A DNA stretch of 64,000 bases from Macrostomum hystrix (lineage: Eukaryota > Animalia > Platyhelminthes), in contig CATNEN010000001.1 in the NCBI GenBank assembly GCA_950097015.1, positions 18,414,001 to 18,478,000 of the forward strand, written 5' to 3'. This document shows, in pieces, positions 1 through 64,000 of the stretch; the stretch's first letter is position 1, and the number at the start of each line of letters is the position of its first letter. The position numbers were made by a program, and so were the translations under genes. The notes under the pieces were generated by a model. It ran no database searches, was not told the origin of the DNA, and saw nothing but the letters and a program-made list of their open reading frames with translations.

Positions 1-3000
1 CTACAACTACGACCACTCCCACAACGACTACTACGACGACACCAACGACAACAACCACGCCGTCGACCACTACCACAGCTTCAACAACAACACCATCGAC
101 TACAAGCACCACAACACCGTTAACTACTACCACTACGACAGCTTCTACTACAAGCACAACAACACCTTCAACTACAACCACCACAACACCAACAGCAACT
201 ACTACAACGACACCGACAACTACAACTACGACCACTCCCACAACGACTACTACGACGACACCAAAGACAACGACCACGCCAACGACTACTACCACAGCTT
301 CAACGACAACACCGACAAGCACAACTACCACACCGACAACAACGACGACTCCGACAACGACGACTTCAACAAGCACGAGTACTACTCCGACAACGACTAC
401 GTCAAGCACGACAACTAGCGCCACGACTACTGAAGTTGTGCTCGGAAAGTCGACAACTAGCATAGCGCGTTGCCTAGAGACCAATTTCATGGCTGACAGC
501 AGTGTAATCAGTCTGAGCGACATTTCAGTGAGCGCTTCCACACAGGGCATTGGTCTGATTCCGACTTCCGAATACGACCTGCTTCGTCCGACCAGCACTG
601 GACTGAATATTAACCGAGTCGCGACGCCGTCTTCAGCGACAGAAAGCATCCAGTTTGATTTCAATGTGAGCAACGACGATCTCAGCAACTCTATTATTGG
701 CCTGCTGTCCATCTCAACGACCAGTCCTGGATTCATTTCGTCGATTGAGTTAAAGTCTGCCCCAGACGCTGTGTCTCCATTCACATCGGTCAAGCTGGCC
801 GTGGGCGCCGCAGATGTGGCCAACTGCATGTTTGATTTCATCTCGTGCGCCTCTGTGAGCGGATTAGGTCTCCAGGCGTATCGAATCGCTCTAGTGTTCA
901 ACTTTACAAACACAGGCGGCAACCAGATCCCGATTCAAATCAACATGCTTGGCTGCTTCAACAAGCTCACAACATCATCAAGTACTACAACAACAACACC
1001 GACGACGACTACAACACCAACTACGACGACTGGAACAACGACAACTACGGCAACAACGACACCTCCCGGCATTTGCATTGATGTCGACGGTCTTGCTGAC
1101 GAGACCGTTATTCCCTTGTCGGAAATTAGCATTATCAATGGAACTCAGCTCGGCGGATATAACGCTTCAGAGCTCAACTACTTGCGTCTATCCTCGCCAG
1201 TGCCATTCAACCTCAACAGACCAACACCTTCTTCGTTTGCAAATCCTAACGAAAGCATCCTGATTGAAGTCAAGACTTCGGCTGGAAGTCCAGTAGCAAC
1301 AATTGTCGGAAGGATCCAGCTCGAATTCAACACCCCCGACATTCAAGCTGTGCGGCTCTACAATAAGCAGACTAACACACAAGTCACTTGGGACACCTAC
1401 TTCTTCTCTGGTGCAAACCTGACTACGTGCAAGTCAAACCTGCTGGCCTGCATTCCGCCCACACCGTCGACCATTAACTCGACCGTAATGCGCTTCGAAA
1501 TTTTCTACAACTCCGTCACGGATCGTAACTCAGTCGACATTCAAATTGGCATATACGGTTGCTTCCCAACGAAAACGACCCAGTCAACAACCACGACTTC
1601 GCCAACAACGACAACAACACCAACTACAACTACAACTACAACACCTACGACTACAACACCGTCAACTACAACACCGTCGACTACAAGAACAACAACACCT
1701 TTGACTACAAGCACTACAACCCCTTCGACTACAACCACCACAACAGCTTCGACTACAAGAACAACAACACCTTTGACTACAAGCACAACAACACCGTCAA
1801 CTACAACCACCACAACCCCATCAACAACTACAACAACGCCACCGACAACTACAACAACGACCTCTCCCACAACGACTACGACGACGACACCAACGACTAC
1901 AACCACGCCGTCGACCACTACCACAGCTTCAACAACAACACCGTCGACTACAAGCACTACAACCCCTTCGACTACAACCACCACAACAGCTTCGACTACA
2001 AGCACAACAACACCTTCAACTACAACCACCACAACACCAACAGCAACTACTACAACGACACCGACAACTACAACTACGACCACTCCCACAACGACTACTA
2101 CGACGACACCAACGACAACGACCACGCCAACGACCACTACCACAGCTTCAACGACAACACCGACAAGCACAACTACCACACCGACAACAACGACGACTCC
2201 GACAACGACGACTTCAACAAGCACGAGTACTACTCCGACAACGACTACGTCAAGCACGACAACTAGCGCCACGACTACTGAAGTTGTGCTCGGAAAGTCG
2301 ACAACTAGCATAGCGCGTTGCCTAGAGACCAATTTCATGGCTGACAGCAGTGTAATCAGTCTGAGCGACATTTCAGTGAGCGCTTCCACACAGGGCATTG
2401 GTCTGATTCCGACTTCCGAATACGACCTGCTTCGTCCGACCAGCACTGGACTGAATATTAACCGAGTCGCGACGCCGTCTTCAGCGACAGAAAGCATCCA
2501 GTTTGATTTCAATGTGAGCAACGACGATCTCAGCAACTCTATTATTGGCCTGCTGTCCATCTCAACGACCAGTCCTGGATTCATTTCGTCGATTGAGTTA
2601 AAGTCTGCCCCAGACGCTGTGTCTCCATTCACATCGGTCAAGCTGGCCGTGGGCGCCGCAGATGTGGCCAACTGCATGTTTGATTTCATCTCGTGCGCCT
2701 CTGTGAGCGGATTAGGTCTCCAGGCGTATCGAATCGCTCTAGTGTTCAACTTTACAAACACAGGCGGCAACCAGATCCCGATTCAAATCAACATGCTTGG
2801 CTGCTTCAACAAGCTCACAACATCATCAAGTACTACAACAACAACACCGACGACGACTACAACACCAACTACGACGACTGGAACAACGACAACTACGGCA
2901 ACAACGACACCTCCCGGCATTTGCATTGATGTCGACGGTCTTGCTGACGAGACCGTTATTCCCTTGTCGGAAATTAGCATTATCAATGGAACTCAGCTCG

Positions 3001-6000
3001 GCGGATATAACGCTTCAGAGCTCAACTACTTGCGTCTATCCTCGCCAGTGCCATTCAACCTCAACAGACCAACACCTTCTTCGTTTGCAAATCCTAACGA
3101 AAGCATCCTGATTGAAGTCAAGACTTCGGCTGGAAGTCCAGTAGCAACAATTGTCGGAAGGATCCAGCTCGAATTCAACACCCCCGACATTCAAGCTGTG
3201 CGGCTCTACAATAAGCAGACTAACACACAAGTCACTTGGGACACCTACTTCTTCTCTGGTGCAAACCTGACTACGTGCAAGTCAAACCTGCTGGCCTGCA
3301 TTCCGCCCACACCGTCGACCATTAACTCGACCGTAATGCGCTTCGAAATTTTCTACAACTCCGTCACGGATCGTAACTCAGTCGACATTCAAATTGGCAT
3401 ATACGGTTGCTTCCCAACGAAAACGACCCAGTCAACAACCACGACTTCGCCAACAACGACAACAACACCAACTACAACTACAACTACAACACCTACGACT
3501 ACATCACCGTCAACTACAACACCGTCGACTACAAGAACAACAACACCTTTGACTACAAGCACTACAACCCCTTCGACTACAACCACCACAACAGCTTCGA
3601 CTACAAGAACAACAACACCTTTGACTACAAGCACAACAACACCGTCAACTACAACCACCACAACCCCATCAACAACTACAACAACGCCACCGACAACTAC
3701 AACAACGACCTCTCCCACAACGACTACGACGACGACACCAACGACTACAACCACGCCGTCGACCACTACCACAGCTTCAACAACAACACCGTCGACTACA
3801 AGCACTACAACCCCTTCGACTACAACCACCACAACAGCTTCGACTACAAGCACAACAACACCGTCAACTACAACCACCACAACACCAACATCAACTACTA
3901 CAACGACACCGACAACTACAACTACGACCACTCCCACAACGACTACTACGACGACACCAACGACAACGACCACGCCAACGACCACTACCACAGCTTCAAC
4001 AACAACACCGTCGACTACAAGCACCACAACACCGTTAACTACTACCACTACGACAGCTTCGACTACAAGCACAACAACACCTTCAACTACAACCACCACA
4101 ACACCAACAGCAACTACTACAACGACACCGACAACTACAACTACGACCACTCCCACAACGACTACTACGACGACACCAACGACAACGACCACGCCAACGA
4201 CCACTACCACAGCTTCAACGACAACACCGACAAGCACAACTACCACACCGACAACAACGACGACTCCGACAACGACGACTTCAACAAGCACGAGTACTAC
4301 TCCGACAACGACTACGTCAAGCACGACAACTAGCGCCACGACTACTGAAGTTGTGCTCGGAAAGTCGACAACTAGCATAGCGCGTTGCCTAGAGACCAAT
4401 TTCATGGCTGACAGCAGTGTAATCAGTCTGAGCGACATTTCAGTGAGCGCTTCCACACAGGGCATTGGTCTGATTCCGACTTCCGAATACGACCTGCTTC
4501 GTCCGACCAGCACTGGACTGAATATTAACCGAGTCGCGACGCCGTCTTCAGCGACAGAAAGCATCCAGTTTGATTTCAATGTGAGCAACGACGATCTCAG
4601 CAACTCTATTATTGGCCTGCTGTCCATCTCAACGACCAGTCCTGGATTCATTTCGTCGATTGAGTTAAAGTCTGCCCCAGACGCTGTGTCTCCATTCACA
4701 TCGGTCAAGCTGGCCGTGGGCGCCGCAGATGTGGCCAACTGCATGTTTGATTTCATCTCGTGCGCCTCTGTGAGCGGATTAGGTCTCCAGGCGTATCGAA
4801 TCGCTCTAGTGTTCAACTTTACAAACACAGGCGGCAACCAGATCCCGATTCAAATCAACATGCTTGGCTGCTTCAACAAGCTCACAACATCATCAAGCAC
4901 TACAACAAAATTCACCACTTCAACACCGACGACAACGACACCTCCCGGCATTTGCATTGATGTCGACGGTCTTGCTGACGAGACCGTTATTCCCTTGTCG
5001 GAAATTAGCATTATCAATGGAACTCAGCTCGGCGGATATAACGCTTCAGAGCTCAACTACTTGCGTCTATCCTCGCCAGTGCCATTCAACCTCAACAGAC
5101 CAACACCTTCTTCGTTTGCAAATCCTAACGAAAGCATCCTGATTGAAGTCAAGACTTCGGCTGGAAGTCCAGTAGCAACAATTGTCGGAAGGATCCAGCT
5201 CGAATTCAACACCCCCGACATTCAAGCTGTGCGGCTCTACAATAAGCAGACTAACACACAAGTCACTTGGGACACCTACTTCTTCTCTGGTGCAAACCTG
5301 ACTACGTGCAAGTCAAACCTGCTGGCCTGCATTCCGCCCACACCGTCGACCATTAACTCGACCGTAATGCGCTTCGAAATTTTCTACATCTCCGTCACGG
5401 ATCGTAACTCAGTCGACATTCAAATTGGCATATACGGTTGCTTCCCAACGAAAACGACCCAGTCAACAACCACGACTTCGCCAACAACGACAACAACACC
5501 AACTACAACTACAACTACAACACCTACAACGACTACAACACCGTCAACTACAACACCGTCGACTACAAGCATTACAACCACTTCGACTACAACCACCACA
5601 ACAGCTTCGACTACAAGAACAACAACACCTTTGACTACAAGCACTACAACCCCTTCGACTACAAGCACAACAACACCTTCGACTACAAGCACAACAACAC
5701 CCACAACAACTACAACTACGACCACTCCCACAACGACTTCGACGACGACACCAACGACTACAACCACGCCAACGACCACTACCACAGCTTCAACAACAAC
5801 ACCGTCGACTACAAGCACTACAACCCCTTCGACTACAACCACCACAACAGCTTCGACTACAAGCACAACAACACCGTCAACTGCAACCACCACAACACCC
5901 ACAACAACTACGACTACGACCACTCCCACAACGACTACGACGACGACACCAACGACAACAACCACGCCGTCAACCACTACCACAGCTTCAACAACAACAG

Positions 6001-9000
6001 CGTCAACTACAACCACAACACCGTTAACTACAACCACCACAACAGCTTCGACTACAAGCACAACAACACCGTCAACTACAACCACCACAACACCAACAGC
6101 AACTACTACAACGACACCGACAACTACAACTACGTCCAATCCCACAACGACTTCTACGACGAAACCAACAACAACGACCACGCCATCGTCCACTACCACA
6201 GCTTCAACAACAACACCGTCGTCTACAAGCACTACAACCCCTTCGACTGCAACCACCACGACAGCTTCGACTACAAGCACAACAACACCGTCAACTACAA
6301 CCACCACAACACCAACAGCAACTACTACAACGACACCGACAACTACAACTACGACCACTCCCACAACGACTTCGACGACGACACCAACGACTACAACCAC
6401 GCCGTCGACCACTACCACAGCTTCAACAACAACACCGTCGACTACAAGCACTACAACCCCTTCGACTACAACCACCACAACAGCTTCGACTACAAGAACA
6501 ACAACACCTTTGACTACAACCACCACAACACCAACGACAACTACAACTACGACCACTCCCACAACGACTACGACGACGACACCAACGACAACAACCACGC
6601 CGTCAACCACTACTACAGCTTCAACAACAACACCGTCGTCTACAAGCACCACAACTCCGTCAAGTACTACCAGCACGACAGCTTCGACTACAAGCACAAC
6701 AACACCGTCAACTACAACCACCACAACACCAACAGCAACTACTACAACGATACCGACAACTACAACTACGACCACTCCCACAACGACTACTACGACGACA
6801 CCAACGACTACAACCACGCCGTCGACCACTACCACAGCTTCAACAACAACACCGTCGACTACAAGCACCACAACACCGTTAACTACTACCACCACGACAG
6901 CTTCTACTACAAGCACAACAACACCTTCAACTACAACCACCACAACACCAACAGCAACTACTACAACGACACCGACAACTACAACTACGACCACTCCCAC
7001 AACGACTACGACGACGACACCAACGACAACGACCACGCCAACGACCACTACCACAGCTTCAACAACAACACCGACAAGCACAACTACCACACCGACAACA
7101 ACGACGACTCCGACAACGACGACTTCAACAAGCACGAGTACTACTCCGACAACGACTACGTCAAGCACGACAACTAGCGCCACGACTACTGAAGTTGTGC
7201 TCGGAAAGTCGACAACTAGCATAGCGCGTTGCCTAGAGACCAATTTCATGGCTGACAGCAGTGTAATCAGTCTGAGCGACATTTCAGTGAGCGCTTCCAC
7301 ACAGGGCATTGGTCTGATTCCGACTTCCGAATACGACCTGCTTCGTCCGACCAGCACTGGACTGAATATTAACCGAGTCGCGACGCCGTCTTCAGCGACA
7401 GAAAGCATCCAGTTTGATTTCAATGTGAGCAACGACGATCTCAGCAACTCTATTATTGGCCTGCTGTCCATCTCAACGACCAGTCCTGGATTCATTTCGT
7501 CGATTGAGTTAAAGTCTGCCCCAGACGCTGTGTCTCCATTCACATCGGTCAAGCTGGCCGTGGGCGCCGCAGATGTGGCCAACTGCATGTTTGATTTCAT
7601 CTCGTGCGCCTCTGTGAGCGGATTAGGTCTCCAGGCGTATCGAATCGCTCTAGTGTTCAACTTTACAAACACAGGCGGCAACCAGATCCCGATTCAAATC
7701 AACATGCTTGGCTGCTTCAACAAGCTCACAACATCATCAAGTACTACAACAACAACACCGACGACGACTACAACACCAACTACGACGACTGGAACAACGA
7801 CAACTACGGCAACAACGACACCTCCCGGCATTTGCATTGATGTCGACGGTCTTGCTGACGAGACCGTTATTCCCTTGTCGGAAATTAGCATTATCAATGG
7901 AACTCAGCTCGGCGGATATAACGCTTCAGAGCTCAACTACTTGCGTCTATCCTCGCCAGTGCCATTCAACCTCAACAGACCAACACCTTCTTCGTTTGCA
8001 AATCCTAACGAAAGCATCCTGATTGAAGTCAAGACTTCGGCTGGAAGTCCAGTAGCAACAATTGTCGGAAGGATCCAGCTCGAATTCAACACCCCCGACA
8101 TTCAAGCTGTGCGGCTCTACAATAAGCAGACTAACACACAAGTCACTTGGGACACCTACTTCTTCTCTGGTGCAAACCTGACTACGTGCAAGTCAAACCT
8201 GCTGGCCTGCATTCCGCCCACACCGTCGACCATTAACTCGACCGTAATGCGCTTCGAAATTTTCTACAACTCCGTCACGGATCGTAACTCAGTCGACATT
8301 CAAATTGGCATATACGGTTGCTTCCCAACGAAAACGACCCAGTCAACAACCACGACTTCGCCAACAACGACAACAACACCAACTACAACTACAACTACAA
8401 CACCTACAACGACTACAACACCGTCAACTACAACACCGTCGACTACAAGCACTACAACCCCTTCGACTACAACCACCACAACAGCTTCGACTACAAGAAC
8501 AACAACCCCTTCGACTACAAGCACAACAACACCTTCGACTACAAGCACAACAACACCAACAACAACTACGACTACGACCACTCCCACAACGACTACTACG
8601 ACGACACCAACGACTACAACCACGCCGTCGACCACTACCACAGCTTCAACAACAACACCGTCGTCTACAAGCACTACAACCCCTTCGACTACAACCACCA
8701 CAACAGCTTCGACTACAAGCACAACAACACCGTCAACTACAACCACCACAACACCAACAAGAACTACAACTACGACCACTCCCACAACGACTACGACGAC
8801 GACACCAACGACTACAACCACGCCGTCGACCACTACCACAGCTTCAACAACAACACCGTCGACTACAAGCACTACAACCCCTTCGACTACAACCACCACA
8901 ACAGCTTCGACTACAAGAACAACAACACCTTTGACTACAACCACCACAACACCAACAACAACTACAACTACGACCACTCCCACAACGACTACGACGACGA

Positions 9001-12000
9001 CACCAACGACAACAACCACGCCGTCAACCACAACCACAGCTTCAACAACAACACCGTCGACTACAAGCACCACAACACCGTTAACTACTACCACCACGAC
9101 AGCTTCGACTACAAGCACAACAACACCGTCAACTACAGCCACCACAACACCAACAGCAACTACTACAACGACACCGACAACTACAACTACGACTACGACC
9201 ACTCCCAGAACGACTACTACGACGACACCAACGACTACAACCACGCCGTCGACCACTACCACAGCTTCAACAACAACACCGTCGTCTACAAGCACTACAA
9301 CCCCTTCGACTACAACCACCACAACAGCTTCGACTACAAGCACAACAACACCGTCAACTACAACCACCACAACACCAACAAGAACTACAACTACGACCAC
9401 TCCCACAACGACTACGACGACGACACCAACGACAACAACCACGCCGTCGACCACTACCACAGCTTCAACAACAACACCGTCGACTACAAGCACCACAACA
9501 CCGTTAACTACTACCACCACGACAGCTTCTACTACAAGCACAACAACACCTTCAACTACAACCACCACAACACCAACAGCAACTACTACAACGACACCGA
9601 CAACTACAACTACGACCACTCCCACAACGACTACTACGACGACACCAACGACAACGACCACGCCAACGACCACTACCACAGCTTCAACGACAACACCGAC
9701 AAGCACAACTACCACACCGACAACAACGACGACTCCGACAACGACGACTTCAACAAGCACGAGTACTACTCCGACAACGACTACGTCAAGCACGACAACT
9801 AGCGCCACGACTACTGAAGTTGTGCTCGGAAAGTCGACAACTAGCATAGCGCGTTGCCTAGAGACCAATTTCATGGCTGACAGCAGTGTAATCAGTCTGA
9901 GCGACATTTCAGTGAGCGCTTCCACACAGGGCATTGGTCTGATTCCGACTTCCGAATACGACCTGCTTCGTCCGACCAGCACTGGACTGAATATTAACCG
10001 AGTCGCGACGCCGTCTTCAGCGACAGAAAGCATCCAGTTTGATTTCAATGTGAGCAACGACGATCTCAGCAACTCTATTATTGGCCTGCTGTCCATCTCA
10101 ACGACCAGTCCTGGATTCATTTCGTCGATTGAGTTAAAGTCTGCCCCAGACGCTGTGTCTCCATTCACATCGGTCAAGCTGGCCGTGGGCGCCGCAGATG
10201 TGGCCAACTGCATGTTTGATTTCATCTCGTGCGCCTCTGTGAGCGGATTAGGTCTCCAGGCGTATCGAATCGCTCTAGTGTTCAACTTTACAAACACAGG
10301 CGGCAACCAGATCCCGATTCAAATCAACATGCTTGGCTGCTTCAACAAGCTCACAACATCATCAAGTACTACAACAACAACACCGACGACGACTACAACA
10401 CCAACTACGACGACTGGAACAACGACAACTACGGCAACAACGACACCTCCCGGCATTTGCATTGATGTCGACGGTCTTGCTGACGAGACCGTTATTCCCT
10501 TGTCGGAAATTAGCATTATCAATGGAACTCAGCTCGGCGGATATAACGCTTCAGAGCTCAACTACTTGCGTCTATCCTCGCCAGTGCCATTCAACCTCAA
10601 CAGACCAACACCTTCTTCGTTTGCAAATCCTAACGAAAGCATCCTGATTGAAGTCAAGACTTCGGCTGGAAGTCCAGTAGCAACAATTGTCGGAAGGATC
10701 CAGCTCGAATTCAACACCCCCGACATTCAAGCTGTGCGGCTCTACAATAAGCAGACTAACACACAAGTCACTTGGGACACCTACTTCTTCTCTGGTGCAA
10801 ACCTGACTACGTGCAAGTCAAACCTGCTGGCCTGCATTCCGCCCACACCGTCGACCATTAACTCGACCGTAATGCGCTTCGAAATTTTCTACAACTCCGT
10901 CACGGATCGTAACTCAGTCGACATTCAAATTGGCATATACGGTTGCTTCCCAACGAAAACGACCCAGTCAACAACCACGACTTCGCCAACAACGACAACA
11001 ACACCAACTACAACTACAACTACAACACCTACAACGACTACAACACCGTCAACTACAACACCGTCGACTACAAGCACTACAACCCCTTCGACTACAACCA
11101 CCACAACAGCTTCGACTACAAGAACAACAACCCCTTCGACTACAAGCACAACAACACCTTCGACTACAAGCACAACAACACCAACAACAACTACGACTAC
11201 GACCACTCCCACAACGACTACTACGACGACACCAACGACTACAACCACGCCGTCGACCACTACCACAGCTTCAACAACAACACCGTCGTCTACAAGCACT
11301 ACAACCCCTTCGACTACAACCACCACAACAGCTTCGACTACAAGCACAACAACACCGTCAACTACAACCACCACAACACCAACAAGAACTACAACTACGA
11401 CCACTCCCACAACGACTACGACGACGACACCAACGACAACAACCACGCCGTCGACCACTACCACAGCTTCAACAACAACACCGTCGACTACAAGCACCAC
11501 AACACCGTTAACTACTACCACCACGACAGCTTCTACTACAAGCACAACAACACCTTCAACTACAACCACCACAACACCAACAGCAACTACTACAACGACA
11601 CCGACAACTACAACTACGACCACTCCCACAACGACTACTACGACGACACCAACGACAACAACCACGCCAACGACCACTACCACAGCTTCAACGACAACAC
11701 CGACAAGCACAACTACCACACCGACAACAACGACGACTCCGACAACGACGACTTCAACAAGCACGAGTACTACTCCGACAACGACTACGTCAAGCACGAC
11801 AACTAGCGCCACGACTACTGAAGTTGTGCTCGGAAAGTCGACAACTAGCATAGCGCGTTGCCTAGAGACCAATTTCATGGCTGACAGCAGTGTAATCAGT
11901 CTGAGCGACATTTCAGTGAGCGCTTCCACACAGGGCATTGGTCTGATTCCGACTTCCGAATACGACCTGCTTCGTCCGACCAGCACTGGACTGAATATTA

Positions 12001-15000
12001 ACCGAGTCGCGACGCCGTCTTCAGCGACAGAAAGCATCCAGTTTGATTTCAATGTGAGCAACGACGATCTCAGCAACTCTATTATTGGCCTGCTGTCCAT
12101 CTCAACGACCAGTCCTGGATTCATTTCGTCGATTGAGTTAAAGTCTGCCCCAGACGCTGTGTCTCCATTCACATCGGTCAAGCTGGCCGTGGGCGCCGCA
12201 GATGTGGCCAACTGCATGTTTGATTTCATCTCGTGCGCCTCTGTGAGCGGATTAGGTCTCCAGGCGTATCGAATCGCTCTAGTGTTCAACTTTACAAACA
12301 CAGGCGGCAACCAGATCCCGATTCAAATCAACATGCTTGGCTGCTTCAACAAGCTCACAACATCATCAAGTACTACAACAACAACACCGACGACGACTAC
12401 AACACCAACTACGACGACTGGAACAACGACAACTACGGCAACAACGACACCTCCCGGCATTTGCATTGATGTCGACGGTCTTGCTGACGAGACCGTTATT
12501 CCCTTGTCGGAAATTAGCATTATCAATGGAACTCAGCTCGGCGGATATAACGCTTCAGAGCTCAACTACTTGCGTCTATCCTCGCCAGTGCCATTCAACC
12601 TCAACAGACCAACACCTTCTTCGTTTGCAAATCCTAACGAAAGCATCCTGATTGAAGTCAAGACTTCGGCTGGAAGTCCAGTAGCAACAATTGTCGGAAG
12701 GATCCAGCTCGAATTCAACACCCCCGACATTCAAGCTGTGCGGCTCTACAATAAGCAGACTAACACACAAGTCACTTGGGACACCTACTTCTTCTCTGGT
12801 GCAAACCTGACTACGTGCAAGTCAAACCTGCTGGCCTGCATTCCGCCCACACCGTCGACCATTAACTCGACCGTAATGCGCTTCGAAATTTTCTACAACT
12901 CCGTCACGGATCGTAACTCAGTCGACATTCAAATTGGCATATACGGTTGCTTCCCAACGAAAACGACCCAGTCAACAACCACGACTTCGCCAACAACGAC
13001 AACAACACCAACTACAACTACAACTACAACACCTACAACGACTACAACACCGTCAACTACAACACCGTCGACTACAAGCACTACAACCCCTTCGACTACA
13101 ACCACCACAACAGCTTCGACTACAAGAACAACAACCCCTTCGACTACAAGCACAACAACACCTTCGACTACAAGCACAACAACACCAACAACAACTACGA
13201 CTACGACCACTCCCACAACGACTACTACGACGACACCAACGACTACAACCACGCCGTCGACCACTACCACAGCTTCAACAACAACACCGTCGTCTACAAG
13301 CACTACAACCCCTTCGACTACAACCACCACAACAGCTTCGACTACAAGCACAACAACACCGTCAACTACAACCACCACAACACCAACAAGAACTACAACT
13401 ACGACCACTCCCACAACGACTACGACGACGACACCAACGACAACAACCACGCCGTCGACCACTACCACAGCTTCAACAACAACACCGTCGACTACAAGCA
13501 CCACAACACCGTTAACTACTACCACCACGACAGCTTCTACTACAAGCACAACAACACCTTCAACTACAACCACCACAACACCAACAGCAACTACTACAAC
13601 GACACCGACAACTACAACTACGACCACTCCCACAACGACTACTACGACGACACCAACGACAACGACCACGCCAACGACCACTACCACAGCTTCAACGACA
13701 ACACCGACAAGCACAACTACCACACCGACAACAACGACGACTCCGACAACGACGACTTCAACAAGCACGAGTACTACTCCGACAACGACTACGTCAAGCA
13801 CGACAACTAGCGCCACGACTACTGAAGTTGTGCTCGGAAAGTCGACAACTAGCATAGCGCGTTGCCTAGAGACCAATTTCATGGCTGACAGCAGTGTAAT
13901 CAGTCTGAGCGACATTTCAGTGAGCGCTTCCACACAGGGCATTGGTCTGATTCCGACTTCCGAATACGACCTGCTTCGTCCGACCAGCACTGGACTGAAT
14001 ATTAACCGAGTCGCGACGCCGTCTTCAGCGACAGAAAGCATCCAGTTTGATTTCAATGTGAGCAACGACGATCTCAGCAACTCTATTATTGGCCTGCTGT
14101 CCATCTCAACGACCAGTCCTGGATTCATTTCGTCGATTGAGTTAAAGTCTGCCCCAGACGCTGTGTCTCCATTCACATCGGTCAAGCTGGCCGTGGGCGC
14201 CGCAGATGTGGCCAACTGCATGTTTGATTTCATCTCGTGCGCCTCTGTGAGCGGATTAGGTCTCCAGGCGTATCGAATCGCTCTAGTGTTCAACTTTACA
14301 AACACAGGCGGCAACCAGATCCCGATTCAAATCAACATGCTTGGCTGCTTCAACAAGCTCACAACATCATCAAGTACTACAACAACAACACCGACGACGA
14401 CTACAACACCAACTACGACGACTGGAACAACGACAACTACGGCAACAACGACACCTCCCGGCATTTGCATTGATGTCGACGGTCTTGCTGACGAGACCGT
14501 TATTCCCTTGTCGGAAATTAGCATTATCAATGGAACTCAGCTCGGCGGATATAACGCTTCAGAGCTCAACTACTTGCGTCTATCCTCGCCAGTGCCATTC
14601 AACCTCAACAGACCAACACCTTCTTCGTTTGCAAATCCTAACGAAAGCATCCTGATTGAAGTCAAGACTTCGGCTGGAAGTCCAGTAGCAACAATTGTCG
14701 GAAGGATCCAGCTCGAATTCAACACCCCCGACATTCAAGCTGTGCGGCTCTACAATAAGCAGACTAACACACAAGTCACTTGGGACACCTACTTCTTCTC
14801 TGGTGCAAACCTGACTACGTGCAAGTCAAACCTGCTGGCCTGCATTCCGCCCACACCGTCGACCATTAACTCGACCGTAATGCGCTTCGAAATTTTCTAC
14901 AACTCCGTCACGGATCGTAACTCAGTCGACATTCAAATTGGCATATACGGTTGCTTCCCAACGAAAACGACCCAGTCAACAACCACGACTTCGCCAACAA

Positions 15001-16400
15001 CGACAACAACACCAACTACAACTACAACTACAACACCTACAACGACTACAACACCGTCAACTACAACACCGTCGACTACAAGCACTACAACCCCTTCGAC
15101 TACAACCACCACAACAGCTTCGACTACAAGAACAACAACCCCTTCGACTACAAGCACAACAACACCTTCGACTACAAGCACAACAACACCAACAACAACT
15201 ACGACTACGACCACTCCCACAACGACTACTACGACGACACCAACGACTACAACCACGCCGTCGACCACTACCACAGCTTCAACAACAACACCGTCGTCTA
15301 CAAGCACTACAACCCCTTCGACTACAACCACCACAACAGCTTCGACTACAAGCACAACAACACCGTCAACTACAACCACCACAACACCAACAAGAACTAC
15401 AACTACGACCACTCCCACAACGACTACGACGACGACACCAACGACAACAACCACGCCGTCGACCACTACCACAGCTTCAACAACAACACCGTCGACTACA
15501 AGCACCACAACACCGTTAACTACTACCACCACGACAGCTTCTACTACAAGCACAACAACACCTTCAACTACAACCACCACAACACCAACAGCAACTACTA
15601 CAACGACACCGACAACTACAACTACGACCACTCCCACAACGACTACTACGACGACACCAACGACAACGACCACGCCAACGACCACTACCACAGCTTCAAC
15701 GACAACACCGACAAGCACAACTACCACACCGACAACAACGACGACTCCGACAACGACGACTTCAACAAGCACGAGTACTACTCCGACAACGACTACGTCA
15801 AGCACGACAACTAGCGCCACGACTACTGAAGTTGTGCTCGGAAAGTCGACAACTAGCATAGCGCGTTGCCTAGAGACCAATTTCATGGCTGACAGCAGTG
15901 TAATCAGTCTGAGCGACATTTCAGTGAGCGCTTCCACACAGGGCATTGGTCTGATTCCGACTTCCGAATACGACCTGCTTCGTCCGACCAGCACTGGACT
16001 GAATATTAACCGAGTCGCGACGCCGTCTTCAGCGACAGAAAGCATCCAGTTTGATTTCAATGTGAGCAACGACGATCTCAGCAACTCTATTATTGGCCTG
16101 CTGTCCATCTCAACGACCAGTCCTGGATTCATTTCGTCGATTGAGTTAAAGTCTGCCCCAGACGCTGTGTCTCCATTCACATCGGTCAAGCTGGCCGTGG
16201 GCGCCGCAGATGTGGCCAACTGCATGTTTGATTTCATCTCGTGCGCCTCTGTGAGCGGATTAGGTCTCCAGGCGTATCGAATCGCTCTAGTGTTCAACTT
16301 TACAAACACAGGCGGCAACCAGATCCCGATTCAAATCAACATGCTTGGCTGCTTCAACAAGCTCACAACATCATCAAGTACTACAACAACAACACTGACG
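1..16400 (+). repeat. Coding macro-repeat: [domain A - short Thr linker - domain B - long PTS tract] x7 plus a final domain A
   Basis: Domain A (CLETNF...MLGCF, 163 aa) starts at 471, 2319, 4386, 7230, 9855, 11859, 13863 and 15867. Domain B (CIDVDG...IYGCF, 164 aa) starts at 1074, 2922, 4953, 7833, 10458, 12462 and 14466. A-to-A periods are 1848, 2067, 2844, 2625, 2004, 2004 and 2004 bp. The length differences lie in the Thr-rich tracts. Confidence 0.97.
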
Positions 16401-19400
16401 ACCACACCGACAACGACTACCGTTACGACTGCTATTTCCTCTACATCCTTTACGACATCGCCGCCTATATCGACTGTGACTGCAACCTGCATTATGATGT
16501 CTCCCAGTAAGTTTTTTGATTTAGAAGTAGTGTGGAAGTAGTTATTTGTGTAGATAACTAACAATTGTAAAGTATAATAATTGTTTTATGGCTTGTAACT
16601 CCTTCCGTTTTTTTCAGCGTCTCCGCCTCCGTGTCTCTCTCGTGGTGACTGTGAGTGTTTATTTTCTCTTAGTGAGGTTTTTAGTCAGATCGGCATCTAC
16701 CCTTCGAGTGTATGGGTTGAACTGGACAGCTCTAGTGGGCTTACTTTGCCGAGTGAACGGATTAACGAAGGTGATCTCCTGGAGTCCGGCGTTGTGGCAT
16801 CGTTTTCTTGTGGTCATTGCGGCTGTGAGAACGGCGCTCTTCGTTGTACTAAAACGAATTGCTCGCAGAACTGCCAATGGAGTCAATGGCTTCCCTGGAG
16901 CTCATGTTCAGCTACCTGTGGCACTGGCGTTCGCTTCCGAAATCGTACGGTCGCTTCCCCTGCTGGGCCTGGCGGTGCGCCCTGTAGTTCAAACGAGTTC
17001 GAGGTACGTTTGTTTGGCTATTTAAGAATTTTAGATTGAGTACTTCAGTCCCATTCGCGGGTCAGTAATTAATAAATTACTCGCCTTTTAGGATGTTGAG
17101 CTGTGCAACACACAGAGTTGTCCATGCACTTGGACACAGTGGTCAGCCTGGTCTGAATGCTCGCAGTCATGCAGTGGTGGCATTAAAACTCGCTCGCGGC
17201 AGTCGTCAGGACCCTGTCTGCAGGACGATGCTTCAACTTCCAGCGCACTTTGCAACGTTCATGCGTGCGGTGTTACCACAACGTCTGGAGTTTGCTCAGG
17301 TGGAAAAGTTCTGCGGCCATGCAGCAGTATGTCCTGTCCTTACACCTGTGGACACGTGACGAATGAGACTTGCTCTGACGCAACCGCTTGCTCAACAGGC
17401 TGCTTTTGCGAATCTGGATTTGTTTTCGACGAATCAACTAGCGCCTGTGTGAGACCCGAGCAGTGCACATGCGACCTTACCACGATCCGCTGCGGCTCCT
17501 GCTCGCAGGCCCGTTGCATAAACGGCATAGCCAGCTGTGTTCCAACCGCCAACTGCGACTGCTCCTGGGGACCCTGGTCTGATTGGGGTCCTTGCACCCG
17601 ACCGTGCGACGGTGGCAGCCGGACAAGGATGCGCTCTATGGCCACGCAACGTCGAGGCGCCGGAAGGCCGTGTGTAGGCTCAGCCCAGGAGTCAGAGCCG
17701 TGCAATGCTGCACGATGTCCTGGCTGCACTGACCGGTTCGGTAACCTCATCCCGCCAGGCGAGACGATGCCCTCTGACAGCGGTTGCGAGGTTTGTTTCT
17801 GTAGCTTTAACACTCACCAGCGCGTGTGCCTGCCCAGCCCGGACAGCGGACCGCCGCCCAGCTGGTCCAAGTGGTCCGACTACTCTGGCTGCAGTGCGCC
17901 GTGCGGCACCGGCACGCGACGCCGCAGTCGAGCCTGCATGCGTCTTTGCGCTAATGATACTAGAGCCTGCGCTCCTGACGCTAACGGTCGCATGGACTCC
18001 GATCAACAGCCGTGCAACCAGCAGGATTGCAAGCCGCCTGTCGACTGTCAGGTGAATATTGAAATCATCTTAACAAAAACTTTTTGTTTGTTTGAACAGT
18101 CAACCTTTGCAGCAGCAAGAATTCGGGGATGAGGGCCTGTTCTTGTGCTCTTTCTTCTCTTTATCTAACCTTAAACAAATAGGCATTACCTATACCTATA
18201 TAGGCATTGAATAAAAGGATCTACCAGTTGCTTAACAAACTTAGTAAAATCTAATACGGCTGTTCTATGGTTCATTAGAGCATATGGTCATGAATTGAAC
18301 AAAAATCCTGGTTGCAGGTGAGCGACTGGACCAATGGCACCTGCTATGCCCAGTGCGACGGCGTCAACCCAACGGCATCTGGTCAGCAGCTGCGCCTACG
18401 AACAATCACGCAGCACTCGGCCAACGGCGGCCGGCCCTGCCCGAGCACCTACGAGGTCGCCACTTGTTCCAGGGAGTGCCCCGTGGACTGCCTTGTCGGC
18501 CAGTGGTCCGAGTGGAGCGAAACTGTCAAGCCCTGCGTCGGCACCGTCTACAACCCGAGCTGCGGTGTCGGCGAGCGCGTTCGCACCCGCCCGGTGCTTC
18601 GACCGGCGTCCAACGGCGGCCAGACTTGTCGAGATCGCGAGTACCGACCCTCGCTGATGCCCTGCAATGAGACATCGTGTAGTGGCCCAGAGACGGTGAT
18701 CGAGTGCGCTACAAGATGCTGGCGGACCTGTGCAGATGTTCGTGCTAATAAACAATGCCAGGATGCTGGCTGTGTTCAGGTGAGATTTTAAAATGTCGAG
18801 ATGGGTTCAGGCTTCTTTATTGCATTGCGAAATCTAGAGTATATTTTTCAAAAATTCACAAATTTGAAATAATAATTCTTAGGGCTGCGGCTGCTCCGGA
18901 GATCGAGTTCGCGAAGGCGACTCATGCGTTAGTATTGACCAATGCAACTGTGCTCACCCAGATGATGCGAATCGACTGATGGCTCCGGGCTCCACTGTGA
19001 CCAAGGGCTGCAACAGCTGTACCTGCACCAATGGCCAGTTTGCCTGCGAGACCAAGAGCTGCGCCCAGGACTGCGAATGGACGGCATGGAAGAAGGTTGG
19101 CGGCTGCAATGTCACCTGCGGCACCGGAAAGCAGATCTGGACTCGGTGAGTGACTGGAACCTCTGAAACATCAGACTGTTGCTTTCGTCCGTCTGTGCTT
19201 AAGTGCTCACCCACAAGCACTCCTACACTGCTCACAGTGATATTTGCTCCTAGCAAAGCCCAGTCCATTTCACCTAGCCCAGTTGGCCAGACGGCCAGTT
19301 ACGCAGCATCAGCAATTGGCGCGGCACTTCAATCGTTGTGGACAGCCTGCTCAGTCCAAGGACTGGAAAGGCCACCACAGGCACCCGAATCTCTATCCTA

Positions 19401-20740
19401 GCCGATGCTAGAACCCATTCTAGCACTAGGAATTGCAGAAAGGCTGTTCCAACTCCCAAACTATCGGTCACAAGTCCGACTCTCTAACGAATGGGCTACA
19501 GCTCCCATGATTGAATATGTGCTAATTCTCATAGTGCTCATAGTACTAATACGCTCGTATATGTCATAATGCGGACTGTTGCGCGTTTCGTCAGATCTGT
19601 CGCCCGGCCAGCCAGCGGCAGCGGCGCGGACTGCACAGGCCCGGCACAAAAGTACACCGACTGCTTCGGCGATGAGGGCGCCTGCTGCCAGCCAAACGAC
19701 GCTTACGTGGATTCTGGCCGCTGCGAGACCACCTGCCAGCAGCTGCTGAGCCCGAGTGTCCAGCAGCCGGCAGCCAGCTGTCAGCCAGGCTGCCAGTGCA
19801 AGGCGGGAATGGTTCGAGACACCGCCTCAGGTGCCTGCATCCGCTTGCAGGACTGCTTCGCCTGTCGGGGCCCGAATGGCGCTGTTTATCCCAACGGCTA
19901 CACTGTTGTGGACCGAGCTGCGAACTGCAGCAAGCGCTATTGCCTACAAGGCACGCTGGTGACTAGACCTCTAACGGCCGATGAAGTTCCGCCCTGCACT
20001 CAAGCCGATGAGCTTTTGGCAGCCGGCAGCTCCGGAGAGACGGTGACTCGGGTGCTGGACTCTGCCGGCGGCTGCTGCTACCGGGCCTTCGTCGGGGTGT
20101 GCCGCCGAGCGAGGACTCTGCTACGCGAAGCCCACCGGCCAGGCCAGCGGCCATGCAAATTCACGAAGCCCATCAGCATCGATCGGTGTGCTGGCGCCTG
20201 TCCTTCCAGTCACCATGTGCACGTTTCCGACAATGTGAGCCATTGATTCGCTTTGGTTCAAGAATATTATAATTAACTGTATAATGAACAGTACTAGCCG
20301 ACATGGTCAAGTTATACAATTCTGAAAGCAGAAAAGTTAAGCCTACATTGTAGATTTTGCCGCAAACACCCTGACGAGAATCCTTGAATACCTTGACGAT
20401 GCCAATGTTTTGTGACTCTGGAAGTTGTTTAATCGGATAGAGAATTCTAGCCCGTGTTCTGGATTTTCATGGCGATTGGTTGAATATTTCGAAAAATTGT
20501 TGGGATTTGAAATACCCTGTGGTATTTCTACTGTTAATAAATCCATACAAAACTCGTGAAACCCATTTTCAGGGCGAAGTGAAAGTTGTCGGCGACTGCC
20601 AGTGCTGCAAGCCGACCGCTTACACAGCCAAGCCGGCGGTTTCTGTGCCCTGCACCGATGGCAGCAGCATGCTGCTGACTGTCTATGGTATTGAGAACTG
20701 CCGCTGCGTCCGGGTTGGATCCGACAAGCCGCCGCTTTAA
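3..20740 (+). CDS. Giant secreted mucin-like / SCO-spondin-like glycoprotein, 5'-truncated (at least 6460 aa visible): PTS repeats with tandem A/B domains, then RGD, ~7 TSP1, 3 TIL, several vWC-like modules and a C-terminal cystine knot
   Basis: The frame is open from position 3, so the track start at 438 is not the real start. Proposed exons: <3-16506, 16618-17003, 17092-18051, 18318-18779, 18883-19145, 19595-20234, 20573-20740. All are GT-AG with matching phases and sum to 19383 nt. TSP1 motifs include WSQWLPWSSCSATCG, WTQWSAWSECSQSC, WGPWSDWGPCTRPC and WSKWSDYSGCSAPCG. TIL motifs include CPYTC...CSTGCFCESG and CETTC...CQPGCQCKAG. The terminus reads RCAGAC...DCQCCKP...VPC...NCRC, a CTCK pattern. 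Confidence 0.9.
20385..20480. repeat. Dispersed ~100-bp repeat fragment, copy 1 (last mucin intron)
   Basis: GACGATGCCAATGTTTTGTGA(C/T)TCTGGAAGTTGTTT(A/C)ATCGGATAGAG...GTGTTCTG(G/C)ATTTTCATGGCGAT recurs in the same orientation at about 60255-60352. Confidence 0.75.
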
Positions 20741-22429
20741 ATCAATCGGCTCACTGAAGACAAACGTTAATGAAACATTTATGATAAAACAGCTGCACTG
20801 ACTCTCAGACTCTCAGATTTGAATTGGGTGGTGGAATTATATTCATTGTGCTATTCAACTTTTTAAGATTGGCCGGCATGGACGGTAAAAATGTAATCGT
20901 CCGATTCTTCGAAACAAATTAAACAGAGGGTTAACTAGAATTTAAACAATATATTAAAGTTTTGTTTCAAAATACTTGCAATTTATTTAAGCAATTTGTT
21001 AAAATATATGATATACTTTTAGTCATTAAGAACAATCGGATTTAAAGTAAAAAGATTACGAAAAACTATAAGATAAAGGCTATAATTGAACGAATTCAAT
21101 TATTATCACTCAAATAGTTAAATAATGATAGCAACATTAAGATTTGTAATTTAAATTCGAAGCTATAAGACACGGCTGTTATTATATTGATACAGTTAAT
21201 AGTAACTAATCTGTGTTAACATTACAGAAACGATAGTTATGATGCCCATTAATTTAAAATAATATCGTATTCCATAAATCAATTTTGTCAATAATTTGCC
21301 GCCTCTGGCACGAGACAAATCTGAGCACTGTAAGATTGAGCACAAAAGCCAACGGGCTAGAACATTAATTGATTGTTTGAATTGACTTTCATGAACGTAT
21401 TTTTGGTCTATTTTTCGATTGTTAATTATAGAAGTTCTTTTAGTTAAGATCTGATTTATTGTGCACTACATGGAAAACAAATAAACTACGGTATTGCATA
21501 AATATTTATTTTTGACTCTGGCATTCTCAAATGTGTGATTTTTATTAGTTCTTTCTTTCCTATGAGTTTATGTTTGATGGATTAGTCGGGATCAGGAAAT
21601 AGAAATTAAGGGCTAGGATAATCCTTACTTCATGTTTAATATTATAGGATTAACTTGATATTAACGTTTATTCTCGACATCAAACAATGCGGATTAGTAT
21701 TTTGTTAGTTCGCTAACTAAATAAAGATTTCGTTTTTTGCACAGATCTTGAATGTATTTAAATGTTGAATTCACAGATAGAGTATATTGCATAATATTAC
21801 AAAAACTACTGCTGACATTGACTTATGACTGTAAAAATAAGTCATAAGGATTGCTTGTTCTTAGGAATCATATGTATTAATAAATATCAAGAAAGGCAAC
21901 AAAAGCCTGCAAAATGATTATTGTAGCAAATTAAAAGAAAATAAAAACTGAGGCAAAAAATGAATAAACATTACAACCCATGCGATTATAAACGGCAGAA
22001 TGCTCTGCTATTGTAAAATAAAAATACAGAATTATCACTTCACTAATGGTCTCCATTACGAGACAACAATCTTTATAACACACTACCACGTAATACAAAA
22101 AAGTAAAAATTGTAACAATTTGACAAATGACAAAAAGCGATAGTGAATGGCGAGTTTATCAGATAGACAACAGGAAAAAATATGAGGTGTTCAAGTGAGG
22201 ACACTTCGAAGTGTCGAAGCGTCGAAGTGTAGCTGAGCGGAATCGATTCAGATTTTCGCACCAAATAGTCATGAGTTCGAATCCCGAGAAAATTAAGACC
22301 CTTATTGTGTAATTTACGCGGACACCTAGCTTGGAGTGTCGACGAAAAGCGAAATATATTTCCCACCGAAAATAATCTACAGTGAATTTGACGGTCTTCA
22401 CAATGTCAAATTTGTCACTCCTTTCCGCA

Positions 22430-25400
22430 TCAGGTACGCCTGACGTACTCAACACGACGCGGTATGAACAGCAGCAGGAAGCTGATGAGCAGGATTACGT
22501 AGAGCAAGAAGAAGAGCCGGTCAAGCACTTGGGCCAGGGTCCGCCACTCCACAGCCAGCAAGCCCTTCGCGTCGGCGTCCTTCTTTCGTCCCAGAAACAA
22601 TCGTATCGCTCTACTGATCTCTCTGAGGTCGTTTTCCACATCCGGAGGACACGTTAGCAATAGAGTATGCTGCTGCTGCTGACTGCGATTGTTGTAGAAG
22701 GCGGCCACTGCTCGCCTCGGAACTACGTTACTGTGTGACTGAGCCTGATGAAACTGCTGGTACTGACGGTTGTCTAGAATGCGGACGTGCTGCGGCTGCT
22801 GACTGCGGCACTGGCTGCTAGTCGATGATTGGCGCATCAGAACTCGGCGCTCCATCGACAGCGGAACACTCAACTGGATCAGGAACAAACGGCCGAGGCC
22901 TTCGATCATAACCTGCAGATTTCGTTTAGGCAATAAAATAAATAATAATAGTAATAGGTGCAGGAGGGGTGCAAGCTCTGGCACATCATCTGGTGACACT
23001 TGACCTGAAGCCATCAAGGAGGAAATTCTACCCATTTCGCTGACTCCTGAGCACACGCACACGTACAGAGCACACATAAAGCACGAGCAGGCACACGCTC
23101 ACACAGGTGTGTACATCTTGCCCTGACTTCCTCATCGTCAGGCAGTGTACACTTCTTCTGTGCCAAGGAGGTTGGCCCTTAAGTGCTTAAATTGCACGAC
23201 AAGCCCCCAAGCCGTCCCTCCGCGGCTGCGCCCCAGTTTAATGTGGCCTCGCCGTGGAATCGAGCTCAGGGACCTCGGTGCGAGAGGCAGGGCTATGCCA
23301 CTCTCCCCCATTTATTGAGGCGATTCTCAAATTTAACAGTAATACCTACGAAGGGGGATTTCCTTTGGTAGTTCTAATTGCGTTTCTGCATTCGTGTGCA
23401 GTGCAGCACAATTTTTTGCAAGCTCACGAAACTCAAGAACGAGAACAAGAACGTTTTTGTTGCGTATCTTCTGAAACAAGTCGCCAACTAAACTCTTCAG
23501 ACCATCTAGAGATTCAATGTTTCTGGCCGAAGATCAGGTTTTCCCATAAGCGCTAGTGTATTTCATACACCTTATGCACAAATTAGCACTGCGCGTCTGC
23601 GCCTCAGTGCGGCCTTGCCAGGCCTTCAAAATTTATCAGCATGTCACCCGAATGTGCCTGGATCATCTCCGACTTATAAAGCCTAAATACGTTCGTATTT
23701 ATCAAACACAGGACACCATCGCCAAGTCTGTCAACCAACCAGTCACCACCCAACGCTGTTAGCATTCTGGTGCTGCGAAAAAAATGCAGGGGTGGGGCCA
23801 TTGGTATAAATGTGGGCGGCAAAATTGCTTGGTAGTCCTACCGTGCTTGCGTCTGCAAATTCAGTATCGTAGCCTAAGATGAAGCACGAGTAACTCGTCA
23901 ATTAGGATCGTATATTTCAAGCGATGCTAATGCCGTGCCACAAGGGACGACTTAATATAATACATCATATTTCTACGTCAAGTATTTAGTAATCCCTGTA
24001 ATGCCACTTTTACAAGCGTATTTTTACATTTTAGATGTTCAAAGGGTAATTATGTAATATGTAAGATGTTATTATGTTGGTGTTATTATGTTTTCAAAAC
24101 GGCCCTTTTAAGGATCTCATTTAGTCCTTTGAAACTTCTTCTTGCATCGCCTTCTTTATTTGGGAAACTTAAAAAATAGTATATGAAAACTTGAGCTTTG
24201 CGAATTGATTGGAAATCTTAAAGCACATTGCACATTTTTGTTAGTGGTCATAACCACAAACAACTTTTGTAGCCAATACGAATCCGAATAAGCTCTTTAA
24301 TTTTGCAGTGAAGTATTTAATGATAGAAACCGACGATTCGACGAATACTCTCGTATATATAAAATCTTCGTAAAAATTCCATTCCATTTTTTTATATGTC
24401 GCTCATTTTTAAGCCGTTAAATTCAATCTTAAAAAAACGGCCCTTTTAAGGGTATATTATATTTATATAAGAATTACTAAGTTTTTTAGAAATAACTAAG
24501 CAACCCAATACAGATGTATAGCGTAAAAACTTAAGCCTTTTATCTTAAGCACAAGATTTAAAAAATAGAGCATTTTGTTCTTTATGCTTTGGAGAAAGCG
24601 AAATCCCCCTAAAACTTAACAGAAAGTTATTCTAAATATAAAGTCATTTACTCGTATCCACGTGAACGTGGACGAAGTATTTTAAGTTGATTTTTTAAAC
24701 CAGTGCCATTTCTCGAGACCTATATTTTTAAACTCATTATCAAACAAACAATGAATGTTTTTATTCTTTCCTTTAAACCTGTGAATAATTAAAAAAGCAC
24801 AAGATATCCATCCTACACTACTAATAGTAGGCATAATAGAACTCAGCATTCTGAATGCGATATTGTCGAAAAAGTTGTTTCAATTTTAATGGGTCAAATT
24901 TTTGCTCACCCGTCTAAGCAGAGGCGGCACCGGACCGCTTTTGTCGCCGTGAAAGTGCAGATTGACAATTACTGCGGCCACGAAGGTTGAGAAGGTGATG
25001 AGGCCCATGTTCATGCAGTAGTAGCAGCCTTCAAGAAATTTGTGGGTTTTTCCGTGTTTTAATTTAAAGTTTCTGATGGCTTGCCTTAAAGAAACTCTTA
25101 GAATGTGTTCCTGAAACATCGCAGGTCTTTCCTCTCAGGGAGATTTTATGGGTGTCAGCAGGGAGATAGTGAGGGTGTCAGCAGGGAGATAGTGAGGGTG
25201 TCAGAAGAGATTTTGAGGCTTCAGGAGGTCTGAAGGAAATGTTGTGGGTGTCAGGAGGAAATGGTGTCGGTGTCAGGAGGAAATCGTGTCGGTGTCAGGA
25301 GGAAATGGTGTGGGTGTCAGGAGGAAATGGTGTCGGTGTCAGGAGGATATGGTGTGGCTGTCAGGAGGAAATGGTGTGGGTGTCTGGGGGGAGTTGGTGT

Positions 25401-28400
25401 GGGTTGTCATTTAGTCACGGACTTGGTCAGTTTATCAGGCTACGGGAACAGTTTTACATGTTTGAGAAGCCAATGAAGCCATTTGATGAAGAAAGACAAA
25501 AGTGCAAATTAGTTTCAAACACGACTGCCAAAGCTAAACCACTGCAGGGTACGCAGTCTATAGTCTATCAGTGCCCACCAGAAGCATATGCCAAGTCCTG
25601 AGTCTATAGGCTAGAGAAAGTGGGATCTTGAAAACGGGTGGGTTTGAGTTGAGCACAAGTACTCAAGCAGAAGAAATCCAATAGCTACAACTAGAGGCCC
25701 TGAAGATACTCCCGGGCCAGCTCTTAAGAGTTCGTTTGCTCGCCATCTTCCTATCTGTCTGCTCCTCTTCCTCTCCTTGGCCAGCCCAGGCTTATCCAGG
25801 GAAGTCCCGCGCCACTTGATGAGGCTGAAGATGGGAGTCTGCGCAAGCCAGGCGAATGGTGAAGCGAATTTATCGATCAAATGGTCTGGCAGGCTCTCTC
25901 TCACCCTCACACTGCTGTTCCCCAACTCAGGCTAATGAGCAGATCTTTTTGTAGTAACGCTGGCTAATGTCACTGCTGGGAGAGCAACTCGGCCTAAATG
26001 AGGAACTTATTGGGAAGTGCAGTTACTGATGGGATAATCTGGAACTGGTGGGATAATCTGGAACTGATGGGATAAAATCAGAAAACTGATGGGATAATCT
26101 GGAACTGGTGGGATAATCTGGAACTGGTGGGATAATCTGGAACTGATGGGATGAAACCTGAAAACTGATGGGATAATCTGGACCTGGTGGGATAGTCTGG
26201 AACTGGTGGGATAATCTGGAACTGATGGGATGAAACCTGAAAACTGATGGGATAATCTGGAACTGGTGGGATAATCTGGAACTGATTGGATAATCTGGAA
26301 CTGATTGGATAATCTGGAACTGATGGGATAATCTGGAACTGATTGGATAATCTGGAACTGATGGGATAATCTGGAACTGATTGGATAATCTGGAACTAAT
26401 TGGATAATCTGGAACTGATGGGATAATCTGGAACTGGTGGGATAATCTGGAACTGATTGGATAATCTGGAACTGATTGGATAATCTGGAACTAATTGGAT
26501 AATCTGGAACTGATGGGATAATCTGGAACTGGTGGGATAATCTGGAACTGATTGGATAATCTGGAACTAATTGGATAATCTGGAACTGATGGGATAATCT
26601 GGAACTGGTGGGATAATCTGGAACTGATTGGATAATCTGGAACTAATTGGATAATCTGGAACTGATGGGATAATCTGGAACTGGTGGGATAATCTGGAAA
26701 CTGGTGGGATAATCTGGAACTGATGGGATAAAATCTGAAAACTGATGGGATAATCTGGAACTGGTGGGATAATCTGGAACTGATTGGATAATCTGGAACT
26801 GATTGGATAATCTGGAACTGATTGGATAATCTGGAACTGATGGGATAATCTGGAACTGATGGGATAATCTGGAACTGATTGGATAATCTGGAACTGATTG
26901 GATAATCTGGAACTGATGGGATAATCTGGAACTGATGGGATAATCTGGAACTGATTGGATAATCTGGAACTGATTGGATAATCTGGAACTGATGGGATAA
27001 TCTGGAACTGATGGGATAATCTGGAACTGATTGGATAATCTGGAACTGATGGGATAATCTGGAACTGATTGGATAATCTGGAACTAATTGGATAATCTGG
27101 AACTGATGGGATAATCTGGAACTGATGGGATAATCTAGTAAAAAAGGGACAATCTGGAAACTCATAAGATAAACTTTGACTAAGGGGATAATCTTAGACT
27201 GAGGAGCCATGTTAATATAGATAGAATTATCTGGGAATTTTCAGAAACGAACAACTAGAACCCATCAAAGTGTTCATTCAGTGTGAGCAAACTCACCAAT
27301 GAGCGGGAAGGTTTCCACCGCGCTTGGAATCTGCTCAGCTAGCAGCAGCAGCAGAATGAAGAATGCCACGAATATATTCATGCCTGAAATGTTTGGCAAA
27401 CGGCTGCTCGTTTTCAGACTGCTAAAATTTGAGCCGAGTTGTATCAATGCGGCTATGCTAATTTATATTCTGATTATATAGAAGATCTTTTGCAGCTAGG
27501 AATGATTAAACAGTAGAATATGGCTTTCGCCGAATCATAGAAGTATCGTATTTAGGAACAAGTGTAAAGTTGAAGCACTTTGTTAAAAATCTACTCTGAG
27601 AGAGTCAAACCAACTAACAGTACGCAAGTATATATTCTATATTCTTCCCGCTTATAAATCAAGTATATTTTTTGCCTTCTGCTACGAGCTACAAAAAATA
27701 TGTTAGCCGACAGCACAGCGGCAGCTATTGCGCGGCGAATCTGAATGCTGCGTACTACAGTGCAGTCCATGGACTGGGGACGTCAAACCCACCTTAAATT
27801 ACCCCAGCTAATGCTGTTACCCGTTTAACAGCTGGGTGAACTGAAGCAAAGCAGAGTTAAGTGTCTCGCTAAAGGACACAAACTGTTCCAGTGAAGTCGA
27901 GAATCGAACCACCGACCTTTAAGTCTTGATTCCGACGCTTTAACCATATTAAGCTACAACCCCCTACTAGGCAAACAACCCCCTACTAGGCCAATAACCC
28001 CCCACTAGTCCAACAACCCCCTACTAGGCTACGACCCCCTACTAGGCTACAACCCCCTACTAGGCTACAACCCCCTACTAGGCTACAACCCCCTACTAGG
28101 CTACAACCCCCTACTAGGCTACAACCCCCTACTAGGCTACAACCACCATATTAAGCTACAACTCCCTGTTAGGCTACGACCCCGTACAAAGCTACAACCC
28201 CCTACTAGGCTACAACCATATTAAGCTACAACCCTACTAGGCTACAACCCCCTACTAGGCTACAACCCCCTACTAGGCTACAACCATATTAAGCTACAAC
28301 CCTACTAGGCTACAACCCCCTACTAGGCTACAACCATATTAAGCTACAACCCTACTAGGCTACAACCCCCTACTAGGCTACAACCCCCTACTAGGCTACA

Positions 28401-31400
28401 ACCATATTAAGCTACAACCCTACTAGGCTACAACCCCCTACTAGGCTACAACCCCCTACTAGGCTACAACCCCCTACTAGGCTACAACCCCCTACTAGGC
28501 TACAACCCCCTACTAGGCTACAACCATATTAAGCTACAACCCTACTAGGCTACAACCCCCTACTAGGCTACAACCCCCTACTAGGCTACAACCCCCTACT
28601 AGGCTACAACCCCCTACTAGGCTACAACCCCCTACTAGGCTACAACCCCCTACTAGGCTACAACCCCCTACTAGGCTACAACCCCCTACTAGGCTACAAC
28701 CACCATATTAAGCTACAACTCCCTGTTAGGCTACGACCCCGTACAAAGCTACAACCCCCTAGTAGGCTACAAACCCCTACAACGCTACAACCCCCTAGTA
28801 GGCTACAAACCCCTACAACGCTACAACATCCTACAATTAATATTGGTTATATTGTACGAGCTATTGACTATATTATTACTTTCTATATATTCTTGAACCA
28901 ATATGGAGGTTTTTGCAGGGCATTGTTAGTTGTCATGAAAGTTAGTTGATCGTAAAGGGCGAAAATTTTGATCCCTACGACAATCAGTCATTCTGTTTGG
29001 GAGCTATTGGGAAGTAGGCAGCGGGTATTTAAAATAACCCGTGGTATTTCCCAGGTGGAAAGATAACTTGGTTTTCATGTTAACTAAGCGTCCTTTCTCT
29101 TATTCCAAGGCATTCCAAGCAGCCACCAACCCAGCAGGATCTTGGCAGGCGACTCAGGCGGCAGCCAGAAGATGACCAGGGTGAGCATGGACAGCAGGAT
29201 GCAGGGCACCACCAGGATGGCCACGTAGAATGACGGATTGCGCATCATGCGGATGCAGAACTCCAGAATTCTGTACCGCTTCATCACTGGCCGGCCTCGT
29301 GAATCGAAGCCTGTCTCGTTGCGGTAGCTGACAACGCTGCGAATCTGTTTGAGCCGCAGGTCGGGGTCGGCAATGTCAACCTCGTATTCGCCGTCCGTCT
29401 CCCATTCGTTGCTCTTCACGTAGTCATTGTAGTCCACGAATGGCAGCGGCTTTGGCACTGAGTGGGTGGCATTCACCTGAATCTCCGTCAGGGACCAGTC
29501 CAGCATCAGCTGACTCTCATCGTAGGTCCAGGAGCCGAATTTTATGCGGCATTCCTGAATTTTATTAGGGACAGGTGGAAATGACCGATTGAAACACCTG
29601 TGAGTAGGATGAATGGGATAATGACCGATCGAAACTCTTGTGAGTAGGATGAATAGGATAATTATGACCGATTGAAACACCTGTGAGTAGGATGAATGGG
29701 ATAATGACCGACTGAAACACCTGTGAGTAGGATGAATGGGATAATGACGTATTGAAACACCTGTACGTGAGTAGGATGAATGGGATAATTATGACCGATT
29801 GAAACACCTGTGAGTAGGATGAATGGGATAATGACCGATTGAAACACCTGTGAGTAGGATGAATGGGATAATGACCGATTGAAACACCTGTGAGTAGGAT
29901 GAATGGGATAATGACCGATTGAAACACCTGTGAGTAGGATGAATGGGATAATGACCGATTGAAACACCTGTGAGTAGGATGAATGGGATAATGACCGATT
30001 GAAACACCTGTGAGTAGGATGAATGGGATAATGACCGATTGAAACACCTGTGAGTAGGATGAATGGGATAATGACCGATTGAAACACCTGTGAGTAGGAT
30101 GAATGGGATAATGACCGATTGAAACACCTGTGAGTATGATGAATGGGATAATGACCGATTGAACGATTGAATATTATCGCACTAACTCACCTGCGTGTCG
30201 AATGGAAAGTTCAGAATCTTGACCTTGCACGTGCTCTTGAGCAGGGCTTGCGGAATCCAGAGAATCTCTCCGCTGCTCTGCACAACCACTCTGGCTTCGC
30301 GCTTCTCGCGCATGCGTTCATCAGCGCTGAAAGTGTTAATTGATAGGTGGATGGTGATGTCTAACAGGTGGACGGTTGTGTCTGACAGGTAGATGGTTGT
30401 GTCTAACAGGTGGATGGTTGTGTCTAACAGGTGTATGGTTGTGTCTAACAGGTAGATGGTTGTGTCTAACAGGTGGATAGTTGTGTCTAACAGGTGGATT
30501 GTTATGTCTAACAGGTAGATGGTTGTGTCTAACAGGTGGATGGTTGTGTCTAACAGGTGTATGGTTGTGTCTAACAGGTAGATGGTTGTGTCTAACAGGT
30601 AGATGGTTGTGTCTAACAGGTGTATGGTTGTGTCTAACAGGTAGATGATTGTGTCTAACAGGTGGATGGTTGTGACTAACAGGTGGATGGTTGTGACTAA
30701 CAGGTGGATGGTTGTGACTAACAGATGGATGGTTGTGTCTAACAGGTGGATGGTTGTGACTAACAGGTGGATGGTTGTGTCTAACAGGTGGATGGTTGTG
30801 ACTAACAGGTGGATGGTGATGTCTAACAGGTGGATGGTTGTGACTAACAGGTGGATGGTGATGTCTAACAGGTGGATGGTTGTGTCTGACAGGTGGATGG
30901 TTGTGACTAACAGGTGGATGGTGATGTCTAACAGGTGGATGGTTGTGTCTGACAGGTGGATGGTTGTGTCTAACAGGTGGATGGTTGTGACTAACAGGTG
31001 GATGGTTGTGACTAACAGGTGGATGGTTGTGTCTAACAGGTGGATGGTTGTGACTAACAGGTGGATGGTTGTGACTAACAGGTGTATGGTTGTGTCTAAC
31101 AGGTAGATGGTTGTGTCTAACAGGTGGATGGTTGTGTCTAACAGGTGGATTGTTATGTCTAACAGGTAGATGGTTGTGTCTAACAGGTGGATGGTTGTGT
31201 CTAACAGGTGTATGGTTGTTTCTAACAGGTAGATGGTTGTGTCTAACAGGTGTATGGTTGTGTCTAACAGGTAGATGGTTGTGTCTAACAGGTGGATGGT
31301 TGTGACTAACAGGTGGATGGTTGTGTCTAACAGGTGGATGGTTGTGACTAACAGATGGATGGTTGTGTCTAACAGGTGGATGGTTGTGACTAACAGGTGG

Positions 31401-34400
31401 ATGGTTGTGTCTAACAGGTGGATGGTTGTGACTAACAGGTGGATGGTGATGTCTAACAGGTGGATGGTTGTGTCTAACAGGTGGATGGTTGTGTCTGACA
31501 GGTGGATGGTTGTGACTAACAGGTGGATGGTGATGTCTAACAGGTGGATGGTTGTGTCTGACAGGTGGATGGTTGTGTCTAACAGGTGGATGGTTGTGAC
31601 TAACAGGTGGATGGTTGTGACTAACAGGTGGATGGTTGTGTCTAACAGGTGGATGGTTGTGACTAACAGGTGGATGGTTGTGACTAACAGGTGGATGGTT
31701 GTGACGAACAGGTGGATGGTGATGTCTAACAGGTGAATGGTTGTGACTAACAGGTGGATGGTGATGTCTAACAGGTGGATGGTTGTGTCTGACAGGTGGA
31801 TGGTTGTGACTAACAGGTGGATGGTGATGTCTAACAGGTGGATGGTTGTGTCTGACAGGTGGATGGTTGTGACTAACAGGTGGATGGTTGTGTCTAACAG
31901 GTGGATGGTTGTGTCTGACAGGTGGATGGTTGTGACTAACAGGTGGATGGTTGTGTCTAACAGGTGGATGGTTGTGACTAACAGGTGGATGGTTGTGTCT
32001 AACAGGTGGATGGTTGTGACTAACAGGTGGATGGTTGTGACTAACAGGTGGATGGTTGTGACTAACAGGTGGATGGTTGTGACTATAATCAGGTGGATGG
32101 TTGTGACTAACAGGTGGATGGTTGTGACTAACAAGTGGATGGTTGTGACTAACAGGTGGATGGTTGTGACTAACAGGTGGATGGTTGTGACTAACAGGTG
32201 GATGGTTGTGACTATAATCAGGTGGATGGTTGTGACTAACAGGTGGATGGTTGTGACTAACAAGTGGATGGTTGTGACTAACAGGTGGATGGTTGTGACT
32301 AACAGGTGGATGGTTGTGACTAACAGGTGGATGGTTGTGACTACTAGGTGGATGGTTGTGACTAACAGGTGGATGGTTGTGACTATAATCAGGTGGATGG
32401 TTGTGACTAACAGGTGGATGGTTGTGTCTAAAAAGTGGATGGTTGTGTCTAACAGGTGGACGGTTGTGTCTAACAGGTGGACGGTTGTGTCTAACAGGTA
32501 CAGTTTCAAGTCGTAGAACTTATGTGACAATCAGTTCTCACAAGTTATACAGCTTGATGTCGGGTGTCCAAATCTTTGACGGCCGCACACGAATCTGTTT
32601 GATGTCTTTGAATTCTTCGTTCGTCCAGTCCTCCCAGGCTAGGAGGCTGTCCTTCCACGACTTGGAAAGTTTGTATTTTGCGGAAACAGGTATGTTAATA
32701 CGTACGCCTGTTTGGCATCAACACTGGCTAACACGTTAATTTCGTCCGAATGTTGTACAGGCATCTAAACGCGTTATTTCATGTTATAGCTTTGGATTGA
32801 TTAGCTTATTCTTTTGACACTTAACTGCCTCAAACCCAGGGGCTGCAACAATCTAACTCGAACTCTGCTTGCTTAGGTTTTCCTAAAAAGTAGGTAATTA
32901 AAAGTACATTAGTTTAATGAGAAATTATCGATCGGGAACTTTCCTCTCACTCATTGATAAACCTTTGTTTCATACCATCTCCAAAATGAGTGTGCTGAGC
33001 TAGATTGTTCACGAGGTAGTCAGCAGAAGCCTGTGTCAGCCAGTGCAGCTTTAAGCCATACATGGCCTTCTTGTTGGTTATGTACTGCTTCACTAGCAAC
33101 CTGCCCTTGTACAGAACTAAATTCTTATCAACGAACTCTTCAGTATTCATCCATTCGCACAGTTGTGAGACAATGTGATGCGTAACAGACGTGGTCCACA
33201 GCTTCGCCACAGGTGACACTTCGCCCCGACTTTCGCATCGTCGGGCAGTGTAATTTTTTGCCTTGGGGTCTGGGGAGAACGAAAAAGCCCAAGCATTCTC
33301 CCCAAGGCTGCACTAAAAATGAATGTGGCCTCGCCGTGGAGTCGAGCTCATGAACCCTGTAGTGCACTGCGTTGCCCTGTCCCTCCCACGCGGGCATAGT
33401 CAACGTGCACTGCTCTTGGCACGTACTGTATGTATGCACGCACTGTTGCGTAATGCGCTCATGGCTGGACTGCACGTCGGCCTGCCTGCACTGGACGGCA
33501 CTATATAACAACTCAAATATACGGCCCAAGAGGCCACGTTCCTTTCTCACTCAACTGCACTACAATGGCATCGCAAGTCAGTATTCAAACCCCACCCGCA
33601 CTGGACCTGCGCACGGACCCTAGCACAGCCCAGACAAAATGGAAGAAATGGCTCGCCCAGTTCCAGCTGTTCGCGGTCGCCGCAGGCATCGACGACAAGA
33701 AGCGGCTGCGCCAGCTGCTACTGTACACCGCCGGCGAGGACCTGCAGGCGATCGCGGCCGGCCTCACCAACGAGGCGGCGGGCAAGGACATCGATACACT
33801 CGTTGTCGCGCTCAATCAGCACTTCGACGGCAAGCGGAATCTGCCGTTCACCCGCTACCAGTTCAGGCTCTGCACTCAGCGCCCCGGTGAGCCCATAGAC
33901 GACTGGCTCCAGCGCCTCAAGGACGCCGCCGACTGCTGCGCCTTCGGTGACCTGCGAGAGTCTCTGATCCGTGATCAGGTGATTGCCTGCTGCAGCTCCG
34001 ACCAGCTCCGTCGAAAGCTGCTAGCCATCGACAACGTGGACCTGGAGCATTCTCTCCAAGGCTGCACTAAAAATGAATGTGGCCTCGCCGTGGAGTCGAG
34101 CTCATGAACCCCCCAAGCATTCTCCCCAAGGCTGCACTAAAAATGAATGTGGCCTCGCCGTGGAGTCGAGCTCATGAACCCCCCAAGCATTCTCCCCAAG
34201 GCTGCACTAAAAATGAATGTGGCCTCGCCGTGGAGTCCAAGCATTCTCCCCAAGGCTGCACTAAAAATGAATGTGGCCTCGCCGTGGAGTCGAGCTCATG
34301 AACCCCCCAAGCATTCTCCCCAAGGCTGCACTAAAAATGAATGTGGCCTCGCCGTGGAGTCGAGCTCATGAACCCCCCAAGCATTCTCCCCAAGGCTGCA

Positions 34401-36844
34401 CTAAAAATGAATGTGGCCTCGCCGTGGAGTCGAGCTCATGAACCCCCCAAGCATTCTCTCCAAGGCTGCACTAAAAATGAATGTGGCCTCGCCGTGGAGT
34501 CGAGCTCATGAACCCCCCAAGCATTCTCCCCAAGGCTGCACTAAAAATGAATGTGGCCTCGCCGTGGAGTCCAAGCATTCTCCCCAAGGCTGCACTAAAA
34601 ATGAATGTGGCCTCGCCGTGGAGTCGAGCTCATGAACCCCCCAAGCATTCTCCCCAAGGCTGCACTAAAAATGAATGTGGCCTCGCCGTGGAGTCGAGCT
34701 CATGAACCCCCCAAGCATTCTCTCCAAGGCTGCACTAAAAATGAATGTGGCCTCGCCGTGGAGTCGAGCTCATGAACCCCCCAAGCATTCTCCCCAAGGC
34801 TGCACTAAAAATGAATGTGGCCTCGCCGTGGAGTCGAGCTCATGAACCTTGTTTCGAGGGGCGAACGCGTCAAGCGCTCTGTCACTCACCATCTTCTACG
34901 ATTATCTAATCCTGAGTAGCAATACCGACTAAAATATGGGCACCTAGCTCGTACAAGCTAATTAGTCTAGGCCCAAGCGAGAGCACATGTTGGCTTCCAG
35001 AAGCTCACAAATCTCAGCCAGCAATTCGTGCGCAGTCGCTGCTGGTTCTCCTCCAGATCCAGAATCTGGATCAGTGCCAGCCCCAGCCGCACCGTCAGCA
35101 CCTCGGAGCTGTTCCGCACCGGCCGGCCAACAACGCCCCATTCGGCATAGCGCTGCAACAGCAGCTTAGCTAGTCGCTTCTCGGCTGAGCCTAAAACTCG
35201 AGGCCGTTCGACTGACTCTGAAGATTGGACATCGCTGCTGGCGATCACGTCTGAGAGAGAGAGAGAGTTCAAAGACTACTTCTTGAAAAGCGAGTGATTG
35301 CTTGGAAAAGAAGTGACACTTCAAGGAAAGCGAGTGACAACCTATTTTAAAAAAAGCGAGTGACTTCTTGAAAGCGAGTGACTTCTTGGAAAGCGAGTGA
35401 CTTCTTGGAAAGCGAAGTGTGACTTCTTGGAAAGCGAGTGACTTCTTGGAAAGCGAGTGACTTCTTGGAAAGCGAGAGACACTTCTAGAAAAGCGAGTGA
35501 CTTCTTGGAAAGCGAGTGACTTCTTGGAAAGCGAGTGACTTCTTGGAAAGCGAGAGACACTTCTAGAAAAGCGAGTGACTTCTTGGAAAGCGAGAGACAC
35601 TTCTAGAAAAGCGAGTGACTTCTTGAAAGCGAGAGACACTTCTAGAAAAGCGAGTGACTTCTTGAAAGCGAGAGACACTTCTAGAAAAGCGAGTGACTTC
35701 TTGAAAGCGAGAGACACTTATAGAAAAGCGAGTGACTTCTTGGAAAGCGCGTGACTTCTTGGAAAGGGAGTGACAACCTACTTCTTGGAAAGGGAGTGAC
35801 AACCTACTTCTTGGAAAGGGAGTGACAACCTACTTCTTGGAAAGGGAGTGACAACCTACTTCTTGGAAAGGGAGTGACAACCTACTTCTTGGAAAGGGAG
35901 TGACAACCTACTTCTTGGAAAGGGAGTGACAACCTACTTCTTGGAAAGGGAGTGACTTCTTGGAAAGAAAACGACTTCTTAGAAAGCGAATGACCACTTG
36001 GAAGAGGAGCGGCAATTCAAGGAAAGCGAGGGACACCCTTTTTTTAGAAGCGAGTGACTTCTTGGAAAGCGAGTGACTTCTTGGAAAGGGAGTGACATCC
36101 TACTTCTTTGAAAGCAATTGTGACAACCTACTTCTGGGAAAGGGAGTGACAAAGGGAGTCTGAGAGAGAGAGAGAAAGTGCGAGTTCAGAGACTACTTCT
36201 TGTAATGTGTGTTTTACCTTACTTCTAGGTAAGTGTATAAAACTTTACTTCTTGGAAAAGGAGTGACACTTCAAGGAAAGCGAGTGACACCCTATTTGTT
36301 TAAAAGTGAGTGACTTCTCGGAAAGGGAGTGACTTCTTGACAAGCGAATGACAGCTTCTTGGAAAGCGAGTGACTTCTTGGAAAGGGAGCTACACCCTAT
36401 TTGTTTAAAAGCGAGTGACTTCTTGGAAAGGGAGTGACTTCTTGACAAGCGAATGACTTCTTGAAAAGCGCGTGACTTCTTGGAAAGGGAGTTACACCCT
36501 TACTTCTTGGAAAGGGAGTGACTTCTTGAAAAGCGAATGACTTCTTGGAAAGCGAGTGACTTCTTGGAAAGCGTGTGACACACTCTAGATGTAAGTGGCA
36601 TGTTTACTTCTACACCCTTACTTCTTGGAAAGCGTGTGACACACTCTAAATGTAAGTGGCATGGTTACTTCCTAAAAAACGAGCGAAGTCTACTTATTCG
36701 AGTACACCCTGCGTTCTTCCAAGCAAGTGACATTCCATTTTTAAAGTGTATTAAGATCTCATTGAACTTACCTATTAGCTGAGTCGAAAGCAGCGACAAG
36801 CCGAGCAGCAGCGAACCAAACTGCCAAGCCGCAGCAGCCTTCAT
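22430..36844 (-). CDS. Cys-loop ligand-gated ion channel subunit, nAChR-like non-alpha, predicted anion-selective (ACh-gated chloride channel type), 560 aa
   Basis: Exons on the minus strand: 36844-36772 (signal peptide MKAAAAWQFGSLLLGLSLLSTQLI), 35250-35009 (GRPVRNSS...LIQILDL...NCWLR), 32660-32542 (IWTPDIKLYN), 30326-30191, 29554-29131, 27383-27297 (M2), 25028-24910 (M3), 22912-22430 (M4, EWRTLAQVLDRLFF). Exons 4-5 give the Cys-loop CKVKILNFPFDTQEC (C-x13-C), then GSWTYD, M1 and LPPESPAK. All introns are GT-AG with consistent phases, 1683 nt in total. Confidence 0.93.
22961..23310 (-). mobile_element. tRNA-derived SINE, family 1, copy in receptor intron 7
   Basis: Aligns by eye with 61633-61950 and 63608-63885 (GCCCATTTCGCTGACTCCTGAGCACAC...GTGTACATC...GCGGCTGCGCCCC...GTGGCCTCGCCG). 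It has a tRNA-like head at the high-coordinate end and an (AAT)n tract at the low-coordinate tail end. Confidence 0.8.
25150..25395. repeat. Degenerate ~23-bp minisatellite (GGTGTCAGGAGGAAATGGTGT..), about 9-10 units, receptor intron 6
   Basis: Recurring GGTGTCAG(G/C)AGG core visible in the sequence. Confidence 0.85.
26026..27136. repeat. 19-bp minisatellite GGATAATCTGGAACTGAT(T/G), about 58 units, receptor intron 6
   Basis: Tandem 19-bp period read directly from the sequence. Confidence 0.97.
27770..27958 (-). mobile_element. tRNA-derived CORE-SINE (family 2)
   Basis: The minus strand reads TGTAGCTTAATATGGTTAAAGCG (A box), then GGTTCGATTCTC (B box), then TGTGTCCTTTAGCGAGACACTTAACTCTGCTTTGCTTCAGTTCACCCAGCTGTTAAACGGGTA. 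The last part resembles the MIR/CORE domain (TGTGACCTTGGGCAAGTTACTTAACCTCTCTG..CCTCAGTT..TCATCTGTAAAATGGG, recalled from memory). Confidence 0.8.
27950..28836. repeat. 18-bp minisatellite GGCTACAACCCCCTACTA with interspersed ACCATATTAAGCTACA variant units, receptor intron 5
   Basis: Direct tandem period of 18 bp; the array abuts the CORE-SINE head. Confidence 0.95.
29581..30163. repeat. 40-bp minisatellite GAAACACCTGTGAGTAGGATGAATGGGATAATGACCGATT, about 14 units, filling receptor intron 4
   Basis: Tandem 40-bp period; the same unit occurs inverted at 37443-38205. Confidence 0.97.
30343..32499. repeat. 21-bp minisatellite AACAGGTGGATGGTTGTG(T/A)CT, about 100 units, filling receptor intron 3
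   Basis: Tandem 21-bp period; occupies almost all of the intron at 30327-32541. Confidence 0.97.
32990..33145 (-). pseudogene. piggyBac transposase relic (DDE_Tnp_1_7-like fragment)
   Basis: The translation VDKNLVLYKGRLLVKQYITNKKAMYGLKLHWLTQASADYLVN matches the piggyBac block DE.(L/M)V.(F/Y)KGR...KQYI..K...YG(I/L)K...L....GY. Short and decayed; no TIRs recognised. Confidence 0.75.
33358..34045 (+). mobile_element. Truncated Gypsy (Mag-like) LTR retrotransposon: 207-bp 5' LTR, PBS and gag fragment
   Basis: The LTR at 33358-33564 is bounded by 9-bp inverted ends TGTAGTGCA...TGCACTACA and contains TATATAA. TGG (PBS-like) follows at 33566. The ORF from 33565 reads WKKWLAQF...LLLYTAG...RNLPFTRYQF...QRPGEPID...LIRDQVI...LRRKLL, typical of a Mag-clade gag capsid region. 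No pol or 3' LTR. Confidence 0.85.
34046..34890. repeat. Tandem array of a 70-bp SINE-family-1 segment (12 units, two shortened to 54 bp), ending in the SINE tRNA head
   Basis: Unit CCCCCAAGCATTCTCCCCAAGGCTGCACTAAAAATGAATGTGGCCTCGCCGTGGAGTCGAGCTCATGAAC is homologous to the SINE near 61840-61908. After 34848 the sequence continues as the head (GCGAACGCGTCAAGCGCTCTGTCAC). One more unit lies at about 33288-33357, upstream of the LTR. Confidence 0.9.
35272..36660. repeat. Degenerate 19-27-bp minisatellite (GAAAGCGAGTGACTTCTTG core), receptor intron 1
   Basis: Repeated core with several sub-variants (GAGACACTTCTAGA; GGGAGTGACAACCTACTTCTTG). Confidence 0.9.
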
Positions 36845-37442
36845 GACTAGGCTGCAATCTGAAGCTCTGAGGCTGTTTCCGCTCCGAATTGGCTGCAGAG
36901 TGAGCCGCTTGTGGTATCCTACGAATCTGAAATACCAAATCTTCTATATGGGCTGTCGATTGGGTTGGGCCTTGTTTTATTAGTAGCCAATTGCAGCAGC
37001 TGAAAACCTTTTTGGAGAGCAGTTTCATTTAACCAGAGAGAGAGAGACTGAGAGAGGCACAGAGAGGTGCAGCAGTTGAGATGTGGGACGTGGGAAGAGA
37101 AGTACGGTTTTTGAGTTTCTCAGGCCATGCAGACTGGGGAGTGTTCTCATCGTTGCCAAATTCTTCCCCTGCCCACTTAGCTAAGCATCATCGTGGGAAC
37201 TCAAGAAACTTTGAGTCCAGATAGAAACCAACTCCATCCGTGCCAGTTTGAGTTGGTAGTTGTGTACACATGTTAGCTCTCACACCTGTATCATATACAC
37301 TTACCACTTACTGCTAAATCGATTGCAATTCTGCAAGTTAGCCCCTGTGGTTGGTAACACACACTGGATTCCAGTAGAGAAATAAATTAAATGAACACTA
37401 TGCTGTTCGCAAGCGGACTCAGAAAATCTAAAACTCTAACAA

Positions 37443-38205
37443 TCATCCTACTCACAAGAGTTTCAATTGGTCATTATCCCATTCATCCTACTCACAGGTG
37501 TTTCAATCGGTCATTATCCCATTCATCCTACTCACAGGTGTTTCAATCGGTCATTATCCCATTCATCCTACTCACAGGTGTGTCAATCGGTCATTATCCC
37601 ATTCATCCTACTCACAGGTGTTTGAGTCGGTCATTATCCCATTCATCCTACTCACAGGTGTTTCAATCGGTCATTATCCCATTCATCCTACTCACAGGTG
37701 TTTTCAATCGGTCATTATCCCATTCATCCTACTCACAGGTGTTTCAATTGGTCATTATCCCATTCATCCTACTCACAGGTGTTTTCAATCGGTCATTATC
37801 CCATTTATCCTACTCACAGGTGTTTCAATTGGTCATTATCCCATTCATCCTACTCACAGGTGTTTTCAATCGGTCATTATCCCATTCATCCTACTCACAG
37901 GTGTTTCAATTGGTCATTATCCCATTCATCCTACTCACAGGTGTTTTCAATCGGTCATTATCCCATTCATCCTACTCACAGGTGTTTTCAATCGGTCATT
38001 ATCCCATTCATCCTACTCACAGGTGTTTCAATTGGTCATTATCCCATTCATCCTACTCACAGGTGTTTCAATTGGTCATTATCCCATTCATCCTACTCAC
38101 AGGTGTTTTCAATCGGTCATTATCGCATTCATCCTACTCACAGGTGTTTTCAATCGGTCATTATCCCATTCATCCTACTCACAGGTGTTTCAGTCGGTCA
38201 TTATC
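37443..38205. repeat. 40/41-bp minisatellite, about 19 units; reverse complement of the array at 29581-30163
   Basis: Unit TTTCAATCGGTCATTATCCCATTCATCCTACTCACAGGTG. Confidence 0.97.
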
Positions 38206-39029
38206 CAATTCATCGTGCTCACGAGAGTACGAGAAAATGAAAATCAATGCGATCGATTACTTAACAGTCTATCCCAAATATGACAGACACGTGGTAATTA
38301 TGCATGGCAGTGAATAAAGCCACGAAAGAACCAGTTCGCAATTTTTCTATGCTCCACTTGCTTAAGATCAAACGAAAAAATACTTGAGGTCGCCCCTCAC
38401 AGAAGCATATGAAACCTGTTAGTATAATTAATTCATTTCCCGTGTTTCTGAGCATCTTCTTTTTACAACTTTTAAAAGTGGCCTCTCTGGTTGGCAATGG
38501 ACAAATACGAGATAAAAAACTAAGATAGGAACTAGCTCGTTGAGTTGCCGTAAAGGAATTATAGGCTCGGACTGATCAATAAAATTAATCAAAAACAAGT
38601 GCCAAGATCAACAACAGTTCCCTGTAGAATCCCAAGAATAAATAATCAATTGCGCACTTTTCTCGCGGGTGAGGAGTGGATTGCAGCCCTCGCTAGCTGC
38701 AATCGGGTTCGGAAATTCATCGAATGAGCAGGACTGAGCAAAGAAGCAGAGTCCGCGAGAGCACGAATGGCTGCACCAGCCAAAACCATTCGAAAGTACG
38801 TCCTATAAGAACTATGATCCAATTTGATCTAAATCTTCTATTTACTTTTAAACTCCGTAAGAACAACTATTGGTTCTTGTAGATTATTGTATTACGCACG
38901 TTAAATAACCGGAATTTATTCATGAGATAAAGATGACACTCAATGGGATAGCTTGGATTTTTCAGGGGTTTCTCCTAAGGATTTTCTGGGAGCGCAAACT
39001 TTTGTTGAGACGTACAGCTTTACTGCATG

Positions 39030-39175
39030 CCAGGGTCGTAGTAGCCAGGGTAGCAAGGGTAGGGTAATCTCCCCTCCAATCTGCTTACAAACCTATGTGG
39101 CATCCTGGTAGTGCGCGGCGCCCCCCAGAGGCGTGGCTTCTCTAGCTAGAAAAAAATTCTGGCTACACCGCTCCT
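39030..39175. mobile_element. Possible degenerate MITE
   Basis: Imperfect inverted ends CAGGGTCGTAGTAGCCAG ... CTGGCTACACCGCTCCT around a GC-rich island in AT-rich DNA. No clear TSD. Confidence 0.35.
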
Positions 39176-40580
39176 ACATGCCACTTTGGATTTTTGGATT
39201 TATCAGTTAAGAGTAGGCTCGAATGAGGGTCGTGATTCCTTGCACCTTCCTGGCTAGTCAATAGCCACACGCAACGTAAAAGAGCATATTAAGCCAAGCC
39301 TTCGTATTTTCATAAGACGCTTCCGGTACAGAAGATATATAAAACGTTACTTTTTAATATGTGCAGTAATATGTTTATATTACTACGCAGGTAAAGCAGC
39401 TAAAAAATAAAAAGATATCTTTATTGATACTTTTAAAGCACAAAATATAAATTGAAAATTTCTAGAAACTACTTTTGTTAATCCCATAAAATCAAGGAAG
39501 ACAAAAATTTAACTTTGGCGCATTTTAAGGTTAAATATAAATTTTACCATGAACCAAACAAAAAGCTTTCTGCGCAAATTCCGACATTGTGATGTAAACA
39601 CAGTGTTTAGTTAATTGAAGGTCATTAAACGGGTCTGCTATTCACATTGTTTTTGTGTACTAGTTACTTAATATTTCTTAGGTGTTGAGGAAAAAGGGAA
39701 AGTTTTTTTTAAGAAAAGTCATTACAGTTTGTAGCTAGGCGTAGTTAATTTTTAGTTAATTTGTGTTCTAGACCTAGGCTTTAAATGTGCTTGCTAGCAT
39801 TAGTGAGCTTGTTTTATTCATAAATATGTCTTCTTCTATCGATCACACTTGCCCCATTCAGGCTAGACGTGCAGCTAACAGAAGAGCCAAGCCACCTTAT
39901 TGTGCAGCATGCATCTGGATGTTGCATACAGATACAGATACTTCCGGGATACATGCCTTCTTCTGGACTATGGTTGACAAATAGCCCTAGACAAACTTAT
40001 TTGGGGAGTGTAAAATGATTAAAAGCTAGGCACTATTGTCTATAACCAGGGTCTGGACTCAGTGCCCTACCGCTACCAATTGTTTTAATGACTGCCTTTA
40101 CTATCTTAGTTTATTATAAATACCTTTATTTACAAGACTAGGCCTATAATTTTTGAAAGTCATTAGGCTTCTATAAAAAAACTAATTCTTGAAACTGGTA
40201 TATATTGCATAATATTATTATTTGCAGCACCTACCTCTACATTTTTATATAGATATCCATTTTACTTGTTGTGCAAGCAAGGTAAATTTGTCAACACAGT
40301 TAAGTTTACCTGGGTCCATGTTCATACTTTTACCTTTAGTAACTTATTATTTTTGTTTACTATTAATTTTAGTTTCTTACCACTAAAGTGTACCCCACTT
40401 TTTTGCTGTTTTATTATTGTTTGTCACTATAGTAGTCTGTTCAGCATTAATTGAATTCTATTGTCTCTGACTATATTGCAGACTGTAATAAGTGTGAAAA
40501 TAGCCTAGACAAACCTACTGCAGAATTGAGAGGTTTTGCACTATAACTATTTTCTACACTGTGGTTGGTGTCTTACCATT

Positions 40581-41777
40581 GGATTCCATGCATTTCGGTG
40601 ACAGGGCTTTTCGGTACAGTGCATTTCGGTACCAGTCAGTGCTTTTCGGTACCGCTGAATTATAGTAGTAGTTTTAGTGGTAGTAGTAGATATTTTGGCA
40701 CAGGTAAACAACCTGCTAAGCCAAAATGATACAATAATTTCGATTGATGCAATACTAGAAAAATGGAACAGTGCAAATGATAGTAGTGTCTCTAAAAATA
40801 AGCACAATAGGAACAAATAATGGGAGATGATCATGGAACAAAATTAGATTTGTTTTCCCGCTTGATCGCTGTCTGCGACTATATTCGCAGTACCTGGTTG
40901 TCAGCAGACAGTTTCTGGACTGCAGAAGACGTCAGCGTATTCGGCCGGGCCATTCGTTCCAACAATTGACGTCGAAGGGTACTACCAACGATTGAATGCC
41001 AAAGCTGGGTGCAGCACTCTACAGTTTTACGTTCTGCTAAAACTGCTCTCCTCTGAAGTGAGCACAATACCAATGAATGCGCAGCTCGTCTCGAGGGGGG
41101 CCCTGCGATGCAGGCAGCGCGTTGCTTACCGCACAATGCAGGCTAACATACATAATGCCTGGGGACAGTTTTCTGAGGGCCTTCTGACTGTCAACCAGCT
41201 GCTGGCTACTTGCAGCCGCTTTGTCGGAAAATAACTGATACACGTCTGGCAGTTGCCTGGATCTTCTTAGTTCCAGATCTTGTCTGGATGTATTTTAGCA
41301 ATGACCTTTACAGGTGCATCTATCCCTATCGTTTTATCGTTTTCTCTTTAGAACTTCGTCCACAGATATTGCTAATCAACTTGACTTTGACGCGTACAAC
41401 TTTGTGCAACTTTGTGCATGGACAATTGACAATTTAATTGGCATTGAGTGTCGTTACTAAACAGGAAAATCTTGTAACTGTATATGTACTGGAACGTTGC
41501 AGTACATTGTATTTCAGCAATGTCTTTTTGTCGTTCTCGTTAAAATATTAAAATATTCTCATTAAAATATACTGTTAAAATACATATTCACACGAATACA
41601 AACAGGGGAGCTAGGCCCCTAGTATAGTCTTTACTCTTTAATGCTTGACTATTTAAGGCACCGTTCGAAAAGCAGGTACCGAAATGCACTGTACCAAAAA
41701 TTAAGTCACCAAAAAGCACTGACTGGTACCGAAATGCACTGTACCGAAAAGCCCTGTCACCGAAATGCCTGGCACCC
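40581..41777 (+). mobile_element. Non-autonomous Mutator-like (MULE) DNA transposon with transposase C-terminal remnant
   Basis: About 70-bp TIRs (GG.T.CCA.GCATTTCGGTGACAGGGCTTTTCGGTACAGTGCATTTCGGTACCAGTCAGTGCTTTT) at both ends. TSD TTACCATT at 40573-40580 and 41778-41785 (9 bp, CTTACCATT, if the right end is one base shorter). The interior at about 40890-41234 translates, with one frameshift, to SVFGRAIRSNN/DVEGYYQRLNAK...FYVLLKLL..E...QR.....Q..I..AW, matching the MULE RTNN..EG.H..LN motif. Confidence 0.88.
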
Positions 41778-43449
41778 TTACCATTCAGCCAATAGTAGTA
41801 GCTGAAATAAAATATCCTTAGCAGTGAACTTGATGTGGGCAAGATTTGAAAGCAGTGTTCTAAACAGAATTCACAATATAAAAAATAAGAAAGACAGATT
41901 GAATCTCAATTTAGGCAAATTTAATTTGACTTGATTAATTAACTTTAAGTCTCACTTAAAATCTCAGTTTACTATATATATTTACATTCTTTGGTGATTT
42001 ACACTATATGGAAAATGAACAAATTTAACTATTTAAATACACAGGACATTACTAAGGTATAATACTCGCCCACACAAGCAGATGAAAGGTTATGATGATA
42101 GAGGAGATAGGTGACCATCCGGAGCACAAGGGCAGATTTTGGCATGTCTTGCCTGGCTGGCTTGGACTAGGAAGCCAAGTTCTAATGATAAATTTATAGG
42201 GACACATACACTACAACAACAATGACATGCTACTCTTCAGCCTAATTATAACATTGGAAACCTATATACAAATTCTAAAAATTTAATAACAGACAACTAA
42301 CTTACATAGCACTAACATTAATAGCAATAACTGTTGGGCAAAAAAAGATGCTCACACTGCACAGACTACTCTGTTGTTGTCTTGTTGGCAGGCACTGAAG
42401 TGTGACAACAATAGCCAGTTGTAATTGCCAAGAGCTAGAAAGGCCAGTTGATTAATTTACCTATGTGCGGCTATCATTAATATAATAGTTAGGCCAGTTA
42501 ATGAAAAGAAAGTTTAATGAACTTAGCTGTTACCATAAATACAACCAATTTATGATTGCCATAGCCATCATAGGGTTAATGTATTGAAGTAAATAAATAT
42601 ATTGTCAAACATTTTCTATAAAGTTAAATTCTAACTCCATCATAACACAAGAGTACAAAGTTGGGTTTCAGTTTTTCAAAGTTCAAGATTATTTCAAGCT
42701 AGTAATTTATACTTAAGCTATATTATATATAGTATAATTAGGAATTGATTACTATAAAGTATTTGGTAGAGGCCATTACGATTGGGGCATCTAGTCTCAC
42801 CCCTTCTGGATCTAGTCTCACCCCTTCTGGAATTTCTATAAATTAGTAAGTTAGTATTTTTATACAACTATTCTGTAAACAGCTCTAGCATGGTTAAAAG
42901 TGGAGGATAAGAAGGAATCTAGAAATTTAGAAAGTTGAAACAAAAAGTTTGAACTCCAAAAATCCATGGCTTTTAGAATCTTTACCACACTTCAGAATTT
43001 TAGTGAACTTTTTGATTTATTAGGCATTACGGGGAAGTGATTGCTTTTGCTATGAATGCAGCTATGTTTGAAGTCCATTCATTTTTTCAACAACTACATC
43101 ATACATAAAGCAATTTTGCTATGGCATTGAGTGTTTCTTGCCCAATTTTTTGTCACATTTGTGTTTCCAAATATTTCTAAGCAGAGTTAGTACAAGCATA
43201 TATGTTTATTATTCAATCAGTAGATGTTCCTTGAGCTATTTAATAGTAGATCTTAAATTTACTCAGCTATGGAATGCTTCCTAAATGTTTATGTAGAAGT
43301 ATTTTTTATTTTCATCAAGGATTCAAGGCATGTAACTTGATTGGTTCATTGCCCTGTCTACTTGTGTAAGTGCAATTCACAACAATTATTTTGCATAGCG
43401 TTTGCTGAGACTACATTTTTGTGAAATAACTACTTCAGCCAGTGTGCCC

Positions 43450-46400
43450 ATGGGTTCTAAATCGTCTAAGATAGCTTTTGAAATCTGCTCAGTCACTGGT
43501 GATTACAAAGTAGCAGAGCAGGGACCAACTGTCACACTACATCTCTATGATCGAGAAGGACACGCATCGCCAGCATTTACTCTAAGCAATGCCTTCTTCC
43601 AAGAAGAAGACGGCAGTATTCGGGATAAGTTCACTATTCCACAGGCCAGCTGGTGCAAAAAGAACTTTGGCAAGGTGCACAAAATAGAATTTTGGCGCAC
43701 TATTGACCCAGGCGTTGAGCTAGTGAACTATGATTGGTTCTGCGAGAAGGTTATCATCAGGGATCGGCGTAAAGGCCTTGGCGGAAAGTGGCTATATTCC
43801 TACTTTCCTGTACAGCGATGGATTCACCCGGATAGACACTATTATTCGTTTGATTGTCAGGTGAGTGTAATTGATCACTGAACAGAAGTTTTATCAGCTG
43901 AGCATTTCTGTCAATTAATAATTTATAATTTGCAATGCAGGTGTCACTACCTTCCGCCGATCCGATGCCTGACGAGCGATTCGCTGAAATAGCTGAGCGT
44001 CGCAACAATTATCAGTTCTATCAGCGAGCCAACGGCCTGCCACTGGAGCTGCAGGCTGTGCCAGTTGAGGAGACCTTCACACATGTGCGTAGCTTTCATT
44101 GTCTGTAGTATTCGCACCAAGGTCTACATTAACTTGGGGTGCAGCCACGTAGAGAAGGATTGTGTGCTATTTATGCCCATGAGCTGTTCAGTCCATGCAC
44201 TCTTACACAAATCAGTCTTGATTGTTAGAGTCCCATTAAAACTGCAGGACACTCGCTGGAACATTGAGAAGACCAAAGACGAGATCATCTACAGCAAAGG
44301 CATGGACGCTGACTATGCTAGTGTGGATCATTTCACCAGCTTCGACGAGATGACAGCTTATTATCGGTCACACAGCATAACGGAGCCTCTATCCGTGCAG
44401 CGTTGGCCAGCCAATCCTAGCGGCCCGGAGCACGACGTTGTGTTTGGCGCACAACGCCTGAAAGGCTGCAATCCGTTTGTCATCAAAGTCTGCAAAGCTA
44501 TACCGGAGAATTTCGGCGTCGCCGTTGAATGGCTAAAGCCCTACCTGGAAGGCTGGACACTGCAGCACATCCTAGATGCTAGAAGACTGTTCATTGTCGA
44601 CTATTCAATCATGGAAGGCGTCGAGTGCAAGAACGGTCGACAGTTCTGCTCGCCCATGGCTCTGTTCTTCTGGACCGAGCGGCTGCAGCTGGTGCCGCTG
44701 GCTATTCAGCTCAACCAGCGCATGGAAGAGGGCGCGCCCATCATGCTCAGCGATAGTCCTCACGCGTGGCTTCAGGCTAAGCTTTGGTTTAACTTAACTG
44801 ACGCCTGCTATCACCTAGTTGCTAACCGGCTGTTGCATCACCTCATCATAGAGGGCATCTACGTTGCTATGCGCAAGAACATGTCCATAACGCACCCGCT
44901 CTACCAGATGCTAGCTCCGCACTTTCGCCACATTCTGGCCGTCAACGCCAAACTCAAGGAGTGGTTCTTCACTGACAACGGTTGGATTGCTCAGAACATT
45001 CAACTGTCCAGGAAGGGCATCCGACAGTTGCTGAAGAAGGCGTTCAAAGTGTGGCGATTCGATCACCAGATCAACATCTACAGGGAGCTGGAAACTAGGG
45101 GCGTCTACGACTCCAACGTGCTGCCTGGCTATCCCTATCGGTGAGCCCGCCTGTCAGGATCCTTGCCTATCAGATAGTGTCAGATCCTCAGGTGTCAGAT
45201 CCTCAGGTGTCAGATCCTCAGGTGTCAGATCCTCAGGTGTCAGATCCTCAGGTGTCAGATCCTCAGGTGTCAGATCCTCACCTGTCAGATACTCACCTGT
45301 CAGATCCTCACCTGTCAGATACTCACCTGTCAGATCCTCACCTGTCAGATCCTCACCTGTCAGATCCTCACCTGTCAGATCCTCACCTGTCAGATCCTCA
45401 CCTGTCAGATCCTCACCTGTCAGATCCTCACCTGTCAGATCCTCACCTGTCAGATCCTCACCTGTCAGATCCTCACCTGTCAGATACTCACCTGTCAGAT
45501 ACTCACCTGTCAGGAGCCCTTCATATCACCAATTATTTTGACAATCAGGGAGTTCCTTTAATAAGCTTTAAAAAGAATGCGTTTCCTTTTCATTCAATCC
45601 AGCGAGGACGCCATGCTAATCTACAAGGCCATCGGCGGCTATTGCGACAAGGCCGCTCGCCTCTACTACGCCAGCCCCATGGAGGCGATGAAGCGCAAAC
45701 TAACCGAAGACGTTGAGCTTCAGGCCTGGTGGGCTGAGATGACCAACCCGTTGGATAAGGGCGGCCTTGGACTGAAAGGTATACCTGGTAAGGCCGGCAT
45801 TCAGCATGTCGACGAGCTGATTCCACTGCTGACTAACCTGATGTTCATGATCTGCGTGCACGGCTCCGCCTCCTGGCAGCCGCAGTTTGATGAGTACGGC
45901 TTCCCGCCGAATTATCCGCTGGCACTGCACGGCACCCTGCCCATGGATCCGCAGGTTCGTGCTCTAATCTGGCCTGGGCGTTAGCCTGAAATCTTGACTG
46001 CTGCTATCTTAACTCATGCTCCCAGTAGTCTGATAATTATCGACTCTAACCTCCTCCCGTAGCTCTAGTCAGTCTAGTCTCACCCCTTCTGGATCTAGTC
46101 TCACCCCGTCTGGATCTAGTCTCACCCCTTCTGGATCTAGTCTCACCCCTTATCGATCTAGTCTCACCCCTTCTGGATCTAGTCTCACCCCTTATCGATC
46201 TAGTCTCACCCCTTCTGGATCTAGTCTCACCCCTTCTGGATCTAGTCTCACCCCTTATCGATCTAGTCTCACCCCTTATCGATCTAGTCTCACCCCTTCT
46301 CGATCTAGTCTCACCCCTTCTCGATCTAGTCTCACCCCGCCTGGATCTAGTCTCACCCCTTCTGGATCTAGTCTCACCCCTTATCGATCTAGTCTCACCC

Positions 46401-48155
46401 CTTCTGGATCTAGTCTCACCCCTTATCGATCTAGTCTCACCCCTTCTGGATCTAGTCTCACCCCTTATCGATCTAGTCTCACCCCTTCTGGATCTAGTCT
46501 CACCCCTTCTGAATCTAGTCTCACCCCTTCTGAATCTAGTCTCACTCCTTCTGGATCTTGTTTCACCCCTTCTAGATTTATTATCACCCCTTCTAGATTT
46601 ATTATCATCCATTCTAGATCGAATCTCATTCATTCTAGATCGAATCTCATTCATTCTAGATCGAATCTCATCTAGTCTCATCCTTTCTTACATTTAGTCT
46701 TACCCCATCTTACCCCATCTTACCCCATCTTACCCCATCTTAGCTCTGGTCTCAGCCGTTCTAGATATAATCTCCCTTGGTGATCAAGCCTCACCCTTTT
46801 AGATCAAGCCTCACCCTTTTAGATCTATTCTCATCCCTTCTAGCTCTGATCTTATCTCGTCTAGCTCTAGTCTCATCCCCTCTAAATAAAATCTCATTCC
46901 ACCTCATCATTCCAGTCTTACGTATCTGAAGTCACACTGTTTTAGTTTAAATCTAGTCTCACCCCAAATTAATTTGTATCTCCTTCATCTTCTATGAATT
47001 AGATCGAGTCAAAAGTTTTTTTCCTTATCTTTGCCGAAATAGAAGAATTTTAAGTCAACATACTTATTTGTCTTCATATTTCCTGCTGCCTTAAAGTGCT
47101 AACCCTGTACCCTATTCTCTCAACCGCAGGAAGAGCAGCCGCTTGAGGTAACCCTGCGTTCCCTGCCCTACCGACGCGAGTTTATTGACACCTTGCTGTC
47201 ATTCCGCTTGTGCCAGAAACAGAAAGGTGACCACCCGCTTGGCGAGTACGAGCTGCAGTTTAGCCATGACCAGGCATCCATGCAGATCCTGAATGAGTGA
47301 GTACTGCAATCCTGGGGATCTGGGAAGGTTTCTAGTCCATCCTGAGGATCTGGAAATGTTTCTAGTCCATCCTGAGGATCTGGGAAGGTTTCTAGTCCAT
47401 CCTGAGGATCTGGAAATGTTTCTAGTCCATCCTGAGGATCTGGGAAGGTTTCTAGTCCATCCTGAGGATCTGGGAAGGTTTCTAGTCCATCCTGAGGATC
47501 TGGGAAGGTTTCTAGTCCATCTTGAGGATCTGGGAAGGTTTCTAGTCGATCCTGAGGATCTGGGAAGGTTTCTAGTCCATCCTGAGGATCTGGGAAGGTT
47601 TCTAGTCCATCCTGAGGATCTGGGAAGGTTTCTAGTCCATCCTGAGGATCTGGGAAGGTTTCTAGTCCATCCTGAGGATCTGGGAAGGTTTCTAGTCCAT
47701 CCTGAGGATCTGGGAAGGTTTCTAGTCCATCTTGAGGATCTGGGAAGGTTTCTAGTCGATCCTGAGGATCTGGGAAGGTTTCTAGTCCATCCTGAGGATC
47801 TGGGAAGGTTTCTAGTCCATCCTGAGGATCTGGGAAGGTTTCTAGTCCATCCTGAGGATCTGGGAAGGTTTCTAGTCCATCCTGAGGATCTGGGAAGGTT
47901 TCTAGTCCATCCTGAGGATCTGGGAAGGTTTTAATGCACTTCATCCATTGGGACATCAAAATACTTTTTATTGGTCGATTTCTACTACTTCTACTGTGAG
48001 TAGTATTATTGTAAGTGGCTGTAACAAACTGCAGATTCAAGAACGAGCTAACGGCAGCCAGCGAGACCATCAAGTCCCGCAATGGTCACCGCGATCCAAT
48101 CTACATCTACGAAGCTCTGGACCCGCAGAAGATGCTCAACTATCTTGTGATTTGA
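43450..48155 (+). CDS. PLAT-domain lipoxygenase homologue (animal ALOX-like), 695 aa, with atypical iron-ligand positions
   Basis: Exons 43450-43860, 43941-44084, 44248-45140, 45603-45954, 47130-47296 and 48035-48155; all GT-AG, phases consistent, 2088 nt. PLAT motif DWFCEKV...YFPVQRWI. LOX motifs FGAQRLKGCNP, LVPLAIQL, WLQAKLW, HPLYQMLAPH, YPYREDA, FPPNYP and a C-terminal ...PQKMLNYLVI*. Confidence 0.92.
45165..45512. repeat. 15-bp minisatellite CCTCA(GG/CC)TGTCAGAT, about 23 units, lipoxygenase intron 3
   Basis: Tandem 15-bp period. Confidence 0.95.
46070..46680. repeat. 21-bp minisatellite TCTAGTCTCACCCCTTCTGGA, lipoxygenase intron 4, degenerating rightwards
   Basis: Tandem 21-bp period; two exact units also occur at 42790-42831. 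Confidence 0.95.
47310..47931. repeat. 30-bp minisatellite CCTGAGGATCTGGGAAGGTTTCTAGTCCAT, about 21 units, lipoxygenase intron 5
   Basis: Tandem 30-bp period. A double-variant unit (CTTGAGG...GTCGAT) recurs at 47521 and 47731, seven units apart. Confidence 0.97.
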
Positions 48156-49289
48156 GTGCCCTTTGACAAGCTTACAAACTAAATTGCTATGAAAAGAACA
48201 TTCCTTTTGTCTATGCACCACTGCCTACATTCCGTTTTCTTGTTTTAAACAATTTTCCCTGACCAAACTGGATTTTTGAGCAGAGAATCAAATCGAAGAA
48301 TTTTTTTTACTTTTTTACATGCAAGTTAACATTCCTCTATTAAAATTGATTGACGCGGAATTTCTACAATGACCAACAAGTGCTATTTTTTTAATCAGGC
48401 TTTTGTGACTTTTCTTCTAACTCATCGCTTTACTCTTTTGAGAATAGAATTTCGCAAGTTTGCCACTGTTCTTAAACTGTTATTGGGGATCTGAATCAAT
48501 TTAGGTTAGCAGGGCGTCTTGCAGTCTATGGACTGAACAGCTGTACATCAGGCTTAAATGGTATTTTGAAATGGTTATTCTATTGCTTCTTTTCAATCGA
48601 AGCAAAGGTGCTATCGCTCTGGTGTGCTTCCAGGAAATCAAATTATTATTCGCGGTACGTTTGTTAATAAGCTACTTAATCTTCTGCTAAGTAGTATAGA
48701 TGCGTGATGAATCGATTTTTGTGTATAAAGTATTTAGTTGTGTTCTGTGAAGCACTATTTACCTACATTTGTTGATTCTATATAAAATTATTAACGATTG
48801 TGTCACTATAGACACAATTTCTGTACTCACCGTTACTGACAAACTTTGTATAAAATCATGTTTTTTATTCGTTGATTTTAAAAAAATTCCTGCTAAAAAA
48901 ATCTAGCTATTTATTCACATTATAACATTATAACATTGCTATATATCTGTCGTAGCAGTTGTATTCCGTTTTATCTACACCCCGATTATGATCCGTCTGT
49001 ACCTAAGCATCGGTTCTTTATTAGTTGGACTACGAACTAATATACAAAAAAAAAGTACATTTCCCTGCTGCAGGCAGTGATTTTACGTCAATCTTCATTT
49101 CTATTTTAATTAAATCCTTTCAACCATTTTAGTAAAGCTATTTTAGCGGTTTTATGGAGTTCTTTGTCTATGGACTTCTGACCAAGAGGTCGCGAGTTCG
49201 AGTTCTATTTATTGTCCTCGAGCAAGAATCAGAATTCCTAACTTAACCAGCTTTAATTAACTTTCTTACCTTGACCCAACTTAACCTCC

Positions 49290-52200
49290 TAAATGATCCA
49301 TCTCAATCTCCCACCTCAATCTTCTTAATGACCCACCTCAATCTCCTTGATGACCCACCTCAATCTTCTTGATGACCCACCTCAATCTTCTTAATGACCC
49401 ACCTCAATCTCCTTGATGACCCACCTCAATCTTCTTGATGACCCACCTCAATCTTCTTGATGACCCACCTCAATCTCCTTGATGACCGACCTCAATCTTC
49501 TTGATGACCCACCTCAACCTCCTTGATGACCGACCTCAATCTTCTTGATGACCCACCTCAACCTCCTTGATGACCCACCTCAATCTCCTTGATGACCCAC
49601 CTCAATCTCCTTGATGACCGACCTCAATCTTCTTGATGACCCACCTCAATCTCCTTGATGACCCACCTCAATCTCCTTGATGACCGACCTCAATCTTCTT
49701 GATGACCCACCTCAACCTCCTTGATGACCCACCTCAATCTCCTTGATGACCCACATCAATCTTCTTAATGACCCACCTCAATCTTCATGATGACCCACCT
49801 CAATCTTCATGATGACCCACCTCAATCTTCATGATGACCCACCTCAATCTCCTTGATGACCCACCTCAATCTTCATGATGACCCACCTCAATCTCCTTGA
49901 TGACCCACCTCAATCTTCATGATGACCCACCTCAATCTTCATGATGACCCACCTCAATCTTCTTAATGACCCACCTCAATCTTCTTGATGACCCACCTCA
50001 ATCTTCATGATGACCCACCTCAATCTCCTTGATGACCAACCTCAATCTTCATGATGACCCACATCAATCTTCTTAATGACCCACCTCAATCTTCTTAATG
50101 ACCCACCTCAATCTCCTTGATGACCCACATCAATCTCCTTGATGACCCACCTCAATCTTCATGATGACCCACCTTAATCTTCATGATGACCCACCTCAAT
50201 CTTCTTAATGACCCACCTCAATCTCCTTGATGACCCACATCAATCTCCTTGATGACCCACCTCAATCTCCTTGATGACCCACCTCAATCTTCTTAATGAC
50301 CCACCTCAATCTCCTTGATGACCCACCTCAATCTCCTTGATGACCCACCTCAATCTCCTTGATGACCCACCTCAATCTCCTTGATGACCCACATCAATCT
50401 CCTTGATGACCCACCTCAATCTTCTTGATGACCCACCTCAATCTCCTTGATGACCCACCTCAATCTTCATGATGACCCACATCAATCTTCTTGATGACCC
50501 ACATCAATCTCCTTGATGACCCACCTCAATCTCCTTGATGACCCACCTCAATCTTCTTAATGACCCACCTCAATCTCCTTGATGACCCACATCAATCTCC
50601 TTGATGACCCACCTCAATCTTCTTGATGACCCACCTCAATCTCCTTGATGACCCACCTCAATCTTCATGATGACCCACATCAATCTTCTTGATGACCCAC
50701 CTCAATCTTCATGATGACCCACCTCAATCTCCTTGATGACCGACCTCAATCTTCTTGATGACCCACCTCAATCTCCTTGATGACCCACATCAATCTCCTT
50801 GATGACCCACATCAATCTCCTTGATGACCCACCTCAATCTTCTTGATGACCCACATCAATCTCCTTGATGACCGACATCAATCTCCTTGATGACCCACCT
50901 CAATCTTCTTGATGACCCACCTCAATCTCCTTGATGACCCACCTCAATCTTCATGATGACCCACCTCAATCTCCTTGATGACCCACATCAATCTTCTTGA
51001 TGACCCACCTCAACCTCCTTGATGACCCACCTCAATCTTCTTGATGACCCACCTCAATCTCCTTGATGACCCACCTCAATCTTCTTGATGACCGACCTCA
51101 ATCTCCTTGATGACCCACCTCAATCTCCTTGATGACCGACCTCAATCTTCTTGATGACCCACCTCAACCTCCTTGATGACCGACCTCAATCTCCTTGATG
51201 ACCCACCTAGACCTTCTTAATGACCGACCTCAATCTCCTTGATGACCCACCTCAATCTCCTTGATGACCCACCTCAATCTTCTTGATGACCGACCTCAAT
51301 CTCCTTGATGACCCACCTCAATCTCCTTGATGACCCACCTCAATCTCCTTGATGACCGACCTCAATCTTCTTGATGATCCACCTCAACCTCCTTGATGAC
51401 CGACCTCAATCTTCTTGATGACCCACCTCAACCTCCTTGATGACCCACCTCAATCTCCTTGATGACCCACCTCAATCTCCTTGATGACCGACCTCAATCT
51501 TCTTGATGACCCACCTCAATCTCCTTGATGACCCACATCAATCTTCTTAATGACCCACCTCAATCTTCTTAATGACCCACCTCAATCTCCTTGATGACCC
51601 ACATCAATCTCCTTGATGACCCACCTCAATCTTCATGATGACCCACCTCAATCTTCATGATGACCCACCTCAATCTTCTTAATGACCCACCTCAATCTCC
51701 TTGATGACCCACATCAATCTCCTTGATGACCCACCTCAATCTCCTTGATGACCCACCTCAATCTTCTTAATGACCCACCTCAATCTCCTTGATGACCCAC
51801 CTCAATCTCCTTGATGACCCACCTCAATCTCCTTGATGACCCACCTCAATCTCCTTGATGACCCACATCAATCTCCTTGATGACCCACCTCAATCTTCTT
51901 GATGACCCACCTCAATCTCCTTGATGACCCACCTCAATCTTCATGATGACCCACATCAATCTCCTTGATGACCCACCTCAATCTTCTTGATGACCCACCT
52001 CAATCTCCTTGATGACCCACCTCAATCTTCATGATGACCCACATCAATCTTCTTGATGACCCACCTCAATCTTCATGATGACCCACCTCAATCTCCTTGA
52101 TGACCGACCTCAATCTTCTTGATGACCCACCTCAATCTCCTTGATGACCCACATCAATCTCCTTGATGACCCACCTCAATCTTCTTGATGACCCACATCA

Positions 52201-52775
52201 ATCTCCTTGATGACCGACATCAATCTCCTTGATGACCCACCTCAATCTTCTTGATGACCCACCTCAATCTCCTTGATGACCCACCTCAATCTTCATGATG
52301 ACCCACCTCAATCTCCTTGATGACCCACATCAATCTTCTTGATGACCCACCTCAACCTCCTTGATGACCCACCTCAATCTTCTTGATGACCGACCTCAAT
52401 CTTCTTGATGACCCACCACAATCTTCTTGATGACCCACCTCAACCTCCTTGATGACCCACCTCAATCTTCTTGATGACCGACCTCAATCTTCTTGATGAC
52501 CGACCTCAATCTTCTTGATGACCGACCTCAATCTTCTTGATGACCCACCTCAACCTCCTTGATGACCCACCTCAATCTTCTTGATGACCGACCTCAATCT
52601 TCTTGATGACCGACCTCAATCTTCTTGATGACCGACCTCAATCTTCTTGATGACCGACCTCAATCTTCTTGATGACCCACCTCAACCTCCTTGATGACCC
52701 ACCTCAACCTCCTTGATGACCCACCTCAACGTCCTTGATGACCCACCTCAACCTCCATGAAGACCCACCTCAACT
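49290..52775. repeat. 22-bp minisatellite GATGACCCACCTCAATCT(C/T)CTT, about 158 units, intergenic
   Basis: Tandem 22-bp period over 3.5 kb, ending about 200 bp upstream of the NDUFV1 ATG. Confidence 0.97.
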
Positions 52776-52970
52776 TTCTCAAATGTGAGTAACCATTATT
52801 GCATTTGACGCGTATTAAAGAATGTTGATTTTAAGTTTTCAAACTACACTACTTGAAGTAGAATATCTTGGAACTTAAAATACGTCGCTTAATCTTGCAC
52901 TTTCAGCAGAAATACAGTTAGCAGCCAATTAACAGATTTATCCAATTAGGTTCAAAGTCAAGAATTAAAA

Positions 52971-55900
52971 ATGCTTCGAAGGCTTCAGTCGGCCACGTTG
53001 GTTCGCCTGCCGCTGTCTGCTAGTAGATCCCAGCTGTCCGCTGCCGCGGCTGCTACTCCGCCTCCGCCGCCGCCTCCGCCGCCGAAGCAGGAGAAGACAG
53101 TGTTTGGCCCTCTTAAAGATGAGGATCGCATCTTTACGAATCTTTACGGTAGGCACGACTGGCGCCTCAAAGCCGCTATGTCGCGCGGTCATTGGTACAA
53201 AACTAAAGAGATTGTGCTCAAGGGTCGCGAATGGATCACCAACGAGATGAAGCTTAGCGGCATGCGGGGCCGCGGAGGCGCCGGCTTCCCGACCGGACTG
53301 AAATGGTCTTTCATGCACAAGCCGGACGATGGCAGGCCCAGGTATCTAGTGGTGAACGCTGACGAGGGAGAACCCGGCACCTGCAAGGATCGGGAGATTA
53401 TGAGGCACGATCCGCACACCCTGGTTGAAGGCTGCCTCATTGCCGGCTCAGCTATGGGCGCCAGGGCTGCCTATATCTATATTAGAGGAGAATTCTATAG
53501 AGAGGCCTGCACTCTACAGGTTGGTTATTGAGTTCTGCTTCAAATATTGATTGCAATACAGTTCTCAAATCCAAGGTTCCTTAATCCTATTCTTGTCATT
53601 ATCCTAACTTATTTTTTGGCAGTCAATCCAAACTAATCCTACTTCAGTCTTTATTCTACTTAATCCTATTCGACTCTTTGTCATACATTATCATGTTTCC
53701 TGTCTTTATCCTACATTGTCATGTTTCAGTCTTTATCCTACTTTATTGTGTTTCAGTCTTTATCCTACATTATCTGGTTTCAGTCTTTATCCTACATTAT
53801 CTGGTTTCAGTATTTATCCTACATTATTTGGTTTCAGTCTTTATCCTACATTATCTGGTTTCAGTCTTTATCCTACATTATCTGGTTTCAGTATTTATCC
53901 TACTTTACCGTCTTTCAGTCTTTATCCTACATTATCTGGTTTCAGTCTTTATCCTACATTATCTGGTTTCAGTCTTTATCCTACATTATCTGGTTTCAGT
54001 CTTTATCCTACATTATCTGGTTTCAGTCTTTATCCTACATTATCTGGTTTCAGTCTTTATCCTACATTATCTGGTTTCAGTCTTTATCCTACATTATCTG
54101 GTTTCAGTCTTTATCCTACATTATCTGGTTTCAGTCTTTATCCTACATTATCTGGTTTCAGTCTTTATCCTACATTATCTGGTTTCAGTATTTATCCTAC
54201 TTTACCGTCTTTCAGTCTTTATCCTACATTATCTGGTTTCAGTCTTTATCCTACATTATCTGGTTTCAGTATTTATCCTACTTTACCGTCTTTCAGTCTT
54301 TATCCTACATTATCTGGTTTCAGCCTTTATCCTACATTATCTGGTTTCAGTCTTTATCCTACATTATCTGGTTTCAGTCTTTATCCTACATCATCGTTTT
54401 TCAGTCTTTATCCTGCATTATCGTGTTTCAATCTTTTTCCTACATTTTCGTGTTTCAGTCTTTATCCTGCATTTTTATGTTTCAGTCTTTATCCTGCATT
54501 TATAAGTTTCAGACTTTATCCTGCATTTTAATGTTTCAGTCTTTTTCCTGCATTATCGGGTTTTAGTCTTTATCCTACCTTATCCAATTCCAGTCTTTTT
54601 CCTATTGTAGTCTTATTCCACTATTTGGATTTATTTTTTCTCAAATTTTCCTTATTCGTGCACAAAAAATAAAAAACGCTATCCATACTACTGATGAGTT
54701 AAAACTCGCCCTCTTCAGGCCGCCATCAACGAGGCCTACGAAGCTGGATTTCTGGGTCGCAACGCCTGCGGCAGCGGCTACGACTACGACGTCTACGTTC
54801 ACCGCGGCGCCGGTGCCTATATCTGCGGCGAGGAGACTTCGCTCATTGAATCTCTGGAAGGCAAAGCTGGTAAGCCGAGGCTGAAGCCGCCATTCCCGGC
54901 CGATGTCGGCGTGTTCGGCTGTCCGACCACCGTCAACAATGTCGAAACTATCGCCGCCGCGCCCACAATCTGTCGCCGCGGCGGCGCCTGGTTCGCCAGC
55001 TTCGGGCGGGATCGGAATCGCGGCACCAAACTGTTCAACATCTCGGGACACGTCAACAATCCGTGCACCGTCGAAGAGGAGATGTCAATCTCGCTGAAGG
55101 AGCTAGTCGAGAGGCACGCTGGTGGCGTCATTGGCGGCTGGGACAACCTGTTGGCCGTCATTCCCGGGGGCAGCTCAACTCCGCTGATTCCTAAGAAAGT
55201 TTGCGACTCCGTCCTGATGGACTTCGATTCGTTGGTTCAGGCTCAGACCGCTCTGGGTGAGATTGTTGTGCAGTCGCTAAGGTTATACAGTTTTGTATGG
55301 GATCTAGTAGCCTCAGGTAGACTCCAGTAGAGTCCCAGGTAGACTATTTTAGAGTCTCAGGTAGACTCTAGTAGAGTCTCAGGTAGACTCCAGTAGAGTC
55401 TCAGGTAGAGTCTAGTAGAGTCTCAGGTAGAATCCCGTAGAGTCTCGGGTAGAGTCCTGTAGAGTCTCAGGTAGACTCCCCCAGTAGAGTCTCAGGTGGA
55501 CTCCAGTAGAGTCTCAGGTAGACTTCCGTAGAATCTCAGGTAGAGTCTCAGGTAGACTCCAGAAAAGTTTAATGTATTCTCTGGTAGATTGTGATGAACA
55601 ATAGTTTATAATCCTTTAAAATCCCGATCGTCATCATTCCAGGCACCGCCGCCCTAATCGTCATGAACAAGGACGCCGACGTTGTAAAGTGCATTGCTCG
55701 CCTGATGGACTTCTACAAGCACGAGAGCTGCGGCCAGTGCACGCCCTGCCGCGAGGGCACCGGTTGGATGATGCGCCTGACCAACCGGTTTGTGACCGGG
55801 GACGCTCGACCAGAAGAGATCGACCTACTGTGGGAGGTGTCCAAGCAGATTGAGGGCCACACCATCTGTGCCCTTGGCGACGGCGCCGCCTGGCCCGCCC

Positions 55901-56004
55901 AGGGTCTGATCCGGCATTTCCGGCCCGAACTGGAACGAAGAATGGCCGCCTTCGCAGCTACTGGCAAGAATCAGAGTCGCAGCGCTGCCAGCGGCAGTCA
56001 CTGA
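52971..56004 (+). CDS. NDUFV1: NADH:ubiquinone oxidoreductase 51-kDa flavoprotein subunit (complex I), mitochondrial, 482 aa
   Basis: Exons 52971-53519, 54719-55256 and 55643-56004. Arg/Ser/Leu-rich transit peptide, then [63 protein letters not shown] and the Fe-S motif [12 protein letters not shown]...ICALGD. Confidence 0.98.
53700..54580. repeat. 27-bp minisatellite CAGTCTTTATCCTACATTATCTGGTTT, about 32 units, NDUFV1 intron 1
   Basis: Tandem 27-bp period with a homogeneous centre and degenerate edges. Confidence 0.96.
55308..55562. repeat. About 22-bp minisatellite AGAGTCTCAGGTAGACTCCAGT, about 12 units, NDUFV1 intron 2
   Basis: Degenerate tandem repeat. Confidence 0.9.
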
Positions 56005-56105
56005 GCCCTGACATGCCAGTTCTTGTTGATACGCAAGTGTTGGCTTTTGACCATAGATTCTGAAAACTCGCTTCTTTTTCACCTTACCCGTGTGTGTTAA
56101 GAATT

Positions 56106-57956
56106 GTAGCTGCTAGGGTGGAGTAGATTCCATGGTAGCTGCTGGGGTGGAGTAGATTCCATGGTAGCTGCTGGGGTGGAGTAGATTCCATGGTAGCTGC
56201 TGGGGTGGAGTAGATTCTATGGTAGCTGCTGGGTGGAGTAGATTCCATGGTAGCTGCTGGGGTGGAGTAGATTCTATGGTAGCTGCTGGGGTGGAGTAGA
56301 TTCCATGGTAGCTGCTGGGGTGGAGTAGATTCTATGGTAGCTGCTATGGTGGAGTAGATTCTATGGTAGCTGCTAGGGTGGAGTAGACTCCATGGTAGCT
56401 GCTAGGGTGGAGTAGACTCCATGGTAGCTGCTGGGGTGGAGTAGATTCCATGGTAGCTGCTGGGGTGGAGTAGATTCTATGGTAGCTGCTATGGTGGAGT
56501 AGATTCTATGGTAGCTGCTATGGTGGAGTAGATTCTATGGTAGCTGCTATGGTGGAGTAGATTCTATGGTAGCTGCTAGGGTGGAGTAGACTCCATGGTA
56601 GCTGCTAGGGTGGAGTAGACTCCATGGTAGCTGCTGGGGTGGAGTAGATTCCATGGTAGCTGCTGGGGTGGAGTAGATTCTATGGTAGCTGCTATGGTGG
56701 AGTAGATTCTATGGTAGCTGCTGGGGTGGAGTAGATTCCATGGTAGCTGCTGGGGTGGAGTAGATTCTATGGTAGCTGCTATGGTGGAGTAGATTCTATG
56801 GTAGCTGCTAGGGTGGAGTAGACTCCATGGTAGCTGCTAGGGTGGAGTAGATTCCATGGTAGCTGCTGGGGTGGAGTAGATTCCATGGTAGCTGCTAGGG
56901 TGGCGTAAATTATATGGTAGCTGCTAATGTGGAGTAGAATCTATGGAAGCTACTTAGGTGGCGTAGATTCTATGGTAGCTGCTAGCGTGGAGTAGATTCT
57001 ATGGTAGCTGCTAACGTGGAGTAGATTCTATAGTAGCTGCTAGTGTGGAGTAGATTCTATGGTAGCTGCTAACGTGGAGTAGATTCTATAGTAGCTGCTA
57101 GCGTGGAGTAGATTCTATGGTAGCTGCTAGGGTGGAGTAGATTCCATGGTAGCTGCTAGTGTGGAGTAGATTCGATGGTAGCTGCTAGTGTGGAGTAGAT
57201 TCTATGGTAGCTGCTAGGGTGGAGTAGATTCTATAGTAGCTGCTAGTGTGGAGTAGATTCTATGGTAGCTGCTAGCGTGGAGTAGATTCCATGGTAGCTG
57301 CTAGGGTGGAGTAGATTCTATGGTAGCTGCTAACGTGGAGTAGATTCCATGGTAGCTGCTAGTGTGGAGTAGATTCGATGGTAGCTGCTAGTGTGGAGTA
57401 GATTCTATGGTAGCTGCTAGGGTGGAGTAGATTCTATAGTAGCTGCTAGTGTGGAGTAGATTCTATGGTAGCTGCTAGCGTGGAGTAGATTCCATGGTAG
57501 CTGCTAGGGTGGAGTAGATTCTATGGTAGCTGCTAGTGTGGAGTAGATTCCATGGTAGCTGCTAGGGTGGAGTAGATTCTATGGTAGCTGCTAACGTGGA
57601 GTAGATTCTATAGTAGCTGCTAGTGTGGAGTAGATTCTATGGTAGCTGCTAGCGTGGAGTAGATTCGATGGTAGCTGCTAGTGTGGAGTAGATTCCATGG
57701 TAGCTGCTGGTGTGGAGTAGATTCCATGGTAGCTGCTGGTGTGGAGTAGATTCCATGGTAGCTGCTGGTGTGGAGTAGATTCCATGGTAGCTGCTGGTGT
57801 GGAGTAAATTCGATGGTAGCTGCTAGTGTGGAGTAGATTCGACTGTAGCTGCTGGTGTGGAGTAGATTCGATGGTAGCTGCTAGTGTGGAGTAGATTCGA
57901 TGGTAGCTGCTAGTGTGGAGTAGATTCGATGGTAGCTGCTGGTGTGGAGTAGATTC
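56106..57956. repeat. 29-bp minisatellite GTAGCTGCTAGGGTGGAGTAGATTC(C/T)ATG, about 64 units
   Basis: Tandem 29-bp period starting about 100 bp after the NDUFV1 stop codon. Confidence 0.97.
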
Positions 57957-58496
57957 AGTAAACTCATAAATCTATTTATTAATTCGTTCATCTTGCTTTA
58001 GTTAGTATTTTGGCTTAAATATTGGTTTAAAGGTCATTTCTGCAGTACTCTTATTATACAATTATTTAAGATTAAAAAAAACAAATATAATTGTGAAACC
58101 TGTATAAAGTTAAGAAACAAGGCTAGATAACTCTGTTAATTTACGATTTTTTCCCTTTTTGTTTATTTTATTACGAATCTTAAAGTGATCTTTATGAATA
58201 ACACGTGAGTCATCTGGTTAAACAGCATATTTGCAGTGAGTTAAAATAATGCAAATAAACTTGTTCTGTTGAACTATCTATATAATAAAGAAGATAAAAT
58301 ATACAACTTCTATACATAGTATTTGTATGAATATCGCATGCAAAAGTTTTTTTCAATTCGTTCATTTTTTATTAAATAGTAATTATATATATATATATAT
58401 CATAGTTATTATCTTTAAATAATCACAATGTATTGATACCTTTGATGAGGTGAAAAAAATGAGGTGTATTTCGATTCACCGAATTCCAGCAAACCC

Positions 58497-58866
58497 ACCT
58501 AATCCTGATTCACCATTTACCTAATCCTGATTCACCATTCACCTAATCCTGATTCACCATTCACCTAATCCTGATTCACCATTCACCTAATCCTGATTCA
58601 CCATTCACCTAATCCTGATTCACCATTCACCTAATCCTGATTCACCATTTACCTAATCCTGATTCACCATTCACCTAATCCTGATTCACCATTCACCTAA
58701 TCCTGATTCACCATTCACCTAATCCTGATTCACCATTCACCTAATCCTGATTCACCATTCACCTATTTCTGATTCACCATTCACCTAATCCTGATTCACT
58801 ATTCACCTAATCCTGATTCACCATTCACCTAGTCACGATTCACCATTCACCTAGTCACTATTCACC
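58497..58866. repeat. 22-bp minisatellite CCTAATCCTGATTCACCATTCA, about 17 units
   Basis: Tandem 22-bp period. Confidence 0.95.
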
Positions 58867-58959
58867 AAATCCCGATTAACCCAAATCAATATTCACAAAA
58901 TTCTGATTCACTAAATCCCGAATAACCTCATCCCTATTCACTAAACCCTGACTTGGTTT

Positions 58960-59085
58960 GTGGTGAGTGGCAAAGCTGTTTCGTGTTTGACTCACGCGCA
59001 AAGGTCCCTGAGACGAATCCGCGGTGAGGCCACATTAATTGTGGGGACGATGCTAAAAGTCAGGGCAGATGTGTCCAGCTGAATA
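58960..59085 (+). mobile_element. Degenerate, internally deleted copy of SINE family 1 in the opposite orientation
   Basis: GTGGCAAAGC...AAGGTCCCTGAGACGAATCCGCGGTGAGGCCACATT followed by GACGATG..AAAGTCAGGGCAGATG. These are reverse complements of two segments of the 61633-61950 copy. Confidence 0.7.
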
Positions 59086-59185
59086 AGCAGTAGCTGCAGA
59101 TTATCTGTTGTCATGTGAAACAAGAAAATTAATGCATTCACACATCTTAATTAAAAAAAAATTGCAGAATCTCTTTTTCCTAACA

Positions 59186-59941
59186 ATGTCCGCCGCTTCA
59201 ACTGGTCCGTTGGTGATTGGCGCCGGCCTCATGCGAACTGGCACCAATTCGCAGATGAAAGCTCTGGAAATTCTGCTTGGCGGTCGCTGCTATCACATGG
59301 ACATTGTGATGGAAGAGAAACTGCACCATCTGAACTTATGGTACATGGCTGCCACCAGAGGCCTAACTAAAGAGTTGGCTGACCAAATCTTTGATGGTTT
59401 CAACGCGTGTACAGATTTCCCAGCTGCTCATTTCTACAAAGAGTTGATGGAGATTTATCCGGATGCTAGATTTGTGCTTAGTCTGCGAGACTCCAAGGCT
59501 TGGGTGAGGAGTGTCCGAGCAACCATTCTACAATCCAAGCTCACCGTCGAGTACATGCTGTGGCCGGTGAGATGGCTGTTGGGAATATCCTATTATCTGC
59601 CGCTGAGCGACGCTGTCTTAGGGACTCGACTTGGTCTCAACTTCGACATGTCAGACGAAGAGCTCACTCGAGTGTTTGAGCATCACAATGAAGCTGTGAT
59701 GCAGACTATTCCTAAAGAGCGCCTGCTTGTTTATCGTGTCACTGATGGTTGGGAACCGCTGTGCGAATTTCTCAACTTACCTGTACCGCGAGAACCATTT
59801 CCTCATCTAAACGACACTAAACGTTTCTTAGAAACCATTGTTGGTCTGAGAGTTGCCGGGCCATTGCTCAATGTGGCTGTATGTTCTGCCGCTTTTGCGT
59901 TTGTTTGGTTCGGTGTGAAGTGCTGCGTATCTCGTCTCTAG
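59186..59941 (+). CDS. Sulfotransferase (Sulfotransfer_4 / schistosome SULT-OR-like family), paralogue 1, with C-terminal hydrophobic helix
   Basis: VIGAGLMRTGTNS..ALEIL..GRCYHM, TDFP...FYKELM..YPDA.FVLS.RD, HNE.V...IPKERLLVY....GWEPLCEFL..PVP..PFPHLND. No coding introns. The ATG at 59186 is preferred to the TTG in the track. Confidence 0.88.
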   Translation: MSAASTGPLVIGAGLMRTGTNSQMKALEILLGGRCYHMDIVMEEKLHHLNLWYMAATRGLTKELADQIFDGFNACTDFPAAHFYKELMEIYPDARFVLSLRDSKAWVRSVRATILQSKLTVEYMLWPVRWLLGISYYLPLSDAVLGTRLGLNFDMSDEELTRVFEHHNEAVMQTIPKERLLVYRVTDGWEPLCEFLNLPVPREPFPHLNDTKRFLETIVGLRVAGPLLNVAVCSAAFAFVWFGVKCCVSRL

Positions 59942-60254
59942 GAGGCTTACAATTCGCAACTTTTTAGTAGGCCGTCTTGTTTAATTTCCGTTCCAGTATT
60001 GATTGCTTATATTTTTTGTTAATTAAATTGCGCAATATATTTCTTTTTTTACAAATCTTAAGAGCTTGACTTACTTGACTGGGCTTCAAGTGGCATCGTC
60101 AGGATGCAGCGGGGAGGCCTTAACGGCAGAGCAGTTCTGCTCCGGAGAGTCCAGGTGTTGGGGAGTGGTGCTCTCCCGGTAGCCTTTCGGTTAGCGTACA
60201 AGTTGACAGTTTCTTGAGCTTGAGTCGGTACTTAGGCGGGTTTGTTTTGTGTTT

Positions 60255-60352
60255 TAATATCTGGACGATGCCAATGTTTTGTGATTCTGGAAGTTGTTTC
60301 ATCGGATAGAGCAGAAAATTTTAGCCACGTGTTCTGCATTTTCATGGCGATG
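60255..60352. repeat. Dispersed ~100-bp repeat fragment, copy 2
   Basis: Matches 20385-20480. Confidence 0.75.
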
Positions 60353-60423
60353 TTGTCAATTGTAATTATGTTTCTCGCATAATATATTTCAGGTCAGAAT
60401 AATTTAAGGATTGAACAGAAAAA

Positions 60424-61206
60424 ATGCCTGCTGGTAAGGTGGATCGAATCCACAGCTACTCGTCTGGTCCGTTAGTGATTGGTGCTGGTCTGATGAGAAC
60501 TGGCACCAATTCGCAGATGAAGGCTCTGGAAATTCTGCTTGGCGGTCGCTGCTACCACATGGAGTACATCTTGCGATATAATAGGGCCCATTTGAAACTG
60601 TGGTACACAGCGGCTAGTGCAGGCTTGACTAAAGATATGGCGGATGAAATTCTGAACGGATTTCTAGCTGTCACAGATTTCCCTACAGCGTTTTTCTATC
60701 GCGAATTGATGCAAATTTATCCCGACGCCAAGTTTGTGCTGAGCGTTCGTGATCCGAAACGATGGGCTCTGAGTGTGAAGTCGACAATAGCCCAGATATC
60801 TGTTGCTGTCAATAGTATGCTTCCGCTCTCCAGGTGGCTATGGGGCCTGTCCTACTATGAGCCGTTGCACGACATCATCTTTCAGTCAAGATTCGGCTTC
60901 AGCTATGACATGACCGACGATGAGATGATCAAGGCTTTCAATGGTCACGTAGAATCCGTGACCAGAGCCATTCCTAAGGATCGCCTGCTGGTGTTCCAAG
61001 TTAGCGACGGTTGGGGGCCGTTGTGCAAATTTCTTGACCTACCAGTGCCCGATGTGCCATTTCCCAATGTGAACGACAGTGTTCAATTTCAACAGTTCAT
61101 ACGTTTCATGAAAATGGCCAGTGTAACTACTAACCTGGCTGTCTGCTCGGCTGCGGGAGCTGTTCTGTGGTTCGGCTTCAAGTTTGTCTTGAGTAGATTT
61201 TTTTAG
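60424..61206 (+). CDS. Sulfotransferase (Sulfotransfer_4 family), paralogue 2
   Basis: Same motifs (GAGLMRTGTNS, CYHM, GWGPLCKFL, PFPNVND). AATAAA at 61270-61275. Confidence 0.9.
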   Translation: MPAGKVDRIHSYSSGPLVIGAGLMRTGTNSQMKALEILLGGRCYHMEYILRYNRAHLKLWYTAASAGLTKDMADEILNGFLAVTDFPTAFFYRELMQIYPDAKFVLSVRDPKRWALSVKSTIAQISVAVNSMLPLSRWLWGLSYYEPLHDIIFQSRFGFSYDMTDDEMIKAFNGHVESVTRAIPKDRLLVFQVSDGWGPLCKFLDLPVPDVPFPNVNDSVQFQQFIRFMKMASVTTNLAVCSAAGAVLWFGFKFVLSRFF

Positions 61207-61632
61207 AAAATTGGTTTCCTGGAACAAAACATTCGGTTTTTTACTGCCCTATCTTCAATGTCCGATAGAAATAAAAAACACACTATACTCGTAGCCTTCT
61301 TAGTGTTTTAATGTCAAACTTTTGTTAACAATTATTTGTTATAACTCATTCTCTGAACAAGTTTTTTGTGTGCTTTTTATGACATTTTCTACATGTCTTT
61401 TTCTACACCAATTCTATATTATCAGATTTTTATTGTATTAAATACGAGCACATTTTTGTTTCTTTGACAGCGTGCAAGAGCTTGTAGTTTTTACTAAAAA
61501 AATAAAATTGCAGCACTCGCTTTTTTATCTTTTAAAGTAATGACATTTTTACACCTGTAAGTTGAAAATAATAAGTAATTTCAGATTAGGCTACATTATG
61601 TTAGATAATTATAATAATATTATTATTGATTA

Positions 61633-61950
61633 CAGGAGGGCAGCGGGCAATGGCACATCATTTGCGGACACTAGACCCGCAGCCAGCGAGGAGGCAATTC
61701 TGCCCATTTCGCTTGACTCCTGAGCACACACGCTCACGCAGGTGTGTACATCTGCCCTGACTTTCTCATCGTCATGCAGTGTACACTCTCACTGTGCCTT
61801 CAAGGTTGGCCCTCAAGGGGGTAAATTGCACGGCAAGCCCGCAAGCCTTCTCTCCGCGGCTGCGCCCCAATCGAATGTGGCCTCGCCGCGGAATCGAGCT
61901 CAGGGACCTTGGTGCGAGAGGCAAACGCGTTAACCGCTCTGCCACCGACC
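61633..61950 (-). mobile_element. tRNA-derived SINE, family 1, best-preserved copy
   Basis: Minus-strand head GGTGGCAGAGCGGTTAACGCG (A box) ... GAGCTCGATTCC (B-box-like), a body with a long hairpin, and an AT-rich (AAT/ATT)n tail at about 61605-61632. Confidence 0.85.
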
Positions 61951-62177
61951 CCCTTTATATTAGTTATACTGTTAAGTTTCCCACTTAGACCAATAGGGAT
62001 TCGCCATTGAGTTTATACAGAGCAATGTGAGTTGTCTTTGTCACCAGAATCGCTGAATATCTCGACGATGATCTAAGAGGTTCTTAGATCCTATGTTAGC
62101 TAAGAGGTTCATTGTACTTCAGACAATCAAAAACGAACCGCTTTCGTGTAAAAAAACAGTCTTTTAACTTCTTCAAA

Positions 62178-62321
62178 ATCTTCCACCTGACATCATTCCA
62201 AATTGCAGTGGAGGAGGGAAGGCAGATCTTCCACCTGACATCATTCCAAATTGCAGTGGAGGAGGGAAGGCAGATCTTCCACCTGACATCATTCCAAATT
62301 GCAGTGGAGGAGGGAAGGCAG
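62178..62321 (+). repeat. Perfect 48-bp triplication just upstream of sulfotransferase 3
   Basis: ATCTTCCACCTGACATCATTCCAAATTGCAGTGGAGGAGGGAAGGCAG x3. Confidence 0.97.
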
Positions 62322-62336
62322 TTTGTTGCCAGCAGC

Positions 62337-63134
62337 ATGCTATCTAACAACGGGAATGAGCAGCAGCTGGTTGATCTGGAGAACAAACCAAAGAGTCGCG
62401 GTCCCAGGGTGATCAGCACTGGCCTGATGCGAACTGGCACTAATGCACAGATGCTGGCTCTGGAGAAGCTGCTCGGCGGTCGCTGCTACCATATGCAAGT
62501 GATCATGTCCGAGAAGAAGGACCATATGAAGCTCTGGTACAAAGCCGCCACAATGGGTCTGACTAGAGAACTAGCCGACCAAATATTCGACGGTTTCAGT
62601 TCGGCTGCGGACTTTCCAACAGCAATGTTCTACCCGGAGTTGGTTGAGCTTTATCCCGATGCCAAATTCGTGCTCAGCGTGCGAGATCCAAAGCGTTGGG
62701 CGACTAGCATGCAGCTCACAGTGGGCAAGGTGTACAGGGCTGTTGGTCGCATGTTGCCGCCCTGTCGCTGGCTGTGGGGCCTGACCTATTTTAAACGGCT
62801 TCACGACGCCATCTTTCAGTCCAGATTGCCGCTGAATTTCGACATGTCCGAAGAAGAACTTGTCGCAGTGTTTGAGCGTCACAGCGAGGCTGTAATAAGG
62901 ACTATTCCCGCGGACAAGCTGTTGCTGTATCGTGTCACAGACGGTTGGGAGCCATTGTGCAAGCACCTGGATCTGCCAGTGCCTGATAAACCGTTTCCGC
63001 ATGTTCAAGACAGCAAAGAGTTTGAATTCTTTGCCAATTTTATTAGCATAGCGGCTGTGGTCACTAATGTGACTCTCTGCTCCATTGCGGGAGCTGTAGT
63101 CCTTGTCATTGTTGGTTTATTTTGGCTGCGTTGA
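62337..63134 (+). CDS. Sulfotransferase (Sulfotransfer_4 family), paralogue 3
   Basis: VISTGLMRTGTNA, CYHM, ADFP, YPDAKFVLSVRD, GWEPLCKHL, PFPHVQD and a C-terminal hydrophobic segment. First in-frame ATG is at 62337. Confidence 0.88.
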   Translation: MLSNNGNEQQLVDLENKPKSRGPRVISTGLMRTGTNAQMLALEKLLGGRCYHMQVIMSEKKDHMKLWYKAATMGLTRELADQIFDGFSSAADFPTAMFYPELVELYPDAKFVLSVRDPKRWATSMQLTVGKVYRAVGRMLPPCRWLWGLTYFKRLHDAIFQSRLPLNFDMSEEELVAVFERHSEAVIRTIPADKLLLYRVTDGWEPLCKHLDLPVPDKPFPHVQDSKEFEFFANFISIAAVVTNVTLCSIAGAVVLVIVGLFWLR

Positions 63135-63607
63135 AACTTAAACTGATGCGACTGTTGACGTTCACATAGTACATGAGCAACTGGAAAGTGAACTCATGCT
63201 TAGCTAGTTTTCCAGTGATACCTCAGTTTTTTCTTTTTTTATTAGACATTTTAATTTCTTTACAATGTTCGCTGAACGGATACTCATTCCTTTCGCTTTA
63301 TCTTTTGCATTTTCTTTCGCTAAAGTATATTTTACATGTTAGTCACCTAAGCAATTTATTTTTGCAGTATTTACCATATACTGCAAACAAAAACTTGTGC
63401 TTTTCTTACTTTTTAAAAGTACAACTTTATTTTTTTCCAACTTAGAATTTTTTTCAGTTTTTTTTTCGACGAATTTTGCGCTTCTATGTTCTTTGATTCA
63501 TTGTTCTATGTTCATTGATGCTCATTGATGCTCATGTAGTAAATGATAAATGATTTTTGATACCAATGCTTTGTTTTTCGCCAACCAAAAAATTTGGTTA
63601 ATTGGGT

Positions 63608-63661
63608 GGACCTGCAGCCAGCGAGGAGGCAATTCTGCCCATTCAGGTGACTCCTGAGCAG

Positions 63662-63693
<32 letters not shown>

Positions 63694-63885
63694 AGGGGTG
63701 TGTATCTGCCCTGAGCTTTTTATTGTCAGGCAGTGCACACACTCACTGGGCCTAGGTGGTAGGCCCTCAGAGGCGTAGATTGCATGACAAGCCACCAAGC
63801 CTTCTCTCCGCGGCTGCGCCCCAAATGAATGTGACCTCGCCGTTCAATCCAGGGACTTTAGTGCAAGGTGCAGACGCTTAATACC
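63608..63885 (-). mobile_element. tRNA-derived SINE, family 1, diverged copy with expanded (CA)n
   Basis: GACCTGCAGCCAGCGAGGAGGCAATTCTGCCCATT...CCTTCTCTCCGCGGCTGCGCCCCAAATGAATGTG matches the 61633-61950 copy. Confidence 0.8.
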
Positions 63886-64000
63886 GCATGCTATATGCTC
63901 ACAACTATTGACTGGCTACGTGCAATATGGCCTTTTGAAATTAAATTCTTGTTTTTTGCAATTGCAATCATTAAATTGAGCAAATTCTGAAATATTCTGA

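Follow-up and report, generated by a model that had tools for sequence, protein, structure and literature searches.

We analysed a window of 64,000 nucleotides of the Macrostomum hystrix genome (assembly GCA_950097015.1, contig CATNEN010000001.1, positions 18,414,001 to 18,478,000), whose forward strand carries the central exon and the 3' end of a giant gene; all coordinates below are window positions on this strand. An open frame without a stop codon runs from position 3 to 16541, and 41% of the residues in its translation are threonine. The 3' border of the exon is at 16506, where spliced transcript contigs place a GT donor, and the stop codon at 16541 lies beyond this border. The whole exon is about 21 kb long with 7027 open codons and starts around window position -4542, about 4.5 kb to the left of the window; its window part (1 to 16506, frame 3) consists of Thr/Ser/Pro-rich (PTS) tracts interrupted by copies of two domains, A and B, hereafter called beads. 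An earlier note, made from the letters of this DNA alone, had placed the feature at 471-16353; the array that it described is real, but the exon harboring it runs past the left end of the window and ends at 16506.

The exons of the gene were translated and searched one by one, and the phases of their junctions were checked by arithmetic. Downstream of the giant exon, transcript contigs define an exon with a VWC-like piece and a TSP1 domain (16618 to 17003), an exon encoding TSP1, TIL, TSP1, a Cys-rich piece and another TSP1 (17092 to 18048), an exon with two TSP1 domains and the start of a TIL (18315 to 18779), an exon with the remaining TIL/Cys-rich module and the start of a further TSP1 (18883 to 19145), and an exon with a TIL and the first half of a cystine-knot-like tail (19595 to 20234). 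The last exon (20573 to 20946) encodes the second half of this tail, the stop codon (20738-20740) and the 3'UTR, with poly(A) following position 20946. In total, this downstream part encodes about seven TSP1 and three TIL domains ahead of the tail. The cysteine pattern of the tail is split over the last two exons, with the CxGxC motif (CAGAC) in the former, and CC.P and CxC (CQCC.P ... CRC) in the latter. The earlier note had claimed a CTCK tail, and this pattern is indeed present, although the last exon returns only a weak match to the DAN/cystine-knot family (E 0.039). In the upstream exons and the start of the giant exon, Pfam identifies an EGF-like module, VWD, C8 and TIL domains three times each, VWC and two LDLa domains. 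The EGF-like module comes after a CCEGY motif, the Pfam EMI model has no match there, and our search for the first exon and the signal peptide did not find them.

The gene is transcribed, spliced and polyadenylated. Six GT..AG joints and the poly(A) end are contained in transcript contigs from two studies, with four runs in total, and the phases of the six joints fit one reading frame. The encoded protein, presumably a secreted glycoprotein, is very roughly 9,000-9,500 residues long, and about 7,000 of these residues form the Thr-rich middle part with 10 A and 9 B beads.

Eight A and seven B beads lie inside the window, bearing out the count of at least 15 in the earlier note, and 19 (10 A and 9 B) lie in the entire exon, where they alternate with the Thr-rich tracts. 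The copies of domain A (163 aa) are located at 471-959, 2319-2807, 4386-4874, 7230-7718, 9855-10343, 11859-12347, 13863-14351 and 15867-16355, and after the last of them comes a unique Thr/Ser tail of 50 aa. Those of domain B (164 aa) are located at 1074-1565 (the copy used for folding), 2922-3413, 4953-5444, 7833-8324, 10458-10949, 12462-12953 and 14466-14957. An A is joined to the next B by a linker of 38 aa, except for a 26-aa linker ahead of the third B copy, while the PTS tracts leading from a B to the next A are 251-595 aa long, vary in both length and sequence, and are composed of about 70% Thr, 12% Ser and 11% Pro. The tract at 1566-2318, for example, has 251 aa and is built from 198/219-nt sub-repeats. 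Many antisense and off-frame open reading frames are seen across the PTS tracts, and these are by-products of the low-complexity runs of ACN codons.

All 10 A copies in the exon are 100% identical in their DNA, and a single nucleotide varies among the B copies, the third B copy in the window being the sole variant (N to I). Since the A copies are identical and the B copies are one base apart, the array has either been homogenised, or has been made to look so by polishing. The M. hystrix assembly was built from long reads with Illumina data (PMC10468722), and short-read polishing may be partly responsible for the perfect identity of the copies. Alternatively, the regular array might be largely an artefact of assembly or polishing, and the beads of the real gene might be fewer in number or less alike. 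However, the PTS tracts between the beads differ from one another in length and sequence, the transcript contigs include junctions of A with the A-to-B linker as well as with the unique tail, and the k-mer depth of the contigs over A is 5-8 times that over the single-copy 3' exons, albeit by a rough measure. Furthermore, an independent paralogous gene of the same build exists on chromosome 7, and we consider such an artefact highly improbable.

This paralogue lies on the minus strand of chromosome 7 at about 4.852-4.871 Mb. Its A-type bead, A', is 50% identical to A, its B-type bead, B', is 56% identical to B, and the TSP1 regions of the two genes are 66% identical. The two genes share the four cysteines of the beads, the alternation of A and B, and the short A-to-B and long B-to-A linkers, whereas the array on chromosome 7 has 14 beads of five subtypes and is less homogenised.

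As had been noticed from the letters alone, A and B align with each other from end to end and contain four cysteines each (at positions 1, 119, 126 and 162/163); BLASTP gives 28% identity with an E-value of 1e-11. A and B are old paralogues, since the split between them predates the duplication that gave rise to the sister gene on chromosome 7. All seven bead variants of the two genes retain the first and last cysteines (C1 and C162/163), and the only residues invariant across these variants are the four cysteines, an L-R pair, an E and two G. The beads are acidic and bear N-glycosylation sequons. They differ in their aromatic residues, as A has no Trp and two Tyr, while B has one Trp and six Tyr.

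The sequence searches did not place the beads in any described family. Neither A, B nor any of the seven variants matched a Pfam family when scanned with hmmscan (E<=10), PF00754, PF22633 and PF18344 included, and the PF00754 model, when run over the whole genome, gave 58 matches elsewhere and none in the array. A profile of domain A had no match among the PDB sequences at E<=10. A phmmer search with B against 1.84 billion representative proteins returned nothing at E<=0.001. As it missed even the paralogue in the same genome, M. hystrix seems to be absent from the library, and the negative result carries little weight for other species of Macrostomum. The profile of the seven variants found nothing at E<=0.01 among 5.8 billion proteins of 90-285 aa. 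The last A and its tail, taken as a region of an 881-aa query, had no match among proteins of 485-1541 aa, a size range that would include ap2b fragments, a search in which the candidates were probably flooded by Thr-rich words. The beads define a domain subfamily that is missed by the current family databases.

AlphaFold2 folds both domains with high confidence (pLDDT 89.1 for B and 89.7 for A, pTM 0.87 for each) and with a matching order of strands, from an input of only seven sequences, all of them from one genome. When the B model was searched against the PDB using Foldseek, the DS domain of DDR2 ranked first (6e-5), followed by neuropilin b1b2, CASPR2, FVIII C2, lactadherin C2, retinoschisin and CBM32, and the A model retrieved CBM32, FVIII and DDR. 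VIA-align, which is independent of Foldseek, matched B to IFT25 (Z 11.6), CBM32 (11.2), NRP2 (10.3) and DDR1 (10.1), and A to CBM32 (Z 11.9), NRP1 b2 (11.1), DDR1 (10.6) and FVIII (10.3). The best 50 VIA-align matches are all galactose-binding-domain-like folds with Z of 9-12, and they span the models from residue 1 to 163/164. The closest solved folds are those of DDR1/2, neuropilin b1/b2, the C1/C2 domains of factors V and VIII, CASPR2, discoidin I, CBM32 and IFT25, with TM-scores of about 0.5 and identities of 10-19%. In the ESM feature space, B is neighboured by F5/8C clusters (0.94), while the ESM Atlas features of A reach 0.78 with no consistent family. The jelly-roll beta-sandwich that the earlier note expected of A and B is what both structural searches point to, within the discoidin/CBM32/IFT25 class.

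The beads resemble the discoidin/F5-8C and CBM32 families (PF00754, PF18344) in their length of about 160 aa and their predicted eight-stranded jelly-roll sandwich. In addition, conserved terminal cysteines bracket the domains of DDR, the neuropilin b domains, the C domains of factors V and VIII, and CASPR2, as they do A and B, and when the beads are structurally aligned with the complete, disulfide-bracketed domains of DDR1, DDR2, NRP1, CASPR2, FV and FVIII, the alignments run from residue 1 to 163/164 of the beads. On the other hand, the HMMs of the discoidin and CBM32 families are blind to the beads, which add a short helical segment at about residues 113-126; according to the model and the variants, this insert is specific to the bead family and holds the conserved C-x6-C pair. 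Moreover, A is devoid of Trp and poor in Tyr, and differs in this respect from many sugar-binding sites of CBM32. The models support the view that A and B are a subfamily of the discoidin/F5-8C/CBM32 fold that has diverged strongly. As to their designation as discoidin-like modules, the predicted fold and the invariant first and last cysteines speak for it, but no sequence method places A or B in PF00754. A CysD domain, a SEA domain and a new fold were ruled out for A and B by the Pfam, Foldseek and VIA-align results, and the Pfam model Mucin2_WxxW/CysD has no match in any of the A/B variants.

A and B may be structural spacers, that is, compact disulfide-stapled knobs serving the mechanics of the mucin string, protection from proteases or packing in granules, which have merely inherited their fold and have no ligand. 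The drift of the bead sequences beyond recognition by PF00754, the invariant residues, which look like those of a core or framework, the lack of Trp in A and the N-glycosylation sequons are all in line with such a role. However, the strict alternation of two distinct bead types is older than the duplication of the two genes and has been kept in each of them, which is more than a spacer needs, and discoidin and CBM32 folds nearly always bind something via their loop end. Hence, we regard pure spacers as unlikely, and favor beads that serve as binding sites.

The earlier note had also taken the architecture to be undescribed, which is overstated, since ap2 has the same front and back, and SCO-spondin-like mucins with F5_F8 domains are known in Lophotrochozoa (PMC6410801, PMC8621496, PMC4948705). 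The adhesive protein ap2 (Mlig-ap2, Mhtx-ap2a/b), with which we compared the gene by published description, is a giant secreted protein of the same genus, whose giant repeat core is flanked by a VWD/C8/TIL/LDL front and a TIL/TSP1 back (Wunderer et al. 2019, PMC6410801; PMC8621496). As in the gene in the window, its core of many thousand residues is made from two types of unit of about 200-250 aa. However, the core of ap2 consists of two homogeneous consecutive blocks, 21 x 255 aa and then 25 x 221 aa, with Lys/Arg-rich epitopes (PMC6410801), whereas A and B alternate with variable tracts of nearly pure Thr/Ser/Pro. Furthermore, ap2 has been shown to carry Gal-beta1,3-GalNAc, i.e., mucin-type O-glycosylation (PMC6410801, PMC8621496), while O-glycosylation of the product described here is presumed from its sequence.

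Given these similarities, the gene might be none other than Mhtx-ap2a/b, the known ap2 glue protein of M. hystrix. Its function would then be surface binding in temporary adhesion, as known from RNAi. The flanking architecture is as published for ap2, the giant core of which was left unassembled by short reads (PMC8621496, PMC6410801), and M. hystrix ap2a has been described with three VWD domains and a TIL ahead of the LDL domains, as found here. Nevertheless, the published consecutive 255-aa and 221-aa blocks (PMC6410801) do not agree with A and B alternating with linkers of 38 aa (26 aa in one case) and 251-595 aa, the C-terminus here has more TSP1 domains ahead of the first TIL than the described Mhtx-ap2b, and the genome harbors at least one further gene of similar build on chromosome 7. 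We therefore consider identity with ap2 distinctly unlikely, and membership in the same architectural group the better description.

With SCO-spondin and SCO-spondin-like proteins, the gene shares the three VWD-C8-TIL units and the LDLa domains, and its TSP1/TIL repeats and cystine-knot-like end are reminiscent of theirs. Hemolectin/hemocytin has F5_F8 domains beside a small PTS region. In both SCO-spondin-like proteins and hemolectin, the F5_F8 domains are few, canonical and located between VWD blocks, in contrast to the 19 divergent copies here, which are spread over about 7,000 residues of PTS region. Lang et al. described SCO-spondin-like mucins in invertebrates, with the F5_F8 domain being characteristic of Lophotrochozoa, and suggested that some invertebrate mucin-like proteins are orthologues of SCO-spondin (PMC4948705). 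The locus might accordingly be the flatworm SCO-spondin proper, a component of a Reissner-fibre-like or neural extracellular thread rather than of mucus or glue, and the order of its domains (an EGF/EMI-like motif, three VWD-C8-TIL units, LDLa, TSP1 interleaved with TIL, and a knot-like end) is that of SCO-spondin. Vertebrate SCO-spondin, however, has about 25 TSP1 repeats, far more than the approximately seven found here. Moreover, three quarters of the protein are PTS tracts and beads, several paralogues exist in the genome, and the Pfam EMI model has no match; thus, we consider SCO-spondin proper very unlikely.

The vertebrate gel-forming mucins MUC2 and MUC5AC/B likewise have N-terminal VWD assemblies, PTS tracts with small, disulfide-bonded globular domains set into them, and a cystine knot at the C-terminus. 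As the earlier note had pointed out, A and B occupy the positions in the PTS tracts where these mucins have CysD domains. However, CysD (about 110 aa, 10 Cys) is quite different from the four-Cys beads with their predicted discoidin fold, and the C-terminus of these mucins is VWD4-VWC instead of TSP1/TIL. The resemblance is not one of orthology.

Taken together, the locus probably represents the central exon and the 3' end of an M. hystrix SCO-spondin-like mucin gene of the architectural group of ap2, with the discoidin-fold beads as its presumed binding sites. In such a mucin, the VWD front and the knot tail would polymerise the protein through disulfides, and the PTS tracts would be densely O-glycosylated and extended. 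The acidic, presumably N-glycosylated beads would provide regularly spaced non-covalent sites for glycans or partner proteins, and their binding might cross-link the secretion or anchor it on a surface. This proposed role is the one that CysD plays in vertebrate gel mucins, and discoidin modules in other marine glues. A more specific version is that A and B are lectins for the mucin-type O-glycans of the protein itself, for instance the Gal-beta1,3-GalNAc found on ap2, which we regard as unlikely. If true, it would make the protein a self-cross-linking mucin, with a reversible glycan-mediated network formed by two strictly alternating bead types, and thus a lectin-based counterpart of CysD cross-links that arose by expansion of a discoidin module inside an SCO-spondin scaffold. 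A predicted A-B complex had a score of 0.00 in a run without controls, which is evidence neither for nor against an interaction between the two beads.

The presence of F5_F8 domains in an SCO-spondin-like mucin is not a new principle, as such proteins are known in Lophotrochozoa. The gene nevertheless illustrates how an SCO-spondin-type scaffold may become a mucin by the amplification of one lectin-fold module with PTS spacers. Temporary adhesion and mucus of flatworms serve as models for reversible wet glues, but no structural assignment has been available for the repetitive cores of the giant proteins involved. A discoidin-type fold can now be proposed for the beads described here and, since the sister gene on chromosome 7 draws on the same bead family, for its beads as well. 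These beads are expressible modules of about 160 residues that are amenable to assays of glycan, surface or self-binding.

A single open frame runs over positions 3-16541 of the window (plus strand; 41% Thr), and in it eight copies of domain A (163 aa; starts at 471, 2319, 4386, 7230, 9855, 11859, 13863 and 15867) alternate with seven copies of domain B (164 aa; starts at 1074, 2922, 4953, 7833, 10458, 12462 and 14466), all on the plus strand. The A-to-B linker is Thr-rich and 38 aa long; the B-to-A spacers span 251-595 aa, are made up of 198/219-nt sub-repeats and consist of about 70% Thr, 12% Ser and 11% Pro. Over their full lengths, the two domains align with each other with 28% identity (E 1e-11), far above chance, so that the array of related beads read from the sequence in the earlier note is confirmed. 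Using 40 kb of sequence upstream of the window, we found that the frame of this giant exon (21 kb) continues past the left edge, with 7027 open codons from window position -4542, and that the whole exon harbors ten A and nine B domains. The DNA of the A copies is identical throughout and the B copies vary at one base, a uniformity due to recent homogenisation or, partly, to polishing with short reads.

In the genome, the bead family is restricted to this gene and a giant paralogue on contig 7 (G000:C7:4852600-4871100, minus strand; loci L016-L027 and L038), whose TSP1 region shares 66% DNA identity with window 16.8-17.4 kb. The paralogue contains 14 beads of five subtypes, namely, A' (50% identical to A), B' (56% identical to B) and three further, more divergent A-like types, one of which was found by profile only (E 9e-9). 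Its beads show the same A/B alternation. A' and B' group with A and B, respectively, which dates the split between the two bead types to before the gene duplication. The seven distinct bead sequences of the two genes share the invariant positions C1, L-R, E, G, C119, C126 and G-C163 (B numbering). No bead variant matched any Pfam model at E<=10, and the PF00754 model, applied to the whole genome, detected 58 canonical discoidin domains elsewhere and none in the bead array. Likewise, there was no match for the bead profile among PDB sequences or among 5.8 billion proteins of 90-285 aa, nor for B in a phmmer search of 1.84 billion representative proteins. As judged by these searches, A and B are invisible to sequence methods.

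From a small alignment of the seven distinct bead sequences, AlphaFold2 predicted confident and mutually consistent beta-sandwiches for A and B (pLDDT 89.7 and 89.1, respectively; pTM 0.87 for both). Searching the PDB with Foldseek returned almost exclusively discoidin-type domains for both beads: for B, the DDR2 DS domain ranked first (6e-5), followed by neuropilin b1b2, CASPR2, FVIII C2, lactadherin C2, retinoschisin and CBM32, and the same families were found for A. An independent search of 48,161 representative chains with VIA-align gave IFT25 (Z 11.6), CBM32 (11.2), NRP2 (10.3), DDR1 (10.1) and FVIII (9.8) for B, and CBM32 (11.9), NRP1 b2 (11.1), IFT25 (11.1), DDR1 (10.6), FVIII (10.3) and FV C2 (10.1) for A; all of the best 50 rows are galactose-binding-domain-like folds. 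Animal discoidin domains carry a bracket disulfide at their two ends, and as these alignments cover the models from the first residue to the last one, the terminal Cys, invariant in the beads, match its positions. Language-model features placed B nearest to F5/8C clusters (0.94), and those of A gave no pointer to these clusters (0.78). The conserved C-x6-C pair lies in a short helical stretch (around residues 113-126) that is atypical of canonical discoidin domains. Accordingly, the discoidin-like nature proposed in the earlier note stands up to the refutation named there at the level of the predicted fold (AlphaFold2, Foldseek and VIA-align), but not as PF00754 membership by sequence, and we file the beads as a putative, strongly diverged discoidin-fold subfamily outside PF00754.

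The exons upstream encode a CCEGY motif followed by an EGF-like module, three VWD-C8-TIL units, a VWC-like piece and an LDLa, and the giant exon opens with the last part of an LDLa. Downstream of it, Logan contigs from four runs of two studies contain six spliced GT..AG joints on the plus strand (16506/16618, 17003/17092, 18048/18315, 18779/18883, 19145/19595 and 20234/20573) and are closed by a poly(A) after 20946. The exon phases are consistent with one frame ending at the stop codon 20738-20740. The contigs thus show the gene to be transcribed and spliced. When searched singly against domain models, the 3' exons revealed approximately seven TSP1 repeats together with three TIL, followed by a tail with a CxGxC, CC.P and CxC cysteine pattern; in its last exon there is a weak match (E 0.039) to the final part of the DAN cystine-knot model. 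In the transcript contigs, A is followed in some cases by the A-to-B linker and in others by the unique tail. Compared with the 3' exons in the same contigs, A reaches a k-mer depth 5-8 times as high, a rough sign of many bead copies per transcript. In all four runs, many transcript contigs stop or diverge within the last intron (window 20440-20540), where depth is also raised; this segment looks like a dispersed repeat expressed elsewhere. In addition, of the words sampled from window 15860-20300, 5% also occur in a macroalgae metagenome (run X9), which may reflect a Macrostomum relative in the sample or a conserved segment.

Front and back domains of this kind are also found in the Macrostomum glue protein ap2, with VWD, C8, TIL and LDL in front and TIL and TSP1 at the back. 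The giant core of ap2 is made of two repeat units, the protein carries Gal-beta1,3-GalNAc as O-glycosylation, and M. lignano, M. hystrix and other species depend on it to attach (PMC6410801, PMC8621496). However, the beads of the present gene alternate instead of forming blocks, its spacers consist almost entirely of Thr, Ser and Pro, and its TSP1 repeats are more numerous. Because of these three differences we read it as an ap2-like paralogue, and consider it improbable that it is ap2 itself. Invertebrate mucin-like proteins have been described to resemble SCO-spondins, with F5_F8 domains characteristic of those in lophotrochozoans, where, in contrast to the beads, they are few, canonical and located between VWD blocks (Lang et al. 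2016, PMC4948705). The earlier note, which did not recognise the architecture from a described protein, thus put its novelty too high, given ap2 (PMC6410801, PMC8621496) and the SCO-spondin-like F5_F8 mucins (PMC4948705), and the bead gene represents a database-invisible form of an already known protein type. Among the matches listed from the mucin literature, none has discoidin beads inside PTS regions.

Beyond the architecture, transcription and predicted fold, we infer the mode of working from what is known about VWD/CTCK polymers and about PTS tracts. By analogy with these, the protein would be a disulfide-linked, densely O-glycosylated polymer, in which extended glycan brushes would be broken every 40 to 600 residues by the compact A/B knobs. 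They have acidic pI values of 4.1-4.5 and contain N-glycosylation sequons. In discoidin and CBM32 folds, loops at one end usually serve for ligand binding, and with 19 knobs per chain the protein may therefore act as a multivalent cross-linker or surface binder. CysD domains play such a role in vertebrate gel mucins, and the beads might take the corresponding part here. The strict A/B alternation in both paralogues suggests two non-redundant specificities, though it may merely reflect the duplication unit.

The window harbors several other genes. Sulfotransfer_4 (PF17784) is represented by a tandem of three genes, apparently of a single exon each, on the plus strand at 59108-59941, 60424-61206 and 62112-63134 (E 1e-59 to 1e-62), and all three products have a hydrophobic C-terminal stretch. 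Also on the plus strand are a PLAT and lipoxygenase gene with intronic minisatellites (43402-45984) and NDUFV1, the complex I 51-kDa subunit (52971-56004), which has several exons, a proline-rich presequence and an intronic 24-nt-type minisatellite at 53678-54566. A Cys-loop (neurotransmitter-gated) ion-channel gene occupies 29084-35300 on the minus strand, and its introns are packed with 21-nt and similar minisatellites that give rise to long spurious ORFs, e.g., 30182-32530. Between its exons, a 180-aa ORF (33565-34107, plus strand) with a weak PNMA/gag-like match (E 1e-4) is probably a retroelement remnant.
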